A stretch of 63,304 bases of DNA, counting the filler, from Craspedostauros australis (Eukaryota): NCBI GenBank assembly GCA_030167865.1. It is 8 parts of 8 records of this genome, joined end to end, with 100 filler letters (N's around TTAATTAATTAA, not from the genome) between each part and the next. Parts side by side here need not be neighbours in the genome. Positions count along the whole stretch, not along the records: positions 3,624 to 34,226 come from JALAGF010000913.1; 7 more parts are not named here. The stretch is one strand, 5' to 3'. This document shows positions 1-63,304 of this stretch, in pieces (within the stretch, counting starts at the first letter, position 1; each line of letters opens with the position of its first letter). The notes under the pieces are model-generated. The model saw only the letters and a list, made by a program, of their open reading frames with translations, was not told the origin of the DNA and did not search any database. Made by a program: the position numbers and the translations under genes.

Positions 1-478
1 TTTCATGTCGTTGGGCGTCATGCTGACATGAAACGGAGATTTGTGACGGATGTCGACGTGAATCCTGACGCAGTCACCTGCAGCTGCATCTCGAAAGCCT
101 CGCTTGCCGACTTCGTCCTGCCTTGGTGGTTGCGTTGCCTCCATGGTCTTGAGAGATCAGAGAAGAGTATGTGTGGCCAGCACTGCAAGCGTGCGTACGA
201 ACCTCATTGTGGAGATGACCACATGTGATAGTTGTATGTGTGAATGCTCTCACTCCTCTGTTGAGTATTGGAGAGTAATTCAGTATTGTTATGTAATACA
301 TGCATTTAGAGCTTCACCGGACCTCTGGCGGTGGCAAGCTTCTTGCCCTTTGAGGTTGGTTGGATGATCTTGCCGGATCGCTTCAGGATTTCCAGTCGCG
401 TCATGTCCTTGACGGAGCTTCCCACGTTCCATTCCTTGCCCATGCCGCCTGCCATGGCCAGCTCGTATTCCTCGCGAG
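1..478. repeat. Segmental duplicate/contig overlap: reverse complement of 3624-4101 and 34327-34804 (Utp14 3' end and downstream)
   Basis: Direct sequence identity; identical ORF translations at the three positions. Confidence 0.95.
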
Positions 479-2856
479 ATTTGTACGGGAAAGGGACGTC
501 GCCCAGCATGAAGGCGTTGGCCGTCTTCTTGATTCGTTTCTCGTTGATGATGACGTTGGGGCGTGTTTGTTTCCGTGTTTGTTTGCGTTTGCCAGAATCG
601 CTGCCGTCCAGCATGGAGGACAATGCGACAGATTTCTTGTTGCTGCCGCGCTTCTTGTTTCGCTTGGATTTGGAGGCAGGTGGGGGCGGTGGCATCTTCA
701 CGCCGTCGCCAGTCCAGGATCCCCAACCGCGTGAGTTGGTGAGCTTGGCATCCCTCTTGTCGATTGCCTTGCGGGTGGGATCATTGCGCTGCTCCATTTC
801 CTCCCGCTCGGCCTCGAACTCTGCCACAGCCTCGTCCTGCGTCGAGGTGACGAAGGCCTGTCGGACGAGCTCATCTTGTGTCTTGTCGGCAATCGATTTC
901 GCTGTCGTCGATTGACGTCGAGTTGCTGACACTCTTGTCAGCATTCATCCAGGGATTCTCCTTCTCGTCACCACCGCTGGCACCGTCCCTGTGTTGGTGT
1001 TCTATTGGTGGTGTGGATCTGTTGTTCTTGTCCTTCTTCTGTTGCTTCTTTGATTTGTTGACGTTGCTGTTTTCGCCCTTCGCTGCGGCTGTCTCGCCGT
1101 TGCCAACCGTAGATGTTGTTGCGGAAGTCATCTCGAAGATGGCCCCATCTTCCAAATGCGACGGTTTCTTCCCACCAGACTGTGGCAACGACGGCGAGGA
1201 CGGCGATGAGGACTTTGGTTTCTGTGCTGCTTCTTCGACGTCGTCACTGTCGCTACCATCATGGTCGTCATCATCGTCATCGTCATCGTCATCACTGTCA
1301 TCATCTGCTGTGACATCGATCCCCCCGCTCATCATGACGACATTGGAGTTTCAAAATTCCAAACAATTCGTCATGAGCTGGCCCTTGTTGGGGACTGTGC
1401 TCAACTCCTTTTGGCTGGCCACGGTCTTTTGCTTCTTGGGTGCGGTGGCGGCCACTGCATCATCACCATCACCATATCCAAAGTCACTGTTGGTGTCATC
1501 AAAGTCATCCCTATCACGTGCAGTGCCTTCCTGCAGTTCCTGGAGCAGCTCCCTGACCTCCAACTGTGCCTTCTCACGTTGTTTCTGCAAACCTTCTTGC
1601 ATGAAGGATAGCTTGAAAAGTCTCTTGTTCTTGCTGGGTATGGCGCTGTCCACATCGTGATTCTCAATTTCGGACAGCGTCCGCTTGGCCGCTACGATCA
1701 GCCCGTCTTCGTCCATGTTGCCATCATCGTCGTCGTCGTCATCGTCATCGTCGCTGCCATCCTTGCCGATCATCTTGTTCCGGAGCTCATCGCCGCGCTT
1801 GAGCTGCGCCGACAGGGAACGGCGTGTCGCCAGATCCACGTTCTTGCCGCGCTTGAGAATGCGCTTGGCCCATTTGCTGGTGTTCTTGTGTGCCAAGGTG
1901 AGGCGTTCCCGGATGCGCTCCATCTCCCCCTTCACCTGCAGCTCCAACTCGAGCTGCGGGTTGATCTTGATGGCTGCCTCCATGTCCTTCTTCTTTTGGC
2001 GTTCGCGCTGGCGCTTGCGGATGCGGCGGTAGGTCTTAGATTTGATCTTCTTCATGTACTGACTCTTCTGCTCCTGGTAGGACAGCAAGGCGCGGACCTG
2101 CGCCAGCTGAGCGTGGCGGTGCTTGTATTCCTCCATGGTGATCTCATTTCGTCCAAGATCGTCGTCATTGTCATCATCGTTGTCATCGTCGGCGTCGTTG
2201 TTGTCATCATCAAAGCCATCGCCTCCTCCTTTGCCGGCCTTACCTTCGGCAACCTCCTGCTGTTTGGCCTGCTCCTCCAGGGCCTGCTCCAGATCGCGTT
2301 CAAAGTCGTTGGACGCTTCGAACTTGTCGACGAAGGTGTCCTTCGTGACGCTGGTTTCGGCACGATGCGCACCCGTGTTGGCCTTGAAGTCCAAGGTCTC
2401 CGCCTTGCGGTTGGTCTGGATGGCCTGCGTCCAGCCACCCATCTCCTTCTTTTGCTGTCCGTAGGCCTCCTTGCGCTGCAGACGGTTGGCCTTGACGTGC
2501 GCCATGGGAGCGAGGGTGGTCTGCACGGCGCTGCTGCGACTGTCGGCGGCCATGGTCTTTTGCAGATCGGAAAAGCCCCTCGTGTCCTGCAGGCCCGCCA
2601 TGAGGTGGTCCAGCGTGAGCTTGGAGAATGTCTTGCCTGCGGCGTTGTCCCCGGATGCCACATCCATGAGCTGCTGTCCAATGAAGGTGGAGAATTCGGA
2701 TTCTGGAACTTGGGACATGTGTTTGTACGCAGAGTGTTTGGAGGCTTGTATCATCTCCGTTGATGCCATGCTGTTTGTAAGACTGATTGATGTACTCGTT
2801 GTCGATTGCTCTCCAATATGGCGCGCTGCGGTGAAGTGCGCTTCTGTCCTCCCCAA
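306..2856 (-). pseudogene. UTP14: Utp14 (U3 snoRNA-associated protein 14) homolog, disrupted
   Basis: Utp14-like motifs LAHKNTSKWAKR, LFKLSFMQ, GWGSWTGDG, PNVIINEKR, VPFPYKSREEYE. ORFs 1351..2856 and 871..1335 are in one frame separated by a TGA at 1351-1353 (LEF*NSNVV). A frameshift at ~900-945 leads into 306..944. No intron explains either lesion. 5' end uncertain. Confidence 0.8.
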
Positions 2857-2879
2857 GTTGTTTCTGTACTTCCAAACTG

Positions 2880-3523
2880 GTACTCATCCTCATTTCGTCA
2901 TTCCAAAGTCCATCTTCTTTCAGTTGGATTGGTGCATCTCCCGCTTCCATCGTTCCATGAATGAGTGGATCATGCGCCTGGGGTGATGGTGCGCCATCCT
3001 CTTCTCCCATAGACCGTCGCTGTGCACGAATTCGCGTGGAAGTTGCGCATCTGAATCGATCTGCTTGTGTCCTTCCTCTGTTGTCAGCTCGGGGTCGCAG
3101 GAGGATGCCGCTCGCATGGATAATCACACCGAAACCCGAAGTTGGCGGAGTTGTGCAGATCCATGTGTCTGGCTTGGCAACATTGCCAACAGTGCTGCTG
3201 CCATTGAGGGGATGGAAACCGTTGGCCACTCCCTTGCACCCATCAAAGCCCGTGTTGCATGGCAGCAACAACATGATGCGCGTCAACAATCCCAACCACC
3301 GACATGTCATTGCTCATTCGACTCATCCCTGTCTTGGATGGTTCCAGATGGTGATAGGATCGTTGAGTGGTTGGATGGTTGAGTGGTTGGACGGTTGGGT
3401 GCACAAGTATGCGTATGCGTATGGTATGAAGACAGCAGATGATGGAGCGTGCAGCATCAAGTGAGCTTTGGATGGTGGTGACTGCGACCATTCGAATGGA
3501 GGTGGAGATGGAGATGGAGATGT
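2880..3523. repeat. Segmental duplicate/contig overlap: reverse complement of 38972-39615
   Basis: 644-nt match; ORFs 2961..3464(+) and 39031..39534(-) translate identically. Confidence 0.95.
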
Positions 3524-3623
3524 NNNNNNNNNNNNNNNNNNNNNNNNNNNNNNNNNNNNNNNNNNNNTTAATTAATTAANNNNNNNNNNNNNNNNNNNNN
3601 NNNNNNNNNNNNNNNNNNNNNNN
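3524..3623. other. Artificial contig linker 44N-TTAATTAATTAA-44N; also at 34227-34326, 39616-39715, 43254-43353, 56875-56974, 57995-58094, 61398-61497
   Basis: Identical 100-nt structure seven times; the 12-mer gives stops in all six frames. Confidence 0.98.
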
Positions 3624-3797
3624 CTCGCGAGGAATACGAGCTGGCCATGGCAGGCGGCATGGGCAAGGAATGGAACGTGGGAAGCTCCGTCAAGGACATG
3701 ACGCGACTGGAAATCCTGAAGCGATCCGGCAAGATCATCCAACCAACCTCAAAGGGCAAGAAGCTTGCCACCGCCAGAGGTCCGGTGAAGCTCTAAA
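3624..3797 (+). CDS. UTP14: Utp14 3'-terminal fragment, truncated by contig start (second instance at 34327-34500)
   Basis: Encodes REEYELAMAGGMGKEWN...RGPVKL*, identical to the end of 306..944. Confidence 0.75.
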
Positions 3798-5037
3798 TGC
3801 ATGTATTACATAACAATACTGAATTACTCTCCAATACTCAACAGAGGAGTGAGAGCATTCACACATACAACTATCACATGTGGTCATCTCCACAATGAGG
3901 TTCGTACGCACGCTTGCAGTGCTGGCCACACATACTCTTCTCTGATCTCTCAAGACCATGGAGGCAACGCAACCACCAAGGCAGGACGAAGTCGGCAAGC
4001 GAGGCTTTCGAGATGCAGCTGCAGGTGACTGCGTCAGGATTCACGTCGACATCCGTCACAAATCTCCGTTTCATGTCAGCATGACGCCCAACGACATGAA
4101 ACGAAATGAAACACCACACCATCCCACAACATCCCACACCATGGAAGAGAGAGGCGGTGAGCTATGACAAAGTCGTGGACAGCCATCGCTTCCGTGACCG
4201 ACCCGTGGATTCCGCAATGAAGTTTGCCGTATCATGCCCATTGCTGTGTGAATACACGTAGGTATCAGAGTTGCTGTGACTCCCTCAACACGCAGCAACC
4301 CACGACGAGCAATGTGTGTCGACACTCAGGATCCCTCCACTGTGTATCATTGTGGCGGTTTCTGCTCTCTGTGGGCGTCTCCTTGTTGTGTTCCTGGAAG
4401 GTGAGGATCGTGGAGCGAAAGCACGAAACGAGGAAACGACCAAACGCGACAACACAACATGTGACCAGTTGCGGTATCTTGGTGTCTGTTTCATGACCAA
4501 CTCGAATGCTATCCAGATCATTGGACATCGGCATCAACATCGACATCACCAAAGATCCAAAGGCTGCAGGCCACCTCTTGGTTCTGCCATGATACTCGTG
4601 CCCAAGATGCAATTTTTACCACTCCAACAGTAAATGCATCCACATACGCGCGCGCAACCAGGTCCACCTCCGTGTCATCGTCATTGCCAAGCGGCACATC
4701 TGATAACAGATGCCCCCTCATGGACATCATGGACATCATGAACATCATGTGGGCACAAGAGAGGGATGGTTCATGGATCTCAATCCCCTTCATGTAACAG
4801 AAGCAGGAGCCACGAGAGCACCTCACTCAGCCGCCAAACAAACGATGACATACAGTGTGCGAATGAGCTGATTGGAGATGGACAAGAGTGCTCAAATCAG
4901 ATCAAATTGGATGTGCGGCATTCCACAATAGCGTTGCCATTCTTAACCATTGTCAACCATTCGCTACCATTCGTTACCACCTTACAGTGAACCATACTTC
5001 ACCTTACTCTAACAGAGTAGTTGAAGTGCGATGAATC

Positions 5038-7449
5038 TCATGGGTAGCATTCCACGTCCCCAATTTGCCTCTTCCTGCTCATCACCTTCACCTCTGCAGT
5101 CCCAGCCTTGTCGCCTTTGCTGCCTTTGCCATCATCATCATCGTTGGGGACGTTGAAGTTTTCATCCGTCATCTGCTCAAACAATGCCAACATTCTCCCA
5201 TCGCGACCTTCCTCTTGTGCGCACTGCAACGGCGTATCACCCCTCTTGTTCTGCATGTGCGGATCGATCATCTCCAATGTCATCAGATACTCAACCACTT
5301 CCAAATACTCGCCTTTCACAGCACAGTGCAACACTGTATCTCCCTCTTCGTTCGCCATGTTCACATCCACATCCACGTTGTTCGATTCGACCAACAGTTT
5401 CATCTTCTCAGCTCGAATCTTGTGATCATCGCTCTCGCTCTCCCTTTCATTTTCGCTTTCGCTCTCACTTTCACACCTGTGTTCAGATACATTTCTATCT
5501 GCTCCTTTGCAAATACAGTGCAATGCTGTATCTCCCCTGCCGTCTCGCAACGTGGCATCCACTGAGTCGCATCCGATCAGATCCCGAAGGACAGAAACAT
5601 CACCCTTCTTGCATGTGAGATGGAGGAGCGTGGTGCCATCATGATTCTGAATGTTCGCGATTGCTGTGACATTCTCCCTCAACCGTTGCATGATCTCCAT
5701 ATCACCAACGGTATCACCATCACCAACGTCATCATGGCTGTGCTTGTTGGAGAGATCGGTGAGGTTGGTTGTGGGAATGATTTGATGTTGAATGAAGTCG
5801 AAGACGTGACGAAGCCTGACGGTGTGATTGAAGGTGAAGAACATGCCCCTGTTGAACGCAATGTGGAGGGGTGTATCGCCATCTTTGTTTTGGATGTTGA
5901 GGCTTGCATCGGTCTTGCGTGACTGTAGTAATTCCTTGATGAAGCTTCGCCTCCCTCTCAAGCAAGCGATGTGGAGAGGCGTATTCCCATGGCTGTTTTG
6001 AATGTTGAAGATGTCGTCGATATCGATATGGATGCCATTATCGTCGTTTTGGATGTTGAGGCGTGCCTCGCTCTCGAGTGACTGTAGCAATTCCTTAGTG
6101 AAGCTTCCCCTCCCGCTCAAGTAAGCGATGTGGAGAGGCGTATTCCCATCGTTGTTCTGGGTGCGAAGCATGATGCGAGTGAGGATGCGATCATGCTTCA
6201 TCAGATACTCAACCGCGTCAAAGGCCAGCCAACCCCCGCAAGCGATGTGGAGCGGTGTATTCCCATCGTTGTTTTGAATGCTCCCATTGGCGGTAGCGTT
6301 GGCATTGATGTTGCAGTTGACGTTGATACCAAGCATGCTGTTGATATCGATACGATCCGTTTCCATCAGACACATAATTGCATCTCTTGTCCCCCATAGG
6401 CAGGCAAGATGCAGCAGCGAATCGCCACGGTGGTTTGGTCCAATCACCTCAGGACGAACATCGAGTTCATCTAAATCCAACAGATATGCGATCATTTCCT
6501 TGTTTCCACGGTCACAAGCATGATGGAGTGGAGTGTTCCCATTGTTGTTTCGGACGTTGACGTCGATATCGACGCCAATCTTATCCGACTCCATCATGTA
6601 TCTGACAGTATCGATGCGAACGAACATACATGCAACATGCAAAGGCGTGGAACCTTCCTTGTCCTGTTTGTTGATGTAAGCGTCAACGTCGACATGACTC
6701 GATTGCACCAAGTATTCCAGCACATCGGGTCGTTCGCTCTGGCATGCGTGATGAATCAATGTGGAACCATAATTGTCTTCCATGGTCATGGACACTCGGC
6801 CAGATTCCATTAAATACTTCACGGTCTCAGCGTTGTCGTGTCTGCAGGCATGATGAAGCGATATCTGGCCGTCGTCGTCTTTGAGATTGGCGTCCACGTC
6901 GATTCGATCGGACTCCATCAGATACTCAACAATGGTTTTGCGTCCACTCGAACAAGCGAGGTAGAGTGGTGTTTGACCAATGTCGGTTTGTATCTTGACA
7001 TCCACATCGATTTCATTCGATTCCACCAAGTATTCAACGATGCTCCTGTGTCCATTCGAGCAAGCATAATGAAATGGCGTGTGCCCTGTACTGTTTTGGA
7101 GATTGACATCCACATCGATTCGATCAGACTCCACCAGATACTTCACGATCTCCTTGGTTCCATGAGAACATGCATGATGAAACACAGTTTCGCCGCGCTT
7201 GTTTGCCGTATTGGAAGGGATGACCGCTCCGTCCGCATACGATTCAACTAGATCTTGGACCTCTGTCAAGTTCTCATAGTGGCATGCACGATGCACCTGT
7301 CTGATCCACTCACAGATGGCCTTGTTACTGCGTATGGTACATTGATTCCATTGTGAGGAAAGAGACATATGGTTGGGAAGTCGAGGTTGAATTGGACCAG
7401 AGAAGGAAAGCATCAGCACCAGTGTGAGTGACAAGTACGAATGCAACAA
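5038..7449 (-). CDS. Ankyrin-repeat protein, copy A (~800 aa; first in-frame ATGs at 7413 and 7368)
   Basis: Many GxTPLHxAC / TxLH repeats along an intron-free ORF. Confidence 0.9.
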   Translation of the reverse strand: MLHSYLSLTLVLMLSFSGPIQPRLPNHMSLSSQWNQCTIRSNKAICEWIRQVHRACHYENLTEVQDLVESYADGAVIPSNTANKRGETVFHHACSHGTKEIVKYLVESDRIDVDVNLQNSTGHTPFHYACSNGHRSIVEYLVESNEIDVDVKIQTDIGQTPLYLACSSGRKTIVEYLMESDRIDVDANLKDDDGQISLHHACRHDNAETVKYLMESGRVSMTMEDNYGSTLIHHACQSERPDVLEYLVQSSHVDVDAYINKQDKEGSTPLHVACMFVRIDTVRYMMESDKIGVDIDVNVRNNNGNTPLHHACDRGNKEMIAYLLDLDELDVRPEVIGPNHRGDSLLHLACLWGTRDAIMCLMETDRIDINSMLGINVNCNINANATANGSIQNNDGNTPLHIACGGWLAFDAVEYLMKHDRILTRIMLRTQNNDGNTPLHIAYLSGRGSFTKELLQSLESEARLNIQNDDNGIHIDIDDIFNIQNSHGNTPLHIACLRGRRSFIKELLQSRKTDASLNIQNKDGDTPLHIAFNRGMFFTFNHTVRLRHVFDFIQHQIIPTTNLTDLSNKHSHDDVGDGDTVGDMEIMQRLRENVTAIANIQNHDGTTLLHLTCKKGDVSVLRDLIGCDSVDATLRDGRGDTALHCICKGADRNVSEHRCESESESENERESESDDHKIRAEKMKLLVESNNVDVDVNMANEEGDTVLHCAVKGEYLEVVEYLMTLEMIDPHMQNKRGDTPLQCAQEEGRDGRMLALFEQMTDENFNVPNDDDDGKGSKGDKAGTAEVKVMSRKRQIGDVECYP

Positions 7450-8454
7450 GGAGGCTCATACGCGCAGTCGTATTTGTGTACACCTCTCCAGAGATGCGGC
7501 CAAGCCAAGCCAAACCAAACCAAGACAACTCACACTTCCAATTGACCGCTGGACATGTTGATCGTTGTTCGTGTGATGCTTTTGATCCTGTCTATGTTGC
7601 TGGTTGCGTGGGTAGTGTCGATTGGATGAATCACTGTCTGATTGCAACAAGGAGTGTACTATACCGTACCAATGATTGTCTCATGTTTCCTGGGACAACC
7701 TCAAACAGCACGACTGCGCGCCGCCGGAATAGTGGTTGCGTCCGCGAGCATGTGTCAGCAACAGTCCTTTCAGAGCAGAAGAGAACACCCAATTTCGAGG
7801 ACCACAACTCGAAGCAGTAGCAACAACAGCAACAGCACCAACCAACGCTCGATAGGATCGCCTTCTGTGTGTTTTGAGGTCTTCCCTTTGCAGCACCTAC
7901 CAGTTCGCAAGCGCCAGAATCCATTCTTCGCCATCTTTGGTGTTCGTTTTCGCAAACAGAAAAGAAATTCGACAACCGGACGAATCGTTGGTGTCAACGT
8001 TTGGGTTCTTGATGAAGTATGTCCGGATGTCCTCGTTCCAATGATACCGAAACCGTCTCCTCGAGACCAACCATGTCGCCTGTTCGCGAAAATGATGACA
8101 CGAATGGTGAATTGTTTGACGTTGATTGGCTGCAGAACAGAATTATCCATGACTCGGAAAGTCGAAAGAATCCAACAAGCTGAAGAATGGCACATCGACG
8201 TCAACCACTCGCTGGATCGCACCACATCGCCACCTGATCCATCGTTCTTCAAAATCACATCACAACACCAGAATCTATCAATCGATCAATCAATCCATCG
8301 ATCAAACCACCGATCACTGGAGGGTGAAGGCCTTGCCATCATAACCTTCTTCTTCTTCCTAACTTGCAATCTCAGTGCAAAGCGAAGGAACATTGGCTGA
8401 GCAGAGAAGAGCAGAACAGAGCCACGCCTACCATACAGCATCTGTGCACTGAGG

Positions 8455-9782
8455 ATGACACCGCAGAGGATGGAGACCCACCATGACGAGATGGCGCCGC
8501 TGAACCCGCAGAGGACTGCGCCAGATGCAGCGGAAACGGGATCCTGGCATCCGCGGCATACTGCCAGGGCCAGAAACCGCAAGGTTGCGGTGTTTTCCGT
8601 CGCTGCCATCGCCATCCTGGCTGTCATAGTCACGATGATCATGTTTGCATCCATCAGCGCCAGCCGCGATAGCAAAGACGCATCGGCCGCCTCTTCGAAC
8701 CACCACCACCACAAGACGGGGCATCACGGCAAGTACTCGACGGTGCTGTCCCTGTCAGCCTCGCCCGATATTCCGTCGGGCTGCGAGACCACCTTCCTCA
8801 TCTTCCGCCACTGTGACAAGTACGGCCCCGGCACGCAAGACGAACAGGGCAACTCCCATTGTTCCTACGTGGGCTTTGAACGCAACCAGTTCATCGCGAA
8901 TGAGATTTTCGGACCAGGCAACCGATGGCCGACGCCGTCGCTGGTCTATGCCTACACGACGCAGCGTGGGAATCACTTGAACTTCCGCGAAGTGGAAACG
9001 GTGGAGCCGCTGGCGGACAAGTACCATCTTGATGTTGTCATCTCCGATGATTCTTCCGCGTTGGCGGACGATTACTTCGATCGTTTGATGAGCGGCGAGA
9101 TGTGCGGCAAGGTGGCCTTGGCTAGTTGGAAGCATTCGTTGATCAGCAAGCGTAAGTGGAAGAAGAGAAGAGTAGTTGGTGTGAGATGACCTTGGTATAA
9201 TTGGACATTGGATCATGGTGAAACTTCAGTGTCTCCGAAGGTCGGAGAGCGACACATCGAGTGTGCTGCCATGATGTCTCTCTTTGTATGGTGCAATTCT
9301 ATTCTGCCTCTCACATTGGTCTCATTGCATCGTTTTGGTTACATTCTGGTGGCATTTTCATGAACGACGACATGCTCCACCTTTCCAACACAGTGTGCGA
9401 AACTCTCGGCAACAACATGTGCCCCTCCGACTATCCTGAGGATTCGTTCGATCAGGTTTGGCAATTGAAGTTCGTCTACGATCCTTCGAATTCGCCAGTG
9501 ATCACTCAAGCCCACTTGCGCCACTCGAACCAACCGCACAAGAAGCATGATGCGACCCTTAGCTCCAGATCTGGCAAAAAGTACGACAGCCCGGGCCAAT
9601 GGTACTCCTACCTCGCTGTGACGCAGCAAGGTTTCGATCCGTTGCAATACAGCGCCAAGTTTGGCGATTACGGTGCTGGCAATCAGCAGCATCCGGCACT
9701 GTCGCAGCACGACACTCTGCAAGGAACGCCCGTCGCTGGCGGATGGATCACATCCACGCAAGATGAGCATGAAGAAATTTAG
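8455..9782 (+). CDS. Type II membrane-anchored histidine-phosphatase (phosphoglycerate mutase)-like protein, paralog 1; exons 8455-9151 and 9394-9782
   Basis: N-terminal TM helix; FLIFRHCDK resembles the RHG motif; later R-x-x-ET and WKH. Intron GTAAGT at 9152 to CAG at 9393 gives SLISK-L-CETLG, matching paralog 2. Confidence 0.7.
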
Positions 9783-9922
9783 AGAGACATAAGGAGCACG
9801 GTAGTGCAGGGCACACAGGTGGAACCATTCCGCTCTATTGACTGCCCGTACTTTCAAGGGTGATAAATATCAACATCGACTATCGAGAGCACCCCTGCGT
9901 ACAGCACGTCAATTGATCCCGA

Positions 9923-11356
9923 TCAAAACCAATAGTTCACACTGATACTCGTCGTCAACGACCGAACGTAGTGCCAATGACGAGATGGAATAAACAAGCA
10001 ATCTCCTGGATACAGCACAACCTCCGTGTGCTCCGCTTCCTTCGCCAACGGGCGCTTGTCGTAATCTTCGCACTCGCATTCGATGCTGCTCATGTTGCCC
10101 TGAGATGCGTACTTGTCGTCAATGCTGTCTTGCATGTTCTTCACGTACAGTTTCGACGTCCATTTGGGATCATACAGCCGCACGTACTTGACTCCCACGA
10201 TCTGGACCAGCAAGTTATCGTAGCTGTCGAAGTGGAGGGGAGTGCGCGTCCCGCCCGTTCCCATCCAAACGTTGATGCGAGATGGATGCACTCCATGCGG
10301 ATGTGTCGGAACCTGTTGACTCAACCCGCTCACCTGGTCCAGCAAATGGTGTTGGGCAAGATAGGCAACGCCGCTGGTATTCGCTTCTGTAGACGCCGAC
10401 ATCTTGCTATCCTCCAGCGTCCAGCATGACTGTTTCGATGCTGATGGCTCCATGTACCTGGAAACGAAGGACCGGAACGACATCAATCGTTCTGTCATCT
10501 TGGTGTACATGGAACCAATCTCGATCGGGACCAGCCGATGGCCATGCCTGTGAACGAGCTGATTCAGATTCCTCCATTCGTCAACGGCTGCCCATTCGGA
10601 TCCAAACTGCCGCAACACAAGCGGCGTTGATGTGGTCGCCAGCACTGCTTGCAGTTCCATGTTCTGCCAATCCATCTTTTCTTCAGCTGGATTTGCGATT
10701 GGTTGCGACAGCGCCGATGACACTTCATGTTGCGTGCGGATCGCATCTAAGCGATAATCAGCGATCGAACCATGGATAGCGGGCGGACATGGCGCCGAGG
10801 CCATCCCGTTGGAATGATCCTCCACGTATTGGAAGAGCCCGCTGATGTGCTTGCGAATGGCTGCGCCACCCACGATCATGGCCTTATCCAGCAGTTTTAT
10901 CGCCACCAAGAAGCTGCCTTCCTGCGCGTACCCAACAGCACCCGTGATGCATGCCGCAATGTATACGATCTGATCCGTCGGATTTGGCCATGTCTTCTCC
11001 CGGTTCAGTAGCCCGAAGAGGATCCCTTCCAACTCGCCACCTGTCAGTCTCATCATGGAGTAGTCACGTTCTTGGATGCAGCCCGTGCACTGCTGCGCGA
11101 GCTTGACGATCGTGATTCGTTCAGGTTTGTTGTTGCTGGTGTCATCTCTATGCTGATTGCCACTATCTCCAGCTTGAGAGACGTTGTTTGCTTCCTTGGT
11201 CACATCTGCTAAGCTTTGGACGACGTACGACGAAGCCGGTGCCATGATCTTGAGTGGGATGGCACCATGGATGGACTTGTTCAGTACAGACTCCAGCCGT
11301 TCCGCAACAGCATCGAGCTTGGCTTCACCAGAGAGGCCATCGGTTTCCAATCCATG

Positions 11357-11388
<32 letters not shown>

Positions 11389-13024
11389 TGTTATCGTCAT
11401 TAGCAGCATTATCGTCGTCTTCGTCGCTGTCAGTGTCAGTGTCACCGAACAGATCATCTGTATCATATTCTACAACCTCCTCCCCCTCGGCCTCCACTCT
11501 GCCTGGCGTTTTCCCATTCTGCTCCAGCTGTTCGCGCTCGCACTTACTACACGTGCACTGAAAGCCATAGTTGTCCAATGCCGCATGCCGCTGCTCGTAG
11601 TCATCGTCCGAAATGATGTACGAGATGGCCAATTCTTCACCTGCCTGGATATCGCGCAACGCCACGCAATACGCCACCAACGGATGGTCCTGACCCCATC
11701 CACGCGTCTTGTAGAGCAAGATGACATTAGGTTCGCAGGAATGATTCATCTTGCATGCCGTAGCGAAGAGAGCGGTGCCATCCAACGGTGTGAACAGCTC
11801 GTCCCATTCATCGTCCGCTCCGACCTTGACGGGCGGTGGGAGATCGGCCAGGAATTCTGCGATTTCGTCCACCGTATAATCCCACTCCTCGTTGTCGTTG
11901 AGTAGTCTATTTTCCAATGCAGTTGGTGTTGGTGTTGGTGTTGGTGTTGTGGCTGCGTTAGCATTTGTATCTGGTCCATCCGTTGCAATTTTGTCGTCGG
12001 ACTTTGTCGTTGCTTCATCTGCACTTTGCACCTTCGTTGCTTCCTGGTCGCTCTCGTCTTCGTCGTTGCCGTTGCCATCGCCATCGTCACCGCATCCACA
12101 ATCACTGTCATCGCCACCATCACCAATCATGCCTGCACGTTCCAAACACTTGATGAGATGCTTGTGATGCGTCTTGCGCAACTCGGAATCCATGAGGATG
12201 GATTGACGCATGGCGTGCTTGCGACGAATGCCCATGCAATTCTGTTCCAAACTTCCGACTAACTTAGACATGCCGAGCGGTGTGAGCCATGAATCCGAAA
12301 TGCCTTCCCACGCCTGCTGCAGAAAAGCATGCGAATCACGACATAGTTCGCGCAACGACTTGTCCAGCTCGATGGCTTCCTGATTGTCGCTATCGTCCTT
12401 GTACGGCAAACACGCAACATCCCACCACGGATTCATGCAGAAATCGATGTAAGGATGATCCATGGACGACTCCGGAAACGACAATCGATTCAATCGAATG
12501 CGCGCAATCCACACCGCGACGATGAGAAAGATTTCATTCGTCGTGATGGCATGATGCTTGAACTGCAACAGCGGATGGGCCTCGTCTGTGATGCGCCCCG
12601 TACACAACATCTCATGGCCGCCCCACATCCAATCATCGTCGCGACATGCGGCGCTGCAGTAGACTTGTCCACACGCATGCCGGCACGGCACGAAGGACTC
12701 GGCTTGGTCGCTGCCTGTGATGTTTGCCAAACAGGACGGATCGGCACCGATCTCCAACGCCATTTGTGGTGTGCCGCAGAACGCCATGCAGTAATGGCAG
12801 ACGAGAACGCCCGCGTGGATGTTGCCGGCCGACTGCATGTACACCATGGGGCGTTCGCAGAAGAGCAGTTCACCTTCGGTGAGACTTCGTGCTGCCACCA
12901 GGTGCCGTCCGCGCGTTTCGGAATCGGCGCGCCGCACCGTGGGCGGCAATGCATAGAGTTTGGTGCCCGTTGGCAGTGGCCTTGAAGGTGGTGGTAGTGG
13001 AGGTGGTGACTTGAGTTGTGGCAT
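9923..13024 (-). CDS. SMYD-type SET domain + JmjC (JMJD5/KDM8-like) fusion protein, 1033 aa
   Basis: N-SET RGRHLVAARSL; Cys-rich MYND-like insert (CHYC...YCSAAC...H..LC); MNHSCEPN; EELAISY; post-SET CTCSKC; C-terminal YLAQH, WMGTGGTRTPLHFD, PGDCLFIP..WHYV, SISVNYWF. Confidence 0.9.
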
Positions 13025-13475
13025 GCTTCCTACTATACTTGCGGGTTGCAGTTGAGCTGGTTGGAATTGTATTGTCTATGAATAATATTAGTTGCTCCTC
13101 CTATTGTGCTATGGCTTGATTTGGTTTGGTTTGGTTTGGTTTGGTGGATGGCGTTCGTAGATGGGTGGATGGAGACGAGTTGGGAAGTCGCGATCTCGGT
13201 TGACGATCTGCGGGGACACCCGGCAAAACATGACCAGAGCGGACTATTCGACTAATCGGACTAAATATTCCACGAACTCAAATTCTGTCTCACTTCACGG
13301 AACGTGATGAAAGCGACGTTCCAAACTCTTCTATCACGTTCTATCAATGCCTTTTAGTCGTATTTCGTTCTCCTACTTAACGCCGATCCGTCCAACTTCT
13401 CCGAAAATGACCTTCGCTGTTTGCACGCCGTGTCAGTCACGATGGGTCGTGTGAAACCAGTGTTGCGACTTTTTT

Positions 13476-13583
13476 TGCACGATGCGACTTATTTTTGCCT
13501 CAGCTGCACGACAAATGCACGATGCGACTTATTTTTGCATCAGCTGCACGACAAATGCACGATGCGATTTATTTTTGCCTCAG
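13476..13583. repeat. 40-bp tandem repeat, ~2.7 copies (TGCACGATGCGACTTATTTTTGCCTCAGCTGCACGACAAA)
   Basis: Units start at 13476, 13516 and 13556. Confidence 0.95.
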
Positions 13584-14216
13584 ACGTTATAATGAGGTTA
13601 TATAAAGTGTCTTGGCGGGACTCATCAATTAGATGTGAAGACAACACATCAACCTTGAGTTCGCCGGCACACGGCCGACATGCTCGCGTGTTGTGCGGAG
13701 TTGTTCCAGACGCGCACGGTGAAACTACGCACACTTTGTCATCGCGGGTGACTGCAGGACGGCCGGCGAGGTCCGTGTTGGGCTGGCCCGAGCTTGTCGA
13801 GTTGTGAGTCCAGTTGCTTGTTGCTGCTGACACCCGTTTTGCTTGGTGACAAAACTGTCGAGTGGTAACACATGAATAGGCCCTCGCTTCATCACGATAA
13901 CACGACATACGACCTGCAGAGAATGTAAAATGGGTCACGATAACACTAGTTGTGGAGTGTTACTCGTGATGAGTCGTGATAAAGTAGACTAAAATAGAGC
14001 ACACCCAAAACCATCCAAACAACTGCTTATGATGTTATATCTCAACAACACATCATTTAAAATTAAAACTAGACAGTTCATTCGGACGTTTGCCTATCGT
14101 TTATTCTGAATATCGAAGTTAAATTTGTATGAACTTTATTTTTAATGTCGTTTTGGCTTGCTGTCTGTCAGGTGGTGGGTGCGAAAAATTCTCGATGGCA
14201 CCATGCTGCCCTACCT

Positions 14217-15027
14217 TCAGCACCCATGATCATCATTATCATCCCTGGCATTTTCGCAAGCTGCGCACCACATTGGCTCCGGATACCCCCCATCTATCCA
14301 CTCCATGAAGATCCTGCGCAGATAGGCTCATCTCATACTCCAAAGTGTCCCTGCACTGAAAAGCAAAAATTTTGAAAACACAATTTTGATGCTGATGCCG
14401 TTCGGATTTGGATCCGTATCTTGTCGATACGATCGTTGCAGCTCCTCCACATGCTCCCCATGCGTTCCCACATTCTCTGGCGACACATTGATGTGTTCAG
14501 AATGGGTGGGGCGCTCATACCTCCAAAGGTACACCTCCATGTGATGATGCCACCATGGAGTTTTTGTGACACCCCAAAAAATCCCTTTTGTGTGCATCCC
14601 AGGCTGCAGCCTCTTCCAGACCTTTGTTTTTTCTGACGCTTCATGAACCGATCCCTGAGTTAATTTTGAACACATCTTGTATGGGTACCTTGGCGATTTG
14701 GGTGACTCGTGAACGCCACGCATCACCACCGAAGTCATGTGATGTGTCCGCCGCCACCCACCAAAAAACTCTTGCCCGCCACTTGTTTCTTGCGGAGGGC
14801 ACCTTCCAGGCCACCCCCGACCCTCAAACTTCGTGTGCATCTTCATCGTATCCTCTTGGATGCGTCTTGCCCATCAATAGTCGTTGGGATGGCCTGTGCA
14901 TTCCAGACAGAGACCATATCCAACAAGCAGATGTTCCTCCGAATTGTGTCATGTGCGCGTGGGCCTGCCACGGTCCCAAATCGACCACTATGGCATCCCC
15001 CTCTCGCTCATCCACCAAGCTTTCCAT
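14217..15027 (-). pseudogene. Degenerate second ORF inside the element, divergent from the transposase; unknown product
   Basis: MESLVDEREGDAIVVDLG... continues through TGAs at 14824 and 14641, a probable frameshift at the T6G4 run (~14571-14582) and a TGA at 14328, ending ...WCAACENARDDNDDHGC*. Confidence 0.35.
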
Positions 15028-15484
15028 GGCGGTTCCGCCTATGCGCTCGGATCTTGCACTGGACCGCTGGTTGTCGCAGTGCCGATGATGCCGTTCGACG
15101 GCGCTTGAGGAGTTTTGTTGTGTTTCTCCATTGTCATGTTGTTGTGTTGTGTTTGGTGTTCTCAAACAGTTTTTGCTGTTGGGGGCCATGGAGATTAGCC
15201 ACAATTCTGCCGAATGTGCCAACCAATGAGAACACTTTGCGAGTCCCGAATTGCGCCTCCATTCCACAACACCAAAACTGTCCTCACAAAGTGGACAACG
15301 GAAACACTGCGCATCTGGGACGAGCTGCTGTTGGTTCTTTGCTGCTTGTGGTTGTGGCTTGCACAACAATGTGGAATGACTGTGACCCTCCACATGGGAG
15401 AGAGTGGATGATACAATGCACCTTGTGCCCGTCCTCCAATGTTGCCCATGCCCCCTGTGACGTGCTGCGCCGTGCTGTGCGTCG

Positions 15485-18208
15485 ATGGCTGGTGATACAA
15501 TGCGCTGCGTCGCTGTCCTCGTGATTCTGGTGTGCGTCGCGACATGCCTTTCAACGCAACTGCAGCCTTCATCAACACAGTACACATCATCCTGCAATCA
15601 CTGTACTCTTCACCTTGCAAGAACGCTGCGCGCTGGTGACTGTGTGAAGGTGGCATCCCACCAGAGCTCAAGTGGCAGGGTCCATGATGTTGAGTTTGCA
15701 CTGAAGCTGACTGCCGATGGCGCTACGATCAAACGCGATGGGCCTCTTGCACCAGGAGAGGTGGAGATGGTCATGGTGACCCCAGTGATGGGGCAGAGCT
15801 GAATGTACGTTATGCGTGAGGATCTGTGCACGCCACACAGCCTCGCTACCTTTGCACGGACTTGCACTGCTGGTGGCCTTGCTAAGCCTTCCCTTCTTTC
15901 TCCCCAGCATCACTCCGTTGCTGTTACGTGTGTCAACAGCAAGGCTAAGCCCCCCACACCATCCCCAACTACCATGGAATCGCAAGAAGCCAGCATCGCC
16001 GCTTTTCTCGAGGTCTCACGTCAGCAGAAAGAAATGGCAATCGCCCGTCTCAACAAGCAGATGAAGAGAGGCGCAACAACAAAAGGATGGCTACGAAAGG
16101 ATGGAGGGCGTAGCAACACTAAGCCCACCAATAGAAAGAAACAACTTGATACGCAAGACAAGCACAACTACATTGTTCTCTACTTCAATTTGGGTGGGAT
16201 CCCAGCCAACACAAAATTGATCGCCCACGCCTGGGATATTGGTGCCACCACTGTTGCAAGCAACATCAAGAAATTCCAACAGAACAAACTGGAATGGAAG
16301 AAGCACAGTGATGCAGGCAGCACCATCTTCACCTGCCCCAAGAAGCAACAGCAATACTTCACGCCGCGTGCCATCTTCACGAAACAACTGTGGCTTAGGT
16401 ATCCAAGACAACGGTTGACGACTGAGGACATCTCTTATGCCTTTGACCATGCTTTGCCTGAAGAGCTGGCATCCGCAAAATCCCTGTCTGATTCGTGGTT
16501 GGAGCGTGGTCCTCTCCTGCAATTTGAGTTCCAGGATATGTTGCGACAATGCAATGGCGCAATGTCGTGGGGCGATGTTGCATGCGAACTAGCAGGAAGG
16601 GGCAACGTCCAATGCGTTTGCACGAACACCATTCGAACATACGTGATGGGATTGGAGGGCAGCAACTACCGTTCTACAACGATGCTCCCCAAGATCAAGG
16701 GTGTCATCAAGGTGAAGCGCGAAATCAGGGCCAAGGACTTCTGTGTGTTCTGGGAATCAGCTAAGCGGTTCCCGAATACGCAAGTTGTCCTTGTCCACAT
16801 GGATGAGAAGTGGTTCTACTCTATTGTCGCTCGGAAGAATCTCAAACATGTGCCCCAAATGGGAGCTAAGCCTGTGAAGCAGACTGTGCATCACAAGTGT
16901 CACATTGACAAGACCATGGCAATTGCATCAACAGCATTTGCTCCAACAGACAACCGCTTTGAGCAAGGAGGAAAGGCGTATCAGGTGAACTTCAAGCGTG
17001 TTGGGCGCATGGCTTGAGCGCAGAAGACCACGTACAAGCGAACTTGGGTCTCGCCAACCAAGTACAAGCACATTCATGATCCCAAGAAAATCTCTCGTGT
17101 GAAGCGTGAACTGTACTTCCAAGCACTGGAGATCACAGGCAGCAAGGAATCAGTTGGTGCGCCTGATAAGCCCAAGCCAAAGTATAGCCTCAAGAAATTC
17201 TTCCACGAAAAAGAAATCCCTGCACTGGATTCGCTCGCCAGCAAAATCAAGGCCGAAACCAACAAGAACGTGGTGATTCGGTACCAGATGGATGGCGCAG
17301 GGCCACACGGAGACACGGAACTACTCAGGTTCATCAACGAGGAGTTCGACAGTCGCGGATGGCACTTACGACTGCAACCACCAAATTCTCCCATCACGAA
17401 TGTGAAAGACGATGCAATATTCTCAGCGATGTCCAAACATGTGTCAGAATATCAAGGTGAGCACCACGGAAGCCGATTGCTTACCACCGAGGCGTTGTGG
17501 GGTGCTTGCGGAACCTGTTGGAAACAATTCAAGCTGGACAAGGTGGCTAGCGCATATGTTCGCCACCATCAGATTGCCTACGCAATTTGTGCTGCAAAAG
17601 GAGGTGACGAATTTGTGACGGAGCGCAAGGGACTGCACATGAATGTGCGGAAACAATCATTCACCGAAACTGACGAGGACGGCAACGAGATCGGCGTTAC
17701 TGTGTGTCACACAGACTTTGTGTTGGAGGAGGATGAGGCAACCCGCGCGACCACCAAGAAACCAACTGCAACAGGCAACAAAGGCAAATCAGCTGGCTTC
17801 AAATACGCCAAGCCCAACATCAAAGGTATATACGATGATGCCCTCAAGGTGATGGCTGTCAGTGGACTGCAGTGCCTGAAAATGAACCTGCCAGCAACCA
17901 GCAGCCTCATTCCGTTGCTGGATAAGCAAATCGTCGCGACCACCAAAGCCAACAAGGAGGCTGAACAACGGAAGAAAGGCAAGAAGAGAAAGAAGATGCC
18001 CAGCAAGAGCAAAGCCAACATCATTGAGCCTTGCAACAACAACAGCAAAGCCAAAGCAGCACCCACCATGAACACATTTGAAGTGGCCTGTCTGGCTGGC
18101 AAGACCAAGGCAGCACCCACCATGAACACATTCGAAGTGGCCATGTTCGTTGGCAAGACCGAGCATCACTGCAAAGCAGAGCAGGATACCAACACAGCAG
18201 AGATGTAA
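15485..18208 (+). pseudogene. Tc1/mariner-superfamily (plant-mariner-like) DDD transposase with two in-frame TGA stops
   Basis: VHMDEKWFY, YQMDGAGPH, QPPNSPITNVKD (38 residues between the 2nd and 3rd D). ORFs 15485..15802, 15803..17017 and 17099..18208 share one frame, broken only by TGA at 15800 and 17015. Confidence 0.85.
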
Positions 18209-18835
18209 CTGCAAATCGTTGTAGTAGTGATGATATGTGTGAGGTACACCTGTGATTCGAATGGTTGTGTGCGCATCGTCTGCTTGATGGCATGGAGGAT
18301 TGTGGTGTGATGTGTTGTGTTTGAGTTTTTGTGTGACGAGGACCGTTATTTTTGTGTCGTGGTTGGTGCGCATTTCCACACGATCGGTGTGTAGTGTCGC
18401 GGAGCCGTCACGTTGTGTTGTGGCACAGTCTGCGTGTGTTGCGGCGCGATTGGTGTGTGCTGCGCAGCCATCACGTTGTGTCGCGAAGCAAGGGCCACGT
18501 GCTGCGAGACGCACTCACTTCTTGTGTTGTGAGTGGTTTCGAATGACGTCGAATCCGTCATGTGACGTAGAAGATGGATCAGAGAGAGACAACACGAAAT
18601 AGCTTTAAATGTACAATCGCCGTTGCTCCCAAAGCAAGCAAACCAGTGGCAACAAGGGGCCAGAAGGGGCCAAAAACTCTACAACCAGCGTTATCGTAAC
18701 CCCATTCCGCATTTGGTGCAGGTCGTAGAAACAGAGAACAACGATAACAACTAATTTCTCCCCTGTTCTGTTCGCGCGTTCTGATTGACGAAACCGACTT
18801 CTCGTCACAATGTTTGGTCACGAGTGGTGTTCGCA

Positions 18836-18915
18836 TGCGACTTTGTTTTGCACGATGCGACTTTCTTTTGCCTCAGACGTTATATGGACGTTATTACGGT
18901 GTCTTGGCGGGACTC
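18836..18915. repeat. Direct-repeat copy of 13464-13623, without the tandem expansion
   Basis: TGCGACTTT.TTTTGCACGATGCGACTT..TTTTGCCTCAGACGTTAT...GTGTCTTGGCGGGACTC present at both sites. Confidence 0.9.
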
Positions 18916-19633
18916 GATGTGGCTGGCTGCACACGCCATATTGATAATATATTTATCCGAGATATGCCCAATGGGTTTGCTTGGGATGCACGAACCACAT
19001 TCTTGTTGTTGCCGTTATGGCGTGATGTTGAAGGTTCTCAATGATACCGAATGTCGCGGAACACAATGATGTCATGACGGATTGGTCGTATTAGTCGAAT
19101 GGCGGTATGATTGGATTTGCCGGGTGTCGCGGAAGTTGATGCATCCACATAATTCGTGACTCAAATCGATCACAACATGGGCACAATCGTTTGTTGTGTG
19201 GGTATCCTTTTGTGTTCGTGACTGATATCTACGTACAACGTACAGACTTTTTGACACCTCCGATCAAATCAACGATGTGACAAACACAAATGGGCGCTTC
19301 GCTTTCGTGAACGACAAGCAAGCGTGTGGGAAGCAGTGTTGGCGACATCGATCCTTGCTTCCTTCCTTCCTTCTTTTCTCCTTTCACAGAACTGGATACT
19401 CTCGCCCTTTCCAGAGGTTGCGGACTATTACTCGAATGACACACCATCCACGTCGCGAGTTTGTGCTCGTGACCTCCATGTTGTGAAGGAGACAAAGCCT
19501 TTCGCACCAGAGTCATCGGCCAGCGACAGGCGTCATAATTTCCGACACCGTTCCATCCAAACGGTCAACTGTGGCACACATTGACCCTGTTAGAGCAGAA
19601 ACAACGACAACTGCTCAACACCAAACGACAACC

Positions 19634-20873
19634 ATGGGCCAGTCCAACGGAGACGAGACGATGCCGCTCATGAATGGCACAGAAGATGCAGCTGCCGAAC
19701 CAGTGGGTTTGGCGTTCGTCATGCGTCGAAAGCGACGCAGATCCTTGCTCTTCGCTGCCGCTGGCATCATTGTTTTCTCCTTCATCACCATGCTGCTGTT
19801 CATCCCAAAGAAGAAAGATCACAAAGATGAACCAGCCGCAGCCGCAGCCAAGGCCACCGAAAGCGATGCGCACCCTGGCATTCTGTCAGTACCATCGTCT
19901 CCCGACATCCCATCGGGCTGCGAAACCACTGTCCTTCTGATGCGCCACTGCGACGACTACGGTCCCGGCCGATACGACGATGTGGACAACGAGCATTGCT
20001 CCTACGTAGGATTCGAGCGCTCGCGCTACATTGCCGATGAACTGTTCGGGCCCAAGCAGCGATGGCCGATCCCATCCGTCGTCTACACGTCTACGCTAGC
20101 TCGCGTCGACCATTACAACTTTCGATTTGTCGAGACGTTGGAACCGCTTGTCGACAAGTACGATCTCGATTATCACGCCTACGAGACGACGGAGCCGTTG
20201 GCGGAGGACTTCCTTGAGCGTCTGCGCAGCGGGGAGATGTGCGGCAAGGTGACTCTTGTCATTTGGAAGCATTCGTTGATGAATGAATGTAAGTGCTGCA
20301 TATGGGAGATGTCTTATTTTTGAAGCTGTTGCTATCATGTTCTATTTTGCTTTAAGTATTCCGTTCGTCTCGCAATTGCAGTCGCACGTTCTCAACCCTT
20401 CTTTCCCTCATCTTGAACGCACCCATCATCATCATACTCCTCTACTCCACTCGATTCAAATACACTCTGTTCAAACACACTCTGTTCAAACAGTGTGCAA
20501 CAGCCTTGGTGGATCTTTCTGTCCCGATGAGTATCCGAGTGAGTCATTCGATCAGGTGTGGGCGCTGAAGTACGTCTACGATCCCATCCATTCGCCGGCA
20601 ATCGGGCACTCCCGCTTGCGTCATTCCGACCAGCCTCACCCCAACCATGTTGCTAGTCATGATACGAAAGGCGAGGAATCGAAGCGGTGGTACACCTTCA
20701 CCACGGTGACGCAGCAAGGCTTTGATCCATTGGCGTACAGCGCGAAATTTGGAGATTATGGTGCCGCCAATGAGGAAGTTCCACCGCCGCCGCCTTTCGA
20801 AGAGGGACTGCATGGGATGCCTGTCGGTGGCGGGTGGGTCATGTCCGAGGAAGATGAGCATGAAGAGATTTAG
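19634..20873 (+). CDS. Membrane-anchored histidine-phosphatase-like protein, paralog 2; exons 19634-20288 and 20494-20873
   Basis: LLMRHCDD; SPDIPSGCETT and C-terminal DEHEEI shared with paralog 1; phase-1 intron GTAAGT (20289) to CAG (20493) at the same position. Confidence 0.7.
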
Positions 20874-21543
20874 AATGTGGAACATGGAAGAGTGTGTCTG
20901 ACTCGAAGCCTTCCTCCACATTATCATCATCATTATCGCCACTGTGCAGAGCACGACTACAAGCTCAATTAACCTCAAACCGTTGCCAAGCAGTACTTTT
21001 CATGCATATAGTAGAGCATTTCGCACATGTGATCCATAGAACGTTTGGCCTTGAGCGTCGTGCACCGAGCTCCACCCATACGTACATGACGTTCGTGATG
21101 TTGAACTGGACTCGACGCCGTAGTATTGACATCGATCGGTATCCTTTTCGATTCGTGTGACATCGCACGCACGCCTTCCAGACAGTCTGACACATTCGAC
21201 CATATCTTTGGATCTGGCTCATAACCAGTCATCAACACACACAAAGCGGCACATCAACGAACGTCAGCCGCCGAGATACCAAACAGAGAGCAAATTGGTC
21301 GTTGGTTGGAATCGTCGCGTTCTTTGCTCGTTGACAACAAGAAGTTGATGTGAGCCATGCAACCATCCGTCTTTGCCGCCGTTGGTGCTGCTGTTGATGT
21401 GGTGGGTGGTTCGGGAGGCAGAGAGGCAATCATGGGAACGGGATCCGACAGCCAACCACGACGGGCAACGCAGCCAACCGATCGATGGATCAAATCAGTT
21501 CTGAAGTTCGTCGCCACACCAATCGATTGTTGGGCATCAACAT

Positions 21544-21627
21544 CACGTAGTTCTCCACGTAGTTCTTCACGTAGTTCTCCACGTAGTTCTTCACGTAGTT
21601 CTCCACCTACTTCTCCACCTACTTCTC
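21544..21627. repeat. 12-bp tandem repeat (CACGTAGTTCTY x5, CACCTACTTCTC x2) upstream of trigger factor
   Basis: Read directly from the sequence. Confidence 0.9.
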
Positions 21628-21767
21628 CAGCGCGCTACAACTCTCTCCAAATACTCTCATCACTCCGCACTCCACACCACTCAACCATTCTCTGCCATTC
21701 CCTACCATACCCTACCATAGCCTACCACACTCTACCACACTTCACAAAATAGCAGACATCCACCACA

Positions 21768-23919
21768 ATGAAGATCGGTAGCTTGATCCTTCCGCTCGCC
21801 GTGCTTTCGGCATCCAGCACAGAGGCCTTCTTCGTGCCATCGACGCCCACCTTCGTCCAGAAGTGCAGCAGCGCGACGAGCAGCACCAGCCTCGATGCCT
21901 CCACACTGAAGCGGCTGCCGGAATCCGCCGTCGAGGTCGGCCTGGACGTCCCGGGATCGGCCACGAAGGCGGCCTATGAGAAGGTCTGCGCCGAGCTGTC
22001 CAAAACCGTGCAGATCCCGGGATTCCGCAAGGGCGCCCGCATCCCACCGCAGGTCCTGGAGCAGGCCATGTCTGCCAAGGGCGGACGCACCGCTCTCAAG
22101 GCGCAGGCCATCAACACGCTCTTCTCGCAGCTCATCGAGACGGCCCTCAAGGAGGATCACGGATTGGAACCCATCGGACAGCCCAGCCTCGTCACGCCGG
22201 CCGAGGAGTTGGCCAACAGCTTCGTGCCGGGCGAGGACTTCGCCATCGTCGTGCAGTGCGACGTGTGGCCCGACATCCAGTGGAAGCAGGGCCAGGACAA
22301 GCCCTACGTCGGATTGACCGGTTCCTACAAGCGTGCGCCGTTCGACGAGGCCAAATTCAACAAGGCCCTCACGGATCTGCGGGAACGGTACGCGCAGCTC
22401 GCGCCGATCGATGACAAGTCGCACGAACTCGCCATGGGAGACTCCTGCACGGTCAACATGGATGGGTTCATGGCCACCGACGATGGCGAGAAGGGAGAGC
22501 CGCTGCCCAACGCCGCCAGCGGCGATCAAGTGGAGATCATCATGGGTGAAGGCCGTTACATGAAGGGTCTCGTAGAAGGTTTGGTCGGTGCCAAGGTCGA
22601 TGAGACACGACAGGTCACTGTCACATTCCCAAATGTGAGTTCATGGTGATTGTTGGTGATTGCTGATGCTTTCAGTTTTGTTTGCGATGGTGCTCTGTCA
22701 TGTGGTTGGAGGTCCTCTACCAGTACGGTGTGAAAGGTTGGGATTCATAGGGGAGATCAGTGGTGCACCTCATTCAAATCGACCGTGCGACAAATTGACT
22801 GGAGGCAAAGATCAGCAACTCACACAGTGCTGTCTTCAATCCCTTTCTTCGGTGTTGATGATGTACCAACCCCATATTATTCATGCGATCATCTATCCAA
22901 TGCGCGCATTGCATTGCGCACATCCACAGGCGCTGCGCGACAAGACGCTCGCTGGCAAGAAGGCCATCTTCGACGTCACCGTGCTCGATGCTTCCAAGCG
23001 CACCCTCCCCGAAGTCACGGATGAGTTCGCCGCTGAGGTGCGCGCCGGCTTGACCAAGGAATCCCTCGAGGAGGAGCTGCGAAAGGCCGTCGATTCGGAG
23101 GATGCCAAGGAGTTCGTCCCAGCCCGCAACGCCGCCCTGGCCAAGGCGCTGGCACAGGTCATGGACGTCGAGGTCCCCGACACCCTCGTCACGAACCAGG
23201 CTCGTGACAAGTTCGCCATGATGATGACGGACATGCGTAACAACGGCGTCTCCGATGAGGAGATCAAGAACCAGATCAATCCCGAAAACTTCAGCAAGTA
23301 CAAGAACATCGTCAAGGAGGACATCGTCAACGACTTCAAGGTTTCCATGGCGACAGATGAGATTGCTCGTTTGGAGGGAATTGATGTGCCGGGATACCAG
23401 GTGGAGGAGCAGCTGGAGGCCGTCCGCAACGAGGCCTCGCAGAGCGGGGAGGAATTCGATGAGGCCCAGATCAAGAGCCGCATCGAAGCCACTCTCCAGA
23501 GGCAGCTCGTGATGGACTTTTTGGCCGAGAACTCGGAGCTCCAGATCGAGTTCACCAACGAACACGAATTCAATGAGGAGCTGATGGAGGAACTTGCGCA
23601 GAGTACCATCAAGGCTGCTGAGGAGCGAACTCCGGAAGTGATTGATGCTGTTGTGGAAGAACCAGAAGCTGCGGTTGAGCCTGAGGCCGCCGAGGAACCA
23701 GAAGCTGAGTCAGTCGCGGAGCCAGTCGCGGAGCCAGTCGCAGAGAAGGTTGAAGAGGAGGCAGCACCGGAGCCAGTTGCGGAGCCAGCTGCGGAGAAGG
23801 AAGAAGAACCCGAGCCAGAGGCTGTTGAAGAGAAGGAAGAGGAGGTTGACTTCGCCTCAATGACGTTGGAAGAAAAGGCGTACTACTCTCTGAAGAATGC
23901 TGGTGCGCTCGACAAGTAA
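21768..23919 (+). CDS. tig: Plastid-targeted trigger factor; exons 21768-22634 and 22930-23919
   Basis: IPGFRKG ribosome-binding signature, FKBP-like domain, VTVTFP motif; signal peptide with EA-FFVP cleavage (ASAFAP-like); phase-0 GTGAGT..CAG intron; EPVA-rich tail. Confidence 0.92.
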
Positions 23920-24345
23920 AGAAGGACAGTGCTCACAGGTGCGTACTAGTATAGTATACCCACGAAAAGTGAGCGAGCAAGCAAACAAATAAATACAGAA
24001 ACAAAGCAAATGCGCAAGCAGCGGCATACACAGAGATCAAGGCAGCAAGCAAGCAAATGCATTGTTGGTCACAATCCGGAGAGAGCCGCTCTCCTTTAGC
24101 TGAGACCCTTAGAACATGGAATGGTTGTGCTAGTACTCCATTTTATGACAGTGTTTGATTGAATGAATGGAATGAATTAAAATATGATTGCTTCTGTTTG
24201 ATTTGATTTTGATTTTTGGCTTGTTTGTATGAGGAAAGTCATGAATGAATCTGTTGCGATTTCGCAATGCTGTCGCATGCTCCAATGTTCATGCTGATTG
24301 TATTCGTGTGGTACGATTGTATGGTAGGAAATAGAGCAGAGACTC

Positions 24346-25023
24346 TCATGGATTCAAGTCGGATGCAGCGTCTTCATCCACATCGACATGAGCGGCCAGT
24401 GCTCTGACCTTCTGCACCACATCCCGCATGACGTCGGTCGACGCCAATGTCCCGAGCAACATGCCATCATCGTCGACGACCGGCAGCCGGTGCAGCTGAT
24501 GCGTCGTCATGAGACCGGCCGCGGACTGCAGCGTATCGTGCGGCTTGATCGTCTTGACGTCGGTGGACATGAGGTCCTCCACCTGCCGGGCAATGACCTT
24601 GCGGGCCGCCTGGACCTCCGAGTAGATCTGCGAAATCTCCTTGGGCGACGCGCCATCGCTCGTATCGTCGAACTGTTCCATGATGATGGGCAGTAGGGCG
24701 CCGCCGCTGGCTGCCTCCCTGGGCAGAATGTCGAGCACGGAGACGAATCCCACGAGGAGGTGGTCGTCGTCCACGACCGGCGCGCCCGTGGTGCCATCGA
24801 GCCGAACCAGCTTCTCGACAGCCTCGTCGATGGTGTCCTTGATGTGCAGGGTTTGACGCGGTGTGATGACAGTCATGTAGTCCTCGACGAATCGTTGGAT
24901 GTTCTTCGACGGCGATCCCAGGAAGATGCGTTGGTGACGACCGCCATGCGCCACATAGGCAGTGGTCGAGGCGAGGGCGGCCGCGAATAAGGATGCGCGC
25001 AGGGAGGAGCGAAGGGATGGCAT
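24346..25023 (-). CDS. CBS-pair protein (CBSX-like) with probable signal/plastid presequence
   Basis: VEDYMT, GAPVVDDD.LVGFVS, VEDLMS, LHRLPVVDDDG; ATG at 25023 followed by a hydrophobic leader. Confidence 0.85.
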   Translation of the reverse strand: MPSLRSSLRASLFAAALASTTAYVAHGGRHQRIFLGSPSKNIQRFVEDYMTVITPRQTLHIKDTIDEAVEKLVRLDGTTGAPVVDDDHLLVGFVSVLDILPREAASGGALLPIIMEQFDDTSDGASPKEISQIYSEVQAARKVIARQVEDLMSTDVKTIKPHDTLQSAAGLMTTHQLHRLPVVDDDGMLLGTLASTDVMRDVVQKVRALAAHVDVDEDAASDLNP

Positions 25024-26328
25024 TGTTGCGTTGCGTGGACTGAAGTTGGCTAAAGGTGAGTTGAGATGACCTGAACGATTCGAGTTGTCCTCAATAGATG
25101 ATGACGAAGTGTCGATGGCAAATGTATTAATGCAAACAAACACTCAGTAGATGGAGCTGCAAGGTGCTTGTACAAGTTTTGAGGTCGGATTATGAATGAG
25201 AGCGAAGATTGGTGACGTTTGCAGCGAGTGTGGTGCTGGCGACAGAGTGTGACTGGTGTTGGGGAGCCCGCGAGTGCGAGCCATGGGCGAAGTTGCTCGG
25301 ATGCCGCTTTGGCAGCATCGTTGACAGGCTTGTTCTTTGCGGTCCGCAGAACATTGCGTTTGCTTCCACCATGAAGAGAGACGAGAGGAACGCGAACAAC
25401 GCTCTTCTCGCCAACAACCGCAGCGAAGACGTGGGCGATGACTACACCTACGTATTTGTACTGAGAGTACAGTGACGAGCAGAGAGGCAAGCCACGTGGG
25501 TGCGTTGTCGTCTGGTATCTGTAACCAACCTGCAGCTAACGTGGAGAGAGGACGAATGATCCGCGCCATGGATGCATTCTCGTCAGGTGTCACGTACCTG
25601 GCTTCGAGAACACAATTTCAGCTTCGCTTCGCTTTTCTGATTTCCTTCCGTTCGGTGTCAACGGAATCCAATCGACTGGAACGACCCAGAACACGAACTC
25701 GAAACAATTCCCGCACAAATTCGTGACTCATCATTCCCGTTTACGAACGTGGGTGTTCTTGGATGTATTCGTTCTGTCAGCTCGAGCCAACACAAGAAGA
25801 ATGACGAGAGTGGACAGGCACACCAAGAGCAACCACAATTTCGGCACACGGTCATGTCATGTCCACGATGAGGGAACGGCAATGGACACGCTATGATACG
25901 ACTATCACTATCGTGGTAGTGTGAGAATAAATGGCAACGAGTATCTTTCGGACTTGCAAGTTGGCATTGTTGGGTTTCATCCATCCGTTTCGAGTTTTGG
26001 ATGGCAATTTAATCGATCTCCACGCATGAGAGGAACATCGTGGCAGAAGCATGGTTGCTCCAGTATCATCTCGTGCGATTGCGAGGATGCAGGACGAGAT
26101 AGAATATTCGATGAGGAACGTTGCGTTCTTGACAACCTCGGTCCACAACGACCATGCTCTCGACACAGTCTTCCTTGTCGTGGTCGACGAAGCAACATCG
26201 GAAAGGAAAGCACAGAGTCAGCACATAAAATCAGAACAAGCTCAACGAGATAGGCAGAGACACACAGCTCAAGAGAGAGTAAATCGCACAAACTTCCACA
26301 CCACATACGCTCACAAACGCAATACTCA

Positions 26329-26883
26329 ATGACTTACTACAGTACCATCCATTCGCCCACCTGGCACGAGATCGAGGCGTCACTGAAGCGCATCAAACCT
26401 AAGAAGAACAGGCAGCAGACCTTCAACCGTCAACAAGCCACCAAACAAGAGGCTCCACTTCCCTCATCCAGCAGTTTCGATGTGTGGATTCGCAGGCTCC
26501 AGCAAGCTGGCTACAGCATGCTGGCATTCCATTTGCTGTATTCCACGTACCACCACCAAAGCCCCCTGACGTTCAAGCAGCTATCGGTTCCATTCGAAGG
26601 CATTCCCATGGCGAGCGGTGCTCTGCAATCATTGGAGGTACCGCAATGGGTCGCTTCGATGCGACCGCACTCGGCGTTGCCCAAGCACATGATTTTTCTG
26701 GGCGCCTTTGTTGCCGGTTCAGCCGTGCTGACGCAGTGCAAGATCGCCGTCGGGCCCATGGTGCGCTGCGTGCTGGATGCCAACGTGGTGCCGCACGCCT
26801 TGTGTACAATCATGATTGCCACGCCCTTGGTGCTATGGCAGATGGTTCGGGGGCGGCCCATGTATCAGGAAAATCGATGGTAG
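26329..26883 (+). CDS. Hypothetical membrane protein, 184 aa
   Basis: ATG ORF with gene-like codon usage and 2-3 hydrophobic segments; no family recognised. Confidence 0.5.
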   Translation: MTYYSTIHSPTWHEIEASLKRIKPKKNRQQTFNRQQATKQEAPLPSSSSFDVWIRRLQQAGYSMLAFHLLYSTYHHQSPLTFKQLSVPFEGIPMASGALQSLEVPQWVASMRPHSALPKHMIFLGAFVAGSAVLTQCKIAVGPMVRCVLDANVVPHALCTIMIATPLVLWQMVRGRPMYQENRW

Positions 26884-27215
26884 GGAGGTATTACATGTTG
26901 GAAAGTAAAAGCACATCCGGCACAGTGAAGGGTGAAGAAGATTGGTTATTGGACGTTGCAGGAAGTCATCGATTGTACTCAATTCAATCCAACCCAATCA
27001 TATTAAAGTCTGCAAAATGGTATTCCAAATGACATTGCTCTCTCTCTATAGTAGTTCAGTTGACTTTCACCACATTGTCATTTCTATTGCGAATTATGGC
27101 GCTGGGCTCTGCTCTAACACATGTGTGTATGTACATCACAGAGCACCGCTGTTTGTATCCAGCATACACGTAGTATTCCCTTACTCTGCATGCTGTACTA
27201 CCATCACACCAGCTT

Positions 27216-28037
27216 TTACAGCTCCGGCTTGGTGAAAAGCGACAGCCGACCCTTGACCCATTCCTCGATTGTGGAATGGCCGCCACCCTCGCCGCCGACG
27301 TACTTGGGCACGCTGTGCGCTGGCATGGCCTTCTTGGCATCCTCGATGGTAACGAACTGGATACGATCCAGAATCTTCTGCTTCGTGAAGACGCTGGCCA
27401 CCTTGATGGTGGTGTTGATGATGACGCGCATGACGCCGCTGGCACCAGCGATACGGATGGCCTGCGGTCGCAGCGGGAAGGACTGGTAGATCTTCTGCAT
27501 CTTCTTTTCGTTGCCGATCTTGGGGCCTTCCGGTTTCTGGGATGAGTCGATGACGAACGTGATGCCGTTCTTCAATGATTTGTGATCGGCATGCACGGCC
27601 ATGAAGAACATGAGGGCGGCCTGCACGTGGTGGCGCTCCTCGTCGAGGGGGACCTTGTTGCCGCCCTTGATCCACAGCACGGACAGGCCGTTGTTGTCGA
27701 CGCCGGCTGGTTTGTAGGGGTAGAGCTGGTAGGCCGCTTCCGGCTTCCACAGGTCGTCGTCGATGCCCTCCGGCACGCCGCAGTCCGCCATGATGTCGAG
27801 CAGCTTCTTGTACTTCTTCGTGGCCTCCTCGACGCGCAGCTTGCTGTTGATGGTGTTCATGGCGAGGAAGCAGAGTCCGATGCGGGATTCCTCCACGCCG
27901 TGCTCCTCCATCAGGGCCGCCTTGACCTTGCGCATGGCCTCGAGCTCCTCCTCGGTGTACGTGATCAGCTGGAAGGCCTCGCTCTTTTCGTAAGGAACGC
28001 TGGTGGCATCGTCTGTCTTTGTCGTTGGTCCGCACAT
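27216..28037 (-). CDS. CRAL-TRIO (Sec14-like) lipid-binding domain protein
   Basis: GVDNNG, GITFVID, FPLRPQAIRI, KILDRIQF, VPKYVGG; strong GC3 bias. Confidence 0.85.
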   Translation of the reverse strand: MCGPTTKTDDATSVPYEKSEAFQLITYTEEELEAMRKVKAALMEEHGVEESRIGLCFLAMNTINSKLRVEEATKKYKKLLDIMADCGVPEGIDDDLWKPEAAYQLYPYKPAGVDNNGLSVLWIKGGNKVPLDEERHHVQAALMFFMAVHADHKSLKNGITFVIDSSQKPEGPKIGNEKKMQKIYQSFPLRPQAIRIAGASGVMRVIINTTIKVASVFTKQKILDRIQFVTIEDAKKAMPAHSVPKYVGGEGGGHSTIEEWVKGRLSLFTKPEL

Positions 28038-28924
28038 CTTGCTTCTATAATACGTTGGTTCTATTCTGTTATGCTTGGATGGTGTGATGAATGTGTGGGT
28101 ATTCTATTGGTCTCTTCGAGAATTGTGTGCAAAAGGAATGGATGAACAGAGGAATGGAGGAATCGACGGAGAAACGCGTTGTTGCTTGATGGATGAAAAG
28201 AGTTCTTTCGTTTGGAATTTATGAGGTCATGGAACACGTTGCGCACAAAAGCGATGACGATGCCATCGTTCTTTGGTGCGTTGTAGGTAATTGTAACCGG
28301 TGATGGTATGATGTCAGTCGTTTTCGACGATGTGGCATCTCCCAATCACACGTCACAATAAGGCTACTCATGTCTCATGCGACGCGGATAGACCACAAAA
28401 GGGTTTAGTGACATTGCCCACCACGTGTTTTTCGTTGACGTGGAGGAAATGTACTCTTTTGCAGGCCCATCTTGGACGAAGTGAGATTCGACCAGATCCA
28501 GCCAAAACTGTATGGAGGGTTGTAGGTACGCACTCCTCCTATGTAGGTACCTACGTCCATGCATTTCGCCTTGTGCCAGTGTCGACCGACGAAGTGTGGA
28601 TGGATCGATGGATCGATTTCTGCAATGCCGAATTGATTCATCGATGCCGCTCCTGTTCGCAATAATGGATGAGTCAGCCCTCTTGCTTGAAGGATGCTCG
28701 CCATCCACATCATATGTTCTATTGATGCATTCATTGAGATGTCTGAAGATACGAGTTTGTACTTGGAGGAACAGAATATCTGTGGAGAGAAGATGCCGTA
28801 CCTAGAATCAGGGAATAGCAAATAATTTGTTGAGATTCCAAGAGCAGGAGTACAGGCTGGCTGTAGAGATCATGCTGTCGTACTCTACTCCGTGGTACAC
28901 CACGCCACACCATCCCACACAATC

Positions 28925-29968
28925 CTATCTATTTCTGTCGTCACCACCCGTCGCATCGTCACCTTCGCCCTTCACACGACGCTTGTACTCCGCGGCCGTC
29001 TCTCGATTCGGCATGCCCCAAATGCCAACGCGTTTGCGCCGAGCCTGCTGCTCCATGTACAGATACATGGCCTTGCCTTCGGGGCCGTAGACGGCACCTT
29101 GACCTTGGTACACTTCCGCCAATCCCTTGCGCAGCATGTAGGCATCCATGTGGATGCGCTGACCGCGCCATCCCTTGATCCATACCTGTCCCACGGCGCG
29201 ACCGTACTGATCCTTGCGCAGCAACCGCACGTAGACCTTGCTGTGGCCCAACATATTCTGCAGGGCCATCTTGGCCTCGGGTCCGAAGGGTTGTCCGGGT
29301 TTGCCGAACTTGGCCGTTTCGGGCGCATCGATCGTGCAGAGACGTATCGGTATGGTCTGCGATGTGAGGCTGATCTGTTTCGGCACGCGCTGCCACGGCA
29401 ACGGCGTGTGGTACAGCCGAATCGTGTCGCCGTCCGTGATGGAAGCCGCACGTCCCGCCAGGACGGTGCCGAATCGTTTGCTGGGCACGTCGGAGATGGA
29501 TCGGTACGATCTCCAGAATGGTTCCAAACCGCCGAGCCAGAGACCGATGAGGAAGGCCACGACGACGAGCACGCGCTGCGCCGGCGTCAGGTCGTGGACG
29601 GCCGTCATCGTTGTGTACATGGCGAGCTGGACGTAGGGGAGGATGCGGTCCTTCCAGATGGGGTATTTGTCGAACATGGCGGATGCATACTGCAGCGCGG
29701 ATTGCAACGATGCCTGTGCCATCTGCAATTTCGTCAGCTCCTGTTGGCCGCCACGCAAATGCGCCACCGTCCTCGCGGATGGTGACGAAAACAGAAGATC
29801 CGATATTCCTGCGCAAACTTGAGACTGCGGTGACGATGACGATGCTGCTGATGACGGAGCAGTCGTTGTTTTCGTTGGTGTTGCTGCTGCGACAGTTGTC
29901 GCTGTGACAGCCACCGCCGTTTCGACCAGCGCCAACGAGATCAGCGACCAGATGAATGCAATCACCAT
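28925..29968 (-). CDS. Staphylococcal nuclease (thermonuclease/LCL3-like) with N-terminal signal peptide and TM segment (start 29968 or 29998)
   Basis: DGDTIRL, IRLCTIDAPE, QPFG.EA, DQYGR, GLAEVY, GIWG. Confidence 0.88.
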   Translation of the reverse strand: MVIAFIWSLISLALVETAVAVTATTVAAATPTKTTTAPSSAASSSSPQSQVCAGISDLLFSSPSARTVAHLRGGQQELTKLQMAQASLQSALQYASAMFDKYPIWKDRILPYVQLAMYTTMTAVHDLTPAQRVLVVVAFLIGLWLGGLEPFWRSYRSISDVPSKRFGTVLAGRAASITDGDTIRLYHTPLPWQRVPKQISLTSQTIPIRLCTIDAPETAKFGKPGQPFGPEAKMALQNMLGHSKVYVRLLRKDQYGRAVGQVWIKGWRGQRIHMDAYMLRKGLAEVYQGQGAVYGPEGKAMYLYMEQQARRKRVGIWGMPNRETAAEYKRRVKGEGDDATGGDDRNR

Positions 29969-30489
29969 GGATCCTGGCTTTCTATGAAGGCTTGGCATCC
30001 TGTGCGTCCTGTGCGTCCTGTGCGTACTGAAGGAGAGTATTAGAGAAGTGTGTTTGGATGGTACAGGAATGTTCTGTTCCACTGTTTCCTCCTTCATTCA
30101 CCGATACATCAATGAACCGCGGAGTGACTTGTGTGTGTGATGGATGGATCGATGGATGGATCGATGGATCGATGGATGGATCGAATGAATGATACTGACA
30201 TGAAATTAGAGGCACCATGTTGCAGTGGGGATCTTGTGTGTTTGTGGTGGTGGTTGGCGGGTTTGGTTTTGAATTCAAGTCTGATTCACGAATGAGACGA
30301 ATCACGCTCAAACACATGACTTGATTCTGACGTCAATCACGAACATATTCTGCATTCGAAGAAGAATGAGCGATGCGTGGACACCCACCGTCATCACAAC
30401 GCATTGCTCAACACCAATGCCCATACAACTTCGAGAGTCGTCGACGGAACGAAGGTCCTACTCGTACGTGCAAGTACTCGTGCGACACC

Positions 30490-31341
30490 ATGGCAACGCA
30501 GTGCAAGACGAATGAGACCGGCAGCAGCGGGAACGCAATTGCCAATAATGCTACTCGTACTCCGACCACATTGACAAAAGCGCCATCATCGGATTGGCTG
30601 CAACTCGCCATCGCAGGATGCATCGGCGGCGCGACGGCCGGCGTCGTCGCCGATGGAGTTCTGTACGCCGTCGACAGCGCCAAAGTGCAGGCGCAGAGCA
30701 AGGCCCAATTCGCGCCGCGCATGCTGCTGCGAGGACTCGTGCCGTCGCTGGCCTTTGGCACGGTGCCGTCGTTCGGCGTCTTCTTCTTCCTCTACGCGCC
30801 GCTGCGCGATGTCAGTCCACTGGCATCGGCCGCCTGCGCCATTCCAGCCACGTTGGTGGGCATTCCGGCCGACGTCATCAAGAAACGATTGGTGCTGGGC
30901 CTCGATGCATCCGTCACGGCCGCCGCACGCCACGCGATACAGCAGACCGGGTTGTTCGCTGGTTGGCACGTCAACTTAGTGCGCGATATTCCGTTCGCCG
31001 TCATCAAACTGTCGTTCTACGAGACGCTGGCGCGGCAATATCGTGCTTGGTACCAGCAGACGGTCATATCCGCGACGGGCGCGAGTATCTGTGGCATCGT
31101 GTCGGGTGTGGGCTGCGCAATCGTCACGTGTCCCCTCGATGTCATCAATACGCGCATCAAATCGGGTGATGCGCAGACCACATCCATTCGCAAGGCCGCG
31201 GCGCAGCTGATCCGCAGCGAGGGCGTCAGTTCTCTGTTTCGCGGTGTGGCATTGCGGTCGCTCATCATGGGCGTTGGCAGTTCCATCTTTTGGCCCATCC
31301 AGACGTACGTGTCGCAAGCGATATACGTGCCGCCAAGGTGA
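30490..31341 (+). CDS. Mitochondrial carrier family protein (possibly S-adenosylmethionine carrier-like)
   Basis: PxDxxK-type repeats (AVDSAK, PADVIKKR, PLDVINTR) and RDIPF. Confidence 0.85.
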   Translation: MATQCKTNETGSSGNAIANNATRTPTTLTKAPSSDWLQLAIAGCIGGATAGVVADGVLYAVDSAKVQAQSKAQFAPRMLLRGLVPSLAFGTVPSFGVFFFLYAPLRDVSPLASAACAIPATLVGIPADVIKKRLVLGLDASVTAAARHAIQQTGLFAGWHVNLVRDIPFAVIKLSFYETLARQYRAWYQQTVISATGASICGIVSGVGCAIVTCPLDVINTRIKSGDAQTTSIRKAAAQLIRSEGVSSLFRGVALRSLIMGVGSSIFWPIQTYVSQAIYVPPR

Positions 31342-32437
31342 GATATGATCTTGATGATGACACACGTCGAGCACATTGTGGTGCGGCATTCTACTCTGGT
31401 GCACACCAGTCGTTCGGGCACGCATGCATACCAATGGTGCTGCAGGGACTGTGGTATCCATACCAACGCTATGATATGGTGTGATATGATATGAGTACCA
31501 CAGTGCAGAGATGTGGGCGCCTCTATGGAAACGTCTGAATTCTTATGCACGCGATTTGAATGCCGGCTGTGAAGCTCTCGAATTGGTTCGCCGAGAGACA
31601 GAGTGCCATGCTGCGGATAGAGGCTGCTTCGTAGAGTCCCATTCAGCGCAGGGTGTGCCATGTAGCAACAGCCAATGACATTCGAATGGAGAGGATCGAC
31701 GGGACCCTCGTCGAATAGACGGAATGGATTGCATTTTTGCAGCCTACGGCAACTTGGCACATCGTCATTGCGAGGCAATGGGACCTACGAGTCTGAACCC
31801 AGATATTCAGCGTCACCTTGCTCCATCCATGATGTTGCGATTGAACTTGGACTGCAACCACCATCGATTGTCTTCGCAATCCTAAATCCACTTCGACTAC
31901 TAGTATGCCGGTTGCAAGTCGTTTTTTCACTGCCGACGATTTTGGTTCCAGAGACGATCGTTGTCGCCGCACATGGTTGAAGTAAAAGGGATTTAATCAT
32001 GCTGTTGATCCAATCATAGTACTAGTACGCACCGTTGTCGGTTCCATACTCGCCCGGTTTACTCTTTTTCTGTAACTAACTATGCAACATAACAATTGTG
32101 TGTGTAATGTGGCCGTGTTACTATATGATACATTCAGCGTGATCACACTTCGGATTGCATACTCGCATGATGGAAGATACGTCGAGTACTCGAGCTCATG
32201 GGCTTTTCGTTGCTGCGCTTGGCCATCTCAATCCGTGCCACAGATGCACGCGCGCTTGACAATGACGATGCTGTCATCTGAGAAGCACAACATAGGGCAT
32301 CGATGATACGTGCAACTGGAGCTGCGATGATCTCTCACATGGTGACTCATCCAATTCCAGAACACACTTGAGATTCTCAAGCCATCGATCCTCAATGCGG
32401 CATTGTAGGTCCTCGTTCATCTTGGTCTTGAATATGG

Positions 32438-33079
32438 CTATGAGCATGACAACTGCAACAGAGCCTCCACACCTTCCATGATCTTCTTGACGGTGACTTG
32501 CGACGACCAGAACACGACCAACGCACCCGTGCTGGCCTGCGGGTTGACCAGACCCCACTTGGAGAGCTTCATGCCGACCCCGATGATGGAGATTGGGAAC
32601 ATGAAGGCCTTGTTCCACGTCGACACCAACCCGTAGGCCTCGTCTTCCGAAACGACGACCTTGGAGCTGCTGGGCAGCCTGGACCCGTCCAACCGCATGA
32701 TGGCGATGCCGTAGTACACGAAGAAGACGAGACCCGTCACGGCGTAGTTGGCATTGCGCACGATCCTCTGCACCAAAGCGATCTTGCGCTTGCGATCGGC
32801 GTAGATGGTCTCGAGCTCCTTTTCGGCGGCCAGCACCTGGCGCTCCAGCTTGGACGTCTCGACGAAGGCGGACGGACCCAGCTTGCGCTTCAGCGTCGTC
32901 TCGTACTGCAGCGCGTAGAGCTTGCGTTCCTGGTTCTTCAACGTGGAGGACCGGATCTGGACGGACCAGACCACGAGGCGGCGGATCAGCTCCCACGCGG
33001 CACCCACGAACAGCAGGATCATCATGTCGGTCGTTCGCAGTTCGTCGACCGGTATTTCTGGATGTGGAATCAAGCCCAT
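32438..33079 (-). CDS. Get1/WRB-like tail-anchored protein insertase subunit
   Basis: TM, coiled coil (PSAFVETSKLERQ), two further TMs ending GALVVFW; size and topology fit Get1/WRB. Confidence 0.55.
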   Translation of the reverse strand: MGLIPHPEIPVDELRTTDMMILLFVGAAWELIRRLVVWSVQIRSSTLKNQERKLYALQYETTLKRKLGPSAFVETSKLERQVLAAEKELETIYADRKRKIALVQRIVRNANYAVTGLVFFVYYGIAIMRLDGSRLPSSSKVVVSEDEAYGLVSTWNKAFMFPISIIGVGMKLSKWGLVNPQASTGALVVFWSSQVTVKKIMEGVEALLQLSCS

Positions 33080-35459
33080 TGTGCTACTGCGTGGATCGTC
33101 GCTTTGCCTTCTCTTGCTTACTTTGGTTGTTGCTTTCTGTTCCGTTCAGTGCCGCCACAAGGTTGTGTGACAGTGTGTATGTAGAGTAGTTGTGTGGTAG
33201 AATATAATACTATATGACAATACCCTCCTCCATCGTTCATGGCGCTCGCATTACACGGTCAAGGGTTTGAACGGCGGCCATCATCGACTCCGCCATGGTC
33301 GAACTTTGGCAACCTCACCACTCCACTCACGCGTCTGTCAGCATGTCCGCCCATACACATTCAAATTGGAGTCATATCGGTCGATTGCACGTCTCGTTGA
33401 AACTAGTAATCTAGACTTGAGGAAGAGGTTCGACGATTTAAAACGAACAATGAAATTCGACAGGCACATATGCACATTGTCCGTCTGTTCGGTTTGTACA
33501 GCAAACGAACAATTACGACCAACAGCTTTGTGTTCAGAAGTTGGCGTCGAAAGTTCCTCCCTTGGTGTTTCGCGCAAGCGAGGTGTTCGTGTCGAAAGAA
33601 CCATGGGCGACTTTGCATTGCTACCGGATATGGTCGACAATAAGTAAACCAGAATATAGAAAACGAAATTGGAAGCGTGAATGACCTGCTGGAATACAAG
33701 CGCTGAAAAAGTCCGTATTGTCGCATGTTGGAGAAGCTGCGAAGCACAATGCTCCACCATGCAGGTACGCATGTGGGTATTGCCCGTGGTCGTTCATGTT
33801 GTTCCTTGCAGATGTTCACTGAGGTACGTACTACTACAAATATCATCACGAGCAGTTGTACTCTTGACTGGGCCAATCTCGTGTTGTGCTCGCGCTATAG
33901 GGCCCCATTCAGCGAAGTCGAGTATTATTCTGCGGATTTGAGATACTGAAACGTGATATTTTTAGACATCAATTTTTCGTCTTGTCCATTAGGNTTAGAT
34001 ATATTTAGCTAGCTTCTACGACACAAATACATGGCTGGCTTGTCCTCACCGTGGACGAAAATGATGACGTCATCGACGGTCGATGCCAGACTGAGATGGT
34101 ATCCAGCAGCCTCGATGGTGATGTTGTGAAAGGTTCAGTGTCACGTTCATTCCTTGTGTTGTCGATGGTTTGGCTCTGGTGTGCGTTACCTCCTTTGTGC
34201 GTGGGATGTCAAACAGCACGGTGTTGNNNNNNNNNNNNNNNNNNNNNNNNNNNNNNNNNNNNNNNNNNNNTTAATTAATTAANNNNNNNNNNNNNNNNNN
34301 NNNNNNNNNNNNNNNNNNNNNNNNNNCTCGCGAGGAATACGAGCTGGCCATGGCAGGCGGCATGGGCAAGGAATGGAACGTGGGAAGCTCCGTCAAGGAC
34401 ATGACGCGACTGGAAATCCTGAAGCGATCCGGCAAGATCATCCAACCAACCTCAAAGGGCAAGAAGCTTGCCACCGCCAGAGGTCCGGTGAAGCTCTAAA
34501 TGCATGTATTACATAACAATACTGAATTACTCTCCAATACTCAACAGAGGAGTGAGAGCATTCACACATACAACTATCACATGTGGTCATCTCCACAATG
34601 AGGTTCGTACGCACGCTTGCAGTGCTGGCCACACATACTCTTCTCTGATCTCTCAAGACCATGGAGGCAACGCAACCACCAAGGCAGGACGAAGTCGGCA
34701 AGCGAGGCTTTCGAGATGCAGCTGCAGGTGACTGCGTCAGGATTCACGTCGACATCCGTCACAAATCTCCGTTTCATGTCAGCATGACGCCCAACGACAT
34801 GAAAACGAAATGAAACACCACGCCATCCCACATCATGGAGAGAGAGGCGGTGAGCCATGACAAAGTCTTCGACAGCCATCGCTTCCATGGCCAACCTGTG
34901 GCGGTATCTTTGGTGTCTGTTTCATGACCAACTCAAATTCTATCCAGATCGTTGGACATCAGCATCGACATCAACATCGACACCACCAAAGAACTAAGGA
35001 TCCAAAGGCTGGGTGAAGGCCAACTCTTGGTTCTGCCATGATGCTTGTGCCCAAGATGCTACTCGCGCCACTCCAACTGCGAAATGCATCCATATCCGCA
35101 TCTGCACGCGCAACCAGATCCACCTCCGCGCCATCGTCATTGTCAAGCGGCACATCTGATAACAGATGCCCCCTCATGGCCATCATGGACATCATGAACA
35201 TCGTGGACATCATGTGAGAGCAAGAGAGGGATGGTTCATGGATCTCAATCCCCTCCGCGTGACAGAAGCAGGAGCCACGAGAGGACCTCACTCAGCCGCC
35301 AAACAAACGATGGCGCACAGCGTGCGAATGATCTGATTGGAGATGGACGCTCAAATCAGATCAAATTGGATGTGCGGCATTCCACAATAGCGTTGCCATT
35401 CTTAACCAGTGTCAACCATTCGCTACCATTCGTTACTATCTCACAACGGACCATACTTC

Positions 35460-35987
35460 TATTAGAGCCCAAACGTAATGGCTGTTGTCTTGTTGGCTGT
35501 TCTTTAGCTGTAGGCAGAGGCTTGACTGGCAAGCGATCCGGACGAGAGTCTTCTGTTCCACAAGTAGTCAANNNNNNNNNNNNNNNNNNNNNNNNNNNNN
35601 NNNNNNNNNNNNNNNNNNNTGCTATGGTTCTTCTCTTCGAGGGGAATCTCCTGTGATGTCCTGTATGACAATGCGTGTGGGTTGTGTAGCCCAAGTACCG
35701 TGGGTTGAGATCTGTCATCTGGGTTCTGTGAGAGACAATGGGCGATGATGCGCGTTGTTGTGGCTTTGGTTCCGTGCGTCGGCGTTTTGGCGATGGTGGG
35801 TGTCAGAAACTTGGTTATCGGAACCCTATTGGTTCCCTGACACGAATTCCGAAGATCCGCTTCAAGGTTCTGGATCTGTTTCCAAACGTGGGGTCCGGCG
35901 AAGTGTCCGTTCGATCTACCGGAATGCTGACGAGTCGGATGATTCGTAGTCTCTCTCGCTAAGGTGGTTACTAGTTTAGCTCTATTA
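35460..35987. mobile_element. Insertion with 5-bp TSD (ACTTC) and short inverted termini; solo LTR or collapsed LTR element (internal N gap 35572-35619)
   Basis: ACTTC at 35455-35459 and 35988-35992; empty site with a single ACTTC at 4996-5000; termini TATTAGAGC...GCTCTATTA. Confidence 0.85.
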
Positions 35988-36029
35988 ACTTCATCTTACT
36001 CTAACGGAGTAGTTGAAGTGCGATGAATC

Positions 36030-38345
36030 TCATGGGTAGCATTCCACGTCCCCAATTTGCCTCTTCCTGCTCATCACCTTCACCTCTGCAGTCCCAGCCT
36101 TGTCGCCTTTGCTGCCTTTGCCATCATCATCATCATCGTTGGAGACGTTGACGTTATCATCCGGCATCTGCTCAAATAATGCCAACATTCTCCCATCGCG
36201 ACCTTCCTCTTGTGCACACTGCAACGGCGTATCACCGCTCTTGTTCTGCATGTGCGGATCGATCATCTCCAATGTCATCAGATACTCAACCACCTCCAAA
36301 TAGTCGCCTTTCACAGCACAGTGCAGCACTGTATCTCCCTCTTCGTTCGCCATGTTCACATCCACATCCACGTTGTTCGATTCGACCAACAGTTTCATCT
36401 TCTCAGCTCGAATCTTGTGATCATCGCTCTCGCTCTCACTTTCATTTTCGCTTTCGCTTTCACTTTCGCTTTCGCTCTCACTTTCACACCTGTGTTCAGA
36501 TACATTTCTATCTGCTCCTTTGCAAATACAGTGCAATGCTGTATCCCCCCTGCTGTCTCGCAACCTGGCATCCACTGAGTCACATCCGATCAGATTCCGA
36601 AGGACAGAAACATCACCCTTCTTGCATGTGAGATGGAGGAGCGTGGTGCCATCATGATTCTGAATGTTCGCGATTGCTATGGCATTCTCCCTCAACCGTT
36701 GCATGATGTCCATATCACCAACGGTATCACCATCACCAATATCGGCATGGCTGTGCTTGTTGGAGAGATCGGTGAGGTTGGTTGTGGGAATGATTTGATG
36801 TTGGATGAAGTCGAAGACGTGACGAAGCCTGGCGGTGTGATTGAAGGTGAAGAACATGCCCATGTTGAATGCAATGTGGAGGGGTGTGTCACCATCTTTG
36901 TTTTGGATGTTGAGGCTTGCATCGGTCTTGCGTGACTGTAGCAATTCCTTGATGAAGCTTCGGTCCCAATCCAAGCAAGCGGCATGGAGAGGCGTATTCC
37001 CATGGTTGTTTTGAATGTTGAAGATGTCGTCGATATCGATATGGATTCCATTATCGTCGTCGTTGATGTTGAGGCTTGCATCGGCCTTGCGTGACTGTAG
37101 CAATTCCTCGATGAACCTTCGCTCCCCTTTCAAGCAAGCGATGTGGAGAGGTGTATTCCCATCGTTGTTCTGGGTGTGAAACATGATGCGAGTGAGGATG
37201 CGATCATGCTTCATCAGATACTCAACCGCGTCAAAGGCCAGCCAACCCCCGCAAGCGATGTGGAGCGGTGTATTCCCATCGTTGTTTTGAATGCTCCCAT
37301 TGGCGGTAGCGTTGGCATTGATGTTGCAGTTGACGTTGATACCAAGCATGCTGTTGAGATCGATACGATCCGTTTCCATCAAACATGCAAACTCATCTCT
37401 TCTCCCATATAGGCAGGCAAGATGTAGCAGCGAATCACCATCGCGGTTTGGTCCAATCACCTCAGGACGAACATCGAGTTCATCTAAATCCAACAAATAT
37501 GCGATGACTTCATGGTGTCTGCACCCACAGTGGAGTGGAGTGTTCCCACTGTTGTCTCGGACGTTGACGTCGATATCTACACCAATCTCATCGGACTCCA
37601 TCATGTATCTGACAGTATCGATGCGACCGAACTCACATGCGACATGCAAAGGCGTGGAACCTTCCTTGTCCTGTTTGTTGATGTAGGCGTCAACGTTGAC
37701 TTGACTCGATTGCACCAAGTGTTTCAGCGCATCGGGTCGTTCGCTCCAGCATGCGTGATGAATCAATGTGGAACCGTCATTGTCTTCCATGGTGATGGGC
37801 ACTCGGCCAGATTCCAATAAATACTTCGCAGTCTCAGCATTGTCGTGTCTGCAGGCACTATGAAGCACTGTCTGGCCGTGGTCGTCTTTGATACCGGCAT
37901 CCACGTCGATTCGATCGGACTCCATCAGATACTCAACAATGGCTTTTCGTCCAAGCCAACTTGCATGATGAAATGGTGTGTGCCCTTTCTTGTTTTGGAG
38001 ATTGACATCCACATCGATTCGATCAGACTCCACCAGATACTTCACGATCTCCTTGGTTCCATGAGAACATGCATGATGAAACACAGTTTCGCCGCGCTTG
38101 TCTGCCGTATTGGAAGGGATGACCGCTCCATTCGCATACGATTCAACCAGATCTTGAACCTCTGTCAAGTTCTCATAGTGGCATGCTTCTTCCACCTGTC
38201 TGATCCACTCACAGACGGCCTCGTCACTGCGTATGGTACATTGATTCCATTGTGACGAAAGAGACGTATGGTTGGGAAGTCGAGGTTGAATTGGATCAGA
38301 GAAGGAAAGCACCAGCACCAGCATCAGCACCAGTGTGAGTGACAA
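36030..38345 (-). CDS. Ankyrin-repeat protein, copy B (~770 aa; first in-frame ATG 38324)
   Basis: Close paralog of 5038..7449 lacking about one repeat, with a longer (ES)n tract. Confidence 0.9.
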   Translation of the reverse strand: MSLTLVLMLVLVLSFSDPIQPRLPNHTSLSSQWNQCTIRSDEAVCEWIRQVEEACHYENLTEVQDLVESYANGAVIPSNTADKRGETVFHHACSHGTKEIVKYLVESDRIDVDVNLQNKKGHTPFHHASWLGRKAIVEYLMESDRIDVDAGIKDDHGQTVLHSACRHDNAETAKYLLESGRVPITMEDNDGSTLIHHACWSERPDALKHLVQSSQVNVDAYINKQDKEGSTPLHVACEFGRIDTVRYMMESDEIGVDIDVNVRDNSGNTPLHCGCRHHEVIAYLLDLDELDVRPEVIGPNRDGDSLLHLACLYGRRDEFACLMETDRIDLNSMLGINVNCNINANATANGSIQNNDGNTPLHIACGGWLAFDAVEYLMKHDRILTRIMFHTQNNDGNTPLHIACLKGERRFIEELLQSRKADASLNINDDDNGIHIDIDDIFNIQNNHGNTPLHAACLDWDRSFIKELLQSRKTDASLNIQNKDGDTPLHIAFNMGMFFTFNHTARLRHVFDFIQHQIIPTTNLTDLSNKHSHADIGDGDTVGDMDIMQRLRENAIAIANIQNHDGTTLLHLTCKKGDVSVLRNLIGCDSVDARLRDSRGDTALHCICKGADRNVSEHRCESESESESESESENESESESDDHKIRAEKMKLLVESNNVDVDVNMANEEGDTVLHCAVKGDYLEVVEYLMTLEMIDPHMQNKSGDTPLQCAQEEGRDGRMLALFEQMPDDNVNVSNDDDDDGKGSKGDKAGTAEVKVMSRKRQIGDVECYP

Positions 38346-39715
38346 GGACTATCAGAATAGTACAACAAGGACGCTCATACACGTCGTCGTATTTGTGCAC
38401 GACTCTCCAGAGATGCGGCCAAGCCAAGCCAAGCCAAACCAAACCAAGACAACTCACACTTCCAATTGACTGTTGGACATGTTGATCGTTGTTCGAGTGA
38501 TGCTTTTGATCCTTTGTATGCTGCTGGTTGCGTGGGTGGTGTCGATTGGATGAATCACTGTTTGATTGCAACAAGGAGTGTACTGTACTGTCCTGATGAT
38601 CGTCTTATGTTTCCTGGGACAACCTCAAACGGTCTGTGTGGCGAGCTGTTGTGACAGAAGAGACAGGATGATAAGCTGATCTGAGTGTTGTTGCATACGC
38701 CGCCACAACAACCACCCGCCTTGATGTTGGTCGCGTGGGTGTCGCCACATCACCAGTTGTTCCTTGCGCCATCGTTCGTTTCGCAGCAAGAATGGAGACG
38801 ACAGAATGGAATCATCTCATCATCAGAAGCACAGCCACCATTTCATGTCAGTTGTCGACCCCGAAGAATCCGAACACCAACAACAAAGATCCAGGACAGA
38901 AGAACAACTCCCGTTTGTGGCGCTGTCCGACCCACATTTACCACTGATACGTAGACTCTCAACTCGTATGTACATCTCCATCTCCATCTCCACCTCCATT
39001 CGAATGGTCGCAGTCACCACCATCCAAAGCTCACTTGATGCTGCACGCTCCATCATCTGCTGTCTTCATACCATACGCATACGCATACTTGTGCACCCAA
39101 CCGTCCAACCACTCAACCATCCAACCACTCAACGATCCTATCACCATCTGGAACCATCCAAGACAGGGATGAGTCGAATGAGCAATGACATGTCGGTGGT
39201 TGGGATTGTTGACGCGCATCATGTTGTTGCTGCCATGCAACACGGGCTTTGATGGGTGCAAGGGAGTGGCCAACGGTTTCCATCCCCTCAATGGCAGCAG
39301 CACTGTTGGCAATGTTGCCAAGCCAGACACATGGATCTGCACAACTCCGCCAACTTCGGGTTTCGGTGTGATTATCCATGCGAGCGGCATCCTCCTGCGA
39401 CCCCGAGCTGACAACAGAGGAAGGACACAAGCAGATCGATTCAGATGCGCAACTTCCACGCGAATTCGTGCACAGCGACGGTCTATGGGAGAAGAGGATG
39501 GCGCACCATCACCCCAGGCGCATGATCCACTCATTCATGGAACGATGGAAGCGGGAGATGCACCAATCCAACTGAAAGAAGATGGACTTTGGAATGACGA
39601 AATGAGGATGAGTACNNNNNNNNNNNNNNNNNNNNNNNNNNNNNNNNNNNNNNNNNNNNTTAATTAATTAANNNNNNNNNNNNNNNNNNNNNNNNNNNNN
39701 NNNNNNNNNNNNNNN

Positions 39716-42700
39716 TCGATACTCGTTGAGCAGCATGGCGTCTGCCACCGATGTGCGCGTCGAGCTTTCGATGATCTGCTACGAAGCAATCAACGAATTC
39801 GAGAGTCGACTGTGCAGATGAGTGCACCCATGCGGGTTGCACTACATGATGCATAAGCACTACATGATGCATGAGATTGGCGTGCGGAGCGCACTCGACA
39901 TGGCTCGCAATGTGTACGCAATCAACGACATGCTGGAGAACAGCAGCTTCACTTCCGATCCAACAGACGCTGATTGGATACAGAAGTCGCATGCAAGCGG
40001 TATGGACCGCACAGTGAACCTGGTGATGACCAGGATCCTAATCACGATGAACGTGACATGGATGGATACGTCATGTGAGCAATTCGAGAGTATTGAGAAT
40101 GCCAGCAGGTCAGTACTGACAGACCTGGAAGATGACGACTCTACTTCAGGGAATGATTACCCCAGATAGACGAGTAACTTGGGAGCGACGTGCGGATACC
40201 ATCTGAAGCATGGAGACCGACGACGCTGATCAGAGCAGAAGAGCCAGAGACGATACAGATACAGAAGACGCTGCTCGAGGGCAAGATGACTTGCTACCTG
40301 CCCAAGGGGATGAACCATCGGACAATGACGACGACGATGAATCCGGAAGGGACGATGAGACGGGACGAGACGATTTGGTCGAGAACGCACCAAACACAGT
40401 CCCAATTGCAGAACCTGTCATGCACATGCCAAGGATTCTGAGTGCTCTCGAGGGATACTACGATATGCCCACTCCGAAGGAGGAGCAAGAACTTGGATCA
40501 AGTGGAGAATCAGAGTCAGAAGATGATGAGGGGTATGAGACCACTCGAAAGATGACTACCACACTACCGGCGACAGGAGGACCCAACATTCACACAGAAG
40601 GGTCAACATTCAACAGAGATATCGCAGGCATGACGATTGACACCACTCATGAGAGGATGAGCCTGGGTGACTTCATCACTGCGAACCTAGCATTGAGCTA
40701 TCAACAGAACAGAGAGGGATCCGAGCAAGCAAATGTCGCAATGATGCTGGATCCAACCACAATTGACGAATGACGGGGTCATGTGGATCCCGAGAAGAGC
40801 AATGAATGGTGGGAGGCCATGATGGTATGGTTCAGTGATATAGCCATGACATGAGCATGGCAGATGATCAAGAAGAACCAGATGCCGAATGATCGGCGAG
40901 ATACTGCGAGCACAGATATGAGATCGATGTGCGATGAGAATGAGATCGATGAGAGAGAGACACGAATCTGGAAAGGATACAGCTATGAGAGTGCGAGCCA
41001 TGAACGGCGGATTCCAGATACAGTGAGTCAAGACGCATCGATATGCGATCAATGAGAGAGACGCGGGCATGTCGGATGAAGAATCGAATGACAGAGCCGG
41101 AAGGGAGGAACCTCAGATGAATGGAGGATGAATGGNAGGAGGCCACCAACAACTCCCATGACGAAGAAGCTGCAGCATGATGAATCGATGCTATCCAGAA
41201 GAGGATGAAGGCGATCGACAGCGTGGTTGCAAGGCAACACGACGACAGAGTAGGCAGCGGACCACAATGTACCAATACCCAACGAGGGTGACGAACGAAG
41301 CATCAGAATCAGGAGACGACGATGGCTACGCAACCGCACAGGAGACGATGACCGCTCCAGTGGCAACAGACGGACCCAACTTCGAACAAGGCGGGTCAAT
41401 CATCAACAAGGACGTCGCAGGCATGAGGATCGATGCTATCCAATGGAGGATGAGAGTGATCGACTTCATCGCTGCGAGTCAGGATGTTGAGAGCGAACGC
41501 GACGGCGAGAGAGATTCGAGCACATCAACACTGGAATGATGCCGAGTCTATATGCGCCTGAGGAATGCCAGGATCATGTGGATCCTGACGAGCGAAAGGG
41601 ACGAAGTACAAGTGACTCGGAGACAAGCCGCTGAAGGCACGGACCTCGAGTACTATCCCATGAGACCAGTGGCGAGGATGCCACGGATGATACGCGGCTT
41701 GGCACCGCACAACCACGCGCCAGAACACCACTCCGACTCAGATTCAAGCAGTGGAGGTGGTGAGTCAGCTGAGGAAGCAGAGAAGACCCCAGCAACCGCG
41801 AGAGAGGGAATGAGACGTCCGAGCATGCATACACGGCTATGATGCTGGACCCCACCACATCCGAAGAATGCTGGGATCATGCGGATCCAGCGAAGCGAAG
41901 TGAAAGAGATGGCAGGAGGCCATCAACAAGGAGTTCTACGAAATGATCAGAAGAGGAGTCTGGCAGAAGATCAAGATGAGCGAGATGCCGAGGGATCGGC
42001 AGTGAGTGAAGATGAAGTGGGTCTTCAAGGAGAAGAGATCTACATGCAGTGTCCCAAGGGAAAGGAACACGAACCGAATGAATGCCTGTCGCTGAAGAAG
42101 ACCATCTACGGGTCGGTGCAGAGCGCGAGGCAATGAAACGAGGAGCTTGCGAACACATTGACCAAGCTTGGCTCCTGGCAGAGCAAGGCGGATCCATGTC
42201 TGCTAATCCGGAATCGGGAAGGGAGCCTCATCCTCATCAGGACGTGCGCCAACGATCGCCTGTGCATCGGAAGCACACGCGAGCTGAAACAATCGGTGAA
42301 GAACAACAAGGGAGAGCGATTCGGAATCAAGATCGAGAATGGTCTCGAGGACTACTTGAATTGCCGCATCGGATCCAATGAGAGCAAGACCAACCGCTGA
42401 GTGAACCAGCCACTCATCATTCAAGAGGAACAACAAAGATTCAAAGAGATGGAACACCTGGCATACATGGCCAAGGGATCCAGAGGAACAATGAAGCACC
42501 CAAAGTCGATATGGATCGACACAGCAGATACCACAGTGGTGTGGGTATGCTGCTATACCTGGTGAAGCATTCGAGACCAGACATTGCGAATGCCATCCGA
42601 GAACTGACGAAGGTGTTGGATGGGCCAACGACCACAGCATACGAGGAGATGCTGAGAGTGACGAAGCTCGTGTCGGACACGAGTATATGGATTGAGGATG

Positions 42701-43253
42701 GAGAGACCTGTGGATGCGATGGTTGACAACATGAGAGCGATCTTCATCGCTAACAACCAACCCATCGACATCAGCCAGGGCGAGACACATCAACGAGCGC
42801 AATCACTTCATCAGAGAACTGATTGCGAACAAGGAGACGAGAGCTCGATTCGTGAAGTCAGAGGACGACATCTCTGACGGGTTCACGAAGAATACAAGAA
42901 AGGAGATCTACGATTGGCACAAGGGGAGCATCATTCAGCCCAGGTCAGCATTGGACTGAACAAGGTGGATGATATGGTCGGAACGGCAATTGGAAGGGTG
43001 TCAGGAATCGGGTGTTGTGAAACACCGAATTGCCGCACCTCCCAAGAATGTGGAGTCGAGCATTGTAAAATGCTACATTACCGCACCTCCCAAGAAGTCA
43101 AGAGTCAGGAGTCGAATGTCATGATATGATACATTACCGCAACTCCCACCTGTGGATCTTTGTGACAGAAAAATGTGAGCTGCACGTGTTTTGTGATGGA
43201 GAACGACACGTGCCGAATGCGAACCGGACTATGGTGTCCGTGACCTCAATGCA
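39716..43253 (+). mobile_element. Degenerate, internally deleted Ty1/Copia retrotransposon (RT and RNase H remnants, PPT, start of 3' LTR)
   Basis: KMKWVFK, EEIYMQCPKG, LKKTIYGSVQSARQ, SKADPCL, GVGMLLYLVKHSRPDIANAIREL, VDNMRAIFIANN; purine tract GGAAGGG followed by TG at 42999; many stops and frameshifts. Confidence 0.9.
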
Positions 43254-43392
43254 NNNNNNNNNNNNNNNNNNNNNNNNNNNNNNNNNNNNNNNNNNNNTTA
43301 ATTAATTAANNNNNNNNNNNNNNNNNNNNNNNNNNNNNNNNNNNNNNNNNNNNATTCCAATGAGCGCATGCCAATGAGCATCATATATTCAT

Positions 43393-43447
43393 AGTGCAGT
43401 GTAGTACAGTACAGTACAGTACAGTACAGTACAGTACAGTACAGTAC
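43393..43447. repeat. (AGTAC)n microsatellite in SLC4 intron
   Basis: Read directly from the sequence. Confidence 0.9.
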
Positions 43448-43507
43448 CAATACATTGCAGTATCCGCTCGGTTCTACTCCATTCTACGTTGCTGTGTTCG
43501 AACGTAC

Positions 43508-43696
43508 CTCTACCCAGTGGGTTCCGACGGTCCTCTTGATGTCATTGATGATGCCGCGTCCCCACATCTGTGGTTCCTCGTGATGGCCTTGGCTCACTCC
43601 GGCCATGAGCTCGGCGTTGGATGGCATCGACTTGAGACTGCGAGACGTCATGTTCGTCACTGTCTTGTTGAGTTCTTTCTCGCCTTGGTCGGTCAT
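43508..43696 (-). CDS. SLC4: SLC4 bicarbonate transporter paralog 1, exon 1 only (remainder beyond contig end)
   Basis: MPSNAEL...WGRGIINDIKRTVGTHWVE then GTACGT donor at 43507, matching exon 1 of 45648..48026. Confidence 0.8.
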
Positions 43697-43720
43697 GATG
43701 TGGTGCTTGTCTCTTGTTGT

Positions 43721-43755
<35 letters not shown>

Positions 43756-43854
43756 GGATGGCGGTGATTGTCGCGTTTCTTGTTTGGTTTTGTCAAGACG
43801 GAGAGCGATGTGGCTTTCGGTGGTTGCTGGTTTCCGTTGTTTCTGTTGCTACAG

Positions 43855-44243
43855 TTGTTGTGTTTCTGATTTTATGAGGAGAGGATGTGGAGGAAAAGGA
43901 CGAAGATGAGGACAGAGAGGAAGAAAGGGCGAGGGAGAGGTTCTGATCTCGCGGTCACCAGTGCTGCTGTCGTTGTTGGTATTGTTGGTATTGTTGGTAT
44001 TGTTGTTGTTGTCCGAAGCAGTACTCACAATCGCACCACACTCTCCTCGTGAATGGTATGTATACTCGTCTGTGTGTGGTTTGGTGTGTTGATTTGGTTG
44101 TTGGATTTTCCAGGTTTCCGTGTTTTCCACGATTTTGTGTTGTGGTGTGTTGTGTGTCGTTGTCATCGTGTTCTGCGAAGTCTTGTTTGAAGCCGTGACG
44201 TCAGGCATCCCCACGTAGTTCTGTTGTGTTGAGTGCCAGATGG
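43855..44243. repeat. ~390-bp SLC4 upstream region, present in inverted orientation at 56435-56836
   Basis: Near-identical sequence; ORFs 43849..44214(-) and 56347..56841(+) translate almost identically over the shared part. Confidence 0.93.
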
Positions 44244-45647
44244 CGGCTTGTGACGTGACGATGGCTTGAAGTCGATTGTGTGGCGTGACGATGCAGATAG
44301 AGAATGATGTGACATGGTTGAACTTTCGAAATGAGACAACCGGTACTCATGCTCTCCATTCGCATTGTGAATCACGGGCGACGATTGGCTATGGTTGACA
44401 ACTGGACACACGGGCACTATGACATACCGTCCACGTCATCACATGACTCAAAGATGAGACAGGACTGGCGACACCCTTGCTCACAGTTTTGTCCTTGATG
44501 GTGGACTATGGATCGTCCGTTATTATGATACGCGGTAATATACAACACATTTTACTTGACACCACATTCCGTTCGCGCCACATTTTGTTTTGAACGTTTC
44601 GTGTGAACACAATCATTCGTATCAGTCGACTTGGTCGAAGCGAAACTCGAAGAACCAATTGCCTTCGCCCTACTCCAATTCCCACCTTTTGTTTCTCCGA
44701 ATGCGAAGTTCCAAGCGCCAAAGGAAGAATCTCAAGTGATTGCTGCCGCCTCATCGATGGAAGTTGGGCTCACCGCTCCAAAGGAAGTGATGGAACGTGA
44801 TGGAAGTTGTGTCTGGATCTTCTCCATTGCGGGGTCATCACCAAGACGACAAGACCATCGGTTTCCGGCACCAGGCGGCAGCGATGATGGTTCCGAAGTG
44901 CTGGCAACGTCCTCTCCGTTGACACAAGCAAACCGAACCTGAGGGGAGAAGTTGCCCGCCTTTGGTCGTGATGTCTTTTGGAGCGTGGTCATTCGGTTTG
45001 GCGGATGTGAGAATCGATTGGTGATGTGGTGTTGCACTCGGAGACCCATTTGTGAGATCTTTGTGTTTCGATTGGCGCTGGACTAGCTATGCTGTAGTGC
45101 TTTGGGTTGCAGGTGTGCGTTAGGATGACACTAGGGTATGTGCAAGGCTGCATCACCATTTCATTGAGTATGTCTCTCCATGATAGAGAGAGATGGGTGG
45201 AGATGAGGAGTCTTGGGGCGTTGTGATCAATCAAACCCGTAGAGCTCTGACTATCTGTGATCGAATGCGTGCCATCAGTTGCGTCCACGATCACGACAGC
45301 CTGGAATGGATACATTTGTTATTTGATTCTAATGTAATATTTGCTATATCTTTACAGGATGCGATATTAGTCCGATGCAAATAGCCAAGATGAGCGCAGG
45401 GACCGTAGCTTCATCGGTGATGGTTGTTGCGTGCCTGCATCATGGTTGATAGGTTAACCATGTCAGATAAGGCAACAAAGCGCGTGCAAGATGCGCCCCA
45501 GGATGTTGCTGTTTGCTCGATCGCATCGACTTGTTGTGCAGAATGCACCAAGGTATTTGTTTTTGTTTCAAAACTGTCCCATTGATCTGGTCGTAGGAGT
45601 ACGCCTCCCGGTACGCATGGGAGCGGCATACGATTGCCGCTGACCAC

Positions 45648-48026
45648 TTAGGCGTGTTGTTCGGCGTTCACGTCATCGACATCGCCGCTCGCGGAGTCGC
45701 TCTCCTCCATCATGCTCATTCTCTTCGACTCTTCGTACATGAACACGCTGCGCTCCTTGGCTTGCTTCCACTCTTCGATTGGCTCGTCCTCACCATCGAG
45801 CAAGAGCAGCTCCCACTCCTCGAGGAAACGGGGAAGGACGAAGAGACGTCCTGGGATGCACAGCATCGTCATCATTGGGAAGATGAGTGCAGCGGCTCTC
45901 ACGTTCTGGACGGTGAAGACCAGCGAGAAGAACAGGATCTGAAGGATGGTGTACATGTGGATGCGGCTCTTCTCCATGTGCTCGGTGTAGATTGTCTTGG
46001 GGTACTTGGATGGCTGCTGGAAGAAGAGCATGATGCGGTTCCAGAATTGGATGCCACCGAGACTGGAGAGACCCATGAAGAGGAACACTCCGTACAGGAC
46101 TGGAAGTGGCAGCAACTTGAGCAAGTTGAGGACCAGGATAGAAAGTCCAAGCATCAAGTGGGAGAAGAAGAGAGTCAATCGGGTCTCCTGCACCTCGAGG
46201 AAGTTGCCGTCACGGTCCTTCTCGGCCAATGCGTTGAGATGGATGATACATGGAACAGTGGTGGCCACCAACCATGGGAGACCGAAGGCACCGTTGACGA
46301 AATTGAAGAATCCGTTGAGACACAGATCGTAGTTGTACGCTTCGCCGTGCTTCAGGTTGTGACTCTTGTGCTGGATCAAGTGCCATGTGATGCCGTTGTC
46401 GAGGTAGCAGAGAAGGAAGGCGAGGAGGGCCGGACCGGCAGCCACAAAGATCACATAGGGCTTTCCATTGAGATCACCGAAGTCGACCAACCAGGATCGT
46501 GTTCCGGCAGCCTCAGCCTGATCTTCGCAGTCATCTGGGAAGAAGGTGCGGCACGAAGAATCGCAGCATGCGAAGGTCGGCTCGAACTTGTCTGGGACAC
46601 TCAAGGACTCGGTGTCGACATGGTCAAAGATAAGTTCCTTGACCAGCGTCCATGCCAACACGGAAAGTGTGACGGAGAAATCATGGATAGATGTACGGAT
46701 GCCGTCGTTGCAGAAGAAGGCGGAGTGGCGGAATCCACGGAAGAAGAAGATCACGGAGGTGGTTCCAAGTCCGAGAATCACACTCAGAAGTCCCGAGGAG
46801 ATGTAGGCGTAGTTTGGATCTTCCTCCTCTAGTACCGTGTGGGAGGCATGATCTGGGTTCATGTAATGAAGAAGTCCAACGTCGCTGAATGGATCGCCGA
46901 TGGCGTCCATCACGAAGATACTGACGATGAGGAGGGCGAAGATCTCGTCAGTGAAGCGGGTGGCGAGCTTCACGAATCTGGTGAGATCGAAGAATCCAGC
47001 GATGAGGGTGTAGGCGAAGAGCCACACACTGATCCACGCGTTGAAGGTGAGGAAGGGAACATCGAGGTTCTTGGACAGGTCATAGGCTGCTGTGGAGAAC
47101 GCGAGGACTGGGCCGGTAGATCCAATCACGCAGAGCGGCATTCCACCGATGAGACTGTAGACGACACCGACCCAGGCGGTTGCCATGATGGTCTCGATGG
47201 CACCGATCTGGTTGTCGGTTGCCTTTCCGTAGACAGCTCCGAAGGTGAGGGTTGGGGAGATGACGGAGATGAAGACAAGGAAGGTGACAGCGACGGTCTT
47301 TTGGTTGAAGTTGGTCATTTCCTGTTGAGTTCATTGTGGTCGTTTATGATGCATCAAGGTTGGGGATTGGGTCCAATGAATTTCAGAGATTCATGGTTTT
47401 TGGATTAGATGGGATGTAAAGTTGTTGTATCCGTGTGGTGGCCGGGCATGAGTTGCGCAATCGGGTTGCGTTTGCGCAGTAGAGTTGGTGATGCAGCGAG
47501 GTCAAGAAGAAGTTAGTAGTTGCCAAACGATTGGAGAGGATTGATATATTGTTTGTCCGCGTTCTCGCGCAGAACCTGTTCCGATTGGTGCTTCCTTCTG
47601 GGGTGGCGACTTTTCGCGCAGGACCGCAAATCTCCGTTGGCATGGGTGGCGTTGGTTTCACTTTGCGCGCCTTGCTTATCACAACGCTTAGTGCCGGCTC
47701 TGGTTCAGAATGGCACAGAAGGAGTGGAATGAAATCGAATTGGGATCCAACAAGTTCCAGATAATGCGTCGCATCGCGTCACACGTGCGCCGTTCATCGC
47801 TGCCATCCAAGTGGCATTCAATCATTTGCGAATTCGTTTCACGTACCTCGACCCAGTGCGTGCCGACAGTCTGTCGGATATCATTCACGATACCGCGTCC
47901 CCATGACTGCGGTAGTTCCTTGCGGCCTTGGCTGACATTGGCCAACAGCTCGGCGTTGGATGGCATCGTCTTGAGGGTCCCGCGCGGGGTCGGGACGATG
48001 AGAGTCTGCCGATCCTTGTCTGTCAT
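45648..48026 (-). CDS. SLC4: SLC4-family HCO3- transporter paralog 2; exons 47847-48026 and 45648-47321 (617 aa)
   Basis: PTLTFG, GSTGPVL, TRFTDEIF, GLPWLVA, VQETRLT, PVLYGVFLFMG; phase-0 GTACGT..CAG intron gives HWVE-EMTNFNQK. Confidence 0.93.
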
Positions 48027-49405
48027 GATGCTATCTGCTGTGGTGTATTGAGGTGGTATTAGTGTGCTTGGTCAAGGGTTGAGTTGGAATGAATGGATGG
48101 ATGAAATTCGATGATGTGACTCGCGATTCGATGAACGGCGAGGGGCCGGCACGGATGCGGAAGAGGAAACGGATGAAGAAAGCTGCGGATGCTGCAGACA
48201 ATGAGATTGTCAATGTTTGTCCTCGTTTCTTTGTTTCTTTCCTTCGTTGTTGCTGTTGTTTGCGTTCACGGATCCTTCGTGCGAAAATCGAATTTTGTGA
48301 GGACGAGGAGAGGACGCCGGATTGACTTCCAACAGAAGACCGACACGACAATGTATGTCTGCGTCTTGTTTATCTTCTGTCCTTCCGGTTGTTGTTGGTA
48401 AGTGTGGTTGTGAAGTCGTGCAAATGATGCTTGTCAGTCGTATCTGTGGGAGCCGCTGCGGGCACTTCACCTCTGCGCGTCCAACAGCGTCAATACCCGC
48501 ACTGACTTTTGCCACCAACCACCATCGTGAGAAATCGATGAAGAAACGACCGCCTCCTGAAGTCTGATTTCCTTTCTCCACTTGGGAAGAAGCGGTCTGT
48601 TGGTGCCCGAACCATGACACTTCGAGCTTTTGTCATCCACGGACGTTCGTCTCCCATTCCGTTTGTGGGCGTGGCTTCATGTGACGTCACATGTGTACAG
48701 TTAGTACTGACATTTACGCAACTGCCTTGGCCCCGAAAGTGTGCGCGTGGTGCATCGCCTTCGCCCTCGCTGGTTGGCCAACAACTGTCTTCGGAAAATC
48801 CGCCGTCCGCAAGACCGCGCTGTTCTCTTTTCCCGTACAGTTGGCACAGAGCGGTGGATGATGGCAATCACGCGATTTCCAACTGCGAATCCAATTCTCA
48901 GACCTTTGATGAGCTTCAGGCACTTTGGTATCCCAGCGATTGTTAAATGCTCGTGTTCGTGACGTCATGGTATCCGCAGTATTCTCTGCATGTGATTTGC
49001 GAGTCTACGTCACAAACCTTTCCGGCGACTGGGCACAGAATCACAATCACGAAAATTCAAGCTACGTGCATCAACATAGAGGGTTGCTGATACCATCAAA
49101 TTCGTCACAATGGGACAGCGCCACACCGCACAACTATTGTCGCGAGTATGGTGACTATTGCTCTACTCCCGTGATTGCATGTAACATAACACTGTTTATA
49201 ATAGACACATGATGGAGTGCAGAGTATACGAATGCCTGGAGATTATGACACGAAAGAGAGGAAGAGGACAGGCTGCGATACACGAACATGTTGAGAATGG
49301 TGCTCGCGGGCATCGATGATTGGTGTCCACCGCATGCTTGAATGATACCATCCCCAGTTCTGATTCTCGGGGTTGATTTCGACGCTGTCGTTCTGCGTTG
49401 TCATT

Positions 49406-52108
49406 CTACGCTGTTTCCTCCTTTTCATCATCCTCAGGCAGCTCAGCATGATTGGTGACATCATCGTCAGCGCCATCGTTAGCGCCAACGTCATTCGCGT
49501 CGCTCGTGGACTTGTCACACTCCACGTCTCTTGCCATCCTCCGTTCCTCCTTGTCTGCTTTGTACTGCAGGTACCGCCCGACAATGTCGTCGTCAGTGTC
49601 GATGTAGATCAGCTCTTCTTCTGTGAAGATGCGGGATAGGACGTACATGCGGATGGGGATGCAGAGCTTGATGATGATCGGGAATGCGATGGCGATGGAC
49701 GAGATGGACCGGAACACCAGCAACACGAGGAAGCACGCGAGTTGGAGAAGCGTGTAGAGGTGCATCCGCTTCGTGTCCATGTACTCCGTGAATGGTTCCT
49801 TCTTGAACCGCTGTGGCTGCTGGAAGAGCATCAGGAATCGGCACCAAAACTGGTTGGTGCCCAAGCTTGCCAGGCCCATGTACAGGAATACTCCGTAGAG
49901 CACCGGGACGGGGATGAGCTTCAGCACGTCCAAGGCAAAAAGAGACGCCAGCACCAGGACGTGGATGAAGAGATTCGTCAATCGGGTTTCCTGGACACTC
50001 ATTATCTTGCCCGCTTCGTTTGTTTCAGCCAGGCCATTCAGGTGAGTCAGAGAACGCACGGTGGCAGCCACAAGCCACGGCAGGCCGATCAGTGAGTTGA
50101 CGCCGATCATGAGCCCCACCACGACAGTGTCCCAGTTGTATGCATCACCATGGCTGAGCTTGTGCGATGGATGGTTGAGGAGATGCCAGGTGATGCCGTT
50201 GTCCAGAAACACCAGAATGAAAGCCAGGAAAGCCGGGATGGCGGCAAAGATCGGGACCCAGGTGTGCCCATTGAGATCCGAAAGATCCACGAACCAATCG
50301 CGGGCTCCGTGCGGGTTCTCAACGTCGATGCAATCCTGCGGAAACGATGTCATGCAGGTGCTGTCGCAGCAGATCTGCGTGGGCTGGAAGGAGCTGGGAA
50401 CGTTGAGGCGTTCCACTTCCACGTTGTCGAACAGTTCGTTGGCGATGAGTGTCGACGTGAGGATGGCGGCAACCACGGCGAAGTCTGACACCACGGTCCT
50501 CCAAGCGTCGTTGGGGAAGAACGCTGAGAACTTGATGCCACGGAGGGTGAATGCCAGCCATGTCGTTCCAATGCACAGCACCATGCTGAAGAATGCAGTG
50601 GCGATGTAAGAATAGTCCTCCTGGTCTTCGTAGCTGTCGTGGCTCTTGTGGTCACGCGTGAAGTACCAGTAGATGCCGACATCCGAGAATGGAGAGCCCA
50701 GCGAGTCGATGATGAAGATGGAAGCGATGAGCATGGCAAAGATTTCGTCCGTGAATCGAGTGGCATGCTTCATGAGGCGGTTAAGGTCGACGAATGCAGC
50801 GACGAGCATGAAGAACGTTACCCAGAGTCCAGTCCAGGCGTTGAGCACCAAGAAGTTGACGCCGATGCTCTCGGCGATGTTGTACAGGACGGTCGAAAAG
50901 GCGAGCACAGGGCCCGTGCCACCGTTGATCATGATCGGTTGACCACCAACAAGCGCGTACATGATGCCGCACCAGGCTGTGGCAGTGAGCATCTCCACCG
51001 CGCCGATCTGGTCATTGGTCACCTTCGCGTAGACGGCACCGAATGTGATGGCCGGTGCAACAGCTGCGAAGAAGATGAAGAATGACACGGCGATGGTCTT
51101 TTGGTTGAAATCTGTTCACGCAGCAGATGCAAATGCACCAATTGCCACGAAAGCGTACGGATAGGCAGCAGCATGCAGGTAGAGCAGTGTGTTGGATTGT
51201 ATCATGTTATATGTAACATACGAGTTATGCAAAGTATAGAGTCGGGCAGTTGTGGGGGATGGAAGGTGAATGGAGGGACTTGATAGGTTAGTCACTGCAT
51301 GGTGTGCGGTATACGAGTATGGCGCGATGCGACATGAAAGGGCACAACGTCAACAGGGATACGACAACGGCCCGAAAATTGGCATGGCAGCAGCATTCGC
51401 ACGGTTCGCAGGTGCACGAGTACATGAAGCAAACCCAAACGAGAGCGGGCGCAGAGAGGAAAGCGGAGGATCTAAAACCGAACTCGTTTGAGAAAGTTCC
51501 TGACCTGCCGATGCAGTCACCACCCCAAGCGGAATCGGAGCATATGGGGACTCTGGGGCTTCCACGCCAGTGCGATGCCACCATGAAGCAAGAAAGGGTT
51601 CACAAGGCACGAGCAGGCAGCAGCACGTGCAGTCAACAGAACCCACCCGTTCGCACTTACTCGTCATCTCCGCAATCCACCATGTTCCAACAGTCTTGCG
51701 AATGTCCTTGATGATACCGCGGCCGCATCCGTTGCCAGTACCGCCGTTGTTGCTGCCGTCGTGGTTGTCGTGGGCATCATGGCCGCCGTGACCGTCGTCC
51801 ACCAGGAAATCGCGTGTGCACAGCGATGTGGCATCTGCGTCCTCCGCACATCGATTTCCCTTGGCGCCATCACCCTCGTCGATGCTGCTGATGTTGCTGT
51901 TACGGCCGTTGGCAGCATCGCCAGCAGCGTACCATCCATCGCCACCAACAGGGATTGTGGTGGATGCCTTGGACATCAAAATGTGTTTGATCTTGGCGAG
52001 ATCGTCCGCCTCGGCGACGTCCTCTGCGACAGCTTCCTCTTGTTCTGCATCCATCTCGTTCACCAATCGTCGTTCCTGGATGTCGGTATCGTCGTGCGTG
52101 CCGCTCAT
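49406..52108 (-). CDS. SLC4: SLC4-family HCO3- transporter paralog 3; exons 51661-52108 and 49406-51111
   Basis: PAITFG, GGTGPVL, TRFTDEIF, GLPWLVAATVRS, VQETRLT; phase-1 GTAAGT..CAG intron gives EMT-N-FNQK. Confidence 0.93.
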
Positions 52109-52691
52109 GTTGCTGATGTAGAATGATGGGTGTTGTTATGTGCAGCAATCACGCGGAAGGATATGTGTGACACGGAGAACAAAGCCGCTGAGGTGGAGGA
52201 TTGCCGATTCACAGCCTCGTTTCTCTTGTTGCGACGGTTGTCGGTTGTCGGTTGTTGGTTGGTGGTTGGTGGTTGTTGCTGCTGCCTGAGTTGGCGCTCT
52301 TGGGTTGTTCTTCGCCTCTATCGCGTGTTCGTTCTGCGCTTTTCCTGGTTCCGGCTGTTGGCGTCGATTGTGGTTTGTGGCTGTTCTTTGTTCGTGGTAC
52401 TCGGCTCCGCGTTCGCTTCAACCAAACACTGTTGGCGTTTGCGCACAACTTTTAGTCCAGCGTGTCGTCCAGGATCGTGAGGTCGGCATTTTTTATTGTG
52501 CCGTGTTTGTCCCGCAACGTGACATGCGGAAACGGGCTTCGCGAACGTCAAAACGTGGCGACATCTGGGTGCCGGATGGCCCCCATCATTTATGGCGACC
52601 AACTTCTGCACTTTCGCGGACTGCGGAAGTAGCCGGCCTTGCATCCGTCCGTGATGTTCTTTGTCCGAACTTGTGATCGGCGTCTCAGGCA

Positions 52692-52797
52692 TGACGTCAC
52701 AACGAGAGAAGACAAAAGCGTTCTTGACACGACGGATCTTGCGTCACGTGAGAGCCGGAGATGACGTCAAGACGTGGACAGAGCAGTAGTGACGTCA
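52692..52797. promoter_or_regulatory. Cluster of CRE/ATF-type bZIP palindromes (TGACGTCA x3 plus CACGTG) in the divergent SLC4/NmrA-like promoter
   Basis: TGACGTCA at 52692, 52762 and 52790; TCACGTGA at 52744. Function is inferred. Confidence 0.65.
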
Positions 52798-53308
52798 AGT
52801 AGATAGGTTGCCCCCAAACCAAATGGAGTACTGCCCCCTTTCGATGATTGGGCGAAAAAGTGTGTTACTTCAACAAGAGGACGTCAGCAACAACCACCAG
52901 CAAAAGGCCAACACATGACCAAACGCTGGCATCAACACAACACACCAACCCAGGAGCATTCGCCGTCTTTCGGTCACCAACCGCAGCACCAGTCTCAACG
53001 ACGGCAGCAGCGATCGCCTCCGATCCAAACACCTCCCTCTCTGCGTTGAATACCAAAGGAACAAAAGAACGAAGCAGAGAACAAACGAATAACGAAGCAG
53101 AGTACTCACATCTCGCGCTCGCGCTGACACTCCCGTTCGAACCCGTATCTGAACAGCAACACGCGAAGAGGAGAGTCATCCAAATTCAAAAACACTCGGA
53201 CAAGATCACTGCAACGTCCATCAAAGTCGTTGTGTCCACATAAAATCAGAAGAGATCCAAAAACAACAACCAGCCAACACAACAACAACAACAACAACAG
53301 AAATAACC

Positions 53309-54349
53309 ATGCCAATCTTGAAGAACCTCGCCGATGTCATTCCTGGACTTGGAAAGTTCACGTTCGACCCTTCCGTGGGAACCGTTCTGGTGACCAACGG
53401 CTCAGGATTGATCGGATATCGCGTGGCCGTGCGACTGTTGGAAGCTGGCCACAAGGACGTCCGCGTGGGCATCTGGAAGGGAGGACGTCAGGGCCTTGAG
53501 AGCGGCTACGTCGAAAAGATCATCGAGAAGCTCACAGCCTTGGGCGCCAGCTTCGTGGATTTCGACTGGTCCGATGACCGCGGATTCGCAGAGGCCGTGA
53601 AGGGAGTCAAGACAGTCTTCTGCAGCATTCCGCACATCCAGAACTGGTCCGACATGTTCCCAGCCTTCATCCGCTGCTGCAAGGACGCCAAGGTGGAGCA
53701 CTTCGTCAAGGTCTCCTTCCTCCGATCCAAGCACAACTTCAAGGGCGTGGCCGAGATCGCTCGCCAGTACCGCGAGAACGTCCCCTTCGTCGCCTTCCAC
53801 GGAACCTGCGACGATCTTCTCGAGCAGACCAAGAGCAACAGCCGCATGTCGCACACCATCCTTTGCTGCTCCCACTACATGGCAACGCCCCTGCTGATCC
53901 AAGGAGACCTGCTCCGCGAGAAGCAAAAGTTCGTCACGGCTTCCTACGGCATGGGCATCAACTACGTCAGCCCCAACGACGTCGCCGAGGCTGCCGTGGT
54001 CGTGCTTCTCAACATGAAGCCGCACCGCAACCAGATCTACAACATCACCGGCCCACGCCCCATCAAGGACTCGCAGGTGGTCAAGATCCTCAGCCAGTGC
54101 TACGGCAAGGAAATTGAGCACATCGAGCTCGGATTCCACGACTACAAGGAACACGTCGCGAAGCGCGGCCTCCCACAGTGGCAACTCCGTGATGCCGCCG
54201 CCTGGGAGAAGATGAAGGCATCCGGCATCGACGAGAGCCCCATGGGATACACCAAGGACTTTGAGAACATCACTGGGAAGAAGCCAGAAACCTTCGTTGA
54301 CTACCTCAACAACAAGGAGGGCATGCGCCCAGGCCTCGTCTTCCCTTAG
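53309..54349 (+). CDS. NmrA-like / atypical SDR NAD(P)-binding Rossmann-fold protein
   Basis: VLVTNGSGLIG, AVKGVKTVF, VEHFVKVS, YVSPNDVAEAA, YNITGP, ITGKKPETF. Confidence 0.88.
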   Translation: MPILKNLADVIPGLGKFTFDPSVGTVLVTNGSGLIGYRVAVRLLEAGHKDVRVGIWKGGRQGLESGYVEKIIEKLTALGASFVDFDWSDDRGFAEAVKGVKTVFCSIPHIQNWSDMFPAFIRCCKDAKVEHFVKVSFLRSKHNFKGVAEIARQYRENVPFVAFHGTCDDLLEQTKSNSRMSHTILCCSHYMATPLLIQGDLLREKQKFVTASYGMGINYVSPNDVAEAAVVVLLNMKPHRNQIYNITGPRPIKDSQVVKILSQCYGKEIEHIELGFHDYKEHVAKRGLPQWQLRDAAAWEKMKASGIDESPMGYTKDFENITGKKPETFVDYLNNKEGMRPGLVFP

Positions 54350-56434
54350 AAAAATTACGGCGTGCTCACAACGCGACGTGGCACAACACATTCAACAATG
54401 ACGACACGGATGAAGCCAAACAGCACGAGCAGCCGTGCGGCTGCCTGGAGGGACGCCTCCCGTCGCGCATGCCACGCACATTGCCTGATTCTAATTACGA
54501 GGAAAGATGAAGCGGATTTTGTGGAAGTAAGTAGGAGTACCTCGGGTATGTACGAGCTATGAGTGTAAAGAAGAAGAAACAGCAAAAATCAGAAGTCGGA
54601 ATTTACCAAATCGAAAACAAAGAACAAAACAAAAATCGAGCATGGTCGGATCACATGGATGAAGATGATCACAGCAACGACGATGACGACGACAGCCGCC
54701 CCAGCAACGCGCATCGTAGGTAAAGTTATGGAATCATTATTCCATGTCTGCCAAATGCGACAGCAGTGCGGATGCAATTCAGATGCGCAAATCAATCATG
54801 GACGTGAATGATGTTTGCGGCATTTGGCATTTTTACACGCATCCGAAGGCGACGGCGCAACACACCACCACACTAAATCGATACATGTAATGCATATCAT
54901 TCAAATCATACTTGTAGCATCATCTTTCGGTGCTCTCCCTTCGCGGCGCAATCTCAAACATGTGCTGCGATTTTGCCGTCCGATGCAAAAATACTCTTCA
55001 AACTGAATACGGAGTTGGCAGCTTGGGGTGGACGGCGAAGCAGCACAAGACAGCGAACAAAGCAACAAAACAGAGGACGACCTATTATACCATATTGCGC
55101 AGTACTCTACCAGAGTCCGCCGTCGATTCGGTCACGACAGACTGCTGCATGTGGCGCTGGCCTCTGGTTACTGGGCTCAACAGCTCGTATCACGCTCAGT
55201 GGCGTCGGCTTCATCAAGCACACCCCACCATGCTTCGACGCAGCGCCCCCCTATGGCAAATGCTGAATCAACAAGTTCCCGATTGGCACAGAAAACACCA
55301 TCGCAAGAAGAGAAAAACAGATACATGGGGCGCAATCGTTGGGCCTTGCGCGCTTTGGCTGTGCTCCTCCCATGACACGAACAGAGACTCGACTCCGCCA
55401 CCACATCGCGTTGGGTTTGTATATGCACGACTGAAAAGATACTGGGTGGTTGGAGAAATCCCTTCCACAACCATCCTTCGTCGCAGCAAACGAGATCTCC
55501 TGTCTTGGTTGTTCCTCTTGCCCATTTCCACTCGTCTTTGCCATTGCGTATTCTCTCTCCATCGCAGAGAGGCAAGAGAGAAGAGATCAACAAAAGATCA
55601 GCCAGATACAGCTACTGCTCGACTCTATTGTCGACACCCCTTCAAACCTTGGTACTGATGCGTAGGAGCATGGTAGACATTCCTGTGCGGAGTAGGTGCG
55701 TTGTCAAGACTGAAGAGGCCAAAGACGCTTCGCTGTCCACACTCCACTCGCAAAACGCCACGTTTCTCTCGCCATGTGATGATGAGCATGGAATGCCCAG
55801 GACTTCGCCCGCAGCGCCGGTCAAGAATTAAAACGTCTGCTGGAGACGGAAAAGCGGTGCCACTTGCATGGATGAATGGAAGATCTTTTCCATCGTTCCC
55901 GCTTCGTCAGCCTCGTTCGTTGGGATGGGATACTCGTACGAATGTGGAAGTCGACGCAAGTGCGAATGTTGATGTTGGTGGAGATCTCAGATCATGTCTT
56001 GATGCCGAAGTTCTGCAGGTGTTCGTTCTGTATCGTCCTGGCCAATCTGATCAGATCCTCGGCCGCGCACGTCATGACGAACGCCACGTCCTTTCATCAT
56101 CCTCGTCCGAGTGTAACAGGAACATCAGACGTTTCGTTGTGTGACAGATGGTGGAATGACGATAGGTTCGTATTCGAAGGTGACATCAGCCCAACTATTG
56201 GTGCTGTTGTGCTGACACATCGCCGCCAGAGCACATCAATCGCCTCTGCGTTCATCCAATGGAGACAACAGGACACGGACACAACCTTTTGATACTTCAC
56301 CTATCCGAGAAACCACCTCGCGTCGTCTGGCTGTGCGAACATTGGATTGGAGATGCAACATGACATCTTGAGTACCGGTTATCTCATTTCGGAAGTTCAA
56401 CCCTGTCACATCATTCTCTATCTGCATCGTCACA

Positions 56435-56874
56435 CCATCTGGCACTCAACACAACGGAACTACGTGGGGATGCCTGACGTCACGGCTTCAAACAAGACTT
56501 CGCAGAACACGATGACAACGACACACAACACACCACAACACAAAATCGTGGAAAACACGGAAACCTGGAAAATCCAACAACCAAATCAACACACCAAAAC
56601 ACACACAGACGAGTATACATACCATTCACGAGGAGAGTGTGGTGCGATTGTGAGTACTGCTTCGGACAACAACAACAACAATACCAACAATACCAACAAT
56701 ACCAGCAACGACAGCAGCAGCAGCAGCACTGGCGACCGCGAGATCAGAACCTCTCCCTCGTCCTTTCTTCCTCTCTGTCCTCATCTTCGTCCTTTTCCTC
56801 CACATCCTCTCCTCATAAAATCAGAAACGCAACAACGGTAACAACGGTAACAACGGTAACAACGGTAACAACGG
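56435..56874. repeat. Inverted copy of SLC4 paralog 1 upstream region, followed by (ACAACGGTA)n
   Basis: Reverse complement of 43855-44243; 9-mer repeat from ~56832 to contig end. Confidence 0.9.
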
Positions 56875-56974
56875 NNNNNNNNNNNNNNNNNNNNNNNNNN
56901 NNNNNNNNNNNNNNNNNNTTAATTAATTAANNNNNNNNNNNNNNNNNNNNNNNNNNNNNNNNNNNNNNNNNNNN

Positions 56975-57994
56975 CGATAATGAGAGGACTTCTTGCGGTC
57001 ACCGGATGTCTTGTCGAATGATCGCTTGCGGTCGGGACGACTGTCCTTCTGGTGCATGTGTCGGCTGCGTCCTGGGGACTTGTCGAGGTCGGCGTTGGCG
57101 AGGATCTTGTCATGGCGCATGAGCGTCTCGCGGACCCAGGAGAAGGACTCCTTGGTCTGCTGTAGGCTTGTGATCACGCTGGCAAATCGCTCGTCGCGGA
57201 TGCTGCGGAAAAACCTTGCGATCTTCTCCTGATCGTTCATTGGCTTGCCATTGTCCTCGATTGCATGGAGGGACATTGAGAAGTCGTTGACGAAAGTCCC
57301 AAAGGAACTGTCGCCAGAGTATATGAGCTTGGAGAGTCTTGCCTCCTCCTCTGCCACGATGCCGGCCTGATTCTTGGCAGACTCGTAGATGCGAATGAGA
57401 GATTGGAAGGCGGCGTGGCCACTGGGTTCCTCTGCTGTGACAATGTACTGCACGTCTCCCTTGCAGGTTTTGGAGCGGAGCACTGCGTAGAACTGAGCGT
57501 CCACTGATGCGCGGTAGTGCGATGTTTTCTCTTGCAGCATGTAGTCCGCGAATTTGGAGGTGACCAGCTGTCACATGAAGTCCGTCTTCCATTGGTACCA
57601 CTCAATGTTGAGACCGCTGAATGTCTCAGCCTCCGGCATGGTGATCTTATCGTATTTCCATCCGGTTGGCGTCGATGGTGATCGACTAAGTTCCTGCTGG
57701 CGCCGTGGCAAGTGCACCACAACCTCACGGCTTGCAGCCTCAGTGAGTTTGCGGCTTGCTGCCTTGATGTCTGCCTCCAATTGCAGTTGGATTGCTTTGA
57801 GCACGACAGGAGTCTTGATGGAGGGCACTGTGTACCCAGAGGACTTGATGAACTTGTTGATTGCGTCCCAGTCAGTAGCTTGATCAACCTGGCGCTCCTT
57901 GGCGAAGGCGAAGATGTGGAGGATGTTCTCAATGTTGATTGAGGTGAGTGTTGGCGAAAGAGACAGCACCTGGATGATGTTCTTCTCCGGACTC
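56975..57994 (-). mobile_element. Copia-type gag fragment with one in-frame TGA
   Basis: FSG...WYQWK, SGHAAFQSLIRIYE, EDNGKPMNDQEKIARFFRSI resemble Copia gag; ORFs 57571..57969 and 56923..57540 share a frame across TGA at 57571. Confidence 0.65.
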
Positions 57995-58539
57995 NNNNNN
58001 NNNNNNNNNNNNNNNNNNNNNNNNNNNNNNNNNNNNNNTTAATTAATTAANNNNNNNNNNNNNNNNNNNNNNNNNNNNNNNNNNNNNNNNNNNNAGAGCT
58101 GTTGGGCATGACCCTTTCTTCTATCATGCTAATCATGTCAAGGGCTGGGATCTTACAGCCAAGCAGTCTTTGCAGTTCAATGCAATCACTCTTGTGATTC
58201 AAACATAAGCTGCAATGAACCTCTTGACAGGCATCTATGATTGGTAGTCTCCAATCCCTTGTAGCTTGATAATTCTCACTTGGTCTTGGTTCGTACCCAG
58301 GGGTACGCGCTTCGCGTTGGCGGACAGTCGTGAGAAAACCAAGACCAAATATTTTTGGGGGGAAATTGTCAAATTGGACTAATCCGATTACAAGGAAACT
58401 CCGAAGAGTGTCCTGCTGTCGGACGTCCAGGGCCTCATGTTGTAACTCAAATCGAACGCACACGCAGACACACAAATAGCAGACGTGAGTGCCCACACTT
58501 CACAAGCTAATCCAGCACCAGCTCATCTAAGGATTCACC

Positions 58540-59151
58540 ATGACGCGAACTTCCGACTGTTACCCATTCGACAACCAATCGCTGCAGCAGCAAGACCAGC
58601 AGCAGCAACAACAGAAACAGGAAATACAGGCACAGCATCCATTCTGTGAGGGAATCTCGTGCTCGTGCTGTTACATTAGAACCGGAGCCGATCCATCGAC
58701 ACCCATCGCGGTGGTTATGGAGGAGGCGTCGGCCTTCCCTTCCAAGACTGCGCAGCACTTCCTGTCAAACACACAGAGTACCAGCGCAACGATCGAAACG
58801 GCAACAACAGCTCTGGACGATATGGGATGCGATTGGGCGATGACAGATGACGAGGAGTCGCATGGCGATGCGCACATCATCGAATTCGAATACTGCCCTC
58901 GCGATGACCATGACGACAGCAACGATAGCAACAGCAATGAGCAAGGAGACAGAACTCGCCGCCCGAGCATGTACGACTTTTACTTCGGCGCAGCCTCGGA
59001 CCGCATTCCCATCGATGGCGTCGACGACGACTTCTCCATCACTTCGAGAGAGGCCGACGATGACGAGAAGGACACGGAGATGGTGGATGTGCGATTGGAC
59101 ATCCAGTCCGACCCGGCATCCTTCTGGGATGACTGTGCAGTCCAGACTTGA
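58540..59151 (+). CDS. Hypothetical acidic low-complexity protein, 203 aa
   Basis: ATG ORF with poly-Q, HPFCEGISCSCC segment and acidic tail; gene-like flanks. Confidence 0.55.
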   Translation: MTRTSDCYPFDNQSLQQQDQQQQQQKQEIQAQHPFCEGISCSCCYIRTGADPSTPIAVVMEEASAFPSKTAQHFLSNTQSTSATIETATTALDDMGCDWAMTDDEESHGDAHIIEFEYCPRDDHDDSNDSNSNEQGDRTRRPSMYDFYFGAASDRIPIDGVDDDFSITSREADDDEKDTEMVDVRLDIQSDPASFWDDCAVQT

Positions 59152-61497
59152 TGCCCTTGCTTGACAGCAATGCGAAAGCATCAACTGTCGTTCTTTGCAT
59201 TGGAGACATGGAAAGCAAAACGGCTACAGTAGTCTAGTGGAATACCTGGAAATGAGTGAAATTGAAATGAGCTGAATTGGCATCGCACAAACAGCGCACA
59301 AGCACGGTGCGAACAACGACTACGAATGGAACGCAGTCGATGTCAATACACAATAGAATACAATAGTATAGGAGTACGAGCACCCGTAATGAAAGAGCAT
59401 AGTCGTTGATTGCCGTCTTCCATCAACGTGCAGCCATCACGACGATGACCAAGTTACATCCCGGCATCTTGATAGACCAAAGCTTCTCGGTTGGGATCGT
59501 GAGAGTGGTCACATGTGTCATGATGTCGGAACGTGCAGTCGTTGGACTTGGGCCGCACCTCTGGCCATGGTCCACGATTAACCCTGCAAGAGCACCAATC
59601 GCAATACTGTTCGCCAGGACCGGATGCGCCAACTGCTCATCTTTCACCAACGGACGTGATTGCGCTCTCCCAGCTCCCTTGTTGATGAGTTAGTTTTGCA
59701 GCGAAACATGAGTCCCACCATGGATACTCTACTCCACACTGTCTTCCAAAATAGGGCGCTCTCTCTCTCTCTCTCTCTCTAGAGTCTTCTGTCTTGGTCG
59801 ATCCTGTCTGTCCCATTTGTCTGCTCGCATTCATTTTGCATCATTTCGCTCTCAGCAGATGAGTCTCCGAACAAGTCGACAAAATCATTCATCCGTTGCG
59901 GACTTGCGAGACTATTTTTGTGACGTGACTTGGCGCACTGCTGAATTCCAACGCAACAAAGTTGAGAAAGGACAACATCAACCTTGATTGCAAGTGGCGA
60001 TCCCATCAGACTCAGACATGCGATCTACAAATGCAAGACCGCCATCAGATGGACGCTTTGGGGGAACTCTTTTGTTTGCCCCACTCTTTCTCTATTCTAG
60101 TAGCACACAGCTATTCCTCACTATGAACTACCTAGTTGGTAGGCTCCCTGTGTGATGAGCCAATCCAATCGTTGTTCGAATCTTGAGTCTGTTGAGTCGA
60201 TCAAGATTCGATTCAAAAGAGGCAAGAAAACTACTCGAAAGACTTCGGAAAATATGGTGCAGGTTTCAGACCCAGGACAAGATTAGAAAGATGATCCATG
60301 TTGGCAAGCTACGCTCACAGATGTTCCTGCGCTACAGACAATGGATGGTGGTGCTGATGGTGTTGCGATTTCAATTGCTATTTCATTACGATGTTGTCTG
60401 TGATGGCCCGACTATGAGTCGGTACGTGAGATGCTCTCTCGCTATTTCTCATGTCTCTCTCTCTCTCTCTCTCTTGTTTGCTCATGCTATTCTAGCACAA
60501 TCACTAGGCAATAGATCACCCTCTCTCATGTTGCTCTACTACATTGCATGCAGTCTTCGATGCCATGTCCAAATTCCATGTTGCACCTCTTTGATCTTGT
60601 TGATCCCTCGGTCATTGTATCTTCGCCTTCTTGTTCTGATGTGGAGCCAACTGTCCAGATGGTGATGACGCCTTCCATGACAATGACACAAACATCAGCA
60701 GCATTTGCACATAGAGTACAAGAACAATGGGTGAACAATGCACATACACACATGTACATCCCAACAACAGGCAAACACAGGATGCTATCTCTGGAGAGGG
60801 GACCGCACATGTTCTCTGGTTCCATCTTGTCACACTGTGACATGTCAGTGACATGCTTGTTGCGATTGTGCGCGGTTCTGTGATGTGTCAGTTGCCAGGA
60901 GTGGAAGGAGTCTGTCTGAATGGTATGTCAGGTCTAATGCCCAGAGTGGGGACACTTGGCGTTACATGTTGGAAATCCGGGGTTATAGATATAGTCTAAT
61001 GCTTATTAAACTGTACCGTTTTAGAACTGTGAGAACAACACACTTATTTCTCAGATCGTCAACTCGTTTGCCCATGATGCTGTTGGTGGCCTCCTGTAGT
61101 TGCCCCTCACAATCATCATTGCAATCTCTCTCTGTCATGCCCATTTCATTGCTCATGACAAGTGCATTTCACCATGCTTGTCTCCTGAGATATCGGTCTA
61201 CACTCCTGAGGTGCATGCATGCTGATGCTTGATTCATTCTCTTCTCATCAGACATCCATCACTCATTCAGTACACTCATCCGTGTTGTTCACTCACTCCT
61301 CTCACATGCTCATCGACAATCACACTTGGTCAGAACATGGAGTTCTGGCACGATCAGTCCAGTCCTTCGATGTTGTTCCAGTCCGCGCTTTGTTCTCNNN
61401 NNNNNNNNNNNNNNNNNNNNNNNNNNNNNNNNNNNNNNNNNTTAATTAATTAANNNNNNNNNNNNNNNNNNNNNNNNNNNNNNNNNNNNNNNNNNNN

Positions 61498-63304
61498 GTG
61501 GCGGGTTGCAAACCAAAGCAATTCATGACAGCGTTGCGCCTCCCCGCTGGTTCTCGGTTGCAGAAGCTGCACAACGTAGGCATCGCACTGAAGAACTTGC
61601 GCTCCTTCGGAATCTCAATTCCACAAGACGTCATTCCACATCAGATCGTCGATGGCCATCGTGAGATGGTGCTCAAGCTGATGTGGTCCATCATCGCGCA
61701 GTGTTGCATGGAGAAGCTGCTGAGGGAGGATTGCGTCGAGGAGGAGATTCGACGTGTGCATTCGTCAAATCGGGTCAGATTCAAGATCGAAGGTCGTTCG
61801 CTGCATCATCTGGCCGCGCAACAGGAGATGCTACGCAACTTCATACCTCTGGATGCATCACCTGAGGAGACCATGAAGCGTCTGCTTCTGCGGTGGTGCC
61901 AAGTCGTGTGCGCCTGCTACGGAATCGGGGTGACCGATTTCTCGCAATCCTTCGCTGATGGCACTGTGTTCTGTCTGCTCATTCACTACTACCACCCAAG
62001 CTCGCTGCGCCGCCATGAGATCAAACCAACAACCCGATCTCCAGCTTTCGAGGAAGGTGCCATCTCTCAAGACCTGGCGTNNTCCAACGAACGAGTCAAC
62101 TGCCGCCTGGCATCCTCTCGAGCGACGGACCTCGGCGGCATTCCATGCATGCTGCCTACCTCCGACACCAACAGCCCACCCAATGAACAGTCTATCCTAC
62201 TTTGTCTCTCCTACCTCTGTTCACGATTGATGGAATCCAGCCGCGAGGTTCTGTCTTGCATCTTGATCCAGAAGAGTTACCGCAAACATTTTCAGAAGAT
62301 CATGCTCGAGCGCAAGAAGGCAGCCGCATCCACTATCTTCCAGTACTGGCAGGCAAACAAGGGTCGATACCTGTGCAATCAACGGCTGAAATACCACCGG
62401 CAAGTCGCTATCATCGAAAACTTCGTGTGGACCCACCGCCGCTCTCTGGTTCAAATGAAGCACAGTCGGTTGATCAATGAATATCGCACCATGGCAGCGA
62501 TTCAGATCCAGCGAATGTTTAGAGGCATGCTGGGACGCTGGGAAGCTTCCGATGCACGAGAGGAGCGAGACGCTGCCGTCATCATTCAGTCCATTTGGCG
62601 AGGCAGGGTTGCTCGGCGCGTCGCTGATCAACGATTCATTCAAGTTGATTCCGCCACCGCCATCCAATCCGTCTGGCGAAGATACATAGCATGGGCCCGC
62701 TTTCAGTATTCAAGGCAGTGCATAATCCAAGCGCAGCGCATGGCCAGAGGGTCCTTGGCGAGGAAGAAGGTGATTCAACAACAGCAGGCGGCGACCATCA
62801 TCCAAGAAGCATGGTTGGCATATCTGAACAAGGTCCTAGACGACGAATCCGCCATCCTCATCCAGGCTGCATTCAGAAGATGGCGCCGACGAAAGCTGGA
62901 GAGGCTGGCGGTGTTGGAGTACGACGCTGCGACGCTGATCCAAGCAACCTTTCGCGGATGGCAGGACAATCTCTCCTTTCAAATGAAGATTGAATGCGCG
63001 AAAGCAATTCAAAGGATCTGGCGCGGACACCGTGCACAACAAGATTTCGAATTCATGCGGTGGACCAACGCAGCCATCAAGATCCAGGCTGCATGGCGCG
63101 GATTCTCAGGGCTAGTTGCGGCACATCTGAAGCGATTTGATGCCATCACCATCCAGAGCGCCGCACGTCAATATCTGGCCCGCAGAATTGCATCGGAACG
63201 GCGAGCTGCTGTAAGTACATTACAGTGTGCGTTCCGATCTGCTCTTGCCCGGAACCAGCTGAATCAACTCCACCACCAACAACTGACCAACCTCGCAGCA
63301 GTTC
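61498..63304 (+). CDS. ASPM: ASPM/abnormal spindle-like protein, partial at both ends (CH domains + IQ repeats)
   Basis: Frame from 61498 reads LRLPAGSRLQKLHNV, IVDGHREMVLKLMW, LLLRWCQ..., DFSQSFADG..FCLLIHYYHP, then many IQxxWRG motifs. It is missing from the ORF track, consistent with no stop before the window end. Confidence 0.88.
   Translation, partial: MAGCKPKQFMTALRLPAGSRLQKLHNVGIALKNLRSFGISIPQDVIPHQIVDGHREMVLKLMWSIIAQCCMEKLLREDCVEEEIRRVHSSNRVRFKIEGRSLHHLAAQQEMLRNFIPLDASPEETMKRLLLRWCQVVCACYGIGVTDFSQSFADGTVFCLLIHYYHPSSLRRHEIKPTTRSPAFEEGAISQDLAXSNERVNCRLASSRATDLGGIPCMLPTSDTNSPPNEQSILLCLSYLCSRLMESSREVLSCILIQKSYRKHFQKIMLERKKAAASTIFQYWQANKGRYLCNQRLKYHRQVAIIENFVWTHRRSLVQMKHSRLINEYRTMAAIQIQRMFRGMLGRWEASDAREERDAAVIIQSIWRGRVARRVADQRFIQVDSATAIQSVWRRYIAWARFQYSRQCIIQAQRMARGSLARKKVIQQQQAATIIQEAWLAYLNKVLDDESAILIQAAFRRWRRRKLERLAVLEYDAATLIQATFRGWQDNLSFQMKIECAKAIQRIWRGHRAQQDFEFMRWTNAAIKIQAAWRGFSGLVAAHLKRFDAITIQSAARQYLARRIASERRAAVSTLQCAFRSALARNQLNQLHHQQLTNLAAV

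What the first reader, a model, noticed from the sequence alone, without database searches (positions are those of the whole stretch)
9923..13024. Single-ORF fusion of a SMYD-type SET methyltransferase and a JMJD5-like JmjC dioxygenase
Seen: an uninterrupted 1033-aa ORF with a split SET domain (zinc insert, acidic insertion, NHSC, ISY, post-SET CxCxxC) and a JmjC domain retaining the HxD...H iron triad (PLHFD, WHY). Established: SMYD SETs are lysine methyltransferases; JMJD5/KDM8-type JmjC proteins are 2OG/Fe(II) hydroxylases whose demethylase role is disputed. Inference: this is a writer plus eraser/hydroxylase in one chain, or a two-step methylate-then-hydroxylate enzyme. I recall SET+JmjC architectures being listed in stramenopile chromatin surveys, so the architecture may not be new, but I know of no characterised function.
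Basis: partly seen in the sequence, partly recalled or inferred. Interest (0 to 1): 0.72.

Follow-up and report, generated by a model that had tools for sequence, protein, structure and literature searches.

The report
Diatom methyltransferase fused to a hydroxylase
A diatom gene encodes one protein joining a lysine methyltransferase to an iron-dependent oxygenase; the fusion is real, old in diatoms and was noted in 2011, but it looks more like a methylating-plus-hydroxylating enzyme than the histone writer-eraser first proposed.

Summary
The 1033-aa ORF is real. About 100 full-length relatives exist, and the named ones are diatoms. Many 'SET-only' records simply stop at a shared intron. The fused SETs form one clade. 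The architecture is known: it was reported, with cDNA PCR, in Phaeodactylum in 2011 (PMC3145265), and this scan met it before in another genome. Added here: among the animal SMYDs tested, SMYD5 (the eL40-K22 methylase) is closest. The JmjC half belongs to a protist sister group of JMJD5 that lacks Y243 and carries a JMJD7-like HxDxY[DE]N motif. AlphaFold packs the halves rigidly (pTM 0.87). The gene lies next to a plastid trigger-factor gene in 9 of 12 distinct loci. Best reading (0.5): a lysine methylase plus a hydroxylase, not an eraser, probably on non-histone, translation-related proteins. No substrate, activity or transcript is shown. Interest 0.42.

The parts
9923..13024 (-). Intronless ORF, 1033 aa: SMYD5-like SET fused to a complete JMJD5-like protein
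12155..12946 (-). SET N-half, MYND-type Zn finger and helical SET-I (aa 27-290)
12602..12799 (-). MYND-type Zn finger (aa 76-141); spacers 34 and 4 residues, against 37 and 4 in animal SMYD5
11825..12154 (-). Acidic, largely disordered insertion within the SET (aa 291-400; pLDDT under 50 at 311-372)
11534..11824 (-). SET C-half and post-SET (aa 401-497): NHSC, catalytic Y469, CxCxxC
11678..11716 (-). Fusion-specific WG..PL loop (aa 437-449): 68 of 86 fused, 1 of 36 stand-alone SETs; candidate interface (inference)
   Evidence: covariation inconclusive
11339..11533 (-). Acidic linker (aa 498-562, 46% D/E) with a conserved [LIV]FG motif (70 of 86); similar motifs begin several stand-alone JMJD5-like proteins, so the fusion joint probably lies here
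10790..11338 (-). KDM8/JMJD5-type N-terminal helical domain (aa 563-745)
9926..10693 (-). JmjC domain (aa 778-1033): H931, D933, H1018; E835 kept; HxDSYDN signature
10571..10573 (-). R818 codon: site of a phase-2 intron in relatives, absent here
21768..23919 (+). Trigger-factor gene with a plastid-type signal; divergent partner of the fusion gene (about 0.6 kb apart in relatives, 8.7 kb here)

Best explanation
A bifunctional protein-modifying enzyme that arose once, at or just before the base of diatoms. A stand-alone SMYD5-like methyltransferase gene joined the 5' end of a whole stand-alone JMJD5-like gene. The SET half uses SAM to methylate a lysine (chemistry inferred from intact residues). 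The JmjC half uses Fe(II), 2-oxoglutarate and O2 to hydroxylate a basic residue, Arg or Lys, rather than to demethylate (inferred from family). The KDM8 helical domain docks on the SET and holds the two catalytic domains as one rigid unit (predicted, not shown), so both marks are probably laid on one substrate or complex. The most likely targets are cytosolic non-histone proteins of the translation machinery, with eL40 Lys22 the leading candidate for the SET half (inferred; about 0.35 on its own). Shown: the ORF, its conservation, the intact motifs, family placement and gene linkage. Inferred: activities, interface and substrates.
For: Conservation: 147 hits of 568-1808 aa, most covering both halves, named ones from Nitzschia, Pseudo-nitzschia, Seminavis, Fistulifera, Mayamaea, Epithemia, Amphora and Leptocylindrus. 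In 86 aligned fusions N427, H428, Y469 and the post-SET Cys are 86 of 86; H931 83, D933 85, H1018 82, K946 81, W920 83 and E835 83 of 86. One origin: the 21 rows labelled fused form one side of a branch, SH-aLRT 99, quick tree; 8 of 8 fused JmjC halves group at 94. SMYD5 affinity: the SET profile scores vertebrate and shrimp SMYD5 at 113-122 bits and tick at 88, against 70-76 for SMYD1-3; hhalign probability 99.9 over 350 columns; Atlas SMYD5 cluster at 0.96. SMYD5 is the eL40 K22 trimethylase, needs KxY and did not methylate H3K36 or H4K20 in vitro (two preprints, passages). This genome's eL40 keeps the full motif, and the fusion is the only SMYD5-like match in the genome search. Rigid unit: pTM 0.87 for the full length and 0.83 without the JmjC, against about 0.50-0.56 expected for independent halves by my arithmetic. 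No signal-peptide-like stretch in 0 of 53 complete N-termini, and no strong basic cluster in this protein.
Against: No activity, substrate or transcript is shown. The eL40 KxY motif is not discriminating: yeast eL40 K22 is unmethylated, and its presence here is expected in any eukaryote. SMYD5 orthology is not established: SMYD4 was not tested, the tree left SMYD5, the green-algal group and the stramenopile group unresolved with long branches, a metazoan study found no plant Smyd5 (PMC4521844), and the basic loop after the catalytic Tyr of animal SMYD5 is missing. The JmjC half lacks the conserved Tyr243 needed for arginyl hydroxylation (Y in 2 of 81, this protein being one), so its substrate class is open. 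A few fusions have decayed iron sites (e.g. P0138). The model interface could be biased by SMYD1-3 structures, which also carry a helical domain after the SET; overlap with those is only partial. Plant ATXR2 and JMJ30 are reported as histone enzymes acting on shared genes.
Confidence: 0.5

Rival explanations
1. A chromatin module: the SET writes a histone mark (such as H3K36me3) and the JmjC erases or clips another, a fused version of the Arabidopsis ATXR2 and JMJ30 partnership.
For: Reviews state that ARF7/ARF19 recruit ATXR2 and JMJ30 to LBD16/LBD29 (PMC10199984, PMC10980418, passages; primary papers not seen). A Volvox relative scores 302 bits on the SET profile, sits nearest a 477-aa land-plant SET+MYND cluster and has a 92-residue Zn spacer like the 84 reported for ATXR2. 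Maumus 2011 proposed a dual histone activity. Soybean JMJ19/20 clip H3. The acidic LFG motif loosely resembles transcription-factor docking motifs (weak).
Against: No call returned a sequence named ATXR2; the link is partly recalled. The fused JmjC sits in a sister group apart from the mite JMJD5 and this genome's own stand-alone JMJD5-like gene, which keep the loop Tyr, so it is probably not the JMJ30 orthologue (JMJ30's sequence was not seen). JMJD5 and its soybean relatives lack demethylase activity in vitro. SMYD5 did not methylate histones in vitro. No chromatin-reader domain.
Confidence: 0.2
2. The JmjC protein was captured mainly as a structural or regulatory module: its helical domain fills in for the C-terminal domain that SMYD5 lacks, and the two activities act on unrelated substrates or the JmjC is partly dispensable.
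For: The SET and helical domain pack without the JmjC (pTM 0.83). Structural alignments to SMYD1-3 extend partly into their C-terminal domain (about 300 residues at 5-6 A). SET catalytic residues are invariant while the iron triad is lost in 1-4 of 86 per position. In other lineages the two proteins are separate.
Against: The JmjC is the second most conserved region (median identity 0.56) and keeps its cofactor residues in about 95% of members. The SET core alone aligns better (about 260 residues at 4 A) than SET plus helical domain, so it is not a copy of the SMYD arrangement.
Confidence: 0.15
3. A two-step enzyme acting on one residue: the SET trimethylates a lysine and the JmjC then hydroxylates that lysine's chain, giving hydroxy-trimethyl-lysine.
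For: Predicted rigid coupling. The JmjC has Y935 (79 of 86) and D/E936 (82 of 86), matching the HxDxY[DE]N pattern of the lysyl hydroxylase JMJD7 rather than JMJD5's, and lacks the Arg-stacking Tyr243. Hydroxy-trimethyl-lysine occurs in diatom silaffins (recalled; no paper seen).
Against: The same JmjC signature occurs in 24 of 26 unfused relatives from other eukaryotes, so it is not an adaptation to the fusion. Silaffins are secretory (recalled) and 0 of 53 N-termini look like signal peptides. The distance between active sites could not be measured.
Confidence: 0.12
4. An assembly or gene-calling artefact joining two neighbouring genes.
For: Some records hold only one part: P0123 is 521 aa on a 16 kb contig, P0180 is a stand-alone-length member inside the fused clade, and Cylindrotheca has two adjacent models. 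These were not checked at DNA level.
Against: Stop-free frame across the linker here and in many independent assemblies. cDNA PCR in P. tricornutum. 32 of 50 long records scored as lacking the JmjC end stop at one place, where 7 of 15 loci examined show a GT-AG phase-2 intron.
Confidence: 0.02

Closest known systems
Phaeodactylum tricornutum SET+JmjC gene model bd1647 (Maumus et al. 2011, PMC3145265; passages seen)
   Same: SET before JmjC in one chain, listed under SMYD, diatom, transcript with both domains confirmed by PCR.
   Different: Its sequence was not fetched, so orthology is likely but untested. The paper read it as methylase plus demethylase, did not assign subfamilies, and listed it as not found in T. 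pseudonana and Ectocarpus; here intron-split fusions occur beside Attheya and Leptocylindrus.
SMYD5 (animal eL40/RPL40 K22 trimethyltransferase)
   Same: Split SET with a long MYND insertion, no TPR C-terminal domain of SMYD1-3 type, acidic tract after the post-SET, catalytic Tyr; best-scoring animal SMYD tested.
   Different: About 25-30% identity in blocks, a 110-residue acidic insertion in the SET, a fusion-specific WG..PL loop, no basic loop after the catalytic Tyr, fused to a JmjC protein; orthology unresolved.
JMJD5/KDM8 (arginyl C3 hydroxylase; plant JMJ30)
   Same: Helical N-domain plus JmjC, Z 27, 1.9 A over about 224 residues; H321, D323, H400, N327, K336, Y272, W310, E238 and Q275 equivalents kept.
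   Different: Tyr243 not conserved in the family; HxD[ST]Y[DE]N instead of HxDPxxN; groups with stand-alone proteins of Dictyostelium, Balamuthia, Paramoeba, Sphaeroforma, Trebouxia and Diacronema rather than with the one animal JMJD5 available.
Arabidopsis ATXR2 with JMJ30
   Same: A SMYD-type SET and a JMJD5-type JmjC reported to act together; green-algal relatives of the SET share a very long Zn spacer.
   Different: Separate proteins, assigned histone activities; ATXR2 orthology not tested against a named sequence; the JmjC half is probably a paralogue of JMJ30.

Membership tests
SMYD family | [quoted passage not shown] | tested here: met
   Eight Zn ligands, NHSC and CxCxxC conserved in all rows with residues; fold match to SMYD1-3 at Z about 19
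SMYD5 class | Long spacer between Zn pairs 1 and 2, short between pairs 2 and 3 | tested here: met
   34 and 4, against 37 and 4 in three SMYD5 proteins; feature from PMC4521844
SMYD5 class | Acidic tract after the post-SET and no SMYD1-3 TPR C-terminal domain | tested here: met
   46% D/E at aa 498-562; the following helical domain matches JMJD5-like N-termini. The tract may instead come from the JmjC partner's N-terminus
SMYD5 class | Groups with SMYD5 against other SMYD classes in a tree | tested here: inconclusive
   Profile prefers SMYD5 to SMYD1-3, but the tree lacked SMYD1-4 sequences and left the node open
SMYD5 class | Trimethylates eL40 K22 through a KxY motif | not testable with these tools
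   Only the substrate motif was checked and is present
JMJD5/KDM8 | HxD...H triad and 2OG-binding N327, K336, Y272, W310, S/T318 | tested here: met
   Present here and in 80-85 of 86; numbering
JMJD5/KDM8 | N-terminal helical (ARM_KDM8_N) domain before the JmjC | tested here: met
   Pfam E 0.005, under cut-off as in stand-alone members; profile alignment
JMJD5/KDM8 canonical arginyl hydroxylase | Arg-binding pair E238 and Y243 | tested here: not met
   E kept in 83 of 86; Y in only 2 of 81 fused, although this protein has Y840. Not met for the family
JMJD5/KDM8 canonical arginyl hydroxylase | Groups with animal JMJD5 | tested here: inconclusive
   Falls apart from mite JMJD5 and the genome's stand-alone copy, but only two canonical rows were available, one on a long branch
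JmjC histone demethylases (KDM2-7 type) | KDM-type fold neighbours and chromatin-binding domains | tested here: inconclusive
   All 50 listed structural matches are hydroxylase-type and Pfam finds no reader domain; absence from a list does not exclude, and activity was not tested
Plant ATXR2 | Orthology to a named ATXR2 sequence | not tested
   No call returned one; indirect signs only

The most novel reading that the evidence does not exclude
A rigid two-site enzyme that trimethylates a lysine and then hydroxylates the same lysine on a cytosolic, probably ribosomal or translation-factor, protein. It would be a diatom-specific double modification built from a SMYD5-like writer and an uncharacterised JMJD5-sister lysyl hydroxylase, and co-expressed with plastid trigger factor from a shared promoter. 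A further branch (about 0.03) is that it makes the hydroxy-trimethyl-lysine of silica-forming proteins.
Probability: 0.12. Interest if true: 0.8.

Novelty: new member of a known kind. Interest (0 to 1): 0.42.

Why it matters
The architecture is not new, but its printed reading (histone writer plus eraser) predates the reassignment of SMYD5 to eL40 methylation and of JMJD5 to hydroxylation. A stable diatom-wide fusion with a predicted fixed interface suggests the two enzyme lineages share a target. It gives a single-gene knockout test in P. tricornutum, and a handle on a widespread protist JMJD5-sister subfamily for which I found no described substrate.

Tried and rejected
RNA evidence: no RNA holder listed; the one run laid was a single contig covering 9400-10133 and says nothing about the linker. 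Covariation between halves: the top inter-half pair D446-K710 ranked 6th overall, but it is mostly lineage-driven (DK in 30 of 106 rows, no charge swaps to speak of), so it is inconclusive. Named ATXR2: not returned by the bridging search or the Atlas; the supplements of PMC4521844 held only 4,791 characters of text and no hit, and its alignments, unseen, bear on the ATXR2 question. Plant eL40 methylation: no mention in the tobacco ribosome paper. SMYD5-JMJD5 interaction in print: nothing evident among the 20 listed of 168 papers. Follow-up on the diatom fusion: only the 2011 review surfaced. TND-interacting motif for the LFG motif: described TIMs use a helix plus optional FxGF, not matched. 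The N-terminal GNAT of N. inconspicua P0016: no match in the loci or window, treated as a probable gene-model merge. A paper on diatom-specific SET proteins was not held. The careful SET tree did not finish; the quick tree is quoted, with 5 stand-alone rows dropped by my trimming pattern. eS6 keeps the RPS6 R137 region but this is uninformative.

Full report
Observation. The ORF 9923-13024 (minus strand) is stop-free for 1033 codons, lies inside contig G000:C913 and has even GC. Pfam gives SET, a sub-threshold ARM_KDM8_N and Cupin_8/JmjC. The best solved relatives are human JMJD5 and SMYD3/SMYD2. The AlphaFold model (86-sequence alignment, mean pLDDT 84) shows a SET with MYND and SET-I, a disordered acidic insertion, the SET C-half, an acidic linker, a helical domain at about 563-745, and the JmjC.

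It is a conserved gene. The homologue search returned 147 proteins (120 listed), most covering both halves; named ones are raphid pennates plus Leptocylindrus and a truncated Attheya record. The window's protein groups with Nitzschia and Pseudo-nitzschia. Of 150 long SET-bearing records, my filter scored 100 as reaching the JmjC end and 50 as not; one of the 50 (P0138) is really full length with a decayed site, and 32 stop at the same W..WR position. In 7 of 15 metagenome loci examined this is a GT-AG phase-2 intron in the R818 codon, 3 read through, and 5 did not match my pattern. So most 'SET-only' records are cut fusions. Some short records (P0123, P0180, two adjacent Cylindrotheca models) were not checked at DNA level and could be real splits.

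Origin. In a quick tree of 62 SET halves (5 rows dropped), the 21 rows I labelled fused (two of them fragments labelled by guess, three intron-truncated) form one side of a branch at SH-aLRT 99, together with P0180. Around them lie stand-alone SETs such as Chattonella and Chrysoparadoxa. Fused JmjC halves also group (8 of 8 at 94; with four fragments). Two unnamed fused proteins branch deepest; whether they are Parmales is a guess. The C-terminal half aligns end to end with stand-alone JMJD5-like proteins, and an acidic [LIV]FG motif in the linker (70 of 86) resembles the N-termini of several of those, so a whole gene was appended.

The SET half. A profile of 34 SET halves scores animal SMYD5 at 113-122 bits (tick 88) and SMYD1-3 at 70-76; green-algal relatives score far higher (Volvox 302). 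Profile alignment to SMYD5 spans 350 columns, the Atlas lists a SMYD5 cluster at 0.96, and Zn spacers match. Against: SMYD4 untested, tree node open, and PMC4521844 (passages) found no plant Smyd5. SMYD5 is now described as the eL40 K22 trimethylase needing KxY, with no activity on H3K36 or H4K20 in vitro (10.1101/2024.10.10.616381, first fifth plus passages; 10.1101/2024.07.21.604450, passages), though a 2026 review still lists histone substrates (PMC13362160, passages). This genome's eL40 fits the motif, which is necessary but not telling. The genome search found only the fusion and one weak other SET (counts are lower bounds).

The JmjC half. The fold matches JMJD5 (Z 27, 1.9 A) and then TYW5, JMJD7 and FIH. 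Metal and 2OG residues defined in PMC5862942 (passages) are kept in 80-85 of 86. E238 is kept but Y243, whose mutation inactivates JMJD5, is present in only 2 of 81 fusions. The family has HxD[ST]Y[DE]N (75 of 86 fused; 24 of 26 stand-alone relatives), as JMJD7 has HxDxYEN. Those relatives come from Amoebozoa, a haptophyte, a green alga and an ichthyosporean. The genome also has a stand-alone JMJD5-like gene that keeps the loop Tyr and HxDP and groups with the mite JMJD5, on a long branch. I read the fused domain as a JMJD5-sister hydroxylase with an unknown Arg or Lys substrate; only two canonical rows support the split.

Coupling. pTM is 0.87 for the whole protein and 0.83 for SET plus helical domain. 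Simple arithmetic gives about 0.50-0.56 if the parts were placed independently, and needs about 3 A inter-part error to approach the observed values. A WG..PL loop is nearly confined to fused SETs (68 of 86 against 1 of 36). The helical domain lies partly where SMYD1-3 put their C-terminal domain but does not superpose, so model bias cannot be excluded. No controlled complex prediction was available.

Neighbourhood. Of 14 fused loci with at least 1.3 kb upstream, 10 carry a trigger-factor gene, 9 head-to-head about 0.6 kb apart and 1 in tandem; merging near-identical loci gives 9 of 12. None of 16 unfused SET loci does. The linked loci fall on both pennate and Attheya-side branches. In the window the gene is divergent but 8.7 kb away, with a repeat-flanked insert between. 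Trigger factor here has a plastid-type leader while the fusion has none, so this points at most to shared regulation; inherited linkage needs no function.

What is known. PMC3145265 (passages) reports a SET+JmjC model in P. tricornutum with cDNA support and proposes dual histone activity. Searches found no follow-up in the library, which lacks most subscription papers. Reviews describe ATXR2 and JMJ30 acting together in Arabidopsis, and soybean JMJ19/20 lacking demethylase activity (PMC12956348, passages). PMC2938197 (passages) notes that chromatin-domain fusions are rare in the JMJD5/FIH clade.

Verdict. A real, old, diatom-wide fusion of known architecture and unknown function. Methylase plus hydroxylase acting as one unit on non-histone targets 0.5; chromatin module 0.2; structural capture 0.15; two-step on one lysine 0.12; artefact 0.02. 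Novelty: new member of a known kind. Interest 0.42.

Noticed in passing
window 21768-23919 (+); L008, L010/L011, L012, L018, L021, L022, L024, L025, L035: Plastid-type trigger-factor gene linked to the fusion gene in 9 of 12 distinct fused loci with enough flank, mostly head-to-head about 0.6 kb apart.
   Followed up: partly
window 13908-18727: Insert with imperfect 27-nt inverted ends and ORFs at 15803-17017 and 17288-18208 without Pfam hits; one motif recalls Tc1/mariner transposases (recalled, untested). It separates the fusion from trigger factor.
   Followed up: partly
L002 (G000:C4489:4714-5502, -): Stand-alone JMJD5-like gene keeping the loop Tyr and HxDP, without an evident helical N-domain in its frame.
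   Followed up: partly
P0242, P0255, P0190, P0232, P0251, P0287 and others: A widespread protist JMJD5-sister subfamily with HxDSYDN and no Tyr243; I found no description of it, but did not search for one specifically.
   Followed up: partly
P0138 and a few other fused relatives: Fusions whose JmjC iron site has decayed while the SET stays intact.
   Followed up: no
P0016 (Nitzschia inconspicua): Record carries an extra N-terminal GNAT domain, not seen near the gene in other loci; probably a merged gene model.
   Followed up: partly
window 8455-9782 (+): Two-exon-like gene with one membrane segment, convergent with the fusion; a similar gene flanks the fusion in L008, and a paralogous stretch lies near 19500. 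No confident Pfam family.
   Followed up: no
window 5038-7413 and 36030-38324 (-); 45648-50992 (-): Two long ankyrin-repeat ORFs, and two tandem bicarbonate-transporter (HCO3_cotransp) genes.
   Followed up: no
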